64,000 nucleotides of DNA. Origin: an uncultured Thermoplasmata archaeon. Its GTDB lineage: Archaea > Thermoplasmatota > Thermoplasmata > Halarchaeoplasmatales > Halarchaeoplasmataceae. The notes beneath the pieces were generated by a model. That model did not search any database. It was given only the letters and a program-made list of their open reading frames with translations, and had not been told where the DNA came from. This document shows, in pieces, positions 1 through 64,000 of the stretch; position 1 is the first letter of the stretch; each line of letters begins with the position of its first letter. Location of the stretch: contig CAZEXI010000003.1 in assembly GCA_964516805.1 (NCBI GenBank), forward strand, positions 3,021-67,020. Reading direction: 5' to 3'. The translations under genes were made by a program, and so were the position numbers.

Positions 1-390
1 GGCTATGCATCATGTCCTTGTAGACAAGCTAGCGGAATCAAAAGGTATGATGTAGACATAATTTGTCCTTGCGAATATAGGGATGCTGATGTCAATGAAC
101 ACGGTATGTGTTACTGCGGTTTATTTGTATCTGAAGAACTTAAAAAAGATCCTACAAAGATGGGGTCAATTCCAGAAAGAAGACCTTCAGAAATAATAGA
201 AGCAGGTATGGAAGCAAAAGAAGAAGGAAAACAAATTAAAAAAGAAGCAAACAGTAAAACAGAAAAAGATAATATCAAGGTCTGGCGATGCAGTGTTTGT
301 GGATACCTAGCTGCTAGGGAAAATCCACCTCCTGTATGTCCAATATGTAAAGCCAAATCTGAAAGGTTTGGGGAATTCAAATTTGGATAG
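1..390 (+). CDS. Ferredoxin:thioredoxin-reductase-like catalytic domain fused to a C-terminal rubredoxin-type domain (5' end cut by window edge)
   Basis: Frame 1 is open from base 1: GYASCPCRQ...IICPCEY...GMCYCGLF (cysteine pairs as in FTR catalytic-subunit-like proteins). A K/E-rich linker follows, then WRCSVCGY...PPVCPICKA rubredoxin knuckles. Confidence 0.6.
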   Translation, partial: GYASCPCRQASGIKRYDVDIICPCEYRDADVNEHGMCYCGLFVSEELKKDPTKMGSIPERRPSEIIEAGMEAKEEGKQIKKEANSKTEKDNIKVWRCSVCGYLAARENPPPVCPICKAKSERFGEFKFG

Positions 391-420
391 GTTTATAAAA
401 TAAAACATGATTCATTTTCT

Positions 421-1233
421 ATGATGGTAAGCAACAGAGATATAACAGAGTTAGAAATGTTCTGTAAAGAGGAATATAAAGAAGCAAATAGTGTTATTCA
501 TAGATGGGGACATATATCTCGAGTTGCTGATGGTGCTAGGTGGTTTGTTAAAGTAAGAAACGGATCAAAAGAAGACCAGAAATTGGCTTATGTTGCTGGT
601 CTACTACACGATTTTGTCAGACCAATCACAGAAGAAAGATGCCATGCAGAAGCCAGTGCAGAATCAGCAGAAGAGATTTTATCAGTTTACAATTTTAATA
701 AAAACAATATATCAAAGATATGCAAAGCAATAAAGGACCATAGAAACCCACCCAAAAATTGGGATTCCATATTACATCAGTCTGTGTATCTCGCTGATAA
801 AATATTCGAACATATGGGAGCTTATCTAGATTTTAGAGCTTGTTTGTGGGCAGGGGAGCTTTCTAAAACAGATTATAAAGGTCTCGAACCAGTAGAAGCA
901 GTTTTAACCTATTATGATAAAGCTTCAGATAAATTCTTGGAAAGAGACTTTCCTGAGTTTACAGAACCTATCGTTTCTTACCAACGACGTTGGAATGAGA
1001 GATTTCACGAAGAACTAATCCAGGAGAGATCTTGGGCTGAGGACATGTCAACTAGACTTTTCAGAAAGGGTAAAGAAAAGGCTGATTTTGATAAAGTTCT
1101 GAAAAATTTTGAAACAAATTATCCTGAGCAAGAAAAATGGAAAAACGAAATGTTATCCTATATAGATTCAGAGCTGACCTCAAGTATATTTAATATTATC
1201 ATCAATAAATCAAGATCAGCAGCTAAATTCTAA
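421..1233 (+). CDS. HD-domain metal-dependent phosphohydrolase
   Basis: RWGHISRV...GLLHDFVRP is an H...HD signature. 270-aa ORF. Confidence 0.6.
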   Translation: MMVSNRDITELEMFCKEEYKEANSVIHRWGHISRVADGARWFVKVRNGSKEDQKLAYVAGLLHDFVRPITEERCHAEASAESAEEILSVYNFNKNNISKICKAIKDHRNPPKNWDSILHQSVYLADKIFEHMGAYLDFRACLWAGELSKTDYKGLEPVEAVLTYYDKASDKFLERDFPEFTEPIVSYQRRWNERFHEELIQERSWAEDMSTRLFRKGKEKADFDKVLKNFETNYPEQEKWKNEMLSYIDSELTSSIFNIIINKSRSAAKF

Positions 1234-1713
1234 ACCTCCATCATCATCTAGAACCACTCTCTTAGTTCCTTTCATGCTGATATTGATGTATTTTTTACCC
1301 TGTGACCTTTCTGAAAAAATATCAACGATTTCTTCCAAATCTATCACCGCTCTGTTAGATACTAATAAGTCATTATCGACTCTATGAAAGCTTTTACGGA
1401 TAAATTTTCTTGCCTCTTCTCTTTCTAATTTTTGTACTCTCTCATCAGGATGACCATTTTCATCTATAGTAATCTTCCAAATATCTCCATCTTCAGAGGA
1501 TATACCAAACTTACCACCCAATATTGGTTTAAACTTTCCGTTATCTAATATTTCATTTAGAATTTCACCAATTCTTTCATCTAATTTTGAATCAGTCAAA
1601 TTTTTACCAGTATTTCTGAACTCAAGTACTCCTTCTTTCTCCCAAAATTTATACTTCCATGCGGTATTCCTTAATTCTCTATCCATTGTATTCAAAATCT
1701 CATTTAATTCCAT
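1216..1713 (-). CDS. Hypothetical protein
   Basis: Clean 165-aa ORF with no recognisable motifs. Co-directional with 1787-2086. Confidence 0.4.
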   Translation of the reverse strand: MELNEILNTMDRELRNTAWKYKFWEKEGVLEFRNTGKNLTDSKLDERIGEILNEILDNGKFKPILGGKFGISSEDGDIWKITIDENGHPDERVQKLEREEARKFIRKSFHRVDNDLLVSNRAVIDLEEIVDIFSERSQGKKYINISMKGTKRVVLDDDGGLEFSC

Positions 1714-1786
1714 GATAAGACCTCATAGTGTAATATTATAAGATAAACAACACCTTGATAAGTTTAATTATTTTTATAAAAAACTA

Positions 1787-2086
1787 TTATTTGTACTCGA
1801 TTTCTTCTATAGTATTCTCTATCAAATCTTTCCACTCATCATGCTGATATTTTGTCTTTAGTAATTGATTCCTTTGCTCTTCTGAAACTGATCTATCCTC
1901 AAGTTGAGATTCGAGTTGCTTGATTTTTATCTTTCTTCTTTCTTTCTCTAACCTTAAGTTATTTAAAGCCTCTTCGAAGGTCATATCTATACCGGGTAAT
2001 TCATCTTCTTTATCCTTATTTTGAAATATTTTTCGCATTATCCTTATCAGTTCGAGCTCATCCGAAGGTATACTATCGACCCTCAT
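1787..2086 (-). CDS. Hypothetical coiled-coil protein
   Basis: 99-aa ORF with charged heptad-like sequence (LRLEKERRKIKIKQLESQLE). Confidence 0.35.
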   Translation of the reverse strand: MRVDSIPSDELELIRIMRKIFQNKDKEDELPGIDMTFEEALNNLRLEKERRKIKIKQLESQLEDRSVSEEQRNQLLKTKYQHDEWKDLIENTIEEIEYK

Positions 2087-2357
2087 CTCTAATAACGTAT
2101 AAAAATGATATATAATTTTCGTTAAATGGAATTGAAATATCGTTTAATTTGCTTAATTTAAATCATTTATTTTTATTATATTTATTAATATGATTAAGGA
2201 GAAGTTCAGTTATGATAAATAAAATAACATACATTCACTTTAACTGAACGTTTTAACCAAAAACAATATATGTTATAATGATTATCATATAAATATACTT
2301 AAAGGGTTATAATCATCAGCTATTAGAAATACCCAGTTAGTACTTAGGAGGGAGCAG

Positions 2358-2786
2358 ATGTATCTTGACACTGATATTACTATGGCTTTGATAGGTCTTG
2401 ACGATATTCTACTTGGTAAATTAGAGTTAGATAACAGGGAAAACTTAAAGACCTCTATCATGACAGTATTTGAAATCAAAGATATCGTTTCAGAGATGGA
2501 TTCTGATCTAGAGCTTCGAGAGATATATAAAAAGATTCAAAATGAGAATATAGAACTTCTTCCATTCACATCAGAAATTCTAAAATTGGCAATAAAATTG
2601 TTAGATGAATATAATGAACTTATATTATTTGACACACAACATGCTATAAATGCAGCACACTGTATACACATTAATGAAACAATATTATCCACTGATACAT
2701 TATACAAAAAAATAGGAGATTTAAAACTCAAAAATCCAATAAAATTACAAAATCAAGAAGATTTTTTTCTCATGTGTGAAGAGTAG
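2358..2786 (+). CDS. PIN-domain (VapC-like) protein
   Basis: GGAGGG SD 5 nt upstream. The acidic PIN series is present in order: YLDTD, VFEI, LFDTQHAINAAH, LSTD. Confidence 0.6.
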   Translation: MYLDTDITMALIGLDDILLGKLELDNRENLKTSIMTVFEIKDIVSEMDSDLELREIYKKIQNENIELLPFTSEILKLAIKLLDEYNELILFDTQHAINAAHCIHINETILSTDTLYKKIGDLKLKNPIKLQNQEDFFLMCEE

Positions 2787-2896
2787 TAGAGTTAAAATTT
2801 TATTCGAAATATATTGATAGATGGCAATAAAGAATATATACCTATGAAGATTAATTTATTCATATAGTAGGACTTGTCTTAAAAGAAGGAATGTTC

Positions 2897-3283
2897 ATGT
2901 ATTTAGCTATAGATGTAATAATGGCCATGATAGAAGATGAAGACTGGTTCATTAAAGAAGTAGACCATTCAAAAATTAAAAATCCAAAAACTTCTGTTAT
3001 GACAGTATTTGAAATTTTAAAAATTAATTCAGAAATAGGTATAAATCATTCAGATTTATTATCAAAATTAAACAAAAATAATATTGAAATCATATCTTTT
3101 ACACCTGAAATGACTGAAACAGTTCAATCTATTTTAAGTAAATACTCAGACCTTTTTGATATTGGATCTTTAAATTCCATACATATCGCTCATTCATTGT
3201 CATTAAACGAACCAATTGTTTCAACAAATCCTGTTTATGATTATCTCAATGAAATAGAACATATCGACCCTAGGAAATTATAA
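2897..3283 (+). CDS. PIN-like paralog of 2358-2786 with altered acidic residues
   Basis: Shares MYL..D, TS(I/V)MTVFEI, LFD and IxSTx with the upstream gene, but has YLAID and STN where the neighbour has YLDTD and STD. The start at the second ATG fits the AAGGA spacing. Confidence 0.5.
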   Translation: MYLAIDVIMAMIEDEDWFIKEVDHSKIKNPKTSVMTVFEILKINSEIGINHSDLLSKLNKNNIEIISFTPEMTETVQSILSKYSDLFDIGSLNSIHIAHSLSLNEPIVSTNPVYDYLNEIEHIDPRKL

Positions 3284-3345
3284 AAAAAGACCCGTTCTTG
3301 TTTAATCAAAAAGTTAAAACAGCTAGTCGTAGATAATCTATTTAC

Positions 3346-3747
3346 ATGAATGAGATAATACTATTAGTACTCTCATCTTTGCTCATGTTTGTATTACATG
3401 AGGTTTTTCATTACCTTTCACTGATTTTACTTCAAGTTGAATTCAAATTATTTTATATTTCAAAAAAAGGAATCGGTTTTATCGTAGATAACCAATACAT
3501 GAGATATGATAATAAATTACTTTTTTTCTTTTTATTCCCTACAGTACTTTCTCTTTCGGTCCTAATCGATCCATATTCAAGATTTTTGATATTTTTTAGC
3601 ATCTTGAATCTACTCTGGAGTCTGTCAGATATCGGTACCGTTTCTAAGATAAGAAAAAAACCTCCCCAGAGAAGGATCGATTGGGCAAACGAATGGGACA
3701 GGGAATCATTAGAAAATTCCTTTTTTACTGTAACAATAAAATTTTAA
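3346..3747 (+). CDS. Small polytopic membrane protein with HExxH motif (DUF3267-like putative zincin)
   Basis: HEVFH sits inside the first hydrophobic helix, and at least three hydrophobic segments are present. Confidence 0.45.
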   Translation: MNEIILLVLSSLLMFVLHEVFHYLSLILLQVEFKLFYISKKGIGFIVDNQYMRYDNKLLFFFLFPTVLSLSVLIDPYSRFLIFFSILNLLWSLSDIGTVSKIRKKPPQRRIDWANEWDRESLENSFFTVTIKF

Positions 3748-4076
3748 TCTGCTATATCATTTATTTTAGATGCCATGATAAAATCGTTTTCAGAGAGTCC
3801 ATCTATAGCGTGAGTTGTTAATTTTAATTCCACCGTATTCCATGATATTTTGATATCAGGATGATGACCTTCACTATCAGCAAGATCAGCAACCTTATTT
3901 ACAAATTTCATCGATTCATTAAAATTTTTAAATTTGAACGTTCTCTCGATTTTATGCAATCCTTCTCTATCAAGTTTCCATTCTTCTAAATCTCTCATGT
4001 ATCTATCTTCTTCAACCTTTGTTAAAGGAGGTTCACCACCTTCACAAGGTACACAGTGCTTATTTTTTAATTCCAT
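3744..4076 (-). CDS. Pterin-4a-carbinolamine dehydratase (PCD/DCoH)
   Basis: CVPCEGG N-terminus and EGHHPDIKISWNTVELKLTTH core motif. Start moved to the internal Met (MELKNKHC). Confidence 0.8.
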   Translation of the reverse strand: MELKNKHCVPCEGGEPPLTKVEEDRYMRDLEEWKLDREGLHKIERTFKFKNFNESMKFVNKVADLADSEGHHPDIKISWNTVELKLTTHAIDGLSENDFIMASKINDIAD

Positions 4077-4202
4077 ATCATCACCAAATAAACCAATAAA
4101 ATTAATAGATATAAAACTAACTAAGTTCAAACCTAAAAATAATTAAACAGAGATTGGAGAGTTTTACTCTCCATCCTTTTAAATGGATTAACATTCTCCG
4201 AT

Positions 4203-4481
4203 TTATTCCTTCTTCATCGTAATCTCAATAGAGGAAACATTTGTTGAACCAGATCCATCCTCGTTTTCTATCTTTTCTGTATCTGTTATTATTTCAGTTA
4301 TCTCGGCCTCTTCCATAAATCTATTTCTAGTTATTTCTGCTACATCGACTGCTTTACTTATTGCTCTACCTCTGGCTTTTATCACTACTTCATCACTACC
4401 ACTGTTAAACTGGGTTAACAATGCCATCACATAGTTCATAGTTTCCTTCTTTCCAATAAAGATTGTATTCTCTTCACTCAT
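4203..4481 (-). CDS. albA: DNA/RNA-binding protein Alba
   Basis: IFIGKK..MNYV....[24 protein letters not shown] is the classic Alba sequence. 92 aa. Confidence 0.9.
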
Positions 4482-4569
4482 TGTATCAACCTCATTTTCA
4501 CGTTTTTTAACGTAATTTAAACATATAAACGGTCGTATTTACTATTTTAGGTAAGAACCAACTTGCAAG

Positions 4570-5805
4570 TTAACTATCGAAGATATAAAATGTTATAAGT
4601 CCAAAGATAGCAATAAGCGATAACGAGAGCAAGCCTATGTTATATGATGCTGTTAATGCAACAACACCTCCCACCAAAACTGGACCCAATACTCCTACAC
4701 CGTTTCCTATACCGTTCATCAAACCTGTTGCTGAACCGATGGTGTTATTGGGCACCTTTTGTTGCAGCATAGTAAAAAATAAAGGAGGAGCCATCTGACC
4801 AAAAAGAAACACGAAAAATAAAATTAAGATGGCATAATTTACATTAGGCATAGGAAATATAGTTAACATACCTATCATCAGAGCACTCATGAAAAGCGAT
4901 GACATTATTATCTTTTTAGTGTGGCCTTTAGTATCGCTAACCCATGACCCTATAACCATACCAACAACCGCTCCTACATACGGTATCGCTGCTCTGTAAG
5001 ACATCTCGCTGATATTCAAACCATGTACTTCTATGAGATAAGTAGGGATCCATAAGCTGACACCCCACCAAACTGTTGTAACTGCAGTGAACCCAATCAA
5101 TACAACTTGAAAATCCCTATCTTTTGCTAAATTGATCAATGATTTTTTAATATCAAGATCTCTTTTTTCATCTTTATTAAATTTAATACTTCGATTTGGA
5201 CTGTCTCTGATAAATAATAAGACAGGTATACTTAAAATAAATCCTGTCAAAGCAACTATATAAAACGAAAATTGCCAGGTTTGAAAAATGATCAAAGGGG
5301 ACATTAAAATTGGTGCGATTGCTACGCCTACAGGACCTCCACTCATAAAAACTGAATTTGCTCTACCTCTTTTAGATTCTTTAAACCAACCCGCTGTTAC
5401 TTTATTTGCTACTGGGAACAATACACCCTGGGCCAAGCCTAAAAGTAATCTAGAAAATAATAATATCCAGTAGTTTCCACCAAAATATGCTCCTATAAAG
5501 ATAGCTGAAGACCAACCCGATATCGAAATTGCTAACATTATTTTCGTTCCGTATTTGTCAATATTAGGGCTGAAAAATATGTTAGAAAATCCATAGCTAA
5601 CCAGAAATATACCTAACAAAACTCCTCCCAAACTACCCTGCTGAGAAGAAGACCAACCCATGTCAGATGCTATATTATCTAATGCTACAGAAGTACTCAT
5701 CCTTCCTATATAACCCATAACTATAGATAAGAACAATAAAAATAAAATGAACGATTTATATTTTCGGGAAAGGTCGAATCCAAAATTTCTTATGTCAAAT
5801 TTCAT
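4570..5805 (-). CDS. MFS transporter (anion:cation symporter-like)
   Basis: 411 aa with about 12 hydrophobic segments and the loop motif GRMSTSVALDNIASDMGWS...DKYGTK. Confidence 0.75.
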   Translation of the reverse strand: MKFDIRNFGFDLSRKYKSFILFLLFLSIVMGYIGRMSTSVALDNIASDMGWSSSQQGSLGGVLLGIFLVSYGFSNIFFSPNIDKYGTKIMLAISISGWSSAIFIGAYFGGNYWILLFSRLLLGLAQGVLFPVANKVTAGWFKESKRGRANSVFMSGGPVGVAIAPILMSPLIIFQTWQFSFYIVALTGFILSIPVLLFIRDSPNRSIKFNKDEKRDLDIKKSLINLAKDRDFQVVLIGFTAVTTVWWGVSLWIPTYLIEVHGLNISEMSYRAAIPYVGAVVGMVIGSWVSDTKGHTKKIIMSSLFMSALMIGMLTIFPMPNVNYAILILFFVFLFGQMAPPLFFTMLQQKVPNNTIGSATGLMNGIGNGVGVLGPVLVGGVVALTASYNIGLLSLSLIAIFGLITFYIFDS

Positions 5806-5880
5806 TATGTTCTAGATGGACTATAGAAGCAACTTGATTAAATTTTTGGAATGATATCAACCAATATAAAGACAATGATT

Positions 5881-5918
5881 CTGGGAAGCCCAGACATTAA
5901 TTAGTCCAGACTTCCCAG
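5881..5918. repeat. Inverted repeat CTGGGAAG-N22-CTTCCCAG with internal direct repeat CCAGAC x2
   Basis: Read directly. It lies in the divergent MFS/ROK intergenic region, inside a locally GC-richer patch. Confidence 0.5.
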
Positions 5919-6195
5919 GTAACCATCCTCCCTCCCCTTTGATGATACTAGAATAGTGGTTTATTATTGAACTACTCATATTAATTAGTAGTCTGCCATT
6001 TTTCATTATACTTGTTCGCTTGTCCGTAAATACAAGAAATGTGAAACTAAGATATATAATTTACGATTTAAAATACTTTAATTAACATAAGGATTAATTA
6101 AAAACATTAAATTTTTTTAAAAACTATTGATACGAATAACTCTTTTTCCACTATTATATCACAAAATATTATACTGCCTTAAACAATTGATAACT

Positions 6196-7056
6196 ATGGG
6201 CAGTCTTTGTATAGATATGGGCGCCACAAAAGTATATCTTGGGATAGCTGATGTAGAGTTCATAGACATTATAAAAAAAGATACTAAAGAATTTTTAGAG
6301 AATTCAAATAACATATTGAAGAACATCAAAAAGGATTATAATATAGAAAATACCGCTATTGCGTTGCCAGGACCATTGGACTTAAAAAATGATCTTATTT
6401 TTCCCCCTAATATCCAAAGCCAGAAGATCGATATTAAAGACTTATTTAAAGATAATTTCTTCAATCCTAAACTGATAAATGACTGTCATGCCGGAGTGAT
6501 AGGAGAATATCTTTACGGGGAAAACAAATCTGATGATATCGTTTACTTAACCATCAGCACAGGTATTGGTGCTGGTGTGATATCGTCAGGGGATCTGATC
6601 AAAGGTTGGGATGGTAATTTTGCGGAAGTGGGGCATATGTTGATAGGTGGAGATAGACTATGTGGTTGCGGGGGAAAGGGTCATTGGGAGGCTTACTGCT
6701 CAGGAAATAACCTCATCGAATTTGCAGAGAAAATAACCAAAGAATCCTTCAAAAATCCAGAACAACTATTCAAGGAATTCAAAAAAGGAAATAAAAAAGC
6801 TGTTAAAGTTATAAAAAAATTTCAAAAGATCAATGCCAAAGGAATATCAAATATTATCAATTTATACAATCCTGAAATTATCATTATTGGGGGAAGTATC
6901 GCAGTTAACAATCCAGAAGCGATTATCGGTGATAATATGAACGTTATAAATGAAAATATAGTAAATCCAATGCCAAAGATCAAATTTACATCCCTAGGTA
7001 ATTACTCCGTCCTACATGGATTAAGAGCGATTTGTAGAGGTCAATTTGACTATTAG
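6196..7056 (+). CDS. ROK-family sugar kinase (glucokinase-like, no HTH domain)
   Basis: LCIDMGATK N-terminal ATP-binding motif and CGCGGKGHWEAYCSG ROK zinc motif. Start moved to the internal ATG. Confidence 0.75.
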   Translation: MGSLCIDMGATKVYLGIADVEFIDIIKKDTKEFLENSNNILKNIKKDYNIENTAIALPGPLDLKNDLIFPPNIQSQKIDIKDLFKDNFFNPKLINDCHAGVIGEYLYGENKSDDIVYLTISTGIGAGVISSGDLIKGWDGNFAEVGHMLIGGDRLCGCGGKGHWEAYCSGNNLIEFAEKITKESFKNPEQLFKEFKKGNKKAVKVIKKFQKINAKGISNIINLYNPEIIIIGGSIAVNNPEAIIGDNMNVINENIVNPMPKIKFTSLGNYSVLHGLRAICRGQFDY

Positions 7057-7072
7057 TAATAAATAAATAAAT

Positions 7073-7792
7073 TTATCCTTCTTTTTCCACTCCATATATT
7101 GTGCCGCATTCTACACATCCAAAATATTCCTTAGATATCCTCTTAGTTTTCACAGATTCACATTCTGGACATATGATATCATCACCCCTGATTATCCTGG
7201 ACAGATCCCACCCTCTATAATAATTACTTCCGGATCTTAATTTAGGATAATCATACTGGAGCCAGTCGACCTCAATATTGTACTGTATAAAAGGCATAGA
7301 CTTTTTATGGGATACCGGTAGAAGTGACCTTATAAGATCAGAATTCTTATTGATTATATAATTAGCTAGTATATCACTAATACCATTATGTTTCCACCAA
7401 GTGTTCAACCTGTGGCTATTGATATTATCCTCCATGGTCAAATTATGGTCAATTATAGGTTCAGACCAATTTATGACGCCATACAAAGGATTGACTATCA
7501 AAACTTCTTTTTTGTTATCTTTATTTAAATCATTCCATATATCGCTGTCCAATTGGCTGTAAAGCTTTCCTTGATATATTTTGCAAGCTGGTATCTTATC
7601 TTCATTATCTTTTAGATTAATATTAAAAGATTCAGCGACTTCTTTCTGTAAGCTATTTAATTTTTCTCTGTATTCTTCATCTAATCCTTCTGTGAAGGTC
7701 TTATCACAGCTAACGATATCTTCAAATTTAGAATTAAATCCTTTTTTACATGAACACGGAATCAGTATGAGTTCATTCAATATATCACCCAA
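7073..7792 (-). CDS. YaaA/DUF328-superfamily-like protein with C-terminal C4 zinc ribbon
   Basis: TTG start. The motif order parallels E. coli YaaA: LIPCSCKK (cf ISPAKT), KIYQGKLYSQL, NPLYGVINWSEPIIDHNLTME (cf [20 protein letters not shown]), TWWKHNGISDIL. It ends CPEC...CVEC. Confidence 0.45.
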   Translation of the reverse strand: MGDILNELILIPCSCKKGFNSKFEDIVSCDKTFTEGLDEEYREKLNSLQKEVAESFNINLKDNEDKIPACKIYQGKLYSQLDSDIWNDLNKDNKKEVLIVNPLYGVINWSEPIIDHNLTMEDNINSHRLNTWWKHNGISDILANYIINKNSDLIRSLLPVSHKKSMPFIQYNIEVDWLQYDYPKLRSGSNYYRGWDLSRIIRGDDIICPECESVKTKRISKEYFGCVECGTIYGVEKEG

Positions 7793-7965
7793 TAATTAAG
7801 AGGAAAGATCTTGCATAGCTATGATCTAACCACTTCCTCCGATTAAAAGAATCTTCTTTTGATATATATCTTTTTTCCTGATTAACCAAAAATGAAACTA
7901 AACTAAAATAGAAAAAATAAAATAACCTATATTATTTACTCCTACATCAGGGTAAGGTTATCTGT

Positions 7966-8913
7966 ATGAATAAAGAAAGTCTTATAAAAGCAAAAGAGGT
8001 ACAAGTTAAATATGGACACATAATCGGGTTAGACCAATTTACTGCAGATATACCTAAAGGTATAATAGGTTTGCTTGGTCCGAATGGGGCTGGAAAAAGC
8101 ACTTTTATAAAATCACTTCTTGGATTAGTAGAAAGAGACTCAGGTTCTATTAATATTAAGGGACTAGACCCTGAAAGTGAATTGACTAAGATCAGAGATA
8201 TAATAGGATACATGCCTGAACACGAATGTCTGATCGACCAAATGAATTCAGTTCAACTTGTATCTTATATGGCCCAGATATCTGGTCTAAGGGAAAATAG
8301 AGCGGTACAAAGAACACACGAAACATTGGATTTTGTAGGTCTAGATGAGGAAAGATATAGAGAAATATCCTCATACTCTACTGGAATGAAACAAAGGGTA
8401 AAATTAGCACAAGCGATTGTCCACGATCCTGAAATACTATTCCTAGATGAACCCACAAATGGTATGGATCCCGAAGGAAGAGAAGAGATGTTATCTTTGA
8501 TCAAGAAAATTGGGGAGTCTGGAAAAACAATAATTGTTTGTTCTCATATCTTAAATGAAGTTGAAAAAGTAAGCGATTATATATTCATAATTAGCAATGG
8601 AAAAAAACTGTTAGAAGGTCCAATAGAAACTCTAATCAAAGGAGATGAAGGTAGGATAAGGATCAAAGCAAGAGGTAAAATTGAAGATTTGAAAGATTTT
8701 ACTAATAAACTAAATGAAAAATATACCATCTCATCTACACAATACGAAGGACAACAACTAGAATTCATAGCAGAAGGAGTTAAAGAAAACGACCATATTT
8801 TTCAAGCTGCTGACGCTTCAAATGTACAATTAAGATCACTCAGGAAACACAAAATTACACTAGAGGACGTTTTCATCGATGCATTCGAAAGGGGGGAGTT
8901 AAATGGGGATTAA
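7966..8913 (+). CDS. ABC transporter ATP-binding protein
   Basis: Walker A GPNGAGKST, signature YSTGMKQR, Walker B LFLDEPTNGMD. Confidence 0.9.
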   Translation: MNKESLIKAKEVQVKYGHIIGLDQFTADIPKGIIGLLGPNGAGKSTFIKSLLGLVERDSGSINIKGLDPESELTKIRDIIGYMPEHECLIDQMNSVQLVSYMAQISGLRENRAVQRTHETLDFVGLDEERYREISSYSTGMKQRVKLAQAIVHDPEILFLDEPTNGMDPEGREEMLSLIKKIGESGKTIIVCSHILNEVEKVSDYIFIISNGKKLLEGPIETLIKGDEGRIRIKARGKIEDLKDFTNKLNEKYTISSTQYEGQQLEFIAEGVKENDHIFQAADASNVQLRSLRKHKITLEDVFIDAFERGELNGD

Positions 8914-9724
8914 ACCTATAGAATATAAGCCATGGCAGGGAAAAAGAACCAATCATATTAAGAGAATTTTTGTGATAATTAAAAACATATTCAAAAATAA
9001 GATCAGTTCAAAAGGTATTATCGCCCTACTTATCATAGGTAGTGTGCTTGTTCATTTTCCTAACTTTTTAAATCTTGTTTTTATGCCAGTTGAAGAACTA
9101 AAGGCAGGAATGATGATCAACTATTTTGATAGTTTTATGTTCTATATCTTCGTTATAATTTTAGCTGCAATAGTTACCTCTGACCTTATCTCAGATGATA
9201 TCAACAGTAATTCATTTGTACTCTATTTCTCTAGGCCAATAAGACCTATCGATTATTTATTTGGTAAATATAGCGGAGCTTTTCTGATTATCAGCCTTTT
9301 CAGCTTAATCCCACCGTTCTTATACGGAATAGCAGCGATTTCACTTCAGACAGGAAGTAATTATATGAACAGTGCTGAAGTATTAGGTTCAACTATCTTA
9401 GCTGGTATTCTCTACTCTATCGTTATAACAGGATATGGTATAATGTTATCTTCCTTTACAGAAAAAAAATCTTATGCTGGTGGTGGAACTTTTATTTCAT
9501 TCATAGTAACTCCTTCTATAGGAGAGATATTTTCAAATTTTAATTACAATTGGAAGTTGGTAAATCCTATGAATTTACTGAATTATTCTTTGAGGATTAT
9601 TTACGGTAAAGATCTTCCAAGCAGAATAAATTCTACATTATTCGGTGTGTTGATGATATTGCTTATAACTCTACCAGTATTGGTCTCATTATACAGAATA
9701 CATCACAAGGCGGTGGGAAAATGA
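8903..9724 (+). CDS. ABC-2-type transporter permease
   Basis: 273 aa with about 6 hydrophobic segments. Overlaps the flanking ATPase genes. Confidence 0.7.
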   Translation: MGIKPIEYKPWQGKRTNHIKRIFVIIKNIFKNKISSKGIIALLIIGSVLVHFPNFLNLVFMPVEELKAGMMINYFDSFMFYIFVIILAAIVTSDLISDDINSNSFVLYFSRPIRPIDYLFGKYSGAFLIISLFSLIPPFLYGIAAISLQTGSNYMNSAEVLGSTILAGILYSIVITGYGIMLSSFTEKKSYAGGGTFISFIVTPSIGEIFSNFNYNWKLVNPMNLLNYSLRIIYGKDLPSRINSTLFGVLMILLITLPVLVSLYRIHHKAVGK

Positions 9725-10647
9725 ATGATGTTATCAATACTCATGAGCTCTCTAAATGGTATGATGACGTTATTGGATTGAATTCAATGGATCTGGAAGT
9801 AAAACCAGGTATAACTGGTATTGTAGGTCCAAATGGTGCAGGAAAAAGTACTTTTTTCAAACTTGTTATGGGCTTGTTAAAACCAAGTATGGGAGATATC
9901 CTTGTTTTCGGAGAGGATCCTTGGCAAAATAATAAGATTCACAAAAAAATGGGTTTCTGTCCAGATTATGAAAGCCTTCCACCTAGAGCAACCGGTTATG
10001 AGTATTTAAAGTTGATAGGGTCTATGCAGTGCATAAAAAATACTATTCTAGAAAAAAGGATAGCAGAAGTTTCCAACGTTGTTGAAATGAAGAAAGACCT
10101 AGATAGAAAGATAGAAGGTTACAGTAAAGGTATGAAGCAGAGAATAAAAATCGCAGGGGCTTTAATACACGATCCAGAACTCCTTTTATTAGATGAACCT
10201 TTATCGGGGACCGATCCTTTAGTCAGAAAGGATCTGATCTCTTTAATCAAATCACTTTATCATGAACATGGACACAATATTTTGGTCAGTTCTCATGTAT
10301 TATATGAAATAGAAAGATTAACACAAGATATCGCGTTAATGTATAAAGGAAGAACTGTCGCTACTGGAAACATATCTGAGATCAGAGACCTAATAGATGA
10401 GCATCCACATAACATTTTCATCGAAGGAAATGGTCTCAAGGAGTTAGCTAAAAAACTAATCGATGTAGAACTCGTATCTTCGATAAATTTCAAGAACAAT
10501 AATGAATTGATAACGGAAGTGGAGGATCCAAACGAATTTTTCGATAAAATACCATCTTTGATTCTAAATTCTGATTGTAAAATTGATACTATTTACAGTA
10601 TGGATGACAATCTAGAAGCTGTGTTTAAATATATAGTGGAGGGATAA
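9721..10647 (+). CDS. ABC transporter ATP-binding protein (second copy)
   Basis: Walker A GPNGAGKST, signature YSKGMKQR, Walker B LLLDEPLSGTD. Confidence 0.9.
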   Translation: MNDVINTHELSKWYDDVIGLNSMDLEVKPGITGIVGPNGAGKSTFFKLVMGLLKPSMGDILVFGEDPWQNNKIHKKMGFCPDYESLPPRATGYEYLKLIGSMQCIKNTILEKRIAEVSNVVEMKKDLDRKIEGYSKGMKQRIKIAGALIHDPELLLLDEPLSGTDPLVRKDLISLIKSLYHEHGHNILVSSHVLYEIERLTQDIALMYKGRTVATGNISEIRDLIDEHPHNIFIEGNGLKELAKKLIDVELVSSINFKNNNELITEVEDPNEFFDKIPSLILNSDCKIDTIYSMDDNLEAVFKYIVEG

Positions 10648-10649
10648 AA

Positions 10650-11405
10650 TTGAGTTTGATTGATAATATAAAAGGAACGTTAGCTTTGAGTCTTTATTCA
10701 GCAAAAAAGATAATCTTAGATAAAAAGATAATTTTGAGCATAATATCTGTTATCTTCTTCTCATTAGTCATGGGCTACGCTGCTTACGAAGGTAAATACG
10801 ATATAAACGTGATATCTTTTTTAATGAAAAATATACTCCTACTGTTTTTGATGCCTATAATAGTGATGATATACGGGTCTACTTTGATCAGAGATGAGAT
10901 AGATGATAAAAGTATTACCATGGTCCTTACCTCTTCTCTCAATAGAATTTGGAGCTATATAGGCTATTACATCTCACTGATCTTGACGATGAGCCTAATT
11001 ATGATTGCCATAGTTTCTACAGGTTTCTTTTCTTATGTTGGAGTTACAAAAGTCACAAGCGATGCATTGACAGTATATTACGGAATGATAGGTTTGGTTA
11101 TTATAGGGTCCATTGTCTATTCATCACTTTTCCTATTATTCAGTATATTGATTGAAAAACCCTTATACTTGGGCTTATTCTATGCATTTGTATGGGAAGT
11201 GTTCGTTGGTTCTTTACCAGGTAAAATAAAAAAAGTTTCCATCAATTATTATCTCAAATGCATAGGTTCAGAATGGATAGATATAAGTACCTTCAAAAAT
11301 TTTGGAGATGTATCTTTATCAAATGCCCTTATGATACTTTTCATAACAACAATAGTATTGATATCTATAGGCATCGTTCTCTTCCGTGAATTCGAACTAA
11401 AATAA
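10650..11405 (+). CDS. ABC-2-type transporter permease (second copy)
   Basis: TTG start 2 nt after the ATPase stop. Polytopic 251-aa protein. Confidence 0.7.
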   Translation: MSLIDNIKGTLALSLYSAKKIILDKKIILSIISVIFFSLVMGYAAYEGKYDINVISFLMKNILLLFLMPIIVMIYGSTLIRDEIDDKSITMVLTSSLNRIWSYIGYYISLILTMSLIMIAIVSTGFFSYVGVTKVTSDALTVYYGMIGLVIIGSIVYSSLFLLFSILIEKPLYLGLFYAFVWEVFVGSLPGKIKKVSINYYLKCIGSEWIDISTFKNFGDVSLSNALMILFITTIVLISIGIVLFREFELK

Positions 11406-11675
11406 AAAAATCACTTTTGAATAAACAAAATTGATTATGCCTAATAATAGCATGATTGGATAACAAAAAATGAGATTCAATAAAGATTCTAAAGATCTAT
11501 AAGTAATATTGATATGATATTATGATACATAATAATGATACAGTATTTTGATTTTACCTATTAATACGAAAATTTGATTAATGAGCATGATTAAAAGACA
11601 TGATTTTTAACGATGGTTTCTTGAATAGAATTTTGTATATAAAATCATATATTAATCATTAGAAGTTGTTATAAT

Positions 11676-12020
11676 ATGAGAGAAACAGATGATGCTGAGG
11701 ATAAGTTAGAGATACTAGCGGATGGTTATGCCAAACGTATTCTGGTGGGATGCTACAGGAAACCTAAACCTGTCCAGGAACTTAGTTGGAAATACGATAT
11801 ACCAATTGCTGCAGCCTATAGAAAAGTACATGAACTTGAAGAGGCTGGTTTTCTAGAAGTAGCAAAAAGAGAAACGAGTAGAAGAGGAAAAAAAGTAAAA
11901 TTATACAAAACAGTCCTTGAAAGGGCTATTATTAGATTCGAGAATGGAGAATTCAAAGTAGAATTTGATTATCCCACTGAAGAAGAAAAATTCCAGCTAG
12001 AATTTGAAAGCAGGTTCTAA
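11676..12020 (+). CDS. ArsR-family winged-HTH transcriptional regulator
   Basis: KRILVGCYRKPKPVQELSWKYDIPIAAAYRKVHELEEAGFLEV matches the ArsR-type wHTH pattern. Confidence 0.65.
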   Translation: MRETDDAEDKLEILADGYAKRILVGCYRKPKPVQELSWKYDIPIAAAYRKVHELEEAGFLEVAKRETSRRGKKVKLYKTVLERAIIRFENGEFKVEFDYPTEEEKFQLEFESRF

Positions 12021-12056
12021 AACTTCTTCTAATTTTTTATTATATTGAAAAACCAA

Positions 12057-12254
12057 TTATTCTGCCATTTCTTTTACTTTTGAAAAACATTCATTTAGTG
12101 GGTCTTTCTCATCAATCAAACCTTCAGCTCTATCTATACAAATCAAAAGATCCTCTTCTATATCCATATCGGATCTCTTATCTCTATAAAGCCCCATCTT
12201 AGTTACTGTTTCCTTATCAAGCATTAAGGAGACACCACTAGTACACTTGCACAC
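12057..12254 (-). CDS. Small hypothetical protein
   Basis: 65-aa ORF in an otherwise empty gap, with no motifs. Confidence 0.3.
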   Translation of the reverse strand: MCKCTSGVSLMLDKETVTKMGLYRDKRSDMDIEEDLLICIDRAEGLIDEKDPLNECFSKVKEMAE

Positions 12255-12396
12255 TCATGCAGATGTAAATAAAACTTTTGTACATTTTTCAAAATCAGTT
12301 TTGATAACATAATTGAGCCTGATTTTTACTTATAATAGTAGTTCATATAAATTAAACAGAAAGATATATCACTACAATATCTATTTGGAAAAACGA

Positions 12397-12834
12397 ATGG
12401 TCTATATCCGTAATTTCACTAAATCCGACGTGGATCAGGTAGCAGAGATAGCTCAAATATCACTTAAAGAAAGTTATGATGAGGAATTATACATTACAAT
12501 CCATAATTACTGGCCAGAGGGTTTTCTAGTTGCTTCTTTAGATAGCTACATACTAGGTTTCATATCTGGAGTGATAGTAAGTAAAGACACATCGAGAATA
12601 CTTATGCTGGCTGTCCGACCGACTCATAGAAATAAAGGTATTGGATCAAATCTTCTACAAAATTTCATCGAAAGGAGTGCCCAAAAAGGGATGAAAAAAA
12701 TTACTTTAGAAGTTAGGGTAAGCAGTGAAAAAGCTATTAACTTTTATAGAAAAAAGGGATTTCACGCTTTGGGGATAATTGAAGATTTTTATACAAATGG
12801 TGAGAGCGGTATTAAAATGATAAAACATCTATGA
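12397..12834 (+). CDS. GNAT N-acetyltransferase (RimI-like)
   Basis: MLAVRPTHRNKGIGSNLL acetyl-CoA motif (RxxGxG) and RKKGF. Start moved to the internal ATG (MVYIRNF). Confidence 0.75.
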   Translation: MVYIRNFTKSDVDQVAEIAQISLKESYDEELYITIHNYWPEGFLVASLDSYILGFISGVIVSKDTSRILMLAVRPTHRNKGIGSNLLQNFIERSAQKGMKKITLEVRVSSEKAINFYRKKGFHALGIIEDFYTNGESGIKMIKHL

Positions 12835-13016
12835 TCGAATACTTCCCATGATTACATGGTTTTTGAAAAATCGCTTTTTAAACAACTGAAATACCATAAT
12901 AAATTAATAAAGTAAAATTTTCATTATCTCACCCTATGAAAAATCAAAAGGAGCAAAATTACCCGCCATATAAATATAACATAACTACATCTCTAATTAA
13001 ATAAAAGAGGGAAATC

Positions 13017-14642
13017 ATGACAAAAGAAGAAAATAAAAAATTTAAAGATTTAGAAGAAGAGATATTTGATAAATTTATGAAAAGGAATCCAGTGATGGCG
13101 ACTCATATGGGGATACATGAGTATGATGATGTTTTACCAGATGTCACTAAACAGGCACATGAAGAAGATATGGAAATGATGGAGGACTGGTTTGAAAAAC
13201 TAAAAAGTTTTGAAGATGAAGAGTTATCAGAAGATAATAAAATTGCAAAGGAATTGGGCTTACACATCCTTGATTTGATGTTATTTAGAATGAATGAATT
13301 AGAGCATTGGAAAAAACAACCTTCTGTCCCAGGTACTATCGGCTCTTCAATACTCCTGCTTCTAAAAAGAGAATTTGCTCCATTAGAAGAAAGATTGAAA
13401 AGTATTAAGGGAAGGATCGAAGATATCCCGAGAATAGTTGAGGAAGAGAGAACTCGAATAGAAGATCCCGTAAAATTATGGGTAGATATGGCAATTGAAT
13501 CTTCAGAAAGATTGCCAATGATGTTAAAATTAGTTCTTATGATCGCTAAGGAAAATGATCTTGATGAAAAAGAATTATCTGAACTAAGTAACGCAGTAGA
13601 TGATGCAGATCAAGCTCTTGAAGAATATAAGGAATGGTTAAATGAAATCAGATTAAACGCTAAAGATGAATTTGCTATTGGAAAAGAAAAATTCGATGAT
13701 CTTCTAGAAAAAAGAGAGATAGGTTATTCTGCAGATGAAATATATGATCTGGGTAAAGAACTTCTAGAAGAAGCTAGAAATGATATGGAAAAATACGCTT
13801 ATCAAATAGATCCTGATAAAACTACACAGGAAGTTGTAGATGAAGTGATGTCAGAAGTGCCTGAAAACTTCGAAGAAGCGATAACGTGGTATGAGGAAGG
13901 ACTAGAGGATGCAAAGGAATTCGTTATCGAGGAGGACTTGGCAACGATACCAGACTTTGAGAGTATAGAAGTTATCAAGACCCCTGAATACATGAGACAC
14001 ATAATCCCCTTTGCTGCCTACATGCCCCCTGCAAAATTCGATAAGGTCCAAAAAGGAATGTATATGGTAACTCCACCTAATAATGAAAAAGATTTAGAAA
14101 ATTACTCATACTGGGATGTGAGGAACACTACTGTTCATGAAGGATATCCTGGACATCATCTTCAAACTACTGCTGCGTGTAAAAATGATGATATTTTCCA
14201 TCTATTTTCTCAGGCTGTAGAAACGATCGAAGGATGGGCCCATTATTGTGAAGAGATGATGAAAGACCATGGCTTCGATGACACACCAGAAGCAAGACTT
14301 GTTCAAACAAGAGACGTGGTTTGGAGAGCTGCAAGAATAATCGTCGATATAGAATTGAGTAGAAATGAAATATCTTTCGACGAGGCTGTTCAATACTTAG
14401 AAGATACAGTAGGCATGAAAAAAGAAGATGCAACTGCAGAGGTAAAAAGATATACACAGAATCCAGCATATCAGTTGAGTTATCTTCTTGGTAAAGTTAT
14501 GATCAAAGAACTGAAAGATGATATAAGAAACCAGATGGGAGATGATTTTTCAGAGAAATTCTTTCATGATACTATCCTATACGCAGGAGGAGTACCGATT
14601 AAATACCTAAGAAAGATATTTGAGAAAAAAATAAAAGAGTAA
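13017..14642 (+). CDS. DUF885-family protein (putative metallopeptidase-like)
   Basis: 541 aa. VHEGYPGHHLQ and the C-terminal QNPAYQLSYLLGK are typical of DUF885. Confidence 0.65.
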   Translation: MTKEENKKFKDLEEEIFDKFMKRNPVMATHMGIHEYDDVLPDVTKQAHEEDMEMMEDWFEKLKSFEDEELSEDNKIAKELGLHILDLMLFRMNELEHWKKQPSVPGTIGSSILLLLKREFAPLEERLKSIKGRIEDIPRIVEEERTRIEDPVKLWVDMAIESSERLPMMLKLVLMIAKENDLDEKELSELSNAVDDADQALEEYKEWLNEIRLNAKDEFAIGKEKFDDLLEKREIGYSADEIYDLGKELLEEARNDMEKYAYQIDPDKTTQEVVDEVMSEVPENFEEAITWYEEGLEDAKEFVIEEDLATIPDFESIEVIKTPEYMRHIIPFAAYMPPAKFDKVQKGMYMVTPPNNEKDLENYSYWDVRNTTVHEGYPGHHLQTTAACKNDDIFHLFSQAVETIEGWAHYCEEMMKDHGFDDTPEARLVQTRDVVWRAARIIVDIELSRNEISFDEAVQYLEDTVGMKKEDATAEVKRYTQNPAYQLSYLLGKVMIKELKDDIRNQMGDDFSEKFFHDTILYAGGVPIKYLRKIFEKKIKE

Positions 14643-14653
14643 AAAACTCTTTT

Positions 14654-15175
14654 TTATTTATCTTTTAAAAGTTCTGTTGCAGTAACTAATGGTTTTAATT
14701 CTACATCAATATCCTTCAATGATTCTTCTGCGCCTTCTTCTCTGTCAACTACCACTAGAACCTTCTCAACAATCGCTCCTGCATCTCTCAATACTTCAAC
14801 AGTTTCTATCGAAGATCCCCCAGTTGTAGTCACGTCTTCAACAACTACTACTTTTTCTCCTTCTTCAAGGTCTCCCTCGATTCTACCACCAGTCCCGTGA
14901 CCTTTCTTTTCTTTACGGATCATCAAAAATGGTATATCTGTTTCCAATGATAACGCAGAAGCCAATGGGACGGCCCCTAATTCCATTCCAGCAATTTTTG
15001 TGCCATCAACTTCTTCAGCCATCCTTTCTACAATCTCTTTTAAAATCCCAGGATTAGTACTTGCCTTTTTGATATCTACATAATATTTACTCTTTTTACC
15101 AGATGTGAGTGTGAATTCTCCGTATTTTACTGCTCCGCATTCTTCTAATTTTTTCTTTAACATATATTTCACCAT
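14654..15175 (-). CDS. pyrE: Orotate phosphoribosyltransferase
   Basis: GEFTLTSGKKSKYYVDIKK, and the PRPP motif VVVVEDVTTTGGS. Confidence 0.9.
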   Translation of the reverse strand: MVKYMLKKKLEECGAVKYGEFTLTSGKKSKYYVDIKKASTNPGILKEIVERMAEEVDGTKIAGMELGAVPLASALSLETDIPFLMIRKEKKGHGTGGRIEGDLEEGEKVVVVEDVTTTGGSSIETVEVLRDAGAIVEKVLVVVDREEGAEESLKDIDVELKPLVTATELLKDK

Positions 15176-15711
15176 GGTTCTTTTTTCATGCCGATCTTAT
15201 ATCCTATATAGTTCGTGCTTCTATGGAGTAATGGTATAGCTATTAAAATGATTATGGTCGCTATAAACCCATATCCTTCGATATAATTTTCAAACATCCA
15301 TGAAGGAAAAAATAAGAATCCAAATAAAAATGCACCTAAAACAAAATCATACTGGTCAATTATTGGAGTCTTTTCACCTCTTTTCTTACCAGTCCTTCTT
15401 TTAAAAAAACTGCCTCCAATATCTCCAAATAAGGCTCCAAATGAAAGAGTTATGATCATAATATAACCGTTTATATTTGATGGATATATTTCCAGAAAAG
15501 GACTTACAACGATTGTAAATAATATACCTATAAAACTAGCAGATATTGCACCGCCAAACAAACCCCTCCACGTTTTGCCATCTCCAAATATCCTTTTTCC
15601 ACCTATTCTTTTTCCAAAATCGATAGGTGTGCCTCCCCCAAACACGACTGCTAGAGAGTTAGCGGCCATAGGAGGAATAAATGCGAATATTGCTTCAACT
15701 ATGGATATCAT
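15169..15711 (-). CDS. carS: CDP-archaeol synthase
   Basis: IPPMAANSLAVVFGGGTPIDFG...DGKTWRG. About 180 aa and polytopic when started at the internal Met. The longer ORF-track start would overlap the divergent gene. Confidence 0.65.
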   Translation of the reverse strand: MISIVEAIFAFIPPMAANSLAVVFGGGTPIDFGKRIGGKRIFGDGKTWRGLFGGAISASFIGILFTIVVSPFLEIYPSNINGYIMIITLSFGALFGDIGGSFFKRRTGKKRGEKTPIIDQYDFVLGAFLFGFLFFPSWMFENYIEGYGFIATIIILIAIPLLHRSTNYIGYKIGMKKEPW

Positions 15712-15808
15712 CAATTTATGTGAAAGAATATGTTTTATTATTAATTTACCTTTCAAAGGTCCTAGATTAACATAGTAAAAGATTTTTGTCATAAATGTAA
15801 TTGATAAT

Positions 15809-16051
15809 ATGATGGAGACACCAAGAGACATACTAAATGAAATAAAATGGAGACATGAGCCCTCACTTTCTGAAACAGAAATATACTATGTCCACAGAGG
15901 TGCTGAAGGTGATTTCAGGATCATGGATGGTTCTGAAATAGAAGATTTAGGAAGATCATTTATAAAATGTGTTGAAGGTCATATACCTTATCATAGAATC
16001 TTTAAAATAGTTCATAAAGGGGAAGTGGTTTTTTCTAGGGAGAGAAAATAA
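15809..16051 (+). CDS. DUF504-family small protein
   Basis: 80 aa. ILNEIKW...IPYHRIFKI matches my recollection of DUF504. Confidence 0.55.
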   Translation: MMETPRDILNEIKWRHEPSLSETEIYYVHRGAEGDFRIMDGSEIEDLGRSFIKCVEGHIPYHRIFKIVHKGEVVFSRERK

Positions 16052-16052
16052 T

Positions 16053-16691
16053 TTACTTGTTTTCTTCTATATTTTCCATCAGGTCGTCCATCTTATTCAT
16101 TAACTTTTGGTTTTGGATAGAGTTGGTTAGATCTCCTCTTGTTTTTTCGACCAGATTTCTAGCTACATCCTGCTTATTTCTCAAAGGTACTATCGCCTTT
16201 GGATAGTCAAATTCAAGTATCATATCTTTTATTCTCTCCATCTTATCTAGAAGTTCTTTAGCCTCTTCGACATCTCCGTTATCCAATTTGTTCAAAACCA
16301 TCCTTCTTAGTTCACCAACAACATCAGCTAAACCCAATAAGTAAGAAGAAGGCGTTATATCCAACTCCTCAGGGGGTTTGGGTTCCTTATCCTGTGAAAC
16401 GGACCATAATATATGTGCTTCTGCCAGTTCCTGAAAACCATTTCTCAAAAACCCAGAATGATACAACTCAACATGTCCCTCTACTATGCTTTTTACTTTA
16501 GCTACTTCTTTCAAAGCTTCCTGCATTGTATCTTGAGGATTTTCACCACGATGGATGCTTTGAATTATCTTTCTGGATAACCTTCGAACAGCTCTAGAGG
16601 ACTTATAAGCTAATTCTCTAACAGTATCTTTATCATCCAATTTATCATCTATATCATTAACTATTTCTTCCAATGTCTCTATTTGCTTCAT
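16053..16691 (-). CDS. Translin-family protein
   Basis: YLLGLADVVGELRR...ARNLVEKTRGDLT matches the archaeal translin-like (COG2178) pattern. Confidence 0.7.
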   Translation of the reverse strand: MKQIETLEEIVNDIDDKLDDKDTVRELAYKSSRAVRRLSRKIIQSIHRGENPQDTMQEALKEVAKVKSIVEGHVELYHSGFLRNGFQELAEAHILWSVSQDKEPKPPEELDITPSSYLLGLADVVGELRRMVLNKLDNGDVEEAKELLDKMERIKDMILEFDYPKAIVPLRNKQDVARNLVEKTRGDLTNSIQNQKLMNKMDDLMENIEENK

Positions 16692-18022
16692 CTGTTGTCT
16701 CCCCTTATCTTTTTCATGTTTTCTATTTTTCTTTGTATGCTCTCTGGTTTGCCTATATCGTGTCTCATCTGTATCTTATCACTCTTAACATGAGATAAAG
16801 CTCTCTCGCTTACTTTTTCAGCTTCATCCATATCTTCAGAATAACCAACAACAGCTAGTGCACGAGAGGTTGTAGTGTAAATTTTCCCATCTTTTTCATC
16901 TACTGATGCATAGAACAACTGAGCACCTTCATCTTGTATAGCTTCCTCGTCAACTTCAACCAAATGACCTCCGTCAGGATCAACGCCATATCCTTCTGGA
17001 ACTACATATTTACAGACACTAGCCTTATTCTGGAAGGACATATCTATCTCAGATATGTCTCCATCAGCAATCTTTTCACATAATTCTACATAATTTGTTT
17101 CCAACAACGGAAGCACATTCATAGCCTCTGGATCTCCCCATCTACAATTATATTCGATGATCTTTGGACCTTTTTTTGTCAGCATAAATTGACCGTATAG
17201 AACCCCTTTATAGGGTCTTCCATCTTCTTTAAGCGCTTCAAGGGTTTCCTTCATTATATTTACGCTTTCTTCATAGATATTATTATCAAGGAAGGGTAAA
17301 AGACCATCAGATTGAGAATAAGATCCCATACCTCCTGTATTAGGTCCCTCATCTCCTTCAAATAATCTTTTGTGATCTTGAACCAAAGGCATAGGTATCA
17401 AACTATTCCCATCAGTAAAAGCCTGAAGTGTGAATTCTTCACCGACCAATTTTTCTTCTAATACTAATCTAGGTTTACCACCAATCTCTTCTTCTAAAAC
17501 TTTTCTACAATAATCTATTACCTCTTTTTTGCTGTTTAGATGTTCACCCATAACCTTGACTCCTTTTCCACCTGTCAATCCAACAGGTTTAACGGCTAAG
17601 TCACCTTCGTAATGAGTCAAGAAATCTTCAATCTCCTCGATATTATCAAAAGTATGATATTCTACTCTCCCAGGTAATTCGTATTCTGCCATCAGATCCC
17701 TCATAAATTTTTTAGAAGTTTCGATCTTTGCAGCTTCCTTAGAAGGACTAGCGCATTTTATACCTTCATCTTCTAACGCATTTACGATACCTTTCCCGAG
17801 AGGTGCCTCAGGACCGATAACTGCTAATTCTATATCTTTATTAACAGCCCAATCCAAGATCGCTTCTATATTGCTTCCACTTTCTAATAAATACTCATCT
17901 GCTAAGCTAGCTATACCTGGATTCTTGTTTCCCATGGCGGCATAAATTTCTGCCCCATCATCTGATAATTTCTTCACTATTACGTGCTCTCTTGCTCCTC
18001 CTCCGACGGTGAGTACTTTCAT
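16688..18022 (-). CDS. purD: Phosphoribosylamine-glycine ligase
   Basis: MKVLTVGGGAREH N-terminus and ATP-grasp core. 444 aa. Confidence 0.9.
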   Translation of the reverse strand: MKVLTVGGGAREHVIVKKLSDDGAEIYAAMGNKNPGIASLADEYLLESGSNIEAILDWAVNKDIELAVIGPEAPLGKGIVNALEDEGIKCASPSKEAAKIETSKKFMRDLMAEYELPGRVEYHTFDNIEEIEDFLTHYEGDLAVKPVGLTGGKGVKVMGEHLNSKKEVIDYCRKVLEEEIGGKPRLVLEEKLVGEEFTLQAFTDGNSLIPMPLVQDHKRLFEGDEGPNTGGMGSYSQSDGLLPFLDNNIYEESVNIMKETLEALKEDGRPYKGVLYGQFMLTKKGPKIIEYNCRWGDPEAMNVLPLLETNYVELCEKIADGDISEIDMSFQNKASVCKYVVPEGYGVDPDGGHLVEVDEEAIQDEGAQLFYASVDEKDGKIYTTTSRALAVVGYSEDMDEAEKVSERALSHVKSDKIQMRHDIGKPESIQRKIENMKKIRGDNR

Positions 18023-18091
18023 GTTATCGTTTTTCCTAAAAAGAACGGTGAAATATAAGGTTTAGTTTATTATGAAATAAGTAGCTTATTT

Positions 18092-18691
18092 CTATTTCTT
18101 CTTTATATAATTATCTTTTTTCTTAGATAATTTTATACAATCTTTACCTACATCAGTTATATCTCCCGATTCAATGTAGATATTCTCTCTGTTCACATCA
18201 ATATGGGTTGCTATAGGTCCTTCCTCTAAAGGACTGGTCGGAAGCGTGATACTCATATCATCAAAAGACATCATCGGTACGGTATAAGCTTCTATTTGTT
18301 CATCTTCATCCATGGTTCTCATTACTTTAGATTCTACTCTAATATATTCCAAATCACCTTCTTTATCTTTCTCTGCTTCCCTAACTATACCCATTTCTGT
18401 ACCCTCTGAATCCAAAACTTTTGCTCCAACTAGATTTTTAGCGGGGCTAATCCAAAGATGTATAGAATCAGGGGTGATTTTATCAACATATTTTAAGTTG
18501 ACTCTAAGATATTCACCAAAGAATCCTTTATGGATTATTAATTTTGTAGGATTTAAAGTAGTCTGATTGATTTCAATATCACTCACATGTCCAAAAACTT
18601 CTCCATCAGCATCATAGACTTTAGTACCTTTAATACTGTTAAAGGTGGTTCTACCATCTTTGACTTCATTTTCTTTTTCATTCATCCCCAA
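18092..18691 (-). CDS. Tandem PRC-barrel domain protein
   Basis: Two copies of the pattern G.KV.D..GE..G.V. Confidence 0.6.
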   Translation of the reverse strand: MGMNEKENEVKDGRTTFNSIKGTKVYDADGEVFGHVSDIEINQTTLNPTKLIIHKGFFGEYLRVNLKYVDKITPDSIHLWISPAKNLVGAKVLDSEGTEMGIVREAEKDKEGDLEYIRVESKVMRTMDEDEQIEAYTVPMMSFDDMSITLPTSPLEEGPIATHIDVNRENIYIESGDITDVGKDCIKLSKKKDNYIKKK

Positions 18692-18721
18692 TCACAATTG
18701 GGATATCCACTTTCAATTACT

Positions 18722-21226
18722 TTATCTTTGTCCTTGAATTAAAGGGTCAATAACAAAAATCTTTGCAACGACCAAAATTATGATAATAACCAATAATGGA
18801 ATCATAAACCAATTTGATTCATAAAAATTACCTTTTGGCCCACCTACTTCTCCCTGAAAACTTGGTTCTCCATCAACTTCCTTTGATAGTTCACCTTCAC
18901 CTATTTCATTAAATGCTGAGACTCGATAATAATAAGTGTTATAATTTGTTAAATTTTTATCGATATATATTTCATTATCAGTCAGTGTTGCAATAAGTTT
19001 TCCCCTGCCATTGCTTGTTGATCTATATACATTATAACCTAAGATCATCTTTCCTCCTGTATCTTCAGGAGGGTCCCACTCTATGGTGATCTGATTATCG
19101 CCCTCTACCATCGATATATCGGTTGGTGCACTAGGTTTTAAAAATTTAGGACCTATAATCACGCTTTTCTCTTCTGATCTACTACCTTCTCCAGCACTAT
19201 TTTTACCACTTATCTGATAATAATAAGTAACATTACGTTCTATATTTTTATCTTCATATGTGTAAGTAATTCCAGAAACATTATCTATAATCACTTTTTC
19301 ATCTGATCTTTTACCTCTGTAAATAAAGTATTTTGTTACATCTATATTCTCAGAAGGAGGATCCCATCTCAAAATGTTACTATCCTTGTTATCAAACTCT
19401 GCTGTGAAATCCTGAGGTATTCCAGGTGGGGATGTTTCTTCTTTAGGTGCTCCTGAAAGAGTGTCTGTTTTATTGCTCTGTCCGACAGAGTTGAGAGCTG
19501 TTACATAGTAGAAATAAGTTACGTTATTCTCTACTTCATCATCAAAATAAGACGTTTTTAATTCCCTCAAATTCTTATATAAACTAATATTTCCTGTACT
19601 TGTTCCTTTGTATATTTTATAGCCAGTTAATGGTGACCCACCAGTATCTTCAGGGGTATCCCAATTTAATATCATAAATTTATCACCTTCTTCGATCTCA
19701 AAATTTCTAGGGCTAGAAGGTGGCCTAACTTCTGAGGAGCTTTTTATAGGCGTCATTAGAGGATAATTGTCTATGTTATTTTCCCGAAAAACAAAGTATA
19801 AGGAATCCCCGATTCCATCGCTTCCTTCTTCATCTTGATCAATACCACTTTTTTTATCCGAACCGTTATAATCAGACCAATAATTACCTCCTACAGGATA
19901 TCCATTATCCCAAAAATTCTTTTTTGTAGCCTTAGCCTGATTATCATTATTTATGAAATTATTATTATAAATAAGGTTCTTTCTTGATTCACTAATATCT
20001 ATACCAATGCTATTTCTGCTTATATTGTTGTATCTAAAGGTATTAGAGTTTGATTTAAAAATTGTTATGCCCACCCATTCATTTGAAAATATTGTGTTAT
20101 TATTTAATTTGTTATTTATTGATGAGGATATGTATATACCATAACGGCCATTTGCTGAGATTGTGTTGTTGTTTATATAGTTTCTATCCGAAGATAATGT
20201 GAAGGATGCTCCTGTGAATTCAGAAGATATTATCGTGTTATTTGTAAAAATATTATTTCCTGCTGAAGAGGTATACAGCCCGTACTCACCTCCCGATATT
20301 TCGTTACTATCCACTTCACTTCTATTATTTTCTAGAAGAAAAATACCATAATCTGAACTTTGAATTCTATTATCTTTTATTAACATACCATCACAATGAG
20401 AACTTATGATGCCTGCCTTACTTCTTATAATTTCGTTATTTATAATTTCATTATTACGTGTATGAAATGTATTAATAGAATATTTTGTATTTAAATTGAT
20501 AACATTATTTCTTATTATGTTTTTTCTACTATTTCCCTCAACATATATCCCGTCGTCCTGATTAGTTGAAACTGTATTATCTTCAACAAGAACACCATTA
20601 GATTCGGTTATATGGATACCATCATCGTAATTGCTTAAAGCCTCATTATCTCTAACAATCATATTTGTTGTTATTTGAAGGTCGATTCCATCTCCATCAT
20701 TACTAAAAGCTGTATTATTTACTATCACACCATTGGAAGCATTATATACTGCTATCCCCTCTCCAGCTAGAAATGGATTGCTGAGCCAAATAGCATTGTA
20801 TACTGTACAATTCCTAATCATAAAATGTAAATCTGTATTACTGATCATGATGGCATTTCCTGCCCCATTAGCGTTGATATCATAATTTTCTATTATGAAA
20901 GGATTTTTTTCAGTACCATTACCTGCCCACCCTTCACTTTCTGCTTTGGTAAAGAAGTCATCATTACCAATTACAGTTATAGGAGTGTGTTTAACCAATT
21001 CAGAAGATTCCTTCAATGATCTTTCTAAAGATTTTGCTTCATTATCGTCATTATATATTGTTTGATCGATCTCTTCTGCTCCTGATGCATCATCATTCAT
21101 TATTCTAGGTGCGGCATTATTATCTGATGAATCAGATATGCCAAATACCTGAACTGACATTAGGCTTAATATATAAAATAAGATAAAAATTGATATCATT
21201 GATTTCTTAATTAGCTTATAATTCAT
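18722..21226 (-). CDS. Large cell-surface protein: signal peptide, right-handed beta-helix (PbH1/NosD-like) repeats, three FN3-like modules, C-terminal TM anchor
   Basis: N-terminal hydrophobic leader. About 15 repeats of N..I..N. Three modules of P..L....GD....L.W..P.DTGG..I.GY.IYR. The C-terminus is NWFMIPLLVIIIILVV. Confidence 0.75.
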   Translation of the reverse strand: MNYKLIKKSMISIFILFYILSLMSVQVFGISDSSDNNAAPRIMNDDASGAEEIDQTIYNDDNEAKSLERSLKESSELVKHTPITVIGNDDFFTKAESEGWAGNGTEKNPFIIENYDINANGAGNAIMISNTDLHFMIRNCTVYNAIWLSNPFLAGEGIAVYNASNGVIVNNTAFSNDGDGIDLQITTNMIVRDNEALSNYDDGIHITESNGVLVEDNTVSTNQDDGIYVEGNSRKNIIRNNVINLNTKYSINTFHTRNNEIINNEIIRSKAGIISSHCDGMLIKDNRIQSSDYGIFLLENNRSEVDSNEISGGEYGLYTSSAGNNIFTNNTIISSEFTGASFTLSSDRNYINNNTISANGRYGIYISSSINNKLNNNTIFSNEWVGITIFKSNSNTFRYNNISRNSIGIDISESRKNLIYNNNFINNDNQAKATKKNFWDNGYPVGGNYWSDYNGSDKKSGIDQDEEGSDGIGDSLYFVFRENNIDNYPLMTPIKSSSEVRPPSSPRNFEIEEGDKFMILNWDTPEDTGGSPLTGYKIYKGTSTGNISLYKNLRELKTSYFDDEVENNVTYFYYVTALNSVGQSNKTDTLSGAPKEETSPPGIPQDFTAEFDNKDSNILRWDPPSENIDVTKYFIYRGKRSDEKVIIDNVSGITYTYEDKNIERNVTYYYQISGKNSAGEGSRSEEKSVIIGPKFLKPSAPTDISMVEGDNQITIEWDPPEDTGGKMILGYNVYRSTSNGRGKLIATLTDNEIYIDKNLTNYNTYYYRVSAFNEIGEGELSKEVDGEPSFQGEVGGPKGNFYESNWFMIPLLVIIIILVVAKIFVIDPLIQGQR

Positions 21227-21370
21227 CTAACAAAACACCTCTAAATTTTTTTTATATCACATATCTCTCTTAAATTAAAAGAAACATGTTTTAGATATAT
21301 AAACTTACACCTATATACCACGATTTTCACCAAAATATTAATAATAGTGGGCATTCAATTCTGTTTTAAC

Positions 21371-22705
21371 ATGGCATTAGAAAAACTAAAGGACGGTTTA
21401 AGAACAGCAGTCAAAAAAGTTACAAACGCTAGTCACATCGATAAAAATCTTGTAAACGATGTGGTTAAAGATATTCAAAGGGCCATGATAGAAGCTGATA
21501 TGAATGTAGAACTCGCCCTTGATTTGACAGAAAAATTAAAAGAAAGAGCTTTGACAGAAAAACCACCTGCAGGTATGAGTTCACGCGAACACGTTATCAG
21601 AATTATTCATGAAGAATTTGTTAATATTCTTGGTAAGGGTGTAGAATTAGAATTAAAACCTCAAACAATAATGATGGTTGGTTTATATGGGATGGGTAAG
21701 ACTACAACATGTGGTAAATTAGCAGCTTACTTTCAAAAAAGAGGATTGAATACAGCTTTGATAGCTGGAGATACACATAGACCTGCAGCTTACGACCAGT
21801 TAGAGCAGGTAGCTGACGAGGCAGGCGTTCCTGTTTATGGATCGCCAGATGCAGAAAAGGCCCCTAAAGTTGTTAGAGAAGGCCTTAAAAAATTCGAAGA
21901 CTATGATATCGTCATTATAGACACAGCTGGTAGACATTCTTTGGAAGATGATCTTATCACCGAAATCAAACGTATTGAAAAAATAGCTGATCCAGATGAG
22001 GTGATCCTGACAATTGATGCATCTATAGGACAGCAAGCTGGCCCTCAGGCAAGAGCCTTCCATGATGCTGTTGGTGTTACAAAGACAATAATAACAAAGA
22101 TGGACGGAAGTGCTAAAGGAGGAGGTGCTCTTAGTGCTGTATCAGAAACTGGTGCTCCAGTAGCATTTATTGGTAATGGAGAACGTATCAAAGATTTAGA
22201 AAAATTTGATCCTAAAGGTTTTACTTCAAGATTACTTGGAATGGGTGACATAAAAAGTCTTTTAGAAAAGGCAGAACAGGTAATAGATGAAGACCAAGCT
22301 GAAGAAACTGCTAAAAAGATGCTGTCTGGTGATTTCAATCTAAAAGACATGTATGAACAGATGGAAATGCTTTCAGGTGTTGGTCCACTTCAAAAAATCA
22401 TGGATATGCTTCCAGTAGGTCCAAAAAATGTCTCCAAAGATGAGATCTTATCTACTCAAGATAAACTCGATAATTTCAAGATAATAATGGACAGTATGAC
22501 TGAGAATGAAATGGAAAATCCAAGCTTGATAAAAGGAGATAGGATAAAGAGGATCGCTAGAGGCAGTGGTAAACATCCCAAAGAAGTTAGAGAATTACTT
22601 TCACATTATAAAAAGACAAAAAGAGGGATAAAAGGATTCACTGGTAATCGAAAGATGCGAAAGCAACTGATGAAACAGTTAGAATCCGGTAATGTTAATT
22701 TCTAA
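21371..22705 (+). CDS. srp54: Signal recognition particle protein SRP54
   Basis: GLYGMGKTTTCGKLA, DTAGRH, TKMDGSAKGG, and a Met-rich M domain. Confidence 0.92.
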   Translation: MALEKLKDGLRTAVKKVTNASHIDKNLVNDVVKDIQRAMIEADMNVELALDLTEKLKERALTEKPPAGMSSREHVIRIIHEEFVNILGKGVELELKPQTIMMVGLYGMGKTTTCGKLAAYFQKRGLNTALIAGDTHRPAAYDQLEQVADEAGVPVYGSPDAEKAPKVVREGLKKFEDYDIVIIDTAGRHSLEDDLITEIKRIEKIADPDEVILTIDASIGQQAGPQARAFHDAVGVTKTIITKMDGSAKGGGALSAVSETGAPVAFIGNGERIKDLEKFDPKGFTSRLLGMGDIKSLLEKAEQVIDEDQAEETAKKMLSGDFNLKDMYEQMEMLSGVGPLQKIMDMLPVGPKNVSKDEILSTQDKLDNFKIIMDSMTENEMENPSLIKGDRIKRIARGSGKHPKEVRELLSHYKKTKRGIKGFTGNRKMRKQLMKQLESGNVNF

Positions 22706-22723
22706 ATCCTTACTTACTCTTTT

Positions 22724-23110
22724 TTAAAAAGCAGCTATCGCGTCTATTTCAATCAAAGCTCCTAAACCAATATCTGAAACCTCAACCGCTGCCCTTGCAG
22801 GTTCTGAGTCTTTGAAGTATTCTTCATATACTTCGTTCATATCTTCAAAATCATCCAAATTTTTTAGATATATATGAACTTTCACCAGATCATCTAATGA
22901 TGCACCACTTTCTTTAGCTATCGCTTTAATATTGTTTAACGTCTGTTTAGTTGCTTTCTTAATATTTTCCTCGACTAATTCTCCACTTTCTGGATTTATC
23001 GGAAGTTGACCTGAGATAAAAACTAATTCATCAAAATCAGAAATCTTCATTGCCTGACTGTATGGACCCACAGGTTGTGGAGCTTTACTACAGTATATTT
23101 TTTCCTTCAT
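22724..23110 (-). CDS. ridA: RidA/YjgF-family reactive intermediate deaminase
   Basis: KAPQPVGPYSQA...ARAAVEV. Start moved to the internal Met. Confidence 0.8.
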   Translation of the reverse strand: MKEKIYCSKAPQPVGPYSQAMKISDFDELVFISGQLPINPESGELVEENIKKATKQTLNNIKAIAKESGASLDDLVKVHIYLKNLDDFEDMNEVYEEYFKDSEPARAAVEVSDIGLGALIEIDAIAAF

Positions 23111-23214
23111 CTTATACACCTTTGAGGGTATTATACAGGTAAAGATTAAATTTTTGCATTTTGTTTTCCGTAATATATATTTAATAAATACCAATTGGTC
23201 TTCTCAGATTAATC

Positions 23215-24444
23215 ATGGTAATGATGAAGGTATTGGAAGGTAAAAAAGATCATTTTGTTGCTTCAGAAGAAATCCAAGAAGATCTAGCAATGAGCACCAG
23301 TGATATATTGATTGTTAAAAATCCTATAAATCAACGGTGTATAGCTAATCATGTTGAGTTCATTGATGATATAGAAAAAGATGTGATCAAAATAAATAAG
23401 ATCTCGCTGGAGGCTATTGGTCTAGATTCTGATTTTGACGTCGAAGTTTATCCGTTTAACGAAGATTTGACAAGCATCGAAAAAGTAAAATTTGGAGTTG
23501 AAAACTTCAAAAAATCTGAAAACGATCCGTTAACAATTGTAAAAGAAAACGAAGATATATTTATAGATTTTATTAAAAATAAAATATTCACAAAAAGTTC
23601 AAAATTCCACTGGGAAAAGAAGGGTATATTGATCTCCATAAAGAACACCTGCCCAGGTATGAACGTCTCTGATGTGGGTAAATTCAAAGAATCTTTTCGA
23701 TTTACATATGAATGGGGTGGAAGTGAATTAAAATCATTCGATGGAGTACTCCTCTTAGATATGTCTGGGAGTATGGAGATAATGGATCTGAATATGGAAG
23801 ATGTAGGCTGGGTAGTAGAAAGAATGAGTAGAAATTTAGATGGAAAATATTGTCAAAAATTTCTGAATTCGTTAAAAGGTAACAAAAAAGTTAGGCGTTC
23901 ACATGGTGCAGTCTTATGCGCATTGGTATATCTTGTACAAAAAATCGGGAGAGGTATCGGAGATAGGATATCTATGATACCATTTAGTGATGAATCTTCC
24001 GTGATCGAGTTTGATGGAAAGGATTACTTTTCATCATCAGTCGGCAATACATCTTACGGTGCAGAAAGAATAGTGGAAGAAATTTATAATACAAAAAGGA
24101 GCCATACTAACCTTTCAGATAGTTTTAAAAAAGCTATAGATGTTATGAAAAATTTCGATAGAAATAAGATGAAAATGATTGTCGTACTGACTGACGGAAA
24201 ACCAAACCCTAAAAGTATAGATTGTAAAGAAAATCTTCTGAACATGATCAAAAAAAGACTCGCTCCTAGAAAAGATATCGTGGTTAACGCCATAGGTTTA
24301 GGAAATGAAGTAGATCATAAATTACTTGATAAGATATCTGTAATGACTGGTGGTGAATATACTCATGTTAATAGTTTAGAAGGATTAACTCAAGCATATA
24401 CTCGCTATGCCACATCGATCTCAGTCAAAGGTTCAACATTTTAA
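23215..24444 (+). CDS. VAT-N/CDC48-N-like N-terminal domain fused to a von Willebrand factor A domain
   Basis: MIDAS motif LLLDMSGSM, later VVLTDGKPN. The N-terminal ~90 aa resembles the double-psi barrel pattern (ILIVKNP...VIKINKISLEAIGLDSDFDVEVYPF). Confidence 0.6.
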   Translation: MVMMKVLEGKKDHFVASEEIQEDLAMSTSDILIVKNPINQRCIANHVEFIDDIEKDVIKINKISLEAIGLDSDFDVEVYPFNEDLTSIEKVKFGVENFKKSENDPLTIVKENEDIFIDFIKNKIFTKSSKFHWEKKGILISIKNTCPGMNVSDVGKFKESFRFTYEWGGSELKSFDGVLLLDMSGSMEIMDLNMEDVGWVVERMSRNLDGKYCQKFLNSLKGNKKVRRSHGAVLCALVYLVQKIGRGIGDRISMIPFSDESSVIEFDGKDYFSSSVGNTSYGAERIVEEIYNTKRSHTNLSDSFKKAIDVMKNFDRNKMKMIVVLTDGKPNPKSIDCKENLLNMIKKRLAPRKDIVVNAIGLGNEVDHKLLDKISVMTGGEYTHVNSLEGLTQAYTRYATSISVKGSTF

Positions 24445-24445
24445 T

Positions 24446-26605
24446 TTAAATATTATTTGAAAATTCCTTTTTCAGTTCAGAAAATTTATCTTGATCTATA
24501 TCTAGTAATTCAAGAGAAGGATGATACTCAACATCTGAGATACTTTTCTTCGATATATCCAATAATTTTTCCATGGTTTCTTCGAAACTGATATCATTTA
24601 CATGTGAAAGGTATATCAATAACTGTGAATCTGATAAAGGTGGTTTGAGGTCATCATTTGTTATATCTAACAGCCTTAAAAACATCAATTTAACATACCT
24701 AGAATCTATTATATCCATCTCTATCAAAGAAGGCCACAAGGATTGAATAAATTTTCTATTTAATTCATATAAATGATTCAACTCTGATGATTCTTCCATA
24801 TCCAAGATATACTCTATATTTTTGTCCGAGTAAAACCTACCATAAAATCCATTTTTAATACTTTCATTTCGATTTCTCTTTATTTTTCTATTAGAAGTAT
24901 TTTTTAATTTCGTATCATTAAACCTACCTTCAATATAACGGACTAAGCTCTGGAGAATAACAACGTCAGTTATCCTACTTAATGAGGTCAATTGAGTATC
25001 AAAAACCCTGATCTCGATCGTGTTAAATCTTGTAAATGGATAGATGTCAACCATTCTAGACGAATCATTGATTCTTTTCAATTTATTATCAAAATAAGTT
25101 TTATTTTTGTCAAAAGGAAGGAAAGGAGGAACGCTGAATTGTTCTTTATTAATATCCAACCTATTAGAATAAGCAGACCCTAATATTACTAAATTACCTT
25201 TATCATTGAATGTAAATTCTGGGATTTTATCATCACAAAAAGGTGAATTAGAAGAGATTGCAATAAAATAAGGTATAAACAATCTTAGAGAATTATAAAC
25301 AAATGTCCTTAATTTTTCATCTGGGATATAGATATGATGATGTTCTCCAAAAGTTACCCCCTTTGTGTAATCCTCAATCGGATTTGAACCTAATGGTAAT
25401 ATTTTAATTTTTTTATTTATTTCTTCTATGACCTCATTAGCTATCCTATATAGATTAAAAGCCCACCATTCGATTTCCTCTAGATACTTGCAGGGTGGTG
25501 TCTGGATTTCAAGAATATTAGTTTTCAATGATACATGTGAATCCTTTCCAAATATTGAATAATATTGTACTTCGCCTTCAAGATAATACTGAACATGTAA
25601 TGCATAACATCCTTTGTCATCCATTTTTTTATTTATTCCCCCTCTCCATTTGTTTTTAATATATTCTGGTGCTTTTTTTCTGATTTTCTCTAATTTATCA
25701 ATTGCAATTTCTAATAGTTCATCATAAACTTCTTCAACTTTACCTCCTTCTACCAATGACCAATCTTCATTAATAAGTTGAAGTTCTATTTCTAGGCCGT
25801 GAGAATAGAACATCTCTTTTAACTCATTTTTACTAACTCCATTATTTCTCATGTCAATGTTTATATCTGACTGAAATTCTTGAATTTCATAATTTGAATT
25901 GATTTCTATTTTATGGGTTAGTTTTGTCTCTTTTTCTTGGAATATAAAATTAAATCTACTATCGACACTACTCCTGTTAACTAAATTCAAATGTGATTTT
26001 GGTATTTTTTTGTTAGATTCTAACCAATCTTTTACATATTCAATGTAGCGATTTTTTGTTTCTGTTATCAAATATATTTTAGATTCATCATCTAATTGTT
26101 CTGACAGATATATATTCTTATACTCATCGATCAAAAAATTAAATTCTCTTTTGCCTAAATTTACTGGTGTATTAACAAAATCTTTTTTTTCAAATGTACT
26201 ATTAATTTTCTCTTTTGAAACTATCCTGTAAGATACATCTGTTTCCACTTTCTTATCCTCAGATAAAGACAAAGTTATCATTAATGAATCGTCTTTGAAT
26301 TGGATATTACCCAAGAACAGACTTTCCTCATCAGAGTAATTAGAGACTATTTTAGGTAAAGACTTATCCTCAATTTTGAAATCAGTTATTTTATTGTTTG
26401 GAGATCCATTATCTTTGCTTTCAGAATTGGATATTATAGTTCTAAGTATAATATATAATACAAAAAAACCCAAAACAACAATCGATACACACAATATTCT
26501 ATCATAAGAAAGGTATGTAATTATGTAAGATTGATATGAACAGTTGTCCCAGGGTAAACTAATCATTTTGATGATTCTCCAAGTGGTAGGAGCTTTAAAA
26601 TACAA
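24446..26605 (-). CDS. Membrane-anchored protein with a C-terminal YbdK/GCS2-type carboxylate-amine ligase domain
   Basis: One N-terminal TM helix and about 210 aa of unknown sequence. Then GLEIELQLI, LEIQTPPC, FGEHHHIYIP, FIPYFIAISSNSPF and NTIEIRVFDTQLT, in the same order as the YbdK motifs. Confidence 0.7.
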   Translation of the reverse strand: MYFKAPTTWRIIKMISLPWDNCSYQSYIITYLSYDRILCVSIVVLGFFVLYIILRTIISNSESKDNGSPNNKITDFKIEDKSLPKIVSNYSDEESLFLGNIQFKDDSLMITLSLSEDKKVETDVSYRIVSKEKINSTFEKKDFVNTPVNLGKREFNFLIDEYKNIYLSEQLDDESKIYLITETKNRYIEYVKDWLESNKKIPKSHLNLVNRSSVDSRFNFIFQEKETKLTHKIEINSNYEIQEFQSDINIDMRNNGVSKNELKEMFYSHGLEIELQLINEDWSLVEGGKVEEVYDELLEIAIDKLEKIRKKAPEYIKNKWRGGINKKMDDKGCYALHVQYYLEGEVQYYSIFGKDSHVSLKTNILEIQTPPCKYLEEIEWWAFNLYRIANEVIEEINKKIKILPLGSNPIEDYTKGVTFGEHHHIYIPDEKLRTFVYNSLRLFIPYFIAISSNSPFCDDKIPEFTFNDKGNLVILGSAYSNRLDINKEQFSVPPFLPFDKNKTYFDNKLKRINDSSRMVDIYPFTRFNTIEIRVFDTQLTSLSRITDVVILQSLVRYIEGRFNDTKLKNTSNRKIKRNRNESIKNGFYGRFYSDKNIEYILDMEESSELNHLYELNRKFIQSLWPSLIEMDIIDSRYVKLMFLRLLDITNDDLKPPLSDSQLLIYLSHVNDISFEETMEKLLDISKKSISDVEYHPSLELLDIDQDKFSELKKEFSNNI

Positions 26606-26691
26606 TGAAATTTAATTTTATCGGTTCTCTGTATGGTTTTCCAAAGAAGTATTAATTAATTGTAAATTTTATTATATTAAATAAAATTTTA

Positions 26692-27307
26692 TTAACTTAC
26701 TTTTTTAGAAGCAACTCTATTCATCGCATGTTTGTGCGGTATTCCACCCGAATCGCAATTAAATATTTCTTCAACGCTCCATTCTATCTTCCAATTACTG
26801 TAATAAGTTAACAGTTCACCAGATATCCACTCACAGGCTGTTTCTTCACTATCTGGAGCAGGTTCGATAAAAGGTTTATCTACAAAAACTGAGTGTACGT
26901 GTATTCCTCCAGGCTTAGTATGTTCTTTATAATTCTTTAAAATTTCATCTCTCAAATTACAAGAGATGTAATGAAGTGTAGCACTTGAAAATATGATATC
27001 ATAGTCTTCTTCACATCTAAATTCATTTATATCTGCTGTAAAAGCATCAAGCTCTACTCCTACTTCAGAAGCAAATTTTTTCGTTTTTTTTGACGCCCTT
27101 TTCAGATAGGTCAAAAGCAGTCACATCATAGCCGTTTCTAGCAAAAAATACAGCATTCTTTCCCTCCCCGCAGCCTAAAACAAGTAGTTTTAACTTCTGA
27201 ACAGGGGGCTTTAATTTTAGTACTTTGAAACAAGAAGATGATGGTTTTTTACCCCAGTAATAATCATCACTTGAGTATTTCTGATCGTATATAGTATCAT
27301 TTTTCAT
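26692..27307 (-). pseudogene. TehB-like SAM-dependent methyltransferase interrupted by a +1 frameshift in an A8 run
   Basis: Two overlapping ORFs (27065-27307 and 26692-27114) together give LVLGCGEGKNAVFFARNGYDVTAFDLSEKGVKK|TKKFASEVG...KPGG. The frames join at T8 (plus strand), 27084-27091. Confidence 0.75.
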
Positions 27308-27461
27308 ACTAATTAAAATGATTTACATACCATATAAAACTTATTAGCTAAAAAGATAATAATACGATTGTCTTCTATAAAGTATAAAAATACACTGATT
27401 AAAAATCAATAGAAAAAGTTAAAATTACATGAACATAATCCGGATAATCCGGAGAATCAAG

Positions 27462-29531
27462 ATGGTGGAATACGAGAAAGATGAAATCAAAGAGAAGTTC
27501 AAAAATTTCTTTGAAGATGAAGGATATCATTCAGAATTGATAAGGATAGCAGATAATTTTCCCGATGAAAGATCACTCAACATCACATATCGGGACCTCA
27601 CGATGTATTTTGAGGATCTCGATTTTCCACAATATATTATCGATCATCCTAAGAAATGTCTAGTTTTAGCTGAAGAGACGATAAGAGAAATAGTTGGTGT
27701 TCCTGATGATACTGAGATCAGGCTCAGGATAAAACAGCTCTCAGAGCCTCGTCACAAAATGATAAGACATCTCAGAGCTAGTGATCTGACAAAATATCTT
27801 GCTATCGATGGTTTAGTGAGAAAAGCTACTGAAGTAAGGCCTAGGATATCAAAAGCTGTTTTTGAGTGTATGAGATGTGGTGCAAAAACAACGATTGAAC
27901 AGGCGGGTAACAATATCGAGGAACCAGTTGAATGTGCGGGCTGTGGAAAATCTGCCAACAAAACTAATTTTAATCTACTTTTAGACGATTCAGAATTTAT
28001 CAATTATCAAACTATAGAAATACAGGAAAGTCCAGAAGGTCTTAGAGGGGGTGACCAACCGCAGAGATTGAGAGGGTGGGTGAAAGAGGATCTAGTAGAT
28101 AAAGTATCACCTGGAGATAGGATAACTGTTGATGGCATATTGGACGGAGATCCAAAAAAAGAAACTAGTAGAGGCAAATCTAGAGTTTTTGATATCTTTA
28201 TTCGAGTAAATGGTATAGAAGTTAAAGAGTATGAATTCGAAAATCTAGAACTATCAGATGAAGATATCGAAGAAATAGAAGAAGTTTCGGAGGATAAAAG
28301 GATATTCGATAAAATAATAGATTCAATAGCCCCTAGTATATATGGATTAAGAACCGAAAAAATGGGACTCAGCTTACAGTTATTTGGTGGAGTTAGAAAG
28401 ACAATGCCAGATGGGAGCACTACAAGAGGTGATATCCATATATTGATGGTGGGAGACCCAGGAACAGCTAAATCGCAACTGTTGAGATATATTTCAGATC
28501 TATCTCCAAGAGGGATGTACGCTTCAGGAAAAGGTTCAACAGGAGCTGGTTTGACAGCTGCAGCAGTAAGAGAAGAAGTCATGGGTGAAAGTCAGTGGGT
28601 TTTAGAGGCAGGCACGCTTGTTCTTTCAGACATGGGTATTGCATGTATAGACGAGTTAGATAAGATGAGATCTGAAGACAGAAGTGCGATGCACGAAGCT
28701 ATGGAACAGCAGAGTATCTCTGTTGCTAAAGCAGGTATCAATGCGACTCTAAACTCTCGATGCGCTGTTCTGGGTGCTGCTAATCCTCAATATGGTAGAT
28801 TTGAAGTACATGAAAATATTTCTCAGCAAATAGACCTTCCACCACCACTGATTTCAAGATTCGATCTTATATTTGCACTCCTGGACAAACCAGATCGAGA
28901 AAAGGACTCAAGGATTGCAAATCATATCTTGAGACTTCATACAGAAGGTGAGAGACTGGAAAGAGGTGAAGATAAAACAGAACAGCAATTCACCCCAGCA
29001 TTTGATAAGGAGTTCCTAAGAAAATATGTTGCTTACGCTAAAAAGATAAAACCAGAGATGACCAAACAAAGCAGAAAAAGGCTAGAAGATTTCTATTTAG
29101 ATCTAAGAGGCAGTGGCGGTGATGAAGACTCTATTCCCGTAACAGCAAGACAGCTGGAATCTCTTGTGAGATTAGCAGAAGCAAGTGCAAGAGCGCATTT
29201 AAAAGAAAGAGTAACTGTAGAAGATGCAGAAAGAGCTATTAAAGTAACTCAGCATTTCTTGAATCAAGTAGCATCCACTGAGTCTGGCGGACTTGATATA
29301 GATATGGTAACTTCAAGTGTTTCACATGACGAGAGGACCTTACTTGGTCATATTCGTGATATCATTAGAGATAAAAGTGATATACACGAAGGTGGAGTTC
29401 CAGAGGATGAAATATTGAACGAAGCTGATTCTAGAGGTCTTTCAAGGGAAGAAGTAAGGAAAGAGATTAATAGGATGAGAACAAAAGGACAATTATATAC
29501 TCCTACCCAGGGACATTATAAATTAGCATAA
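27462..29531 (+). CDS. mcm: Replicative helicase MCM
   Basis: Zn motif CMRCG...CAGCG, Walker A MVGDPGTAKSQLL, Walker B CIDELDKM, arginine finger SRFDLIF. No intein. Confidence 0.95.
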   Translation: MVEYEKDEIKEKFKNFFEDEGYHSELIRIADNFPDERSLNITYRDLTMYFEDLDFPQYIIDHPKKCLVLAEETIREIVGVPDDTEIRLRIKQLSEPRHKMIRHLRASDLTKYLAIDGLVRKATEVRPRISKAVFECMRCGAKTTIEQAGNNIEEPVECAGCGKSANKTNFNLLLDDSEFINYQTIEIQESPEGLRGGDQPQRLRGWVKEDLVDKVSPGDRITVDGILDGDPKKETSRGKSRVFDIFIRVNGIEVKEYEFENLELSDEDIEEIEEVSEDKRIFDKIIDSIAPSIYGLRTEKMGLSLQLFGGVRKTMPDGSTTRGDIHILMVGDPGTAKSQLLRYISDLSPRGMYASGKGSTGAGLTAAAVREEVMGESQWVLEAGTLVLSDMGIACIDELDKMRSEDRSAMHEAMEQQSISVAKAGINATLNSRCAVLGAANPQYGRFEVHENISQQIDLPPPLISRFDLIFALLDKPDREKDSRIANHILRLHTEGERLERGEDKTEQQFTPAFDKEFLRKYVAYAKKIKPEMTKQSRKRLEDFYLDLRGSGGDEDSIPVTARQLESLVRLAEASARAHLKERVTVEDAERAIKVTQHFLNQVASTESGGLDIDMVTSSVSHDERTLLGHIRDIIRDKSDIHEGGVPEDEILNEADSRGLSREEVRKEINRMRTKGQLYTPTQGHYKLA

Positions 29532-29546
29532 AAAAGAGGTAAAACA

Positions 29547-29843
29547 ATGGATATAAGCTATCAGATATATGAAAGAGGCAATGACGTACTTTTAGCAGCA
29601 TGTGATAAGGACCTACTAGGTAAAAAATTTGAAGAAGAAGATATTCAACTGGATGTATCAAAAACATTCTATGGTGGAGATGAAACTGAGAAAGATGAAA
29701 TATGTGATAAAATAAAAAAATCAAATATCGTAAATCTTGTAGGGAAGAATATCATCGATGCCGTTGTTGAGGCAGGTTTCGGAAGTGAAGATGACATATT
29801 ATGGGTTGATGGAGTTCCACATCTTCAATTGATAATGATCTAG
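29547..29843 (+). CDS. DUF424-family protein
   Basis: 98 aa. LLAACDKDLLGKKF...L.VS..FYGG resembles archaeal DUF424/COG2412. Confidence 0.55.
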   Translation: MDISYQIYERGNDVLLAACDKDLLGKKFEEEDIQLDVSKTFYGGDETEKDEICDKIKKSNIVNLVGKNIIDAVVEAGFGSEDDILWVDGVPHLQLIMI

Positions 29844-29858
29844 AAATAAGAGGATAAT

Positions 29859-30899
29859 ATGATCTGTGTAGAATGCGGGAGGGAAGTTGAAGAATTATAC
29901 GATGGCTTGTGTGATGAATGTTTTAAAGAAAAAAGGGTGAGTGCTGAAATAAATGATAATCTTTCTATAGAGATATGTGGTTCTTGTGGCAGTGTAAAAA
30001 AAGGAAACAAGTGGATAAATCGACCTGACCTGAATACGATAATGCTCGAAAAAATAGAAGATTCAGTATCAGTTTCAAATTCGGTGGATGGTTATTCATT
30101 TGAAGTAGATTTCATAGAAGAGGATTTAAGAAACATCGAAGCAACGATATACGCTAAATTATTTTCAGGTGATATCGAAAAAAATGTAGAATTCAATACC
30201 ACTATATCTCTTAAAAAAGGACAGTGTAAAAGCTGCAGTAGAAAGCACGGAAATTATTACGAAGCGATACTTCAAATTAGACCTACTGCTGATGAAATGA
30301 CAGATAAACAGAAAGAATATGTAACTAAAAAAGTACACGATCGCGTCTCACTTACTAGCGAGAATGAGAAAAAAGTTTTCATAACTTCAGAGTTAGAAAA
30401 ACATGGTGGGCTCGACTTTTATATGAGTGACAGAAAAACTACCAAAAGATTGTCAAAAGAGATAGCTGACAAATATGGTGGGAAGACAACCACATCTGCA
30501 GAACTAGCTGGAATGGAAGATGGACAGGAGATCTACCGGATGACTTATTCAGTTAGACTTCCAGAATACCAAAAAAATGATTTTGTTGAATATAAAGATA
30601 AAATATACAGAATCAAAAAGATAAATCCTAAAGCTGGATACATAGTCTTATTTGATCTGGAAACCGGAGAACTAAAGAATATTGACGACTGGGATGCAGA
30701 GAAACTTTCTGTATTAGGTGGTGATGAACTACTTAAAAATGCAGTTATAGTTTCTGAAACTGAGAAAGAACTGAAAGTTCTTGATCCAGAATCTTACAAT
30801 ACAGTAACTGTTCTGAAACCTGAAAACACTTCGACGAAGGATGGGGAGATAAAGATAATAAAAGTAAACGGTAAAATCTATCCCATTGCAGATAACTAA
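29859..30899 (+). CDS. nmd3: NMD3-family ribosome biogenesis/export factor homolog
   Basis: N-terminal cysteine clusters CVECG...CDEC, CGSCG, CKSCSR, followed by YEAILQIR. Confidence 0.8.
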   Translation: MICVECGREVEELYDGLCDECFKEKRVSAEINDNLSIEICGSCGSVKKGNKWINRPDLNTIMLEKIEDSVSVSNSVDGYSFEVDFIEEDLRNIEATIYAKLFSGDIEKNVEFNTTISLKKGQCKSCSRKHGNYYEAILQIRPTADEMTDKQKEYVTKKVHDRVSLTSENEKKVFITSELEKHGGLDFYMSDRKTTKRLSKEIADKYGGKTTTSAELAGMEDGQEIYRMTYSVRLPEYQKNDFVEYKDKIYRIKKINPKAGYIVLFDLETGELKNIDDWDAEKLSVLGGDELLKNAVIVSETEKELKVLDPESYNTVTVLKPENTSTKDGEIKIIKVNGKIYPIADN

Positions 30900-30943
30900 T
30901 ATCGATAAGATTTATACCTGAGCATAATCTTACCTATTTCAAT

Positions 30944-31957
30944 ATGTCTGATAAAAATAGATTATTACATACAAGCTGGTTTGGTGTATTCGTATTAGAA
31001 GATGAAGAGGTAATAGACAAAACTCTTTTTGATAAAGATCCTAAAATCATAGCTGAAAAAAGATATGCTATTCAAAATGGTAATATTTTAGAAGAAGAAA
31101 AAAAATTATTAGATAAATACGAGGTTCTTAATGTTACTTCGGATCGATTAAAAGATTACGGGGAGATTAAAGAAATCGACAAAGAACTTGTTGATCCAGA
31201 AGAATATTCATTCAGCCCTGATCTTCTCCAGAAGGCACTGATAGAAGTAGGAAAAATTGAGGTAAAAGAATCGATCGACATTGGAGAACATCTCGCTAAG
31301 GCTGTGGAAACGATACAGGACCTTAATGAAACAATAAATATTCTAATGGAAAGAATGAGAGATTGGTATTCCCTTCATTTTCCTGAATTAGAAGGCGAAG
31401 TAAATGATGATGAATATATAGAGCTTATCAAAAGGTACGGTTCTAAAGATGAGATAATGAAAGAGCTAAATATAAACAATTCTGTCGGTGGAGATATTAC
31501 AGAGAAGGAAGAAAATAATTACATCTCTTTAGCTAATATCATAAAGAATCAATTGGAATATCGAGCTCAGCTCCATGATTATGTAGAAGAGATGATGCGT
31601 ACTTACGCACCCAACATAACAGCTCTTACCGGTCCAAAATTAGGAGGAGAGCTTATTGAAAAGGCAGGGTCTTTGAAAAAAATTGCAATGAAACCTTCAA
31701 GTACTATACAGATATTAGGTGCAGAAAAATCATTATTTAAACATCTAGAAAAAGGAACAAAACCACCTAAACATGGGTTGATTCTACAGCATCCATATGT
31801 CCATAAAGCTCCTTATGATAAAAGAGGAAAGATAGCTAGAGCCTTTGCTAATAAAATCGCTATTGCCGCTAGATTAGACTACTTCAGCAATAAAGACAAG
31901 GGCGATGAATTAAGAAGTGAATTAGAGGAAAAGATAGAAAAGATAAAAGAAAATTGA
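30944..31957 (+). CDS. nop5: C/D box sRNP core protein Nop5 (Nop56/58)
   Basis: ILGAEKSLFKHLEKGTKPPKHGLILQHP is the Nop-domain signature. No fibrillarin gene follows. Confidence 0.9.
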   Translation: MSDKNRLLHTSWFGVFVLEDEEVIDKTLFDKDPKIIAEKRYAIQNGNILEEEKKLLDKYEVLNVTSDRLKDYGEIKEIDKELVDPEEYSFSPDLLQKALIEVGKIEVKESIDIGEHLAKAVETIQDLNETINILMERMRDWYSLHFPELEGEVNDDEYIELIKRYGSKDEIMKELNINNSVGGDITEKEENNYISLANIIKNQLEYRAQLHDYVEEMMRTYAPNITALTGPKLGGELIEKAGSLKKIAMKPSSTIQILGAEKSLFKHLEKGTKPPKHGLILQHPYVHKAPYDKRGKIARAFANKIAIAARLDYFSNKDKGDELRSELEEKIEKIKEN

Positions 31958-32026
31958 TTGAATCGGTATAAGCTCTGTATAACTCTTTTTCATTTGATTA
32001 TTTTATTATCTTAAATGTAAAACTAT

Positions 32027-32452
32027 CTACCTTCTTTCTGGCATGTCATAACTACTGCCAATATTTGCTATATCGTGTCCCTTACGATAGACTGGTTTTC
32101 TAGATACAAATTTCCCTTCTTTTGTTTCTTTCTTTTCAGTTTCCTTCTTATGCCATCTCCATATTCGAGATATATGAATAGCTCGCAGGTAAACCTCTTC
32201 CATGTTTATATATGTCCAATCTATAAATCCTACAACAGTTTCTCCTTCCTCTCCTGCTTCTTCTGGATTAATCTCACCTAGTTCACTCCAATTTACCTCA
32301 GTTGTAGAACCCTGAAATACGTCCTTCAAAACTAATGTTTCTTTATCAAATTCTTGTAAAGTTCCAAGAAATGCTATTTCATCATCCATCACTACTAGTA
32401 ATTTTTTATCACTAAGGTCCTTCAATTTTTTCTCAAGTAATGTTCCAAGCAT
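32027..32452 (-). CDS. Putative Sm-like (LSm) fold protein with basic C-terminal extension
   Basis: KKLLVVMDDEIAFLGTLQEFDKETLVLKDV resembles the Sm1/Sm2 pattern. The assignment is weak. Confidence 0.35.
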   Translation of the reverse strand: MLGTLLEKKLKDLSDKKLLVVMDDEIAFLGTLQEFDKETLVLKDVFQGSTTEVNWSELGEINPEEAGEEGETVVGFIDWTYINMEEVYLRAIHISRIWRWHKKETEKKETKEGKFVSRKPVYRKGHDIANIGSSYDMPERR

Positions 32453-32533
32453 TTTAACACCCCCAAATATAATAATCTCTCTTTTAATACAAAAATGTTG
32501 TCTAAAAAACTAACTCGGTGAATTAAAATAGAT

Positions 32534-32995
32534 CTATTCAACAGCAGATTCAGCAGTATTTAATATAGATTCTATTTTACCCTCAAGAACATTGACTCTC
32601 GATTTTAATCTGGCATTTTCCTTTTTAAGCTGATCAAATCTAGATCTTAACTGAGAATCATTTTTATGAATATCGATTGGATTTTCCCCCGTTTCTTTAT
32701 GTATCTCGTCAGAATCATAACCTTTTAGATAGTAAGCTATTTTAACCTGAACTTCTACCAAATTATCTAACTCTATGTCGTAATAAACACTTTTTTTATT
32801 AATATCTAAAAGATTCTTATGAAGTTCTCTGTCTCTAGTCACCATGATGTCCTCTTCATTCATCTTGTCGACTAATTTAAAATCCAATATCCCTTTATAT
32901 TCTTCATTAACATCTAAAATTTTGTCAGTACTCTGAAAGTGCTCAATTTCCTTTTTGATTTCAGAGGGTATATTTTCATCTATGATCAAACGCAT
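32534..32995 (-). CDS. DUF5615-type PIN-like domain fused to a C-terminal coiled coil
   Basis: MRLIIDENIP...IMVTRDRELH, followed by the heptad region LRSRFDQLKKENARLKSRVNVLEGKIE. Confidence 0.5.
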   Translation of the reverse strand: MRLIIDENIPSEIKKEIEHFQSTDKILDVNEEYKGILDFKLVDKMNEEDIMVTRDRELHKNLLDINKKSVYYDIELDNLVEVQVKIAYYLKGYDSDEIHKETGENPIDIHKNDSQLRSRFDQLKKENARLKSRVNVLEGKIESILNTAESAVE

Positions 32996-33128
32996 ATTAC
33001 AAAATCACTTTATGATTATATTTAATATTGCTGGTTTCTTTAATAGCTATACTAATTAAGTATTTGGACAATTTTAAATAATAAGAATCTAATATTCGCC
33101 TATAGAAAATAATATAGGAGTGAAATAT

Positions 33129-34577
33129 ATGAATAGATTTGCTAAAATATCTGTATTGGTTATAATAATAGCAATGTTTGCCTCCGTCTTAGTGCCATTC
33201 ACATCAAATGCACAAGCAAACGAACCGGAATGGGAAGTTGGTGATGAATGGTCTATGGGTTATGAAAAAGAACTAGATAATCTATTTACTCCAGCTTTAG
33301 ATATGATAGACAACCAAACCCAAAATAGTGAAGAAATAAGTGATATCAGTTATAATCTAAATGGTAAAATTGGATTTTACCAGATATATAAAATAAAAGA
33401 TGAAAGTAGTGATCATTATACAATGAGAATAAAAGCTGGTGGAGGCTTAAAAGTAAGTGGTGACTTTAGTATGACTGGTGAGTTACCCAAAGAGGGGACA
33501 CATACTGCTCCTTTGGGTGAATCAGAAAAATTACCAACTGAAGAAAAAACAGTCAGCGGAGAAGGTGACATGCAGTTCTCTATAGATATAAGTGGTACAG
33601 CAAACTTTACTAAGGAAGATAAATCAGTGAAAGATCTACATTTAATCGTAACCGTAAAAGCTTCTGGAGATTATAAAATAAATAACTTTCCACATGAAGA
33701 AACCGATTGGGACTGGGAAAATGATACAGTCACACAAACAGCAGAATACAAAGACTATGATGGTGGCTTTGACGGTAAAGTCGAATCCACGATAGACGTC
33801 ACTTTTGAACCAGCTTTAGATATATTTGATTATCCAATTCAGACAGGTGAAGAATGGGGTGTTAATTCTACGATGACAGTTTCCGGTACATACAGTGGTG
33901 AAATAGATGCACATGGACTGCCAGAAGAAATAAAGAAAAGTTTAGAAGATGAAGAAATCGAGCTACCTTTGACCCTTGAGGACATGGATACCGGCGAATC
34001 AGAAATACATGATGGCATAATAGAAGAGACTACAACTCCAATAAACTTTAAAATGGCTTGTACTGGTACTGAAGAAATAGTACTAGAAGATGGCTCTACA
34101 ACAGAAACCTATCTATTGAAAGGTGGACAATTACCTGTATCACCATCAACTGAAGGGATGATGATGCATTATTCTCCTGAAGAAGGTTTCATCGTCTCTG
34201 AAGAATTTTCAAGCACTAGCAATGAAATGGAACGTTTTATAGGTACAGATGAAATTACAATGCAGCCAAAAAGTGAAAATGACGCGGAAGAAAATATGGA
34301 ATCACTTCAAAACATGGATGAAAGTGAAGAAGGTATTTTCAGTAAATTATTCGAACCGCCCTACCTCTATATATTGATTGCTGGAATAGCAGCAGTGATG
34401 ATTATCGGTGTGCTAATGAAAAGAAGAGGTGGAAAGAAGGATTACTATGGCGAGTATCAATACCAACAACAATCACCTAATCAAGAACAGAGACCTACTT
34501 ATCAAGAACCGCAACAAGGACAAACAGAGCAAAACAACCCTTATAAGGAAAACAATGAAAATGGACCATATCAATAA
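33129..34577 (+). CDS. Secreted protein with C-terminal TM anchor and Q/N/P-rich cytoplasmic tail
   Basis: Signal-like leader ending NAQA, a repeated W/G(D/E)EW motif, TM helix YILIAGIAAVMIIGVLM, and tail YQYQQQSPNQEQRPTYQEPQQGQTEQNNPY. Confidence 0.6.
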   Translation: MNRFAKISVLVIIIAMFASVLVPFTSNAQANEPEWEVGDEWSMGYEKELDNLFTPALDMIDNQTQNSEEISDISYNLNGKIGFYQIYKIKDESSDHYTMRIKAGGGLKVSGDFSMTGELPKEGTHTAPLGESEKLPTEEKTVSGEGDMQFSIDISGTANFTKEDKSVKDLHLIVTVKASGDYKINNFPHEETDWDWENDTVTQTAEYKDYDGGFDGKVESTIDVTFEPALDIFDYPIQTGEEWGVNSTMTVSGTYSGEIDAHGLPEEIKKSLEDEEIELPLTLEDMDTGESEIHDGIIEETTTPINFKMACTGTEEIVLEDGSTTETYLLKGGQLPVSPSTEGMMMHYSPEEGFIVSEEFSSTSNEMERFIGTDEITMQPKSENDAEENMESLQNMDESEEGIFSKLFEPPYLYILIAGIAAVMIIGVLMKRRGGKKDYYGEYQYQQQSPNQEQRPTYQEPQQGQTEQNNPYKENNENGPYQ

Positions 34578-34617
34578 AAAACCCTTTTAACTTCTTTTTA
34601 AAATAAAGTGATATCAA

Positions 34618-35508
34618 ATGGGGAATCTTCTAAAAGCAAAGGATATTAATTCTTCTCGTGATTCTTTTGAGCTAAAAGATGTAAATATAATCATACCTGA
34701 AGGAAGTATTATTCTACTTGGAGGAAGAAATGGCGCTGGAAAAACTACGATATTGGAAACTCTTACCTGTTCCATTAAACCCTCCAAAGGTAAAATTGTA
34801 GTTAAAGATGAACTGATTTTTAATGATGGAATAAATAAACGTAAAAAAAGAGAGGCTTTAAAGGATATCGGTGTTCATTATCAGGATGATGAATTGTTTG
34901 ATCAATTGACTATTAGAGAAACTTTTGATACCTTTTTTAGCCTTTATCCGGACAAACCTAAAACTGATCTAATCAATGAATGTCCATTTATAAAAGGTAA
35001 ACTTGAAAAGAAGATTGGCGAACTATCAAAAGGTAGAAAACAATTGATAAAAATATTACTAAGTGTGTCTCACAATCCTGATTTAGTGTTTATGGATGAG
35101 CCTTATTCTAATCTAGACGAAGAAACCCTAGAATGGTTCATTGGAATTCTGAAAGAGTTAAAAAAGTCTGGTGTTTCATTTTTTATTGCAGTAAATGAAT
35201 TGGGAGATATTGGCGAATTAGCTGATGAACTCTATGTTGTAGATGATGGAACGATAAAACAACATTTTAAAAATTTTAATAAATTCTTTAATGGGACTGT
35301 GTTGATTATAGATAAAGAAACGCCATATATTGATTTAAACGGTCCTCTTAATGTGACTCAGGTCAGTAAGAAAAATAATGAAAAAATTATCTTTGTCGAT
35401 GATGATCGATCAGAACTATTCAGTAAAATTGATAAAATAGATATAGAGATCAAATCGATCCGTAGACCAAAACTAAATGATTTTTTTCAGGAGATAAAAA
35501 ATGAGTAG
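34618..35508 (+). CDS. ABC transporter ATP-binding protein
   Basis: Walker A GGRNGAGKTT, signature LSKGRKQ, Walker B LVFMDEPYSNLD. Confidence 0.85.
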   Translation: MGNLLKAKDINSSRDSFELKDVNIIIPEGSIILLGGRNGAGKTTILETLTCSIKPSKGKIVVKDELIFNDGINKRKKREALKDIGVHYQDDELFDQLTIRETFDTFFSLYPDKPKTDLINECPFIKGKLEKKIGELSKGRKQLIKILLSVSHNPDLVFMDEPYSNLDEETLEWFIGILKELKKSGVSFFIAVNELGDIGELADELYVVDDGTIKQHFKNFNKFFNGTVLIIDKETPYIDLNGPLNVTQVSKKNNEKIIFVDDDRSELFSKIDKIDIEIKSIRRPKLNDFFQEIKNE

Positions 35509-36619
35509 AAAAGATACATTTATTCAATTTTTTAAAGCACAGTTTTACAACAGGGTTAGGGATAGTAGGTTCATGATCTGGATAATAATAATGCCCATAA
35601 TTCTCATGTGTTTGTTAAATTTCATAGGGGGCGATGAAGGATTCAATGTTGATATCGTAGTTGTTGATGAAGATAATACAGATATGTCTAATACAGCTTT
35701 AGGTTTACTAAAATCTCAAAATAAATTCGACGTGACTAAAATCAATTCACTTCAAGAAGGTGTAGATAAGATTAAGGATGGCAAAGCCGATGCAATGCTG
35801 GTTATACCTTCTGATTTTTCTGAGAAATGGAAGAACATATCAAAAGGTAACAACACCAACTATGATAGCATTAGACTTAAAGTCTATTATTCTGATAATA
35901 AAGAGATAGAAGACACGATAGAGTATACACTTAAAGGGATTACTTCAGATATAAATGACTGGATTGTTGATGACGATAAAAAACCTGTAAAGATAAGCAG
36001 TAGGACTATTGAAACTGGTGCTGGGAGTTATACAAATCTATTAGTTCCAGGCGGTTTAGTCATTATCCTATTGCAGATAGCTGTTTTCTCATCGAGTAAC
36101 AGTTATGCCAGACTTAAAGAATCGATGATATTAAAAAGGATCAAATCAGGTTATTATTCTCCTATATGGTCCTTACAGGGTATGATATTCTTAGATTCTA
36201 TTTTGGCTACCTTTGGTTCATTGATAGGTCTCACTACAGGCATCATAATTTATGATCTAAATTTGAGTCTTACTAATTTTTGTTTACTATCTTTATTGAT
36301 ATTTTTATCTGCTTTAATTTTTTCTTACATTGCACAGATATTAGGAAGATTTTCTTCCAATACTATCTCCGCTCAAGCTTTTTCATCGATGGTGCTGTTT
36401 CCTCTAGCTTTCTTTTCAGAAGCTTATATGTTTCATTATCTATTTCCAGAATACATAAAAGAGGTTTCAAAATACTTGCCAGTCGGTCCGATAGTAGAAG
36501 GTCTGAAAAATCTTTTATTTATGGATATAAGTACAGCAGATGCAGCTATGATAATTATTAAATCTATTTTGTGGCTGGGTTTATTTTTCCTTATTTTCGT
36601 TTTGTTAGAGAGAGATTAA
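35501..36619 (+). CDS. ABC-2-type transporter permease with a large extracytoplasmic loop
   Basis: One N-terminal TM, a soluble loop of about 140 aa, then 5 TM segments. Overlaps the ATPase gene by 8 nt. Confidence 0.7.
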   Translation: MSRKDTFIQFFKAQFYNRVRDSRFMIWIIIMPIILMCLLNFIGGDEGFNVDIVVVDEDNTDMSNTALGLLKSQNKFDVTKINSLQEGVDKIKDGKADAMLVIPSDFSEKWKNISKGNNTNYDSIRLKVYYSDNKEIEDTIEYTLKGITSDINDWIVDDDKKPVKISSRTIETGAGSYTNLLVPGGLVIILLQIAVFSSSNSYARLKESMILKRIKSGYYSPIWSLQGMIFLDSILATFGSLIGLTTGIIIYDLNLSLTNFCLLSLLIFLSALIFSYIAQILGRFSSNTISAQAFSSMVLFPLAFFSEAYMFHYLFPEYIKEVSKYLPVGPIVEGLKNLLFMDISTADAAMIIIKSILWLGLFFLIFVLLERD

Positions 36620-36679
36620 TAAGTACTATAGTAAAGAATATAAAGTTGTAATCGGTTATTTATTTCGGTGTGATAAAAT

Positions 36680-36847
36680 ATGGTAGTTAAAATCGATGAA
36701 GATGCCTGTATAGCTTGCGGTATGTGCGAAGAAGAATGCCCTGTTGGTGCAATAACAGTTGAAGACGTTGCAAAAGTGGATGCATCAAAATGTGAAGATA
36801 TAGGTGACTGCGTAGAAATATGCCCAGTCGATGCGTTGAGTCTATAA
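36680..36847 (+). CDS. Small ferredoxin (55 aa, 7 Cys), absent from the ORF track
   Basis: Translated by hand: MVVKIDEDACIACGMCEEECPVGAI...KCEDIGDCVEICPVDALSL. The second cluster motif lacks its middle Cys. Confidence 0.8.
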   Translation: MVVKIDEDACIACGMCEEECPVGAITVEDVAKVDASKCEDIGDCVEICPVDALSL

Positions 36848-36901
36848 AACCAATGCAGTAAAACTTTTATATCCTAATTGATTGTCCACTACCGTGATAT
36901 A

Positions 36902-37069
36902 ATGGTAGTAGAAGTTGATGAAGGTGCATGTATAGCTTGCGGTCAATGTGAACCAGAATGTCCAGTCGATGCAATAACAGTTGAAGATGTCGCCATAATA
37001 GATGAAGGCGCATGTATAGACTGTGGACAATGTGTCGATGTGTGTCCTGTTGACGCAATGAGCTTATAA
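36902..37069 (+). CDS. 2x[4Fe-4S] ferredoxin (55 aa), tandem paralog
   Basis: MVVEVDEGACIACGQCEPECP...ACIDCGQCVDVCP. Start moved to the Met that aligns with the upstream paralog. Confidence 0.85.
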   Translation: MVVEVDEGACIACGQCEPECPVDAITVEDVAIIDEGACIDCGQCVDVCPVDAMSL

Positions 37070-37087
37070 AAAAATCTTAAAATTTTC

Positions 37088-37103
37088 CCACTTTTTTAAG
37101 TGG
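37088..37103. terminator. Hairpin CCACTT-TTTT-AAGTGG between convergent genes, flanked by T-runs
   Basis: Read directly. It overlaps the stop codon of the dCMP deaminase gene and is followed by TCTTTTCTTTTT. Confidence 0.4.
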
Positions 37104-37590
37104 TCTTTTCTTTTTCTAAAATATCTTTAATTTTTTCATCCTCTCTTCCTGAATATTCTTCTATTTCAATATCACTTTCTTCAATTATCTCTTTAGCTAG
37201 ATCATCTGGATAACCAGATTTGTATACAATCCTTTTGATCCCTGCATTTATCAAAATCTTCATACATAAAACACAAGGATGATGTGTACAGTAAAGCGTT
37301 CCTCCTTTCACGCTCACACCAAATACAGCTGCCTGGATTACTGCGTTTTGCTCAGCATGAACACCTCTACATAATTCATGTCTAGTTCCTGATTTTACAT
37401 TCATCTGCTCTCTTCTACATCCTACATCCTCGCAATGGGGAAGATCTTTTGGTGCCCCATTGTAACCACTACTTATCACTTGCTTATCTTTTACTATCAC
37501 TGCACCAACGTGTCTCCTTAAACATGTTGACCGAGATGCAGATAACTCAGCCATTGCCATGAAATACTCATCTACAGTTGGTCTATCCAT
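37096..37590 (-). CDS. dCMP deaminase (ComEB/Dcd-type zinc deaminase)
   Basis: VHAEQNA and HPCVLCMKILINAGI zinc-binding motifs. Confidence 0.85.
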   Translation of the reverse strand: MDRPTVDEYFMAMAELSASRSTCLRRHVGAVIVKDKQVISSGYNGAPKDLPHCEDVGCRREQMNVKSGTRHELCRGVHAEQNAVIQAAVFGVSVKGGTLYCTHHPCVLCMKILINAGIKRIVYKSGYPDDLAKEIIEESDIEIEEYSGREDEKIKDILEKEKTT

Positions 37591-37721
37591 ACTCTACCAA
37601 ATAATGACCACACTTATTTTATTTTCGAGTAACAAACGCTGTTCAAACAAGAAATATATATAAAAGAAGAGTATTTTCGATATGGATCAAAAAAATTAAA
37701 CACATTTATGGAGGGAAAAAG

Positions 37722-38285
37722 ATGGTAGAAATTCACGTAGAAAATATGGTTGCATCTGCTTCTTTGGGAAAATCATTTGATCTAGACACTGTTTCTGAAG
37801 CTCTTGGAGGAGCAGAGTATGATCCTGATAAATTCAAAGGGGTTATTTATAAAATCAGAAAAAAAGATCTGAGAACTTCTGTTTTGTTATTCAGCAGTGG
37901 TAAAATAGTATGCACAGGTGCAACTGTAGAAGAAGACATAGAAAAAACTGTTGAACTTTTGAAAAGCATTCTGACTGATAAAAATATAGAAGTCAACGAT
38001 GATGTAAATCTTCAAATACAAAATATCGTGGGTACAACAGACCTTGGTAATCCATTAAATTTGAATTCTGTAGCTATAGCATTTGGTCTAGAGAAGGTGG
38101 AGTACGAACCTGAACAATTTCCCGGTTTGGTTTACAGGATGGATAAACCTAAGTTAGTTATGTTATTTTTTGGATCGGGTAAAGTTGTCTGCACTGGTGG
38201 TAAAAATATCGAAGAGATGGAAAAAGGCGTAGAGAAAGTTAAGAAAGAATTGATCAATACTGGTTTTCTCCCAGATAATAAATAA
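37722..38285 (+). CDS. tbp: TATA-box binding protein
   Basis: Two direct repeats (ENMVASASLG... and QNIVGTTDLG...). GGAGGG SD upstream. Confidence 0.93.
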   Translation: MVEIHVENMVASASLGKSFDLDTVSEALGGAEYDPDKFKGVIYKIRKKDLRTSVLLFSSGKIVCTGATVEEDIEKTVELLKSILTDKNIEVNDDVNLQIQNIVGTTDLGNPLNLNSVAIAFGLEKVEYEPEQFPGLVYRMDKPKLVMLFFGSGKVVCTGGKNIEEMEKGVEKVKKELINTGFLPDNK

Positions 38286-38304
38286 TTTATACATTATAAC
38301 TGTA

Positions 38305-39234
38305 ATGATTAATATGGATGATTTAGAGGACCAAATAAAATCAATTGGGAAGGATGTATTAATTTCACTTGTTATATTAATTCTGATACTCGGTATATTA
38401 TTCATATATAGCGGTAGATGGCCTCCTCTTGTAGTAATAGAATCTTCGAGCATGAGTCATGGAACTGGAAATCCCCCTGACAGTAATATAGGTGTTATTG
38501 ATACTGGAGATATCGTTATAGTAAAAGAAAATGGTGACGATGATGTAACAACCTATGTAGAAGGAAAGGTGAATGATCATAAAACATATGGTCAGTATGG
38601 TGATGTTCTAATCTATAAACCCTTAGGCAAGAAAGAAACCCCCATTATTCACAGACCTATACTTTATCTTAATTACAACAACGGGTCCTTCGACGTACCA
38701 TCTTTAAAAAATCTTGATTATGGAGAAGATTGGTCTCTAGAAAACCATGCGTCCCAAGAAAATGAAAGATGGAAAGATATGACAGGTACGTTCTATATTC
38801 ATAACTATGGATATGCAAATAAAGACGTAAAAATAAATCTAAATTCTTTATTACAATATCAACATTCTGGCTACATAACGATGGGTGATCATAATCCAAG
38901 GATAGATCAGAATCCTGACGATCCGATATGCAGAGAACCTGTGAAAAAAGAGTGGGTTGAAGGTAAAGCTAGAGGTGAATTACCCTGGTTTGGTATCCTA
39001 AAATTAACCGTGATCGGTAAAACATCTTATGTTGCTCAAAATAGCTGGTATTATCTATTTGGTTCTTTATCAGTAATATTAATTAGTCCATTTTTGATAG
39101 AATATTCTATTGAAATCTACAACAAACAAAAGGAATCTTCAGATACCACGAATGATGAGTCATTATTGGATGATGACGTTAATGAAAATAGTTCAGAAAA
39201 AGAACCTGAGAAAATAAAAGAAAAAGAGTTTTGA
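38305..39234 (+). CDS. Archaeal type I signal peptidase (Sec11/S26B-like) with acidic C-terminal tail
   Basis: TM anchor, catalytic-Ser box VIESSSMSH, and MGDHNPRIDQN box. Confidence 0.75.
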   Translation: MINMDDLEDQIKSIGKDVLISLVILILILGILFIYSGRWPPLVVIESSSMSHGTGNPPDSNIGVIDTGDIVIVKENGDDDVTTYVEGKVNDHKTYGQYGDVLIYKPLGKKETPIIHRPILYLNYNNGSFDVPSLKNLDYGEDWSLENHASQENERWKDMTGTFYIHNYGYANKDVKINLNSLLQYQHSGYITMGDHNPRIDQNPDDPICREPVKKEWVEGKARGELPWFGILKLTVIGKTSYVAQNSWYYLFGSLSVILISPFLIEYSIEIYNKQKESSDTTNDESLLDDDVNENSSEKEPEKIKEKEF

Positions 39235-39241
39235 TTTTTGT

Positions 39242-40525
39242 TTAAATCAACGTTGTTTGTTCCATCTTATTGAATTTCAACTGACTTACTGGTTCTATAC
39301 TTTCATCCTCTTCTATTGTTTTTATTATCTCGGTTTTAGGGACACTTGATTGGATCTCTTTGGTTCTTCCTCTTCTACCAAAGGATTTTACTCTAGCATT
39401 TACAAGACCGAGCATATCTAATTCAGAAATCAGGTCTGTTACTCTTCTTTGGGTGAGTGGATCCATCCCTGACCTTAAACTCAATTCTTTATATCCAGAA
39501 TAAACTTCACCTGTTGTTAACTTTTGTTTGCCATTATCTTCACTCAATAGGACTGAATACAGTACTAATTTAGAATGTGTTGGTAAAGTAGTCACTGCCT
39601 CTCTAACACAATCCTGCTCAATTTTATTTTTAGCTTTATACACATGGTTTGAATTCACTTTTGATTCATTATTTCTTTCAGCGATCTCAGCTGATACCCT
39701 TAAAAGGTCTAAAGCTCTTCTCGCATCACCATGCTCTTGAGCTGCAAGAGCGGCACATAATGCGATCACATCGTTCCCAAGAATCTCAGGTTCAAATGCT
39801 TTTTGTGCACGGTCTAGTAAAATATCCTTTAACTGGTCTGCATTATACGGGGGAAATATCATCTTTTCTTCGCCAAGACGGCTCCTAACTCTAGGGTCCA
39901 AGAATTCTGTAAACTTCAAATTATTAGAAATCCCTATTATACTTACTTTACTCTGATCCAATTCTGAATTTATTTTAGAAAGATGGTATAAAACACTGTC
40001 TCCACTTTTCGATACTAGTTTATCCAATTCATCTAATATTATTATTACTACTCTAGATTTCTCATCGATCCTATCTTTCAAAGATTCGTAGACTTTCTCC
40101 ATCGGCCATCCTGTAAAAGGTATCTGTTCACTCCATTTCTCAACGAATTTATTTCCGATATTCTTCATGACTCCATAGTGAGTATCAACTACTTCACAAT
40201 TTATGTAGACGTATTCTACTCTGTTTATATTATGTTCCGAAAATTTCCCATCCAATTCACTTTCCATGCTTTCTTTTTTCAATCTGTTTATCTCTCTTTC
40301 AAGATACCTGACAACTGCTGTTTTACCAGTACCTGTTTTACCAAAAATCAGCACATTAGAAGGACGATTCCCTCTCAGTGCAGTCACCATAATAGAAGCA
40401 AGATTTTGAATATATTCCTCCCTATGGGGTAACTCCTCTGGAATATAAGAAGGGCGCAGTATGTCCCTATCACCCTTGAATACGGGATTTGAATTCATGT
40501 AGGATTTAAATATGTTTTCCGACAT
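39242..40525 (-). CDS. cdc6: Orc1/Cdc6 replication initiator
   Basis: Walker A IFGKTGTGKTA, Walker B IIILDELD, C-terminal wHTH. The ATG at 40525 has AAGGAGG 8 nt upstream. Confidence 0.92.
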   Translation of the reverse strand: MSENIFKSYMNSNPVFKGDRDILRPSYIPEELPHREEYIQNLASIMVTALRGNRPSNVLIFGKTGTGKTAVVRYLEREINRLKKESMESELDGKFSEHNINRVEYVYINCEVVDTHYGVMKNIGNKFVEKWSEQIPFTGWPMEKVYESLKDRIDEKSRVVIIILDELDKLVSKSGDSVLYHLSKINSELDQSKVSIIGISNNLKFTEFLDPRVRSRLGEEKMIFPPYNADQLKDILLDRAQKAFEPEILGNDVIALCAALAAQEHGDARRALDLLRVSAEIAERNNESKVNSNHVYKAKNKIEQDCVREAVTTLPTHSKLVLYSVLLSEDNGKQKLTTGEVYSGYKELSLRSGMDPLTQRRVTDLISELDMLGLVNARVKSFGRRGRTKEIQSSVPKTEIIKTIEEDESIEPVSQLKFNKMEQTTLI

Positions 40526-40581
40526 AGGTAGTACCTCCTTGATTAATGGGTTTTGAAAGGGTATTTTATTCACCAATACCC

Positions 40582-40605
40582 CTTTGTTTCAAGTGGAAAT
40601 CAAAG
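40582..40605. promoter_or_regulatory. ORB-like dyad (CTTTG-TTTC-AAGTG-GAAA-T-CAAAG), candidate Orc1/Cdc6 recognition box
   Basis: The core TTCAAGTGGAAA differs at one position from the archaeal mini-ORB TTCCAGTGGAAA. It lies about 60 nt upstream of cdc6. Confidence 0.45.
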
Positions 40606-40885
40606 TCGAAGCACAGCTAGGTTTAATAGCTAATTTAAACTATCGACCTCAATATCATCTCGAATGCAGTTAGGGACGTAAACGATATTCTAGTACATAC
40701 TAAAAGTTTTCGTCAGACGCCTCCTGAAGTGCTGTACACTCTCATTTATATATCCCTTGTATGACGCTTTATATAGGTTTATATATCAATAAATAGAGAT
40801 GGTTATATTATTTACTAAATTATGAAAGTTTACAGGTTTTCAAAATGTTCCGATTGATTAAAAAAAAATCATATGATTAAAATGT

Positions 40886-41383
40886 CTAGGAGATTTCATC
40901 TGCAGATAATTTATAATTTTTTACGATATTAGGGGGGTAACTATCGTTTTCTATAAGTTTTTTTATTTCACCTATTGTATTATTTACCTTCCTTCTGATT
41001 TCATCACTGATATCTGCTTCTTTAAACTCGTCTCTATCTAGAATGTAATAAGTCCCATCAGTTTCGACCCAAAAATCGATAAAAAGATCTTCAGCTTTAT
41101 ATCCTCCCTTAAACCTAACAGGAGGTGTTCTTATATCAGAATAGTATCCAATGAATTTTTTATTTTCATCAAAAATTTTTACAACATTGTACCATCTGTC
41201 AAAAAGATCAAAAAGAACACCATGATAACCATCTTCTATCAAAGGTTCTTCTCCAAAAGGAGTAAAAGGTTTTGAAAGGCGGAATATAAAGGATGAAACT
41301 ATCATGTCCTCTTCATCCGCCAGCAGTTTCTGTTCCCATTCTCTAGTTTTTTTTCCAGGTCTATGATATCTAACGATGACCAT
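40886..41383 (-). CDS. DUF402-domain protein
   Basis: GYYSDIRTPP...DLFIDFWV..DG.YYILDRDEF pattern. Confidence 0.6.
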   Translation of the reverse strand: MVIVRYHRPGKKTREWEQKLLADEEDMIVSSFIFRLSKPFTPFGEEPLIEDGYHGVLFDLFDRWYNVVKIFDENKKFIGYYSDIRTPPVRFKGGYKAEDLFIDFWVETDGTYYILDRDEFKEADISDEIRRKVNNTIGEIKKLIENDSYPPNIVKNYKLSADEIS

Positions 41384-41953
41384 CTATGATTCAACAGGTC
41401 CTATTGGGAATATAGTCTTTTCGTAGTACTCGTTTGTTACCTCAGCAAGAGCTGTGTAAACAGCACTGAAACCACAAAGTATACCTTCGTATCCAGCTAT
41501 TGTAGTTACCGTAGAATTATATTCTCCGATCGCCAGTAGGAAGAACAATATTGTCAATGTTCCAAATACAACCTGTAATGCTCTGTTCATCTTTAGTGTG
41601 GATAAGAACATCCAACCAGTAAAAAGTCCCCACATTGCGAGATAGGAAGCCAATGCTGCTTTACCAGGGAATTCAATACCTGGTGTAATCTCTGGAATCA
41701 TTACAAGGGCAACGAAACTAAACCAAAATAGGCCGTAGGAGCTAAATGCTACTCCAGGGAATGTATTACCTTGTTTAATTTCCCACCAGCCTGCTATTAG
41801 CTGTGCGATACCTCCGTAGAATATACCCATAGCAAGTATCATGCTAGATAACTCTATATAGCCTGCATTGTGTATATTCAAGAGTACCGTAGTCATACCA
41901 AAACCCATCAAACCCAGTGGGGCAGGATTGGCAAGCTTTTTTACATCCGACAT
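41384..41953 (-). CDS. GPR1/FUN34/YaaH (SatP) family acetate/succinate channel
   Basis: [23 protein letters not shown] signature and 6 TM segments. Confidence 0.85.
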
Positions 41954-42097
41954 AAAATCACAAATTATGTAATTATTTTTAGCTATATAGTATTTACTGA
42001 CTAGATATATAAAAAAGATTAATCATTAAACTAATAAAGAAATATAATTGAAAGAAAGATACTATAAAAAAAGATATAAAAAAACTAAGAAAGAAAT

Positions 42098-42484
42098 TTA
42101 GGATTCTTTAGCCTTCTTTTTGGCACGTTCTCTTCGCTTTTTAGCGTTGAAACCAGTAGCTCTTTTAAGAAAGTCATTCCATTTATTGATTGTTTCCATT
42201 GCTACCTGATCATCTGCATCATCGTCCATCTGTAGATCGACCCAAAGACCTGTTCTACCCTCAGTCCATACTTCTAAATGGTCTATAGCACCTTCATTCT
42301 CTGTTATCAATTTTTCATCTTCTTTTTCTACTGATCCAAAGATTTCCTTCATCAGTTCTTCGAGTTGATCACCTTCAATATTCTTGAAATGACCTCTTTT
42401 TACATCGTACCGATTTTTTCCCATGTTACCATAGAACTGTAAGGATAAATCATATAAGATTTTTTGGTAAAATTCTCCCCTCAT
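42098..42484 (-). CDS. Conserved-looking hypothetical protein with basic C-terminal tail
   Basis: 128-aa ORF ending KKRRERAKKKAKES. The true start may be the internal MGKNRYDVKRG. Confidence 0.4.
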   Translation of the reverse strand: MRGEFYQKILYDLSLQFYGNMGKNRYDVKRGHFKNIEGDQLEELMKEIFGSVEKEDEKLITENEGAIDHLEVWTEGRTGLWVDLQMDDDADDQVAMETINKWNDFLKRATGFNAKKRRERAKKKAKES

Positions 42485-42522
42485 CCTGAATCCTTTTATA
42501 TCTCCCCTTTTATCACTTCAAC

Positions 42523-43839
42523 ATGAAAAGAATTCATGCCCAAGAAGCTGTCAAACTAGAAGAAGGAACAAAGTGCAAGCTGGCTGGATGGCTACAAGAA
42601 ACAAAAAATCTTGGTGGTATCGCATTCTTGAAGGTTAGAGATAGAACTGGTGTTTTTCAAGTTGTTGTTGTAAAAGATGAGGTTGGAGACGAATACGATG
42701 AAATCGTTGATATCCCCAGAGAAAGCGTTATAGAAGTAGAGGGTGAAATACAAGAGACAAATCAAACGGAACTTGGATATGAAATTATACCAACATCCAT
42801 AATAGTTGAAAATGAAGCTGAGAAACCTTTGCCTCTTGGGGTCGTTGATAAGGTAGACGCTGATATGAAAACTCGTTTCGATAATAGATTTCTTGACCTG
42901 AGAAAGGAAGAAAAAAGGGCAGTGTTTGAGTTGAGAAACTTGCTGATAAATGGACTTAGAGATTTCTTCAAAAATGAAGATTTTATTGAAGTAAGCACTC
43001 CTAAAATTGTTGCTGCTGGAGCTGAAGGAGGAGCTACCCTCTTTGAAGTTGATTATTATGATCAAAAAGCTTACCTTGCCCAGAGTGCTCAATTATACAA
43101 GCAGATGTTGATGGCTTCAGGCTTTGAAAGAGTATACGAGATAGGACCCGCTTATAGAGCAGAAGATTTTGATACGATAAGACATGTCTCCGAATTTATT
43201 TCACTAGATTTTGAGATGTCATTTATCGAGAGTTCAGATGACATCATGGACATGACAAGTTACATGATAAGTCATGCGTTAGAATACGTCAAAAAGAACG
43301 GTTCAGATATGCTGGATTTACTTGACGTAGATATCAAAGTGCCTGAGCATCCATTCAAAAAGATCCCACACAGTGAGTGTATTAAGATCTTGGAAAACAT
43401 GGGAAAAGAATGGGAAGACGAACCAGAGATAGACACTGAGGGAGAAAAGATGCTTGGGGAATATGTGAAAGAAAAACATGATACAGATTTCTTCTTCATA
43501 ACAGAATTCCCAACAAGGCTGAAACAGGGAACATTCTATGCGATGAGAAAGGATTACGATCCATCATTGACTACTTACTTTGATTTAGAATACAAAGGAC
43601 AAGAATTAGTCTCGGGCGGACAGAGAGAACATAGATATGATGTTCTTACAAACCAGATGGAAGAAATAGGATTAAAGAAAGAGAATTTCCAATCATATCT
43701 CGAAACTTTCAAGTACGGTATGCCATCACACGGTGGAATAGGACTTGGATTAGATAGGTTTGTTCAGCAGATGTTGGACTTGGATAATATCAGAGAATCG
43801 ATACTATTCCCAAGGGATACGAGTAGATTAGAACCGTAA
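42523..43839 (+). CDS. aspS: Aspartyl-tRNA synthetase (archaeal type)
   Basis: N-terminal OB fold, motif 2 YRAEDFDTIRH, motif 3 GGIGLGLDRFV. Confidence 0.93.
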   Translation: MKRIHAQEAVKLEEGTKCKLAGWLQETKNLGGIAFLKVRDRTGVFQVVVVKDEVGDEYDEIVDIPRESVIEVEGEIQETNQTELGYEIIPTSIIVENEAEKPLPLGVVDKVDADMKTRFDNRFLDLRKEEKRAVFELRNLLINGLRDFFKNEDFIEVSTPKIVAAGAEGGATLFEVDYYDQKAYLAQSAQLYKQMLMASGFERVYEIGPAYRAEDFDTIRHVSEFISLDFEMSFIESSDDIMDMTSYMISHALEYVKKNGSDMLDLLDVDIKVPEHPFKKIPHSECIKILENMGKEWEDEPEIDTEGEKMLGEYVKEKHDTDFFFITEFPTRLKQGTFYAMRKDYDPSLTTYFDLEYKGQELVSGGQREHRYDVLTNQMEEIGLKKENFQSYLETFKYGMPSHGGIGLGLDRFVQQMLDLDNIRESILFPRDTSRLEP

Positions 43840-43893
43840 ATTTACTCAACCCCTTATGTTATCTTTATATACCACAAACATATTTTTAGAACG

Positions 43894-44409
43894 ATGACTG
43901 TCGGTCCTTACGAAAGAGAGCTCAAAGGAATACTCACCGCTGATGAAGAAGTAATCGAGGGTGCAACAAAAACTTGCTCTAATAAAGAGAAATCTAAATA
44001 TAATGAGATCAATAACATTCCTTTTATCGTTGTTAGAGCAGCAGGTAGTTTGGGGATTGATTTGATAGCGGTTAGAGGAGAGTTATCTTTTCCCATCGAA
44101 GTCAAATCATCTAAAGAAGACATCCTTTATTTCAGTAGGGGCAAATTGACAGAGCAGGCTGAAGACATGATTGATACATGTACGACTACTAGACTACTAC
44201 CGATCTATGCCTACAGATTAAAAGGACAGCGAGGAGACAAATGGAGAGTTTTTAGTCTGAATGTTGATGGTCTGACTAAAAAATCTAAAGTTTTGGACCG
44301 AAAATTACCAACAGTTGAAAAAACTGATAAAGATAATCTCATAATGCCTTGGGAAAATGGAATGCCCCTTAGTGAATTCATATCTTACTTAAATCACCTA
44401 TTGAGTTAA
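43894..44409 (+). CDS. hjc: Holliday-junction resolvase Hjc-like nuclease
   Basis: YERELKGIL...VRAAGSLGIDLIAV...PIEVKSSK follows the Hjc catalytic pattern (E..., D, EVK) with an insertion of about 30 aa. Confidence 0.6.
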   Translation: MTVGPYERELKGILTADEEVIEGATKTCSNKEKSKYNEINNIPFIVVRAAGSLGIDLIAVRGELSFPIEVKSSKEDILYFSRGKLTEQAEDMIDTCTTTRLLPIYAYRLKGQRGDKWRVFSLNVDGLTKKSKVLDRKLPTVEKTDKDNLIMPWENGMPLSEFISYLNHLLS

Positions 44410-44488
44410 TACTTAATTTAATAAAAGAGTAGTAAATACTATATAATTGATATTAAATATATAAGTTCCCCTGGAAAGGAGATCGTTG

Positions 44489-45628
44489 ATGAAGAAACTG
44501 ATCCTATGCGTAGACCGAGATGACGACATAGGTGAGAAAGCTAACATCGAAACACCTATAATCGGTAGACAAGCTAATTTAGATGCAGCTGTAGCTCTAG
44601 GTTTGAAAGACCCAGAGGACTCTGATACTAATTCTATCCTTTCAGCAGTTTCGATGTATGATCAATTAAGATCTGAAGGAGAAGACGTTGAGGTTGCTAC
44701 CATATGTGGTTCTCCTTCAGTTGGATACAGATCTGATCAAGAACTAAACAAGGAATTGGATATAGTTTTAGACAAACTCAATCCTGATACCTCTATATTG
44801 GTAACCGATGGAGCAGAAGATGAATACATCACCCCTATTGTTTCATCAAAAGTCGATATTTCTCATGTGAGAACTGTTTATGTTAAACAGAGTGAGAGTG
44901 TTGAAAACCTTTATTATATGATAGTTAAAACATTTAAAGAAGAGAAGGCTAAAAGAAAGATACTTTTACCAATATCATTAGCATTGTTAGTTTATGGCTT
45001 CTTCGGAGTTGCTGATCTACTTTATGATCTTATGATAAATGGTATTGAAGCCTTGCCAAGTCTAACCGGCTTTGGTATAGGTGTTATCACTTTTATCATC
45101 GGTCTCTATCTACTGGTTAGAATATACGATATAGATGAGAAATCCATCCAAGTGTATAAAAAGATCCGGAATGCTGTCAGCACAGGCTCGGTATGGCTTC
45201 CGTTTACAGTAGTAGCTGTGCTGATCGTAATAGCTAGTGCCCTCGAAGGCTGGGATGTTATTGTCACACAGGAAATTTCATCACCACCCAAAGTCGTATT
45301 GACCTTTGCTCATACTGTTATCTGGTGGTGGTTGGGCGCTATATTCCTGCATGAGTTAGGAAGAGTTATAGACACGTATCTTACACAGGGCAAGGTAAAA
45401 AGATCATTCTGGGCAGTCTGGTTAACATTGATTGCTCTTACTTTCATCCTATGGGCAGCATTCGATTACATCAGAGTATTGATAGGAATGCAAAAAGCAA
45501 GTAATGTTCTCCCGATGGTGGCTGTAAACATAATCCTAGGCCTACTTATAGGAATACTTGGAGGATTAGCTCATAGAAGTTTTAGAGACCAGCACGAAGA
45601 AGATGAGTGTGCGGAAGAAGAGGAATGA
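44489..45628 (+). CDS. DUF373-family membrane protein
   Basis: LILCVDRDDDIGEK N-terminal soluble domain followed by about 6 TM segments. Confidence 0.6.
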   Translation: MKKLILCVDRDDDIGEKANIETPIIGRQANLDAAVALGLKDPEDSDTNSILSAVSMYDQLRSEGEDVEVATICGSPSVGYRSDQELNKELDIVLDKLNPDTSILVTDGAEDEYITPIVSSKVDISHVRTVYVKQSESVENLYYMIVKTFKEEKAKRKILLPISLALLVYGFFGVADLLYDLMINGIEALPSLTGFGIGVITFIIGLYLLVRIYDIDEKSIQVYKKIRNAVSTGSVWLPFTVVAVLIVIASALEGWDVIVTQEISSPPKVVLTFAHTVIWWWLGAIFLHELGRVIDTYLTQGKVKRSFWAVWLTLIALTFILWAAFDYIRVLIGMQKASNVLPMVAVNIILGLLIGILGGLAHRSFRDQHEEDECAEEEE

Positions 45629-46259
45629 AAATTTGAATTATGAAAGATGGGAACCAATCTATAAAGAAATCATCAATGATTTTAAATATTCAGAGGAATT
45701 GGACAGAAAATCAGCTGAGGTATTATCCAAAATTAGAGGATCTGATGGGATCGAACCTCTAAATAAAATCGAAGGGGAGATAGTCGAAGTGATTGGTCCA
45801 TTTGCTGAATATGTTGGGGACAATTATATTGTAAGTGCAGGCTCCGCAGTAAGTAAGTTAGAATCGATTAATATAAAACCGGATTTAATGGTTTCAGACC
45901 TTGATGGAAATACTAAACTTCAATTAGATCTTAATTTAGACGGTGTTCCTATGGTGATGCATGCTCATGGAGATAATATTCAAACAATTAAAAATTGGGC
46001 ACCAAAATTTAAAGGACATGTTATATCAACATGTCAATGTAAATCACCAGAAGGGATCTATAATTTTGGTGGTTTTACCGATGGAGATAGGGCTGTTTTT
46101 ATATCTGATCATTTTAAAGCTAAAAAGATAATCCTAAATGGATGGGATTTCAAAAAACCTTCATCTAAAGATGTGGATTTAAAAATGAAAAAAAAGAAAT
46201 TAAAGTGGGCAGAAAGATTGATAAATAAGATCAAATCAACACCTGTAGTCAAAATTTAA
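45603..46259 (+). CDS. mptE: 6-hydroxymethylpterin diphosphokinase MptE-like (DUF115)
   Basis: VSDLDGN and HAHGDN motifs. Confidence 0.6.
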   Translation: MSVRKKRNENLNYERWEPIYKEIINDFKYSEELDRKSAEVLSKIRGSDGIEPLNKIEGEIVEVIGPFAEYVGDNYIVSAGSAVSKLESINIKPDLMVSDLDGNTKLQLDLNLDGVPMVMHAHGDNIQTIKNWAPKFKGHVISTCQCKSPEGIYNFGGFTDGDRAVFISDHFKAKKIILNGWDFKKPSSKDVDLKMKKKKLKWAERLINKIKSTPVVKI

Positions 46260-46343
46260 TATATTTAAATACACATAATATTTTAAAAAAGGCTATTCGG
46301 AGTTATATTGAAAGACCGATAAATATATAGGTTAATAAGATAT

Positions 46344-46751
46344 ATGATTTCTCGAAAGGGGTATACTGTGCATAGGATAAGATTGGAGGATTTAAGGAAG
46401 GCCATAAGAAAGGTTTTAGAAGAAAACGATATGGACCCTTCTCCAGCAAATGATATGGCTGATCGAGTTATGAGCCTTTTTGGATTCGATAAAACTATCA
46501 CTGATAATTTACTATCTTCTGAAGAAAGAGATATATTTTACATGTTAGAGGATTTTGATATACTTGCCACAGAAGAGGAAACAACTAATCTACCCAGTGG
46601 GAAGAATTGGAGGATTCACTATTGGAGATTAAAAGAAGATAAAATAAAAGATATCCTAAAAGAGAAAAAAGAAGAGGAAAAAAAAGAATCAAGATCAATA
46701 TATGATGATTTATCTGAGAACGTTTGGCAGCAGCATTCAGTAGAAGAATGA
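46344..46751 (+). CDS. Hypothetical protein
   Basis: 135-aa ORF in a clean gap with a K/E-rich C-terminus. No motif recognised. Confidence 0.45.
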   Translation: MISRKGYTVHRIRLEDLRKAIRKVLEENDMDPSPANDMADRVMSLFGFDKTITDNLLSSEERDIFYMLEDFDILATEEETTNLPSGKNWRIHYWRLKEDKIKDILKEKKEEEKKESRSIYDDLSENVWQQHSVEE

Positions 46752-46784
46752 TTTTAATAAAACCTCATATTTTGAAGGACAGTT

Positions 46785-47396
46785 ATGAAAAAAATAAAGA
46801 AAAAAGATTTGGAAATCAGGTTAGAAGAAATACCTTCTCATCCAAATCCAACTCCAGATTTAGAGCAATATAACACTCCAGCTGAGTTAGCCTCTGATAT
46901 TTTATTTACAGCCTTTTTAAACGGACATATAAAGGATAAAGATGTAATAGACCTAGGATGTGGAACTGGGGTCTTCTCTCTAGGTGCTGGTCTTCTAGGT
47001 GCTAGATCCATTAAAGGTTTTGACTTAGATGAAGATTCTATAAATATAGCTAGAAAAACTGCAGCAGAGTGGGGTTTGAGTGAAAACATTTTATTTGAAG
47101 TAAAAAATATCGAACAGGTTAACTCACTTTGTGATACAGTTTTAATGAACCCACCTTTTGGGTCTCAAAAAAAAGGTGCTGATCTACCATTCCTAGAAAA
47201 GTCCTTCGAAATATCTGATTTTGTTTATACTATCCACAATGCTAAAACACTTGATTTCCTAAGAAATTTTATAAGTGAAAATGATCACAAAATTTTTCTC
47301 GAAAGAGGTTACAAATTTACTATCAAAAAAACTTTCGATTTTCATACTAAAGATAAAAAAAATATCGAAGTAGTCATATTTGGTATAAAAGTTTAG
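46785..47396 (+). CDS. METTL5/COG2263-type RNA (N6-adenine) methyltransferase
   Basis: LEQYNTPA, DLGCGTGVFSLGA, and the catalytic VLMNPPFG. Confidence 0.75.
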   Translation: MKKIKKKDLEIRLEEIPSHPNPTPDLEQYNTPAELASDILFTAFLNGHIKDKDVIDLGCGTGVFSLGAGLLGARSIKGFDLDEDSINIARKTAAEWGLSENILFEVKNIEQVNSLCDTVLMNPPFGSQKKGADLPFLEKSFEISDFVYTIHNAKTLDFLRNFISENDHKIFLERGYKFTIKKTFDFHTKDKKNIEVVIFGIKV

Positions 47397-47476
47397 ACAA
47401 AACTTTTTAAATAAAGGTTCCTTTTTCGTAATATTGAGTATTGACATTTGTTCAAGGAATTAAAGAGGTTATTAAA

Positions 47477-48055
47477 ATGGAAGATTCGAAAAATAAGAAA
47501 ATCGTTTATCCTGGTGAAGAAATAGGTACAAGTGAGGAATGGCTTCCTGGTGAGGGTACTTTTGAGGAAGATGGTAAGATTTATTCCTGCTACCTTGGAA
47601 AGTTAGAATTTGACGAAGACAATATTGAGGCCAACGTAAAAGCAATCAATCCTATAATTGAACTTGAAGAAGGAGATATAATTTATGGTTCAGTCTCTAG
47701 AAGGAAAAGTTCATTAGTTAACCTCGATATTGAATTAGTAGAAGGTGAATCAAGGGATATATTGAGAGATCTTGAAGGATCGATTCATATTTCAAAAGTA
47801 TCTAATGATTACACGGATGATTTAGAACAGGAATACCTTGTTGGTGATCTTGTAAGAGCAAAAGTTGTCCAAGTCGAGCCTACTATACGTTTATCAACAG
47901 AAGGAAAGAATTTTGGTGTGGTAAAAGGATATTGTTCTAACTGTAGAAAAGCAGCAGAAAAGAAAGGAAACAAACTTTACTGCCCTAACTGCGAGAGAAC
48001 TGAAAGTAGAAAAGTTTCTAATGTTTATGGGAAAATAAAATTAAAAGGAAAATAA
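47477..48055 (+). CDS. csl4: Exosome RNA-binding subunit Csl4
   Basis: YPGEEIG..EEWLPGEGT N-terminal domain, S1-like middle region, C-terminal CSNC...CPNC zinc ribbon. AGAGG SD upstream. Confidence 0.8.
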   Translation: MEDSKNKKIVYPGEEIGTSEEWLPGEGTFEEDGKIYSCYLGKLEFDEDNIEANVKAINPIIELEEGDIIYGSVSRRKSSLVNLDIELVEGESRDILRDLEGSIHISKVSNDYTDDLEQEYLVGDLVRAKVVQVEPTIRLSTEGKNFGVVKGYCSNCRKAAEKKGNKLYCPNCERTESRKVSNVYGKIKLKGK

Positions 48056-48070
48056 GGGGTGTGAATCAGT

Positions 48071-48304
48071 TTGGTAGAAACTGAAAAAACATTGATGGCG
48101 ATAGAGGAAAAGAAAAAATGGGCTAAAAGGGAATCTGAAATTTTAGAGGAACTTGAAAAAGTTCAGCAAAAAAAGAAAAGATTGATTAAAGAAGCCAATA
48201 AGATTAAGAAAAAAATAAGAACTTATCAGGACAAGATAAGATCAAAAACTGATAGAAAGGGTGACTTATCGAGAGAATATTATAACGAAATGAAACAACT
48301 TTAG
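48071..48304 (+). CDS. Small K/E-rich coiled-coil protein
   Basis: TTG start, 77 aa, continuous heptad-like charged sequence. Confidence 0.45.
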   Translation: MVETEKTLMAIEEKKKWAKRESEILEELEKVQQKKKRLIKEANKIKKKIRTYQDKIRSKTDRKGDLSREYYNEMKQL

Positions 48305-48315
48305 AGGTTGCCAAC

Positions 48316-48543
48316 ATGGTAGATGAAACGGATATTAGAACTATGCGTGAAGAAATAATCAAGTCTAAAGAAGAGTATTTTGAATTAAAAGGCAGGATAA
48401 AAGAATTAGAAGAACGTGAAAAACATCTTAAAGAAGAATTAGAAAGAGTCCGTGAGCATCTATCCTATTATGAATCTCTGGTTTCTGATATGAAAAAGAG
48501 AATGAAGGGTATGGGTTCTTCTGGTATATTTGATAGATTGTAA
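48316..48543 (+). CDS. Small coiled-coil protein
   Basis: 75 aa, 12 nt after the previous gene. Ends GSSGIFDRL. Confidence 0.45.
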   Translation: MVDETDIRTMREEIIKSKEEYFELKGRIKELEEREKHLKEELERVREHLSYYESLVSDMKKRMKGMGSSGIFDRL

Positions 48544-48725
48544 AATACTATGAAAATTTAAATAGAGAAAGATTATTAAGGTTAATGAATGAGTAATATA
48601 ATAGTTCGGGAAAATAAATAGGAATTAATTAGTTTAAGGATCTCGAATTTATTAAACTATAAGGTATAATATTGACAGGGAACTTTCCTGTTTATGTTCC
48701 TTAAAATAGCAAGGAGCGTGAAACC

Positions 48726-49118
48726 ATAAAAGCGCAAGAACAAGTTGAAGAGATATTTGAAGAGTATTGCAAGGAGAACAAAATCGAAGGAATCGCCTTA
48801 ACTTCAAAAAATGGTATTCCAATAGCCTCATTTTTAAACAAACCAGAACAAAGTGAAAGTTTTAGTACTCTATCAGCTACGATTATGGGGGCAAGCGAAG
48901 TGATATTTTCAAGCTTCGAAAAGAATAACCCTGGCTTGATAACAGCTAAATCTGATGAGGCTGTTTTACTGATTAAGGAAATGGGTACAAATGCAGTTCT
49001 TTCAGTGATAGGCGATTTAGATCAAAAAGATGAATTAATAGATAAAATTGATGAAATTATTGAAGAGATTGATGTTTTAGAAAAGGCTTCTGAAATAAAA
49101 GAGGTGCTTGAAAAATGA
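48726..49118 (+). CDS. Roadblock/LC7 (MglB-like) domain protein; N-terminus extends upstream of the first ATG (48885)
   Basis: The frame is open from 48705 and encodes ...IEGIALTSKNGIPIASF...SFSTLSATIMGASE, which is the first half of a Roadblock fold. There is no ATG/GTG/TTG before 48885. ATA at 48726 lies 9 nt after AAGGAG. Confidence 0.6.
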   Translation: MKAQEQVEEIFEEYCKENKIEGIALTSKNGIPIASFLNKPEQSESFSTLSATIMGASEVIFSSFEKNNPGLITAKSDEAVLLIKEMGTNAVLSVIGDLDQKDELIDKIDEIIEEIDVLEKASEIKEVLEK

Positions 49119-50632
49119 AGATGATAAAAAGTATGCCAAGTGAAGTAAGGAAATTTATAGAGCATGAAGGCGGTTCATCACTATTTTTAGAAGGTTCTGC
49201 TGGTACTGGTAAGACCACGTTAGGACTTCAAATCATTGAAGAAATGCAGGACCCAGAAAAAAGCTTCTACCTTTCAACAAGAGTTTCTGATCAAGCTCTT
49301 TACAAACAGTTTCCATGGTTAGAGGATAAAGAAATGCGTGCTCAAATCATGGATGCAAGTAAAGTCTTCCTTGAAACAATCTACGAAGAGGAAGAAGAAG
49401 ATGAATTTGGATCTATGCCTGAATCAGAAAAAAAGAAGATAGAAGGAGCTCAAAAATTTTTAAAAACCGTAAGAGAATCTGGTCCACCAGAAACCGTTGA
49501 CAGGACTAGACTTTCATCATTAGATAAAAAAATACCGGGATTAGAAAGAATATACGACAAGATAGATAATATATTACCAGAAAGATCCCTATTAGTTATA
49601 GACAGTATAGAAGGTATCACTCATAAATATGATCTTGATATGGAAACCTTTATTATGACACTTCAAAAAGATCTGGTTGAAAATTCAAATACGAATCTTA
49701 TTATGATCTTAGAGACAGAAGAAAATCCAGATCTTGAATACCTAGTAGACGGTGTAGTTCAGTTAAATAGATATGGTATAGAAGATAGAGATGTAAGAGA
49801 AATAAGATTAAGGAAATTAAGGTCTGTAGAGATCAAACAACCAGCATATCTCATGTCTTTAAAAGGTGGAAGGTTCAAATGCTTCGAACCCTACACGCTG
49901 GAGACCACTGGAGAAAAAGAGTGGGAGCCAGTTAACGCACCCAAGGGTAAATATAGTTCTGGTACTGAAGACATCGATGAACTTTTGAACGGTGGATTTG
50001 ACGCTGGAAGTTATACTGTGTTTGAAGTCGGTGAAAACGTAAGTAATCCAGAATTCTTCTCTGTAATAAGACCCATATTCCTGAACTTTATGTCTCAGGA
50101 CAGAGGTATCCAGGCAGTCCTCACAGGTGGTACCCACCCAGAGAATCTCAAAGAAGATTTGACTAGATATATCAGCGAAGGTCTTTTCAACAAGAAATTT
50201 AGAATTGTTGACTATTTCTCATCTAAATCTGATAAGCCATGGCTGATCCCACTAGCTGGTAAAAGCACAGACCAGGTTAGAAAGACATATGATGAAAGGA
50301 TGTATGATGTCAGAGGAGAAGAAAATAAACCTATACTTGAGATGAATGGTCTAGATACTTTAGAATACCTTCAAGGTGGAGAAATAGCTATTAAAGAACT
50401 GTTGAGAGCTGTCGCAGATACCAAAAATTCTGACGATTTGGGTATCGGTATCATAAAACCAGGTCTTAACATATCTAGAGAAATTAAAAACATGGCTGAC
50501 AATTATTTTGTGTTGGTCGATGTTAACAAAACACCATGTATATATGGTATTAAACCAAAAACGGGAATCTATGCAATTGTTAACGATGAGGAGAAAGGTA
50601 GTCCTCACATAAAATTAGAACCTATTGTCTAA
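49115..50632 (+). CDS. KaiC-like (RecA-superfamily) two-domain ATPase with a degenerate second domain
   Basis: Domain 1 has Walker A GSAGTGKTT and Walker B LLVIDSIEG. Domain 2 (SSGTEDIDELLNGGF...VFEVGENVSN) lacks a P-loop. ATGA overlap with the Roadblock gene. Confidence 0.7.
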   Translation: MKMIKSMPSEVRKFIEHEGGSSLFLEGSAGTGKTTLGLQIIEEMQDPEKSFYLSTRVSDQALYKQFPWLEDKEMRAQIMDASKVFLETIYEEEEEDEFGSMPESEKKKIEGAQKFLKTVRESGPPETVDRTRLSSLDKKIPGLERIYDKIDNILPERSLLVIDSIEGITHKYDLDMETFIMTLQKDLVENSNTNLIMILETEENPDLEYLVDGVVQLNRYGIEDRDVREIRLRKLRSVEIKQPAYLMSLKGGRFKCFEPYTLETTGEKEWEPVNAPKGKYSSGTEDIDELLNGGFDAGSYTVFEVGENVSNPEFFSVIRPIFLNFMSQDRGIQAVLTGGTHPENLKEDLTRYISEGLFNKKFRIVDYFSSKSDKPWLIPLAGKSTDQVRKTYDERMYDVRGEENKPILEMNGLDTLEYLQGGEIAIKELLRAVADTKNSDDLGIGIIKPGLNISREIKNMADNYFVLVDVNKTPCIYGIKPKTGIYAIVNDEEKGSPHIKLEPIV

Positions 50633-51273
50633 AACCCATGTTCTCCTTTAAGGGGCACGAACAATACCCCTCCTAAATTTTCTTTTTCTAAACTATTTCC
50701 TTTTTTAGTTCCTTTTATAAGATTTTGATACATTTGGCCACCTACAGGAATCAATATTTTTCCATTCTCTTTAAGTTGATTTATCATTGGTTCGGGTATA
50801 CTAGGTGCTCCACAAGCTACAGAGATCCTGTCATAAGGTGCTTTATTTTTATACCCTGATGAACCATCCCCTATTATTATATGTACATTATTTATACCTG
50901 CTTTTCTCAGCTTTTTCCTTCCTGATTTTGCTAATGACTGAAGGTATTCAACAGAATATACCTCCCCTTCATCTCCGACCATCTCACCTAGAACCGCAGC
51001 ATGATAACCCATACCTCCACCGATTTCTAGTATTTTCTGTCCAGGTTTTACTTCGAGGGCCTCAATCATAATAGATACCATGTGTGGAGCTGAAATAGTC
51101 TGTCCTTGGCCTATAGGTTGTGGTGAATCTACATAAGCCATCTCTTTCATCTCTTCTGGGACGAAAAGATGTCTTGGTACATTACGCATTGCCTTTTCTG
51201 CTAAATCGCTTTTTATATATCCTCTTTTTTTTAATTTATCTACTAGCGCGTTTCTTTTTTCTTTATAGTTCAA
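50629..51273 (-). CDS. pcm: Protein-L-isoaspartate O-methyltransferase
   Basis: QTISAPHMV and LEIGGGMGYHAAVL. Confidence 0.9.
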   Translation of the reverse strand: MNYKEKRNALVDKLKKRGYIKSDLAEKAMRNVPRHLFVPEEMKEMAYVDSPQPIGQGQTISAPHMVSIMIEALEVKPGQKILEIGGGMGYHAAVLGEMVGDEGEVYSVEYLQSLAKSGRKKLRKAGINNVHIIIGDGSSGYKNKAPYDRISVACGAPSIPEPMINQLKENGKILIPVGGQMYQNLIKGTKKGNSLEKENLGGVLFVPLKGEHGF

Positions 51274-51401
51274 GTCGATTCACCAAATTTCCTTTTTTCA
51301 ATTATGTAAAAATGTGGTACATACTTTAAACATTTTTCTTAAATTTTCAAACTCGTAGTAAAATAGTTATAACCTAAAAGGCAATTCACAAATGTGATAC
51401 T

Positions 51402-52121
51402 ATCGTTGATATACCAAAATCTCACCCAAGGTACGAATCTTTAAAAACAAGAGAAATGCTTGTCGATGGAGTGGAAGAGTGCATTACCTCCAAGGCTGGA
51501 CTAATAGCACATGGAAGAGGAGAAGCATTTGATTATATTTTAGGAGAAAAAACCATAGACTCTGCTTTGAGAGCAGAAAAAGCTGCTGTTCACAAGTTGT
51601 TAGAGGCAGATAATCCAGTAATATCAATAAACGGAAATGTGGCAGCCCTTGTTCCAGGCGATATTGTAAAATTATCTGAACGACTAGACGCAAAATTAGA
51701 AGTGAATCTATTTCACAGAACAGAAGAAAGATTGAAAAAGATAAAAGGTAAACTAGTTAAGAATGGTGCTAAAGAGGTATACGGCTTAGAAGCCGATGCG
51801 AAGATACCAAATCTTGATCATGCTAGAGCATTATGTTCTGAAGAAGGGATATATTCATCAGATGTAGTCCTTGTTCCTCTAGAAGATGGAGATAGAACAA
51901 AGGCTCTTTCAGAGATGGGAAAAACTGTGATAACTATAGATTTGAATCCAATGTCAAGGACAGCTAGAACCGCAGATATCACTATTGTTGACAATATAAC
52001 AAGAGCGGTAAAAAATATGATAAAAGTAGATCCTTTAGATGATAGTTATGATAATAAGAAAAGTTTATCAGACACGTTAAGATACATGTCTGAAAGATTG
52101 ATTGATCTCTCTAATGAGTAA
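51402..52121 (+). CDS. Archaeal phosphopantothenate synthetase (4-phosphopantoate--beta-alanine ligase); canonical ATG is at 51456
   Basis: GLIAHGRGEAFDY core. The conserved-looking IPKSHPRYESL is encoded in frame upstream of the first ATG, with no canonical start. ATC at 51402 would give (M)VDIPKSHPRY. Confidence 0.7.
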   Translation: MVDIPKSHPRYESLKTREMLVDGVEECITSKAGLIAHGRGEAFDYILGEKTIDSALRAEKAAVHKLLEADNPVISINGNVAALVPGDIVKLSERLDAKLEVNLFHRTEERLKKIKGKLVKNGAKEVYGLEADAKIPNLDHARALCSEEGIYSSDVVLVPLEDGDRTKALSEMGKTVITIDLNPMSRTARTADITIVDNITRAVKNMIKVDPLDDSYDNKKSLSDTLRYMSERLIDLSNE

Positions 52122-52144
52122 ATATCTGATATTTGGAGAATGAT

Positions 52145-53383
52145 ATGATGAATGATTTAGTTAAAAAAGGAAAAAGACGGTTAGAATGGGCAAAAGACCA
52201 CATGCCCGTGATTAATAAGGTTAAAGAAGAAATCAAAGATTCTGGACATCTAGAAGGAAAGAATATTTCCATGGCCTTACATGTTGAAGCAAAAACTGGT
52301 ATTCTAGGATTATCCCTTAGAGAAGTTGGTGCAAATGTAAAAATGGCTAGTTGTAATCCATTATCAACCGATGATTCAGTAGCTGAGGCTTTACGGGAAG
52401 AATATGGGATGGATGTTTTCGCTAAAAGAGGAGAGAACGAGGAAGAATATTACAAGAATCTGAACAGCATTTTGGAACATGATCCTGATGTTGTTATAGA
52501 TGATGGTGGGGATCTGATATCTCTGATACATACTGAAAGGCAAGATCTTATAGATGGTATCTATGGTGGAGCTGAAGAAACTACAACCGGTATTGTCAGG
52601 TTGAGAGCGATGGAAAAAGACGGTAGTCTGAAATTTCCTGTAATGTCCGTAAATGATGCTTTTATGAAACATCTATTTGACAATAGATACGGTACTGGAC
52701 AGTCCACTATCGATGGTATCCTAACATCTACTAACTTACAGTTGAGTGGTAAAAAGTTCCTTGTCGGTGGATATGGCTGGTGTGGCAGAGGTATTGCCAT
52801 GAGAGCTGAAGGCATGGGGGCTAATGTTATGGTTTCAGAGATCGATCCTATAAAAGCAGTTGAAGCAAATATGGACGGTTTTGAAGTACTCCCAACTAAA
52901 GAAGGGGTCAAAAAAGCTGATTTTGTCGTAACTGCCACTGGATGTAAAGATATAATATCAAAAGAAGAAATAGAAAATGCTAAAGACGGATGTGTTTTAG
53001 CTAATTCAGGTCACTTTGATAACGAAATTTCAAAGAAATTGCTTGAAGAGATGTCAGAGTCTAAGAAGCAAGTCAGAGATGATGTTATACAATACAAAAT
53101 GAAAGATGGAAGAAAGCTTTATCTGCTAGCAGAAGGAAGATTGGTTAATCTTGCAGCTGGTCAAGGTCATCCTGCTGAAATAATGGATATGAGTTTTGCA
53201 CTTCAGATGAAGGCCGCTGAGTATGTAGTGAAAAATAAAGGTCTTGAACCGAAAGTTTACAATATTCCAAAGGAGATTGATGAGAAAGTTGCAAAACTCA
53301 GACTTGAAGCTGATAGGATTACAATCGATTCTTTAACAAAAGAACAAAGAAAATATTTAGAAGGATGGAAAGAAGGTACCTAA
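52145..53383 (+). CDS. ahcY: Adenosylhomocysteinase
   Basis: DDGGDL, EETTTGV, GYGWCGRG NAD motif. GGAG 6 nt upstream of the ATG. Confidence 0.93.
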   Translation: MMNDLVKKGKRRLEWAKDHMPVINKVKEEIKDSGHLEGKNISMALHVEAKTGILGLSLREVGANVKMASCNPLSTDDSVAEALREEYGMDVFAKRGENEEEYYKNLNSILEHDPDVVIDDGGDLISLIHTERQDLIDGIYGGAEETTTGIVRLRAMEKDGSLKFPVMSVNDAFMKHLFDNRYGTGQSTIDGILTSTNLQLSGKKFLVGGYGWCGRGIAMRAEGMGANVMVSEIDPIKAVEANMDGFEVLPTKEGVKKADFVVTATGCKDIISKEEIENAKDGCVLANSGHFDNEISKKLLEEMSESKKQVRDDVIQYKMKDGRKLYLLAEGRLVNLAAGQGHPAEIMDMSFALQMKAAEYVVKNKGLEPKVYNIPKEIDEKVAKLRLEADRITIDSLTKEQRKYLEGWKEGT

Positions 53384-53418
53384 ATAAATACCTAATTTCC
53401 TTATTTTTTTAATTTTTT

Positions 53419-53688
53419 TTAGTCTATCAATGTAATATCTTGTGCTTCAACACTTTGTACGCCTTCAATATTTGAAAGACTTTCTTCTATATCGTCTACT
53501 AGACCACCAGCATCAGGTATAACTATTCTAGCTATTACTGCTTTCAATCCAAAGGCAACTTTTTCTTCGCTAGATCCCTTGTATTCTCCGTGTTCTTTTA
53601 CTATGTTTTCTATTTCGCTTTTTATCTCTTCAAGATCTTTGTTTGGATCCTCAGGCATTATCCTGTATACCAACATCACATTACCCAT
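53419..53688 (-). CDS. Translation elongation factor aEF-1beta
   Basis: 89 aa from the internal Met: MGNVMLVYRIMPEDP...FGLKAV...VQSVEAQDITLID. Confidence 0.85.
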   Translation of the reverse strand: MGNVMLVYRIMPEDPNKDLEEIKSEIENIVKEHGEYKGSSEEKVAFGLKAVIARIVIPDAGGLVDDIEESLSNIEGVQSVEAQDITLID

Positions 53689-53690
53689 GA

Positions 53691-53858
53691 TTAAGGCCCC
53701 CTGAATCCACACTCTGGACACTCGTACTCTGCTCCTTGATCCCTGCAGTTTTTACATCGACCTATCATAGTATTTCCACATTCAGGACAAGGAAATACTG
53801 TATTCTTTAAACCTACTAAAGTTATCCCGCATGAGCTACATCTATAATCTTCTTTCAT
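53691..53858 (-). CDS. Zn-ribbon protein (COG2888-like), absent from the ORF track
   Basis: Hand translation: MKEDYRCSSCG...CPECG...CKNC...CPECGFRGP (55 aa, four CxxC). Its stop is 2 nt before the aEF-1beta start. Confidence 0.75.
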   Translation of the reverse strand: MKEDYRCSSCGITLVGLKNTVFPCPECGNTMIGRCKNCRDQGAEYECPECGFRGP

Positions 53859-53977
53859 TATAATCAGGTTTTGCAGAAAGGAAACGATATTTAATATTGT
53901 CGGATGTATCTAGGTTCATCTAGTTAATTGCAACCATTCTAATATTATAAAACAAATAATTACGAAATACTTATATA

Positions 53978-53994
53978 TCTTCGAGTACTCAAGA
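53978..53994. promoter_or_regulatory. Near-perfect palindrome TCTT-C-GAGTACTC-AAGA abutting a TTATATAT box upstream of the mbh operon
   Basis: Read directly. The TATA-like octamer is at 53971-53978 and the palindrome is immediately downstream. Confidence 0.35.
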
Positions 53995-54099
53995 AAACCG
54001 TTATGTGTACGTTATTTAATTCGTTCAATGGGTGTAGCACAGTACAGCCTATTTTAAGGAACAAAAATGATTTTTACATATATGATTTAGGTGGATAAA

Positions 54100-54633
54100 A
54101 TGGATGAAAAAAAGGCATTCTTATCGACGTTCCTGCTAGCACTGTTCACATACCTTTTGCTGACTTTTGCAGCAGGTGCTGAAGCATCTTGGATACCAGT
54201 GTGGAAAGGATTATTTTGGAGTGTAGAGGAACTAGCCATAGGAATTTCCGTTTCTCTAATAATCGCTTCACTTGCTAGTCATGTGTTATGTAGAAGTAAC
54301 AACTTTAGAATGTTGAACCCAGTAAGATGGATAATTATGGTGGTATATACCATACCATTATTCATCGAAATGGCCAAAGCTAACTTAGATGTGGCCTACA
54401 GGGTTATAACAGGTAAAATAGAACCAGGGATAGTGAAAATAAAACCTGACCTGAAAACAGATCTTGGTATAACATTCCTAGCAAATTCTATCACTTTAAC
54501 TCCCGGTACTTTAACAGTTGAGGTAGACGATGAAAAAGACGATTTATACATACATTGGATAAAGGTTGGAGAAGATCCAACAGAAACGATATCCGGAAGA
54601 TTTGTTAAATGGATAAGGAGGTTTGCAGAATGA
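54100..54633 (+). CDS. mbhA: Mbh subunit A (MrpE/MnhE-like)
   Basis: ANSITLTPGTLTVEV motif. AGGTGG SD before the ATG at 54100. Confidence 0.75.
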   Translation: MDEKKAFLSTFLLALFTYLLLTFAAGAEASWIPVWKGLFWSVEELAIGISVSLIIASLASHVLCRSNNFRMLNPVRWIIMVVYTIPLFIEMAKANLDVAYRVITGKIEPGIVKIKPDLKTDLGITFLANSITLTPGTLTVEVDDEKDDLYIHWIKVGEDPTETISGRFVKWIRRFAE

Positions 54634-54899
54634 CTTTTCCTGATCCTTTATATATTGCTGTTGGGGTTTTCGCACTTTATATAATCATTTCAGCGATGAG
54701 GATATTTTTAGGTCCGACAGCTCCTGATAGAACTGTGGCCCTAGATACTTTAAATACATTAGTTGTAGCTAGTATGCTTGGATTAGGAGCTGCCACATGG
54801 GAAATACTGTTTATAGATATCGCTATAGTTTACGCAATACTTTCATTCGTTACAACATTATTCATAGCTAAATATCTTGAGGGGGTCGAAGCAAAATGA
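54630..54899 (+). CDS. mbhB: Mbh subunit B (MrpF/MnhF-like)
   Basis: GPTAPDRTVALDTLNT. AGGAGG SD. ATGA overlap with mbhA. Confidence 0.75.
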   Translation: MTFPDPLYIAVGVFALYIIISAMRIFLGPTAPDRTVALDTLNTLVVASMLGLGAATWEILFIDIAIVYAILSFVTTLFIAKYLEGVEAK

Positions 54900-55297
54900 C
54901 TAATGCATTAATATTTGTATTGATTTTGTTGATAATCTCGTTGGTTTTCAACGGGTTAGGAGTAATTGGACTACATAGATTTCCAGATGTTTATACAAGA
55001 TTACATGCAGCTACAAAATGTACTACATTCGGAACTATATTCATGAGTTTTACTGTTATAGCATACAGTTCAAGACAATATATATTAACAGAAGAAACAA
55101 AATTTTTGAACTTGGCTATACATACTGTCTTAGCTCTTGTAGCTCTTTTAGTTACAAATCCAACTGGGGCACATGCAATAGCTAGGGCAGCTCATAGGAT
55201 AGGTATCAGTCCTAAACAAGCTATAGTTGATGATCTGAAAGAATCCGATGTTGAAGATGAACTTACTAAAGCTGAAGAATATGAGGAGGTGGAGTAA
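54896..55297 (+). CDS. mbhC: Mbh subunit C (MrpG/MnhG-like)
   Basis: IGLHRFPDVYTRLHAATKCTTFG. Confidence 0.78.
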   Translation: MTNALIFVLILLIISLVFNGLGVIGLHRFPDVYTRLHAATKCTTFGTIFMSFTVIAYSSRQYILTEETKFLNLAIHTVLALVALLVTNPTGAHAIARAAHRIGISPKQAIVDDLKESDVEDELTKAEEYEEVE

Positions 55298-55552
55298 TTG
55301 ACGATATATATGGCTATCAACATACTAGTTTTGATTGGTCTTGTTATCACAGCATTAGCAGTTGTTTACTTTAAAGACTTGATATCGGCAGCGATCGCTT
55401 TGGGCGCTACTAGCTTACTGTTATCACTTGAATTTTATTTGCTCAGGGCTCCTGATGTTGCAATAGCAGAAGCAGCTATAGGCGCAGCTTTGACAACTGC
55501 AATCTATGTGTTTGCAATCAAATCTACATCTAGAAAGGAGGAATACAAATGA
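55298..55552 (+). CDS. mbhD: Mbh subunit D (DUF4040, MrpB N-terminal-like)
   Basis: LRAPDVAIAEAAIGAALTT. TTG start after GAGGAGG. Confidence 0.7.
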   Translation: MTIYMAINILVLIGLVITALAVVYFKDLISAAIALGATSLLLSLEFYLLRAPDVAIAEAAIGAALTTAIYVFAIKSTSRKEEYK

Positions 55553-55839
55553 GAAAATCAATTGCTATCTTGGCATTTGTTATAATCATTGCATTCATGG
55601 TATTAGGGGTATTGAGGATCCAAGACTTTGGGGAACCAGAAAATACCGATATGGATAAACATTTTCTTGAAACTAGTCAAGATGTAGATGAGACAAATAA
55701 TGTCGTTGCAGCAATATTGTTCGACTACAGGGGTATTGATACCCTTGGTGAAGCAACCATATTATTCTCAGCAGTTTCTGGTGTCCTTACAGTATTACGG
55801 AAGATGAAGAAAGTAAAGAAAGGGGGTGCTGAAAAGTGA
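55549..55839 (+). CDS. mbhE: Mbh subunit E
   Basis: NVVAAILFDYRGIDTLGEA. Confidence 0.7.
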   Translation: MRKSIAILAFVIIIAFMVLGVLRIQDFGEPENTDMDKHFLETSQDVDETNNVVAAILFDYRGIDTLGEATILFSAVSGVLTVLRKMKKVKKGGAEK

Positions 55840-56318
55840 ATTGGAAGATGTCTAGAGTAGTCCGCACTATAGCTGATGTTTTATTGGTCCCCATCGTAAT
55901 CTTTGGTATATATTTGATAATACATGGACATCTAACTCCTGGAGGAGGTTTCCAGGGTGGAGCAGTTGTGGCTTCATCATTAGCATTGCTGATAGCTGCT
56001 TATGGTGCCTTAGGTCATCATAAAGGGGATTTATCTTCTTTAGAATCTACAGGTCTCACTATATTCATCCTACTAGCTTTTGCAGGACTTGGAACAACAG
56101 TTTTCTATAATTTTCTCGCTGGTTCAGGTTCTATATTTGGGGGAACTGTTCCAGATATGGTATCTAATCCTGGTAAAATCAACACAGGTGGAACAGTCAC
56201 TCTTATGAACATAGCAGTTGGGATGGAAGTTACAGCAGCACTAAGTTTGATCCTATGGATGATGGCAAAGAGAAGCGGCTCAATCGATATTGAAGAAAAT
56301 AAAGAGGTGAAAAAATGA
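55836..56318 (+). CDS. mbhF: Mbh subunit F (MrpB/MnhB-like)
   Basis: HGHLTPGGGFQGGAV. Confidence 0.75.
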   Translation: MNWKMSRVVRTIADVLLVPIVIFGIYLIIHGHLTPGGGFQGGAVVASSLALLIAAYGALGHHKGDLSSLESTGLTIFILLAFAGLGTTVFYNFLAGSGSIFGGTVPDMVSNPGKINTGGTVTLMNIAVGMEVTAALSLILWMMAKRSGSIDIEENKEVKK

Positions 56319-56668
56319 TTTACAACATTCCTTACATCGCAGTAGTTGCTTTGATTGGTATCGGATTGTATACAGTATTATTCAAAAAGAATCTTATCAA
56401 AATGATAATGGGCATTACACTTATGGAAAATGGAGCAAATCTTTTCCTGATCACTATAGCATATAAAAAAGATGGTTTCGCTCCTATCTGGACAAGTACA
56501 GAAGCAGAAAGTGCTTCTGAAATGGTATTACCGACTGCACATGCATTAACACTTACTAGCATTGTAATCGGTTTAGCTACAACAGCTTTGATGCTGTCAT
56601 TCGTCATGATGATATATAAGCATTATAAAACCATAAATTCAACTGAAGTCAGGAGGTGTAGAGAATGA
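56315..56668 (+). CDS. mbhG: Mbh subunit G (MrpC/NuoK-like)
   Basis: 117 aa, 3 TM segments, MENGANLFLI. Confidence 0.72.
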   Translation: MIYNIPYIAVVALIGIGLYTVLFKKNLIKMIMGITLMENGANLFLITIAYKKDGFAPIWTSTEAESASEMVLPTAHALTLTSIVIGLATTALMLSFVMMIYKHYKTINSTEVRRCRE

Positions 56669-58206
56669 ATTTAGAGAGTTTTCTAGTTCACACACCTTCC
56701 CTAGTACTTGGGATTCCTCTATTGTTCGCATTCCTAACACCTGTGATGAATAAATTGTCAAAGAAGCTGAGAAATGCTTGGTTCACATTAGGACTTATTC
56801 TAACCGTTGTTTTTGTAGGTATTTTTGCTTACAGAGTATTGACGGATGGTAGCTGGTTCTATGTATATGGGGCTGAAAATCCTAAACCTACAGATTCTAT
56901 AATATCTTATTTCCGGATTACATTCGTAGCTGATGCATATTCAGTCCTAGCAACTATAACAATTTCTTTGACTGCTCTAGCTGCAGGCATATATTCCTTT
57001 GGATTTATGAAGGGTCACAATGGATTAGGAAAATTCTATACCTTGTTCTTGCTAACCCTTGCAGGAGTAAATGGTATGGTACTAACTGGTGACCTATTCA
57101 ACCTATTCGTTTGGTTTGAAGTCACTTCAGTTGCATCTTGTGCTCTTGTTGCTTTCTATAACTATAAAGGTAAAAGCATAGAGGCTGCTTTAAAATACAT
57201 GATACTCAGTACAGTGGGTGGATTGATCGTACTATTCTCAATTGGATTATTATACGGTCAACACAGAGTTCTCAATTACGTATTACTTTCTGAACAGATC
57301 AGCGGTGTATTTGTAGACAAACTCGCTCTTGGCCTGTTGTTGGTAATATTCGCAATGAAGTCAAGCAGCGTACCTATGCATATGTGGGCACCAGATGCAT
57401 ATTCTGAAGCTCCCGGTTCAGTTACTCCTTTCATAGCCATAACAAGTATGGGTTCGTTATTCGTGTTATTCAGGCTGTTATTTGATGTATTTGCCCTCAA
57501 TTTGGACCCATCTATTGCTGGTAATATAATTATAATACTAGGTGTACTTTCGATGTTTGTCGGTGTCACCATGGCATTGGTCCAGAGTGACATAAAACGA
57601 TTGATAGCTTACTTATCAGTTTCACAGGTAGGATACATGCTTATGGCAGTTGGGGTAGGTCTATCAACCTGGTCAGCCTCAGGTTTCTCATCAGAATATG
57701 GCTATATGGCCATGCAGGGTGGGTTGTTCCACATGCTGAATGATGGTGTGTATAAAGCATTGTTATTTTTATCAGCTGTGGCAGTTATCCATGCTACTGG
57801 TAAGAGGGACCTGAATAAACTTGGCGGTCTAGCTCATAGGATGCCTTATACGACTATATTCTTCCTTTTGGGAGGATTGTTTATAGCAGGCATTCCACCT
57901 TTATCTGGTTTCAGTTCTAAATTGCTAATTTATGAATCTGTGTACAAGTTCAATCCAGTACTAGCAATAATAGCACTTGTTGTAAGTATCATAACTTTCG
58001 CAATTATTGGTAAAGCGTTCTTCAATGCATTCTTAGGGCCCGATCAAGGAATGACAAAAGGTGAAGTGCCTAAGAGCATGTTGTTCTCAATGGGCATTCT
58101 AGTTGCAATCCTAGTAATATTCACATTGTTCCCTAACTATATCGTTACAGAAATTGTAGAACCTGCAATCGGTGCTTTGACTAGCTTTGCAGGGGTGATA
58201 ATGTGA
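56665..58206 (+). CDS. mbhH: Mbh subunit H (MrpD/NuoL-M-N-like antiporter subunit)
   Basis: 513 aa, about 14 TM segments, SSVPMHMWAPDAYSEAP motif. Confidence 0.85.
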   Translation: MNLESFLVHTPSLVLGIPLLFAFLTPVMNKLSKKLRNAWFTLGLILTVVFVGIFAYRVLTDGSWFYVYGAENPKPTDSIISYFRITFVADAYSVLATITISLTALAAGIYSFGFMKGHNGLGKFYTLFLLTLAGVNGMVLTGDLFNLFVWFEVTSVASCALVAFYNYKGKSIEAALKYMILSTVGGLIVLFSIGLLYGQHRVLNYVLLSEQISGVFVDKLALGLLLVIFAMKSSSVPMHMWAPDAYSEAPGSVTPFIAITSMGSLFVLFRLLFDVFALNLDPSIAGNIIIILGVLSMFVGVTMALVQSDIKRLIAYLSVSQVGYMLMAVGVGLSTWSASGFSSEYGYMAMQGGLFHMLNDGVYKALLFLSAVAVIHATGKRDLNKLGGLAHRMPYTTIFFLLGGLFIAGIPPLSGFSSKLLIYESVYKFNPVLAIIALVVSIITFAIIGKAFFNAFLGPDQGMTKGEVPKSMLFSMGILVAILVIFTLFPNYIVTEIVEPAIGALTSFAGVIM

Positions 58207-58541
58207 TTGAAATTCTACTGGAGGACTTCTGGAGTCCAATAGTGATGATATTGGTCATCCTGTTGACAACCCTTGTTACTTATCTAATTTACAGGATGGG
58301 AAATTCATCCTATAATAAAACTAAACATAAAGGAGAACCCTTTATATCAGGTAACAAACCACCAACAGATGTCAGTAAGATCCATGTTGGCGGGGATAAC
58401 CTTTTCTGGGGTTTCACAAATGCCCTTAAAAATTACTTTGAACCATTGGTTAAAGGGCATACAGGTATAGTTAACGATTATCTTTACTGGGTGGTATGTA
58501 CATTAGCAGTCATTCTGGTGTACATATACCTGGTCTTATAA
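58203..58541 (+). CDS. mbhI: Mbh subunit I
   Basis: Position and size match mbhI. Two TM segments. Confidence 0.6.
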   Translation: MIEILLEDFWSPIVMILVILLTTLVTYLIYRMGNSSYNKTKHKGEPFISGNKPPTDVSKIHVGGDNLFWGFTNALKNYFEPLVKGHTGIVNDYLYWVVCTLAVILVYIYLVL

Positions 58542-58561
58542 AATTAAAGAGGTAGTAAAAT

Positions 58562-59005
58562 ATGAAACTATCAAAAACTTTCGATAAGGCTTTGTGGGTC
58601 TTCCACTTAAACAGCGGTTCGTGTAATGGATGCGATATAGAGATAGTTGCAGCCATTACACCCCGGTATGATACGGAAAGATTTGGAATAAAATTAGTAG
58701 GTTCACCGAGACATGCAGATGTATTATTATTCACCGGTCCAGTGACAAAGAAGATGAAGGATAGAGTTCTGAGAGTCTATGAGCAGACTCCTGATCCTAA
58801 GGTAGTAATCATTGTTGGAAATTGTGGTTCTACTACAGGTGTATTCTATGATAGTTACGCAATAGAAGGACCTATAGATAACCTACTACCAGATGATGCT
58901 CATATAATCTATGTGAACGGTTGTCCAGCAAGACCAGAAAACATAATAAACGGTGTAAAAGAAGCTTGGTTGTATCTAGAAAAATTAAGGGGGGATAACG
59001 AATGA
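58562..59005 (+). CDS. mbhJ: Mbh subunit J ([NiFe] hydrogenase small subunit, NuoB-like)
   Basis: GSCNGCDIE...GNCGSTTG...GCPARP cysteines for the proximal [4Fe-4S] cluster. Confidence 0.88.
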   Translation: MKLSKTFDKALWVFHLNSGSCNGCDIEIVAAITPRYDTERFGIKLVGSPRHADVLLFTGPVTKKMKDRVLRVYEQTPDPKVVIIVGNCGSTTGVFYDSYAIEGPIDNLLPDDAHIIYVNGCPARPENIINGVKEAWLYLEKLRGDNE

Positions 59006-59604
59006 GTGAAATAGATTTACCAATGCAGATGGATGAATTGGAAGAGTTTTTCAATAAAAAATTAGGAGAGTATGTATCTGATATTAAGAAAGAACAATTT
59101 AAGAAAGGTTTGAATGAGACTTCTATGAAGGTGTTATGGCTAACAGTAGATAGAGAGAAGTTTAGAGATGCTGTAAAAGCTGTTTCTGAGATCCAGGTAC
59201 CTCACTTATCTGTAACATCAGGTTCAGATAAAGGGGATATTGTGGAGCTAATATATCATTTCCATGTGAACTACGGATATCCAAAAGAAGAAACAAGTAT
59301 CAACATGAAAGTACATCTTCCAAAAGATGATTTAAAGATACCAACTATCACAGACATGGTACCCGGTGCTATAACAACTGAAAGAGAGAAACAGGAATTT
59401 TTGGGTGTAGATGTTGTTGATATCCCAGATTCTCGCAGATTATGGTTAGATGAAAATTATCCAGAAGATAAATATCCTTGGAGATGGGATGATAAAGGTA
59501 TGGAAGAAATGTCACACCATGTTCATGACGAAGATGAAAATACTTTAGAGAAGACAGTCAAAGAAAAAGCTGAGGAAAGAAAGGGAGGTGATTCTGATGA
59601 GTGA
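59002..59604 (+). CDS. mbhK: Mbh subunit K (NuoC-like)
   Basis: Position, and the EREKQEFLGV..........RLWL pattern. Confidence 0.75.
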   Translation: MSEIDLPMQMDELEEFFNKKLGEYVSDIKKEQFKKGLNETSMKVLWLTVDREKFRDAVKAVSEIQVPHLSVTSGSDKGDIVELIYHFHVNYGYPKEETSINMKVHLPKDDLKIPTITDMVPGAITTEREKQEFLGVDVVDIPDSRRLWLDENYPEDKYPWRWDDKGMEEMSHHVHDEDENTLEKTVKEKAEERKGGDSDE

Positions 59605-60841
59605 GAAGGAAGATAATACATACGAAGTACCAATAGGTCCAGTACATCCAGCACTTAAGGAACCGTTTATGATAGAATTCAAGTTAGATGGAGAAGAGAT
59701 CATAGATGCTGATCCAAAACCAGGCATGAATCACAGAGGTATAGAGTTCATGGGTATGCACAGAAATCCTGTAAAAGTTATACCTTTAGCTGAAAGGATA
59801 TGCGGTATATGTTCAATCGTGCATCAGCATATGTACACCACAGCAGGTGAGCATGCAGCAGGGATCGTTCCAACAGAGAGATCCAGATATATAAGAACCA
59901 TAATGATGGAATTAGAAAGAATACACTCTCATGTACTATGGGCAGGTGTTGCAGCTCACGAGATCGGTTTTGATACACATCTTCATTTTACCTGGAAGAT
60001 AAGGGAAAAGGTAATGGATCTTCTGGAAATAATCTCAGGAAATAGAGTTAATTATTCAATGTGGACATTCGGTGGAGTCAGAAGAGACATCACGGAAGAT
60101 ATGCTTCCAAAAGCGTATGAAACCTTCGAGTATTATGAAGAATTATATGATAAATTAGAGGATATATTTTTAGGTGATCCAAGTATAAGACATAGGACAA
60201 AAGATATCGGTATATTGACTCATCAAGATGCTTTAGAACTATGTGGCGTTGGGCCGACGATCAGAGCATCTGGTGTTAAGAAAGATGTTAGGATAGATCA
60301 ACCTTACGCTGCTTATGGGGATCTTGACATAGATTACGTAGTTCCTTCAAGGTATGGATACGAGGACACAGGAGATGTTTTCTGTAAGACTTTAGTTAGG
60401 ATAAAAGAGGTTGAACAATCAGTAGATATAATGAGACAATGTTTGGACAAGATGCCAGAAGGTGACATAGATAGCGAATCAAATAAAGCTGCATTATTGA
60501 ATAAACTCAAAAAAGCAGATGGAGAAGGTATAGGTAGAATTGAAGCACCTCGTGGAGAAGCTATGCATTATGTCAGGTTCAAAGAAGGTAAAGAAGATAT
60601 AGACTGCTGGAAAGTAAGAGCCTCTACTTACAATAACTTGGCTACTTACAAGCCTATGTTCCTAGGTGAACAGATAGCTGATATACCTATAATAGCAGCA
60701 AGTATCGATCCATGTATTGGATGTATGGATAGAGCAGAAATAGTAAATGTTAATACAGGAAATAAACAAGTCTATGATAGTGAGGAACTCCATGAGTTAT
60801 CAGTTCAAAAAACTGAAGATATGCTTGGAGGGATAGAATGA
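59597..60841 (+). CDS. mbhL: Mbh subunit L ([NiFe] hydrogenase large subunit, NuoD-like)
   Basis: N-terminal RICGICSIVH and C-terminal DPCIGCMDR Ni-Fe ligand pairs are both intact. A 35-aa tail follows the Arg. Confidence 0.9.
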   Translation: MSEKEDNTYEVPIGPVHPALKEPFMIEFKLDGEEIIDADPKPGMNHRGIEFMGMHRNPVKVIPLAERICGICSIVHQHMYTTAGEHAAGIVPTERSRYIRTIMMELERIHSHVLWAGVAAHEIGFDTHLHFTWKIREKVMDLLEIISGNRVNYSMWTFGGVRRDITEDMLPKAYETFEYYEELYDKLEDIFLGDPSIRHRTKDIGILTHQDALELCGVGPTIRASGVKKDVRIDQPYAAYGDLDIDYVVPSRYGYEDTGDVFCKTLVRIKEVEQSVDIMRQCLDKMPEGDIDSESNKAALLNKLKKADGEGIGRIEAPRGEAMHYVRFKEGKEDIDCWKVRASTYNNLATYKPMFLGEQIADIPIIAASIDPCIGCMDRAEIVNVNTGNKQVYDSEELHELSVQKTEDMLGGIE

Positions 60842-61854
60842 GTCCTGAAACATGGGGACTTAAAATCTTATTGACACTTCTGGTTTCATTTATCGGTGTG
60901 TTCTTAGGATTGTTGTACAAAGGCTTCGATAGAAAAATAACAGCTATGATGCAGTCCAGGATCGGACCACCATGGAGACAGCCATTCAGAGATGTAAAGA
61001 AATTATTCATGAAAGAAACTATAATACCTGATACAGCTGTACCTTGGTTATTTAATTTAGCACCTTTAGTAGCTTTGATAACTCCTTTGATAGCTCTAGC
61101 TTACCTACCTTTAGGGCCTTTTGCCCCCATATTTGAAGGATATGGCGACCTTATCCTGATCCTCTATTTATTAGCTATTCCTGCAGTCGCGATGGCTATA
61201 GGAGGATTAGCAAGTGGTTCTCCTTATGCAACAGTAGGTGCCCAGCGTGAGCTCGTTTTGATGATGAGCTATGAATTCCCATTGGCTATAGCAGCCGTTA
61301 CATTAGCCTGGAAGATGGATACATTTTCTTTGGCAGTGATATGGAACAATCCTATATGGGGCGAAGTCGGAACTCTTGGCACAGTTGGTTTTGGTTTGAT
61401 ATTGGCAGCACTCTTCGCGGTATTACCCGGTGAGCTATCTCAAGTTCCATTCGATCAAGCTGAAGCTGAGACAGAGTTAGCCGGTGGTCTATTTGTTGAA
61501 TATTCTGGAAGAAATCTAGGAATCTTCTACATCGCAGAAACAGTCAAGATGATAGTTGTTGGTTCACTCATGATAGCTTTATTCTTCCCGTATCATTTAT
61601 CCGATATAATATCACCATGGATAACTCTCGGAGGTCCAGAAGTACCTATGATGAGTATGGGATTGTGGGCATTAACAGCAGATGTCTTATTCTTCCTGTT
61701 CAAATTATTGATAATAATTTATGTGGCGGTATCCGTTATCAGAGTAGCTTTCGCTAGGTTCAGAATAGATAAAGCAAGTTACTTCTACTGGGTACCGATG
61801 ACCGTGATAGGACTGCTTGGAACATTACTGGTAGTCCTAGGAGGCTCAATCTGA
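60838..61854 (+). CDS. mbhM: Mbh subunit M (NuoH-like membrane subunit)
   Basis: MQSRIGPPWRQPFRDVKKL and AEAETELAGG motifs. Confidence 0.85.
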   Translation: MSPETWGLKILLTLLVSFIGVFLGLLYKGFDRKITAMMQSRIGPPWRQPFRDVKKLFMKETIIPDTAVPWLFNLAPLVALITPLIALAYLPLGPFAPIFEGYGDLILILYLLAIPAVAMAIGGLASGSPYATVGAQRELVLMMSYEFPLAIAAVTLAWKMDTFSLAVIWNNPIWGEVGTLGTVGFGLILAALFAVLPGELSQVPFDQAEAETELAGGLFVEYSGRNLGIFYIAETVKMIVVGSLMIALFFPYHLSDIISPWITLGGPEVPMMSMGLWALTADVLFFLFKLLIIIYVAVSVIRVAFARFRIDKASYFYWVPMTVIGLLGTLLVVLGGSI

Positions 61855-61865
61855 GGTGATAAAAA

Positions 61866-62270
61866 ATGCCGACATCAACAATATACACTCTGATAAAGCA
61901 GCTTTTTACTAAAAAAGCAACAAATCCATTCCCTGTAAAATATGCACCTAAAAACATGCATGACGCAGCAGAGCTTATAGAAGAGGGTAAATTAGATATT
62001 AATCCTCCTATTTATGTCCCTGAAAAGTTGAGAGGTAAGCTGAAATATGATAAAGAAGCATGTATAGGTTGTAAATTATGTGTCCAAGTATGTCCCTCAG
62101 AAGCTCTTATCTTCAAAGATGATGAGAAAAAAGTAAAACATTATGTGTCTAGGTGTACGTTCTGTGGACAATGTGCGGATATATGTCCAAAAGACTGTTT
62201 CGAGCTTTCGGATGAATTTTTGATAGCAGGGACCGATAAAAACGCTGAGGATATGGTATTGAACCCATAA
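61866..62270 (+). CDS. mbhN: Mbh subunit N (2x[4Fe-4S], NuoI-like)
   Basis: CIGCKLCVQVCP and CTFCGQCADICP. Confidence 0.85.
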   Translation: MPTSTIYTLIKQLFTKKATNPFPVKYAPKNMHDAAELIEEGKLDINPPIYVPEKLRGKLKYDKEACIGCKLCVQVCPSEALIFKDDEKKVKHYVSRCTFCGQCADICPKDCFELSDEFLIAGTDKNAEDMVLNP

Positions 62271-62280
62271 ACCCTTTTTT

Positions 62281-62739
62281 CTAATTTTTGTTCTTTTCTA
62301 ATTTCTGTATATTTCTCCATTCACCTGAGTTCAGTAAATTCAAGATCTTATCTTTAGCTTCATGTAATTCGGTAGTCATACCTTCTTTAAGTCTCATATC
62401 TTTTGGCTGAATTCCGATCAAATATACCTCTTTTACTCTCTCTTCAAGATAATCTATAACTAGAGATAAAGGAAGGGCATGAGTACTCATAGTGAAAACA
62501 TTCAATGATTCTCTGCTTACGATCCTTATTTCTCCAGGTTCGAGTTCCATATTGGCTGCATCCACTATAACTACAGTATCATACTCTTTCTCTTCAACCA
62601 TAATTATATGATTTTCTGGAACAGAACCACAGTCAACAGTTTTCCATCCATCATTATCAAATTCTCGAGCTACTAGCTCTCCTACTGCGTCATCCCCTCT
62701 AATATCGTTGCCAACGCCCATTAACAGTTTTCTCTTCAT
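62281..62739 (-). CDS. hycI: Hydrogenase maturation endopeptidase (HycI-type)
   Basis: LLMGVGNDIRGDDAVG N-terminal motif and a later IGIQP. 152 aa. Confidence 0.85.
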   Translation of the reverse strand: MKRKLLMGVGNDIRGDDAVGELVAREFDNDGWKTVDCGSVPENHIIMVEEKEYDTVVIVDAANMELEPGEIRIVSRESLNVFTMSTHALPLSLVIDYLEERVKEVYLIGIQPKDMRLKEGMTTELHEAKDKILNLLNSGEWRNIQKLEKNKN

Positions 62740-62822
62740 TGTGTTTTTTGAGTATGTTGGTGTATAAAGGTTTTACTTATTTTAGGGAAAATTATTTTAG
62801 AAGTAGATGCATACTAATCCAA

Positions 62823-63734
62823 ATGGACAGGCAACTAGAGAAAGCCAAAAAAATCCTTGAATTTGCTCCTGATGAAGAAGTGGACGAATATGCATTAAAC
62901 CAGCTTGAAAAGCGAATATATCAATGGAGAAATGAAGAGATCGACTATCTATCTAGTCTGGAATACTTTATAAATGGTAAAGAGTACAAATCTTTTTTAG
63001 AATCAGTTTACGATGTTGATGATTATCAAAAAATGAAGGTGAAATTTTTAAAGCCAAATCTAGATGGTAAATGGAACTTTTCAAGACCTACCAAAGAATT
63101 AAAAGAAAAGGATGGGAAGGGTATCTGTACCTCATTTGATTATGATCCTACTTCCTTGGACAAATGGGCTAAAGCATCTAAATCACATCATGATAAAGTC
63201 ATGGTCAGAGCATTTATAACAAAATTCTTCGTACCTATATCTATAAAAACTAAATCTAAATATCATCATGCTGAAGAGATACCCCGTCAATATGAACCTA
63301 AATTGAGCAAAATGAAAAATCTATGGACTGATATGAGAAAAGGTGTACTACCTCTCGAGATACGTTTTTCACTTTATACAAAAAATGATAGATATACACT
63401 GATAATGGATCCATTTGAGGATAAACTTAAACCGCATCCTTTGAGTGATATAACACTCATACAAAACGTTGATCGAAATTCGATAGAGTATCTAAATTTT
63501 GATAAGCTCCTTGCAAATATAGATCTGCCTCCATTGATGAAAAATATACTTGAATTGCTTTTTGAAGCAGATGAGATGAGATTATTTGATATCGCACATT
63601 CATTTAATATGGATAGAAATGTAGCAGAGAACAATCTAAAAAGTCTGGAGAGTAGAGGTTTAGTAGAAAAAAGTAAAAGGGTTCATTACAGTATAAATAT
63701 GGATAAAATATTTGAAAAGGCTGAGAAGATTTAA
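62823..63734 (+). CDS. Hypothetical protein with C-terminal winged-HTH domain
   Basis: C-terminus LFDIAHSFNMDRNVAENNLKSLESRGLVEKSKR is wHTH-like. The N-terminal ~230 aa has no recognised motifs. Start moved to MDRQLEKAKK. Confidence 0.5.
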   Translation: MDRQLEKAKKILEFAPDEEVDEYALNQLEKRIYQWRNEEIDYLSSLEYFINGKEYKSFLESVYDVDDYQKMKVKFLKPNLDGKWNFSRPTKELKEKDGKGICTSFDYDPTSLDKWAKASKSHHDKVMVRAFITKFFVPISIKTKSKYHHAEEIPRQYEPKLSKMKNLWTDMRKGVLPLEIRFSLYTKNDRYTLIMDPFEDKLKPHPLSDITLIQNVDRNSIEYLNFDKLLANIDLPPLMKNILELLFEADEMRLFDIAHSFNMDRNVAENNLKSLESRGLVEKSKRVHYSINMDKIFEKAEKI

Positions 63735-63747
63735 TTTTTTAACTTCA

Positions 63748-64000
63748 TCAGCTTTCTTCTTTTATCAAATCTCCTATTGTCAATCCTCCAGAATCTTCAT
63801 TTCTTTTTATATTCGTAGGTTCAATCTTTTCTTGAAGTTCTATTTCCAACGTATGCTCTAATTTTTTTCTCAGTTCGTCACTTGGTCTCATATCGCCTCT
63901 CTCTAATTTAGCTATTACAGATTTCTTCTCATGAACCTTATCAGCGAGTTCTTCTTGATCCCAATCATTATCTAAACGTCCATTTTTTATCCTATCCGAA
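63748..64000 (-). CDS. Archaeal MBF1-like HTH (Cro/C1-type) protein, C-terminal part (5' end beyond window)
   Basis: Hand translation of the minus strand: ...IKNGRLDNDWDQEELADKVHEKKSVIAKLERGDMRPSDELRKKLEHTLEIEL...stop at 63748. Confidence 0.7.
   Translation of the reverse strand, partial: SDRIKNGRLDNDWDQEELADKVHEKKSVIAKLERGDMRPSDELRKKLEHTLEIELQEKIEPTNIKRNEDSGGLTIGDLIKEES

Follow-up and report, generated by a model that had tools for sequence, protein, structure and literature searches.

To our knowledge, carboxylate-amine ligases of the GS fold are small-molecule enzymes (GS, GCL and YbdK), with protein tagging known only for PafA. The superfamily signature comprises GhExE (Ex[EH]) on strand 1, [HD]x[NH] on strand 4 and Ex[RK]xxD on strand 6, accompanied by acidic residues on strands 2 and 3 and by two 'arginine finger' residues before and in strand 5 (PMC2588565). 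Membrane-inserted Pup ligases of Plesiocystis and Rhodopirellula have also been described (PMC2588565).

The 64-kb stretch of archaeal DNA analysed here (hereafter, the window) encodes a ligase that most resembles E. coli YbdK/GCS2 (PF04107; PDB codes: 1r8g, 1tt4). The two share the fold, the ordered motif series GhExE, HxH, ExRxxD and SxSP helix, and presumably the chemistry, in which ATP-dependent formation of an acyl-phosphate is followed by that of an amide. The ligase is, however, only 16–17% identical to YbdK, carries the clade-specific motifs GKDSHVxLKTNILEIQTPPC and FGEHHH, has an obligate vWA neighbour and is restricted to archaea. Its architecture is also unusual, as had been proposed: in comparison to the soluble YbdK of ~370 aa, the 706-aa ligase is elaborated with a predicted transmembrane anchor and a family-specific N-terminal module of 200 aa. 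The GCL enzymes (plant, 2gwc; E. coli GshA, 1va6) share the superfamily and active-site layout, with second-tier Foldseek scores (E ~1e-6), but there is no sequence-level match to GCL families, and both architecture and gene context differ.

The ligase gene and its start codon

The open reading frame at 24446–26605 on the reverse strand, coding for 719 aa, is present in the window as originally given, and every string quoted from its product was found there (ILCVSIVVLGFFVLYIILRTII, GLEIELQLI, LEIQTPPC, FGEHHHIYIP, FIPYFIAISSNSPF and NTIEIRVFDTQLT). The protein is nevertheless very probably shorter than the 719 aa proposed. TTG 26605 is the mechanical limit of the open reading frame, and the corresponding position is a TAG stop in L001, a relative with 87% identity. 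Public gene calls start the ligase at ATG 26566, and the exact 706-aa product is on record (P0214). The start is therefore almost certainly ATG 26566, giving a predicted coding sequence at 24446..26566 (reverse strand). Residue numbers below follow the 719-aa frame unless indicated.

A BRE/TATA-like box (AACCGATAAAATTAAAT; 26610..26626, reverse strand) is found 44–60 nt 5' of this ATG. Its sequence is identical in the window, L001 and L025, while the remainder of the L025 spacer is unalignable. We infer that the box probably serves the ligase as a promoter of its own. Scans for Rfam families and tRNAs returned no matches in the window.

The catalytic domain belongs to a distinct archaeal clade

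The catalytic domain is encoded at 24836..25819 (reverse strand) and is followed by a C-terminal helical region (24449..24835, reverse strand) in which P625, P656 and Q661 are conserved within the family. All three signature motifs are invariant in 18 sequences, namely H269, G270, E272 and E274 of GhExE, FGE-H422-H423-H424 of [HD]x[NH], and E531-I-R533-V-F-D536 of Ex[RK]xxD; they align with GIELEM, FGQHVH and EVRVMD of YbdK, respectively. The longer pairings with YbdK that had been put forward (GIELEMQVV, FGQHVHVG, FVPHFIALSAASPY and GTVEVRVMDTPLT) hold as well. E366 (within NILEIQTPP, on a predicted strand at 364–368), R517 and R526 are also invariant and occur where the acidic and arginine residues would be expected, these being positions in the sequence rather than in a structural superposition.

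Comparison with databases bears out the proposed identity as a GCS2-superfamily carboxylate-amine ligase, the homology being beyond chance in Pfam, NCBIfam, the PDB and Foldseek. The Pfam GCS2 model (PF04107) scores 22.7 bits against a gathering score of 21, although membership is marginal, with an alignment that spans 44 residues (415–458) and 45 of the 291 model positions. NCBIfam models of the YbdK family match with E 4e-12, and YbdK in the PDB is matched at E 3e-4 with the single sequence and 4e-10 with the family profile. A structure model (pLDDT 79, built from an 18-sequence alignment) returned YbdK as the best Foldseek match (1r8g; E 3e-12, TM-score 0.72 normalised to the target), followed by plant GCL (1e-6), GshA (7e-6), Dop/PafA (1e-5 to 2e-4) and GS (2e-4). 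Taken together, the motifs, the matches and the predicted fold show the C-terminal ~450 aa to be a GS-fold, GCS2-type ATP-dependent carboxylate-amine ligase, with catalytic motifs that appear intact.

The ligase is, however, not YbdK proper. Among the models of that family (NCBIfam TIGR02050, NF010040 and related equivalogs), the best score is 46.1 bits against a cut-off of 176.4, and all YbdK equivalog models leave the ligase far under their cut-offs. Searches with the ligase recover a separate clade of 92 representatives at E<=1e-30, of varied architectures and drawn from Thermoplasmatota and Asgard archaea, with YbdK-sized proteins entering only at ~E 1e-28 and weaker. These comparisons show the predicted protein to be a member of a distinct archaeal clade. 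It is a previously undescribed, archaeal branch of the glutamate-cysteine-ligase superfamily, and literature searches found no description of either the ligase family or the gene cluster.

Membrane topology

The hydrophobic N-terminal helix of the original prediction corresponds to a single predicted transmembrane helix (~23–45 in 706-aa numbering, ...RILCVSIVVLGFFVLYIILRTII; 26432..26500, reverse strand). Its mean Kyte-Doolittle hydropathy is 2.69 over 19 aa, compared with no more than 1.2 for every other segment, and the AF2 model places a helix at 34–62. The feature is conserved: an N-terminal helix with a hydropathy above 2.3 is present in 14 of 18 homologues as called, and also in P0016 after correction of its start. 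Lysine and arginine are enriched on the C-terminal flank of the helix (average ~4, versus ~1 on the N-terminal flank), which argues for an N-out/C-in orientation. Hydropathy and the positive-inside rule, on which the topology rests, thus show the ligase to be a predicted single-pass membrane protein with its bulk in the cytoplasm. This topology indicates that the chemistry would take place on the cytoplasmic face, and it is possible that a membrane or envelope substrate is acted upon.

A CDC48-N-like and vWA protein is the conserved genomic partner

Tail to tail with the ligase, and ending 1 nt from its stop codon as previously given, is an open reading frame at 23215..24444 (forward strand) for a protein of 409 aa. 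It is composed of a CDC48/NSF-N-like part (residues ~1–170) and a vWA domain, for which the Pfam VWA model scores 33.2 bits (threshold 23.8). Within the MIDAS motif (D182-x-S184-x-S186, T298 and D327), D182, S184, T298 and D327 are invariant and S186 is conserved at 90% or more; the predicted metal site of the partner is intact. The structure model (pLDDT 91.7) matches the vWA domains of TRAP, ITIH1, ArnB and TFIIH p44 in Foldseek.

The original prediction had the position of this neighbour right but mentioned it only in passing, and so underrated a partner that is universally conserved. The vWA protein adjoins the ligase in 17 of 17 distinct lineages, always convergently and either 1–20 nt apart or overlapping, and these lineages comprise two types of locus that differ in their outer neighbours. 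In one protein (P0051) a CDC48N-vWA segment is naturally fused to the ligase domain, and in L024 a giant coiled-coil paralogue of the ligase has its own adjoining CDC48N-vWA paralogue. Gene order and fusion together show that the predicted CDC48-N-like and vWA protein, and not the upstream methyltransferase, is the conserved genomic partner of the ligase. Being convergent, the two genes are not co-transcribed.

The N-terminal part of the partner matches the p97/NSF N-domain in Foldseek, although the protein has no AAA ATPase. Both domains, in the same order, are matched by the NTD and SABA of DEPDC5/Iml1 (E 2e-11, TM-score ~0.5 normalised to the query), with identities of only 10–13% to the p97/NSF and DEPDC5 comparators; the archaeal protein differs in having no DEP or GAP domains and in its intact MIDAS. 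The modelled partner thus resembles the N-terminal half of eukaryotic DEPDC5, and may share a two-domain homology with it. A role in defence was considered and set aside: PADLOC returned only a generic methyltransferase match (mad2), for the L001 orthologue of the upstream gene described below, and none for the ligase, the vWA protein or the S166, S150 and amidohydrolase proteins of relatives.

The TehB-like gene is a bystander

Upstream of the ligase on the same strand is a TehB-like SAM methyltransferase gene (26692..27307, reverse strand). It had been described as lying 86 nt away, which is correct for the distance from the end of its open reading frame to TTG 26605. The gene is not, however, a single open reading frame. 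Two open reading frames (27065–27307 and 26692–27114) in different frames cover positions 21–71 and 79–170 of the TehB profile, and between them is a +1 frameshift in a run of eight A (27084–27091) that has seven in L001 and L025. Two other assemblies from this population, L030 and L031, carry the frameshift too; L001 and L025 have an uninterrupted gene, coding for 213 and 204 aa, respectively.

It had been suggested that methyltransferase and ligase form a two-enzyme module modifying a membrane or envelope substrate. The same-strand adjacency does recur in the window, L001 and L025/L026, at 50–87% ligase identity, and the repaired gene is under purifying selection in comparison with L001 (dN/dS 0.13). 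However, adjacency to the ligase is confined to the window clade (window, L001 and L025), where the whole gene order is kept and MCM, DUF424, NMD3, Nop, RidA and SRP54 are likewise syntenic, so that it says little there; in the 14 other lineages TehB is absent from beside the ligase in every case. Further points against the module are the frameshift in the window and two further assemblies, a SAM motif that reads GSEEG in L025 in place of GCGEG, and a spacer of 86–125 nt that contains the conserved promoter-like box. The proposal is largely refuted and we regard it as highly improbable. On grounds of frame and gene order, the TehB-like gene is a bystander outside the conserved system.

The N-terminal module and Ubl-domain proteins of relatives

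Between the helix and the catalytic domain is a family-specific, predicted cytoplasmic module (residues ~80–262; 25820..26368, reverse strand) that is also borne by the giant ligase paralogues. In the model (pLDDT ~75–85 for the module) it comprises a beta-rich sub-domain N1 and an alpha/beta sub-domain N2, and Foldseek returned a weak match to YpeB PepSY-type domains (E 0.015). The ~210-aa N-terminal region was originally said to have no recognised motif, but its second half proves homologous to a domain in proteins encoded beside the ligase in relatives. N2 (residues ~182–255, with an invariant W194; 25841..26062, reverse strand) corresponds to the C-terminal 'WLxxNIG' domain of two Ubl-domain proteins, S166 (hhalign probability 97%, E 9e-11) and S150 (88%). 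N1 resembles neither N2 nor the Ubl part of S166, and the module is therefore not a complete S166-like unit.

In 14 distant relatives the ligase gene adjoins genes for S166, S150 and an Amidohydro_2 enzyme, and NCBIfam has no family for any of these three products. The amidohydrolase is conserved in the cluster and, in L012, forms an in-frame fusion with S150; in L033 it is paired with a vWA orthologue without the ligase. Members of Amidohydro_2 often act as decarboxylases or hydratases and not as amidases, which counts against an eraser role. Upstream of a Thorarchaeota-type paralogue (L029), small proteins are encoded that have no similarity to S166, S150 or the N-terminal module. The possibility that S166 and S150 are conjugated tags like Pup or ubiquitin was considered and appears unlikely, as their Ubl domain is N-terminal and their C-termini are variable, lacking a conserved C-terminal residue such as Pup and ubiquitin have.

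In the 64-kb window, tblastn and profile HMMs run on six-frame open reading frames for S166, S150 and the amidohydrolase matched only N2 of the ligase, and the S166 HMM run on the window, L001 and L025 matched ligase open reading frames only. A word-indexed metagenome search with the S166 alignment returned 11 proteins, all of them on type-A-like contigs and none on contigs of the window clade. In all sequence available for that clade, no Ubl or hydrolase genes were found.

Selection and a disrupted sibling copy

The ligase evolves under purifying selection, with dN/dS values of 0.18–0.32 (0.24 overall and 0.18 for the catalytic domain), yet these are ~10–25 times those of housekeeping neighbours (MCM and SRP54, 0.01–0.03). 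In the sibling L030, which is 99.93% identical in nucleotide sequence, K318 is replaced by a stop codon and a leucine is deleted from SHVSLKTNILE, the most conserved motif. This dead gene implies that ligase function is dispensable in the lineage of the window.

The window copy might then be a decaying relic: with the Ubl and hydrolase partners gone from the lineage, the ligase would have no function at present and be turning into a pseudogene. Besides the sibling's lesions and the elevated dN/dS, the frameshift in the adjoining TehB and the lack of S166, S150 and amidohydrolase matches in 64 kb are in keeping with such decay. The window gene is, however, full-length with every invariant residue intact, its selection is still clearly purifying, the ligase-vWA pair is kept across the window clade down to 50% identity, and the vWA partner is 97% identical to its L001 orthologue. 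We consider a relic rather improbable.

Proposed mechanism and comparison with pupylation

The overall reading that we favour, with moderate confidence, is that of a membrane-anchored, amide-bond-forming ligase that acts with its vWA partner in a reversible modification system centred on the vWA protein. Like every member of the superfamily, the ligase would phosphorylate a carboxylate, usually the gamma-carboxylate of glutamate, with ATP and Mg2+, and the acyl-phosphate would then be coupled to an amine to yield an amide. The reaction would take place on the cytoplasmic side of the membrane, and its candidate substrate, whether a protein, a peptide or another membrane-proximal compound, may be recruited by the vWA/CDC48-N partner or may be that partner itself. 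In relatives, the amidohydrolase could reverse the mark and the Ubl-domain proteins could serve as adaptors, using the shared domain to dock. In the genome of the window the system would be reduced to ligase and vWA protein, with TehB an unrelated neighbour.

It is also conceivable, if somewhat unlikely, that the enzyme is a membrane-localised small-molecule ligase of the YbdK/GshA kind, producing a gamma-glutamyl compound such as a thiol, compatible solute or polyamine conjugate, with the vWA protein confined to regulation or scaffolding and the product recycled by the amidohydrolase in relatives. The nearest solved structures are indeed YbdK and the gamma-glutamylcysteine ligases, all motifs of the Glu/ATP/Mg type are present, many relatives are known from MAGs of soda lakes or hypersaline settings, in which unusual solutes are commonplace, and there is no obvious tag protein with a conserved C-terminus. 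Such an enzyme would nonetheless have to be reconciled with scores far under every YbdK/GshA equivalog cut-off and with a fast-evolving, dispensable gene. The transmembrane anchor, the giant coiled-coil scaffold, the CDC48N-vWA fusion and the strict pairing with a MIDAS protein and Ubl-domain proteins would all be unusual for a metabolic ligase.

The reversible modification system might be taken further, as an undescribed, independently assembled archaeal system of protein modification that resembles pupylation, an extension we judge unlikely. In it, the ligase would be a writer of isopeptide or amide bonds at the membrane (or, for the giant paralogues, on a coiled-coil scaffold), the metal-dependent hydrolase an eraser and the CDC48-N/vWA protein a reader or adaptor, with the two Ubl proteins as further components. 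PafA/Dop are likewise GS-fold carboxylate-amine ligases (Foldseek E ~1e-5), and the context of the archaeal ligase similarly offers protein-interaction modules, small Ubl-fold proteins and a hydrolase that might reverse a mark. The differences are that strand 6 of the ligase bears the GCS2-type ExRxxD in place of the [QH]x4D of PafA, that the part of eraser would fall to an unrelated Amidohydro_2 enzyme and not to a Dop paralogue, and that ligase loci encode no disordered tag like Pup, with GGQ/E at its C-terminus. The Pfam Pup_ligase model does not match the ligase, no Pup-like open reading frame adjoins it (its neighbours in relatives are Ubl-fold proteins with variable C-termini), and no proteasome genes are linked to ligase loci in relatives.

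Significance for the family

The clade, which extends to Thermoplasmatota and Asgard lineages, consists of ligases that always bear a localisation or scaffold module, in the form of a transmembrane anchor, a giant coiled coil or Ig-like tails. In the genome they are tied to a CDC48-N/vWA protein-interaction module and, in many cases, to ubiquitin-fold proteins and a hydrolase as well. Even with a small-molecule substrate, the family goes unannotated ("hypothetical", "glutamate-cysteine ligase family protein") and would be misassigned by name transfer. Should the ligase act on a protein, protein ligation by the GS fold would have arisen a second time, independently, and this would be its first case in archaea.

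The ligase and its catalytic domain

The 719-aa open reading frame at 24446-26605 (reverse strand) was recovered in the ORF listing with the hydrophobic stretch and all five motifs quoted in the original prediction. The reading frame stood, but the predicted start, a TTG, did not: in the 87%-identical relative L001 this codon is a TAG stop, and the ATG at 26566 is the only in-frame start common to both sequences. The resulting product of 706 aa is exactly that held in public gene calls (P0214). A 17-nt box, AACCGATAAAATTAAAT, lies at 26610-26626 (44-60 nt upstream of this ATG) and is identical in three lineages, while the remaining spacer is unalignable in the relative L025. The box looks like an archaeal BRE/TATA element and may act as one.

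Pfam GCS2, proposed earlier as a check, matched the ligase above its gathering score (22.7 versus 21 bits), covering only 44 residues. NCBIfam YbdK-family models returned E-values of 4e-12 to 5e-11, with 42-46 bits against cut-offs of 176-425, and the PDB sequence search found YbdK (PDB code: 1r8g) at E 3e-4 with the single sequence and 4e-10 with the family profile. Three YbdK blocks (GIELEM, FGQHVH...SAASPY and DIRP...EVRVMD) were aligned in the profile search. The AF2 model of the ligase (pLDDT 79.3), which depends on an alignment of 18 sequences, matched YbdK in Foldseek with E 3e-12 and a TM-score of 0.72 normalised to the target, followed by plant GCL and E. coli GshA (about 1e-6), Dop/PafA (1e-5 to 2e-4) and glutamine synthetases (2e-4 and weaker). 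A small-molecule gamma-glutamyl ligase is the main rival to the protein's proposed role in a modification complex (see below); we consider it unlikely.

The carboxylate-amine ligase superfamily was defined by Iyer et al. through GhExE in strand 1, [HD]x[NH] in strand 4, Ex[RK]xxD in strand 6 and two arginines around strand 5 (PMC2588565). The window ligase presents H269-G-L-E272-I-E274, H422-H-H424, E531-I-R533-V-F-D536, R517 and R526, all invariant in 18 homologues of 31-87% identity. Judged by these residues, the enzyme is equipped for ATP-dependent acyl-phosphate and amide chemistry, and would be predicted to be active.

The ligase falls outside the YbdK family. When 1.84 billion representatives were searched with a profile, 92 proteins reached E<=1e-30, and ordinary YbdK-sized proteins (335-400 aa) enter only at about E 1e-28 down to 1e-9. 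Several architectures are represented. The window's own family (7 representatives, about 700-740 aa) combines a TM helix, an N-module and the catalytic domain; its matches in genome collections are all Thermoplasmata/Thermoplasmatota MAGs, except for one bin labelled Aenigmatarchaeota, and many come from soda-lake or salt-lake samples. Giants of 2,200-3,800 aa retain the N-module and carry roughly 2,000 aa of coiled coil instead of the TM anchor. Proteins of 850-1,400 aa have the catalytic domain N-terminal with long tails and include a cluster annotated Thorarchaeota; others are of about 500 aa, with one member annotated Heimdallarchaeaceae, and a 962-aa protein (P0051) is a vWA-ligase fusion. 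In the 2,786-aa giant on contig L024 (1021-9381, forward strand), the N-module and ligase domain are preceded by an E/K-rich coiled coil of about 2,000 aa, which contains an HhH-like GIGLKLSEKILE segment, and are followed by an Ig-like tail. Further giants are P0043-P0048 and P0063.

Membrane anchor

The TM helix of the original prediction is borne out. A single 19-mer in the window ligase reaches a mean Kyte-Doolittle value of 2.69, with the rest of the protein never above 1.2, and a segment above 2.3 is found in 14 of the 18 homologues. For P0016, one of two apparently anchorless 648-aa calls, an upstream in-frame TTG or GTG start restores a TM helix followed by KKDRSNSKSKK. The first 15 residues beyond the helix contain about four K/R on average, and the stretch before it about one. 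By the positive-inside rule the short N-terminus would therefore lie outside and the entire enzyme in the cytoplasm, as use of ATP would require; this topology comes from hydropathy and simple charge rules.

Gene neighbourhood

Neighbourhoods were compared across 17 distinct lineages, whose independence is only partial because many loci are from MAGs of related habitats; the word-indexed searches were not exhaustive. Two layouts are seen. In type A (14 lineages, ligase 33-41% identical to that of the window) the ligase gene is divergent from the genes for two small proteins, S166 and then S150, and for an Amidohydro_2 hydrolase beyond them, and it converges on a gene for a vWA protein. S150 is missing from one such locus, L006. 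In type B (the window, L001/L002 and L025/L026; ligase identity 50-87%) a TehB-like gene precedes the ligase in the same direction, and the vWA gene again converges. Neither the 64-kb window nor the examined flanks of L001 and L025 yielded a gene for S166, S150 or the hydrolase.

The vWA gene is the sole neighbour shared by 17/17 lineages. In the window (23215-24444, forward strand) it stops 1 nt from the ligase stop codon, as originally described, and elsewhere the 3' ends are separated by 1-20 nt or overlap by 12-14 nt. It is better conserved than the ligase, most type A orthologues being about 47-55% identical to the window protein. Three further cases link the ligase and the vWA protein independently. 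In the fusion P0051, residues 60-386 align to window vWA residues 62-382 (E 2e-28) and the ligase domain follows at 431-904. Immediately upstream of the giant ligase paralogue in L024, and divergent from it, lies a vWA-family paralogue (3-410, reverse strand) that is cut off by the contig end and aligns over the first 136 aa, the CDC48-N-like part. In contig L033 (4770-7583) a distant vWA orthologue (35% identity) is divergently paired with a cluster-type Amidohydro_2 orthologue (36% identity), and ligase, S166 and S150 genes are absent from the 17.6-kb stretch examined. Taken together, the shared gene, the fusion and these two pairings make the vWA protein look like a hub that carries the ligase, the hydrolase or both.

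The gene for P0051 (L028 8001-10889) is at the end of a 100-kb contig and adjoins a DNA-modification/defence-type block (600-7880) with three N6/N4 methyltransferases, Mom, SLATT, TGT/QueC/QueF and a ThsB-like TIR protein. The L033 pair is followed downstream by a PKD-repeat protein of 1,056 aa and an FG-GAP-repeat protein of >2,400 aa. The window also encodes, at 18722-21226 (reverse strand), an 834-aa probable cell-surface protein, conserved in L001/L002, which combines three fibronectin type III domains with a NosD/right-handed beta-helix region and has a hydrophobic anchor at its C-terminus.

The TehB-like gene

The original prediction took the TehB-like gene as single and suggested that it might form a two-enzyme modification module with the ligase. 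The gene (26692-27307, reverse strand) is instead two ORFs, 27065-27307 and 26692-27114, which cover TehB profile positions 21-71 and 79-170. Aligned with L001 and L025, the window has a homopolymer of A8 at 27084-27091 in place of A7, and the additional A splits the gene into ORFs of 80 and 140 aa; the orthologues in L001 (213 aa) and L025 (204 aa) are intact. The lesion recurs in two other assemblies from the same population, an NCBI MAG contig (L030) and an independent Logan assembly (L031), and is thus probably real rather than an assembly slip. Slippage in transcription at the A-run could restore some full-length product. The intact L025 orthologue (4595-5209, reverse strand) reads GSEEG in place of the SAM-binding GCGEG of the window and L001, and may be catalytically impaired. 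TehB lies beside the ligase only in type B, where the outer neighbours RidA, SRP54, MCM, DUF424, NMD3 and Nop are all syntenic as well, and the type A layout is without it. The proposed module is unsupported and, in our view, very improbable.

Structure of the vWA protein

The AF2 model of the vWA protein is confident (pLDDT 91.7, pTM 0.88). Foldseek matched both its domains to the N-terminal half of DEPDC5 of GATOR1 (E 2e-11, TM-score 0.47-0.50 normalised to the query), and returned the N-domains of p97/VCP and NSF (about 1e-9) and many vWA domains, including those of TRAP, ITIH1, archaeal ArnB and TFIIH p44. From these matches, the modelled product of 23215-24444 has a CDC48-N-like double-barrel domain in its N-terminal part and a vWA domain after it, the same order as the NTD and SABA of eukaryotic DEPDC5/Iml1. 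We found no description in the literature of an archaeal counterpart of this two-domain unit. The MIDAS residues D182-x-S184-x-S186, T298 and D327 show little or no variation, and the window ORF has no TM segment or signal sequence.

Ubiquitin-like proteins and the N-module

S166 (about 166 aa) and S150 (about 150 aa), encoded divergently upstream of the ligase in distant relatives, are paralogues (hhalign 98.8%, E 5e-17), each with an N-terminal ubiquitin-like (Ubl) domain and, at the C-terminus, a 'WLxxNIG' alpha/beta domain. Against Pfam ubiquitin one S150 reaches 33 bits (gathering score 25.4), and several match Rad60-SLD at E 2e-4 to 8e-4. In the AF2 model the ligase N-module has two parts, N1 (about 80-180), which is beta-rich, and an alpha plus four-strand N2 (about 182-250); Foldseek gave a weak hit to the PepSY-type C-terminal domain of YpeB (E 0.015). 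The original prediction had recognised no motif in this region. That no longer applies to N2, which is homologous to the 'WLxxNIG' domain (hhalign probability 97%, E 9e-11 against S166; 88% against S150). N1 showed no match to N2 or to the Ubl domain. When six-frame ORFs from the window, L001 and L025 were searched with an S166 HMM, the ligase ORFs were the only matches. In contig L012 (about 4926-6848, reverse strand) S150 and Amidohydro_2 share one uninterrupted reading frame, through fusion or through loss of a stop codon.

Selection and decay

Between the window and L001, dN/dS is 0.24 for the whole ligase (0.32 in the N-region, 0.18 in the catalytic part), 0.14 for vWA, 0.13 for TehB with the frameshift repaired, 0.03 for SRP54 and 0.009 for MCM; apart from the A8 frameshift, TehB looks to be under selection. 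Its dS is 0.65, versus a range of 0.10-0.24 elsewhere (ligase 0.24, SRP54 0.16, MCM 0.135, vWA 0.10). These values mark the ligase/TehB segment as a local divergence hot-spot under weaker constraint, and the unevenness of dS across 26692-27307 versus 21347-22705 and 27429-29531 suggests recombination or allele replacement in that segment.

L030 is 99.93% identical to the window across 7.5 kb. Its ligase (1920-4037) carries AAA->TAA at K318 (706-aa numbering; window 25615) and a 3-nt deletion (window 25527-25529) that drops the Leu of SHVSLKTNILE, the most conserved ligase motif. By its sequence the gene is a pseudogene in this sibling strain, and the ligase is dispensable in the window's population; the window's own allele is intact. 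Decay of the ligase throughout the window's lineage is improbable as an account of the locus, and would be compatible with either a modification enzyme or a small-molecule ligase.

A candidate modification system

A MIDAS site binds its protein ligand at an acidic side chain, and the N-domain of CDC48 is where ubiquitin-fold (UBX) adaptors dock. These general properties fit a complex in which the vWA protein would hold Ubl-domain proteins and present a carboxylate-bearing ligand. We favour, with confidence about evenly divided, a cytoplasm-facing, membrane-tethered carboxylate-amine ligase that acts with the CDC48N-vWA protein. In type A clusters the Ubl-domain adaptors and hydrolase would make the amide modification reversible, its target being a candidate protein, peptide or membrane-proximal molecule. 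Databases name the ligase family "hypothetical" or "glutamate-cysteine ligase family protein", none of the cluster's components is modelled in PADLOC, and full-text literature searches turned up no account of the family, of the gene cluster or of the CDC48N-vWA pairing. These genes may, with modest probability, represent the core of a new protein-modification system.
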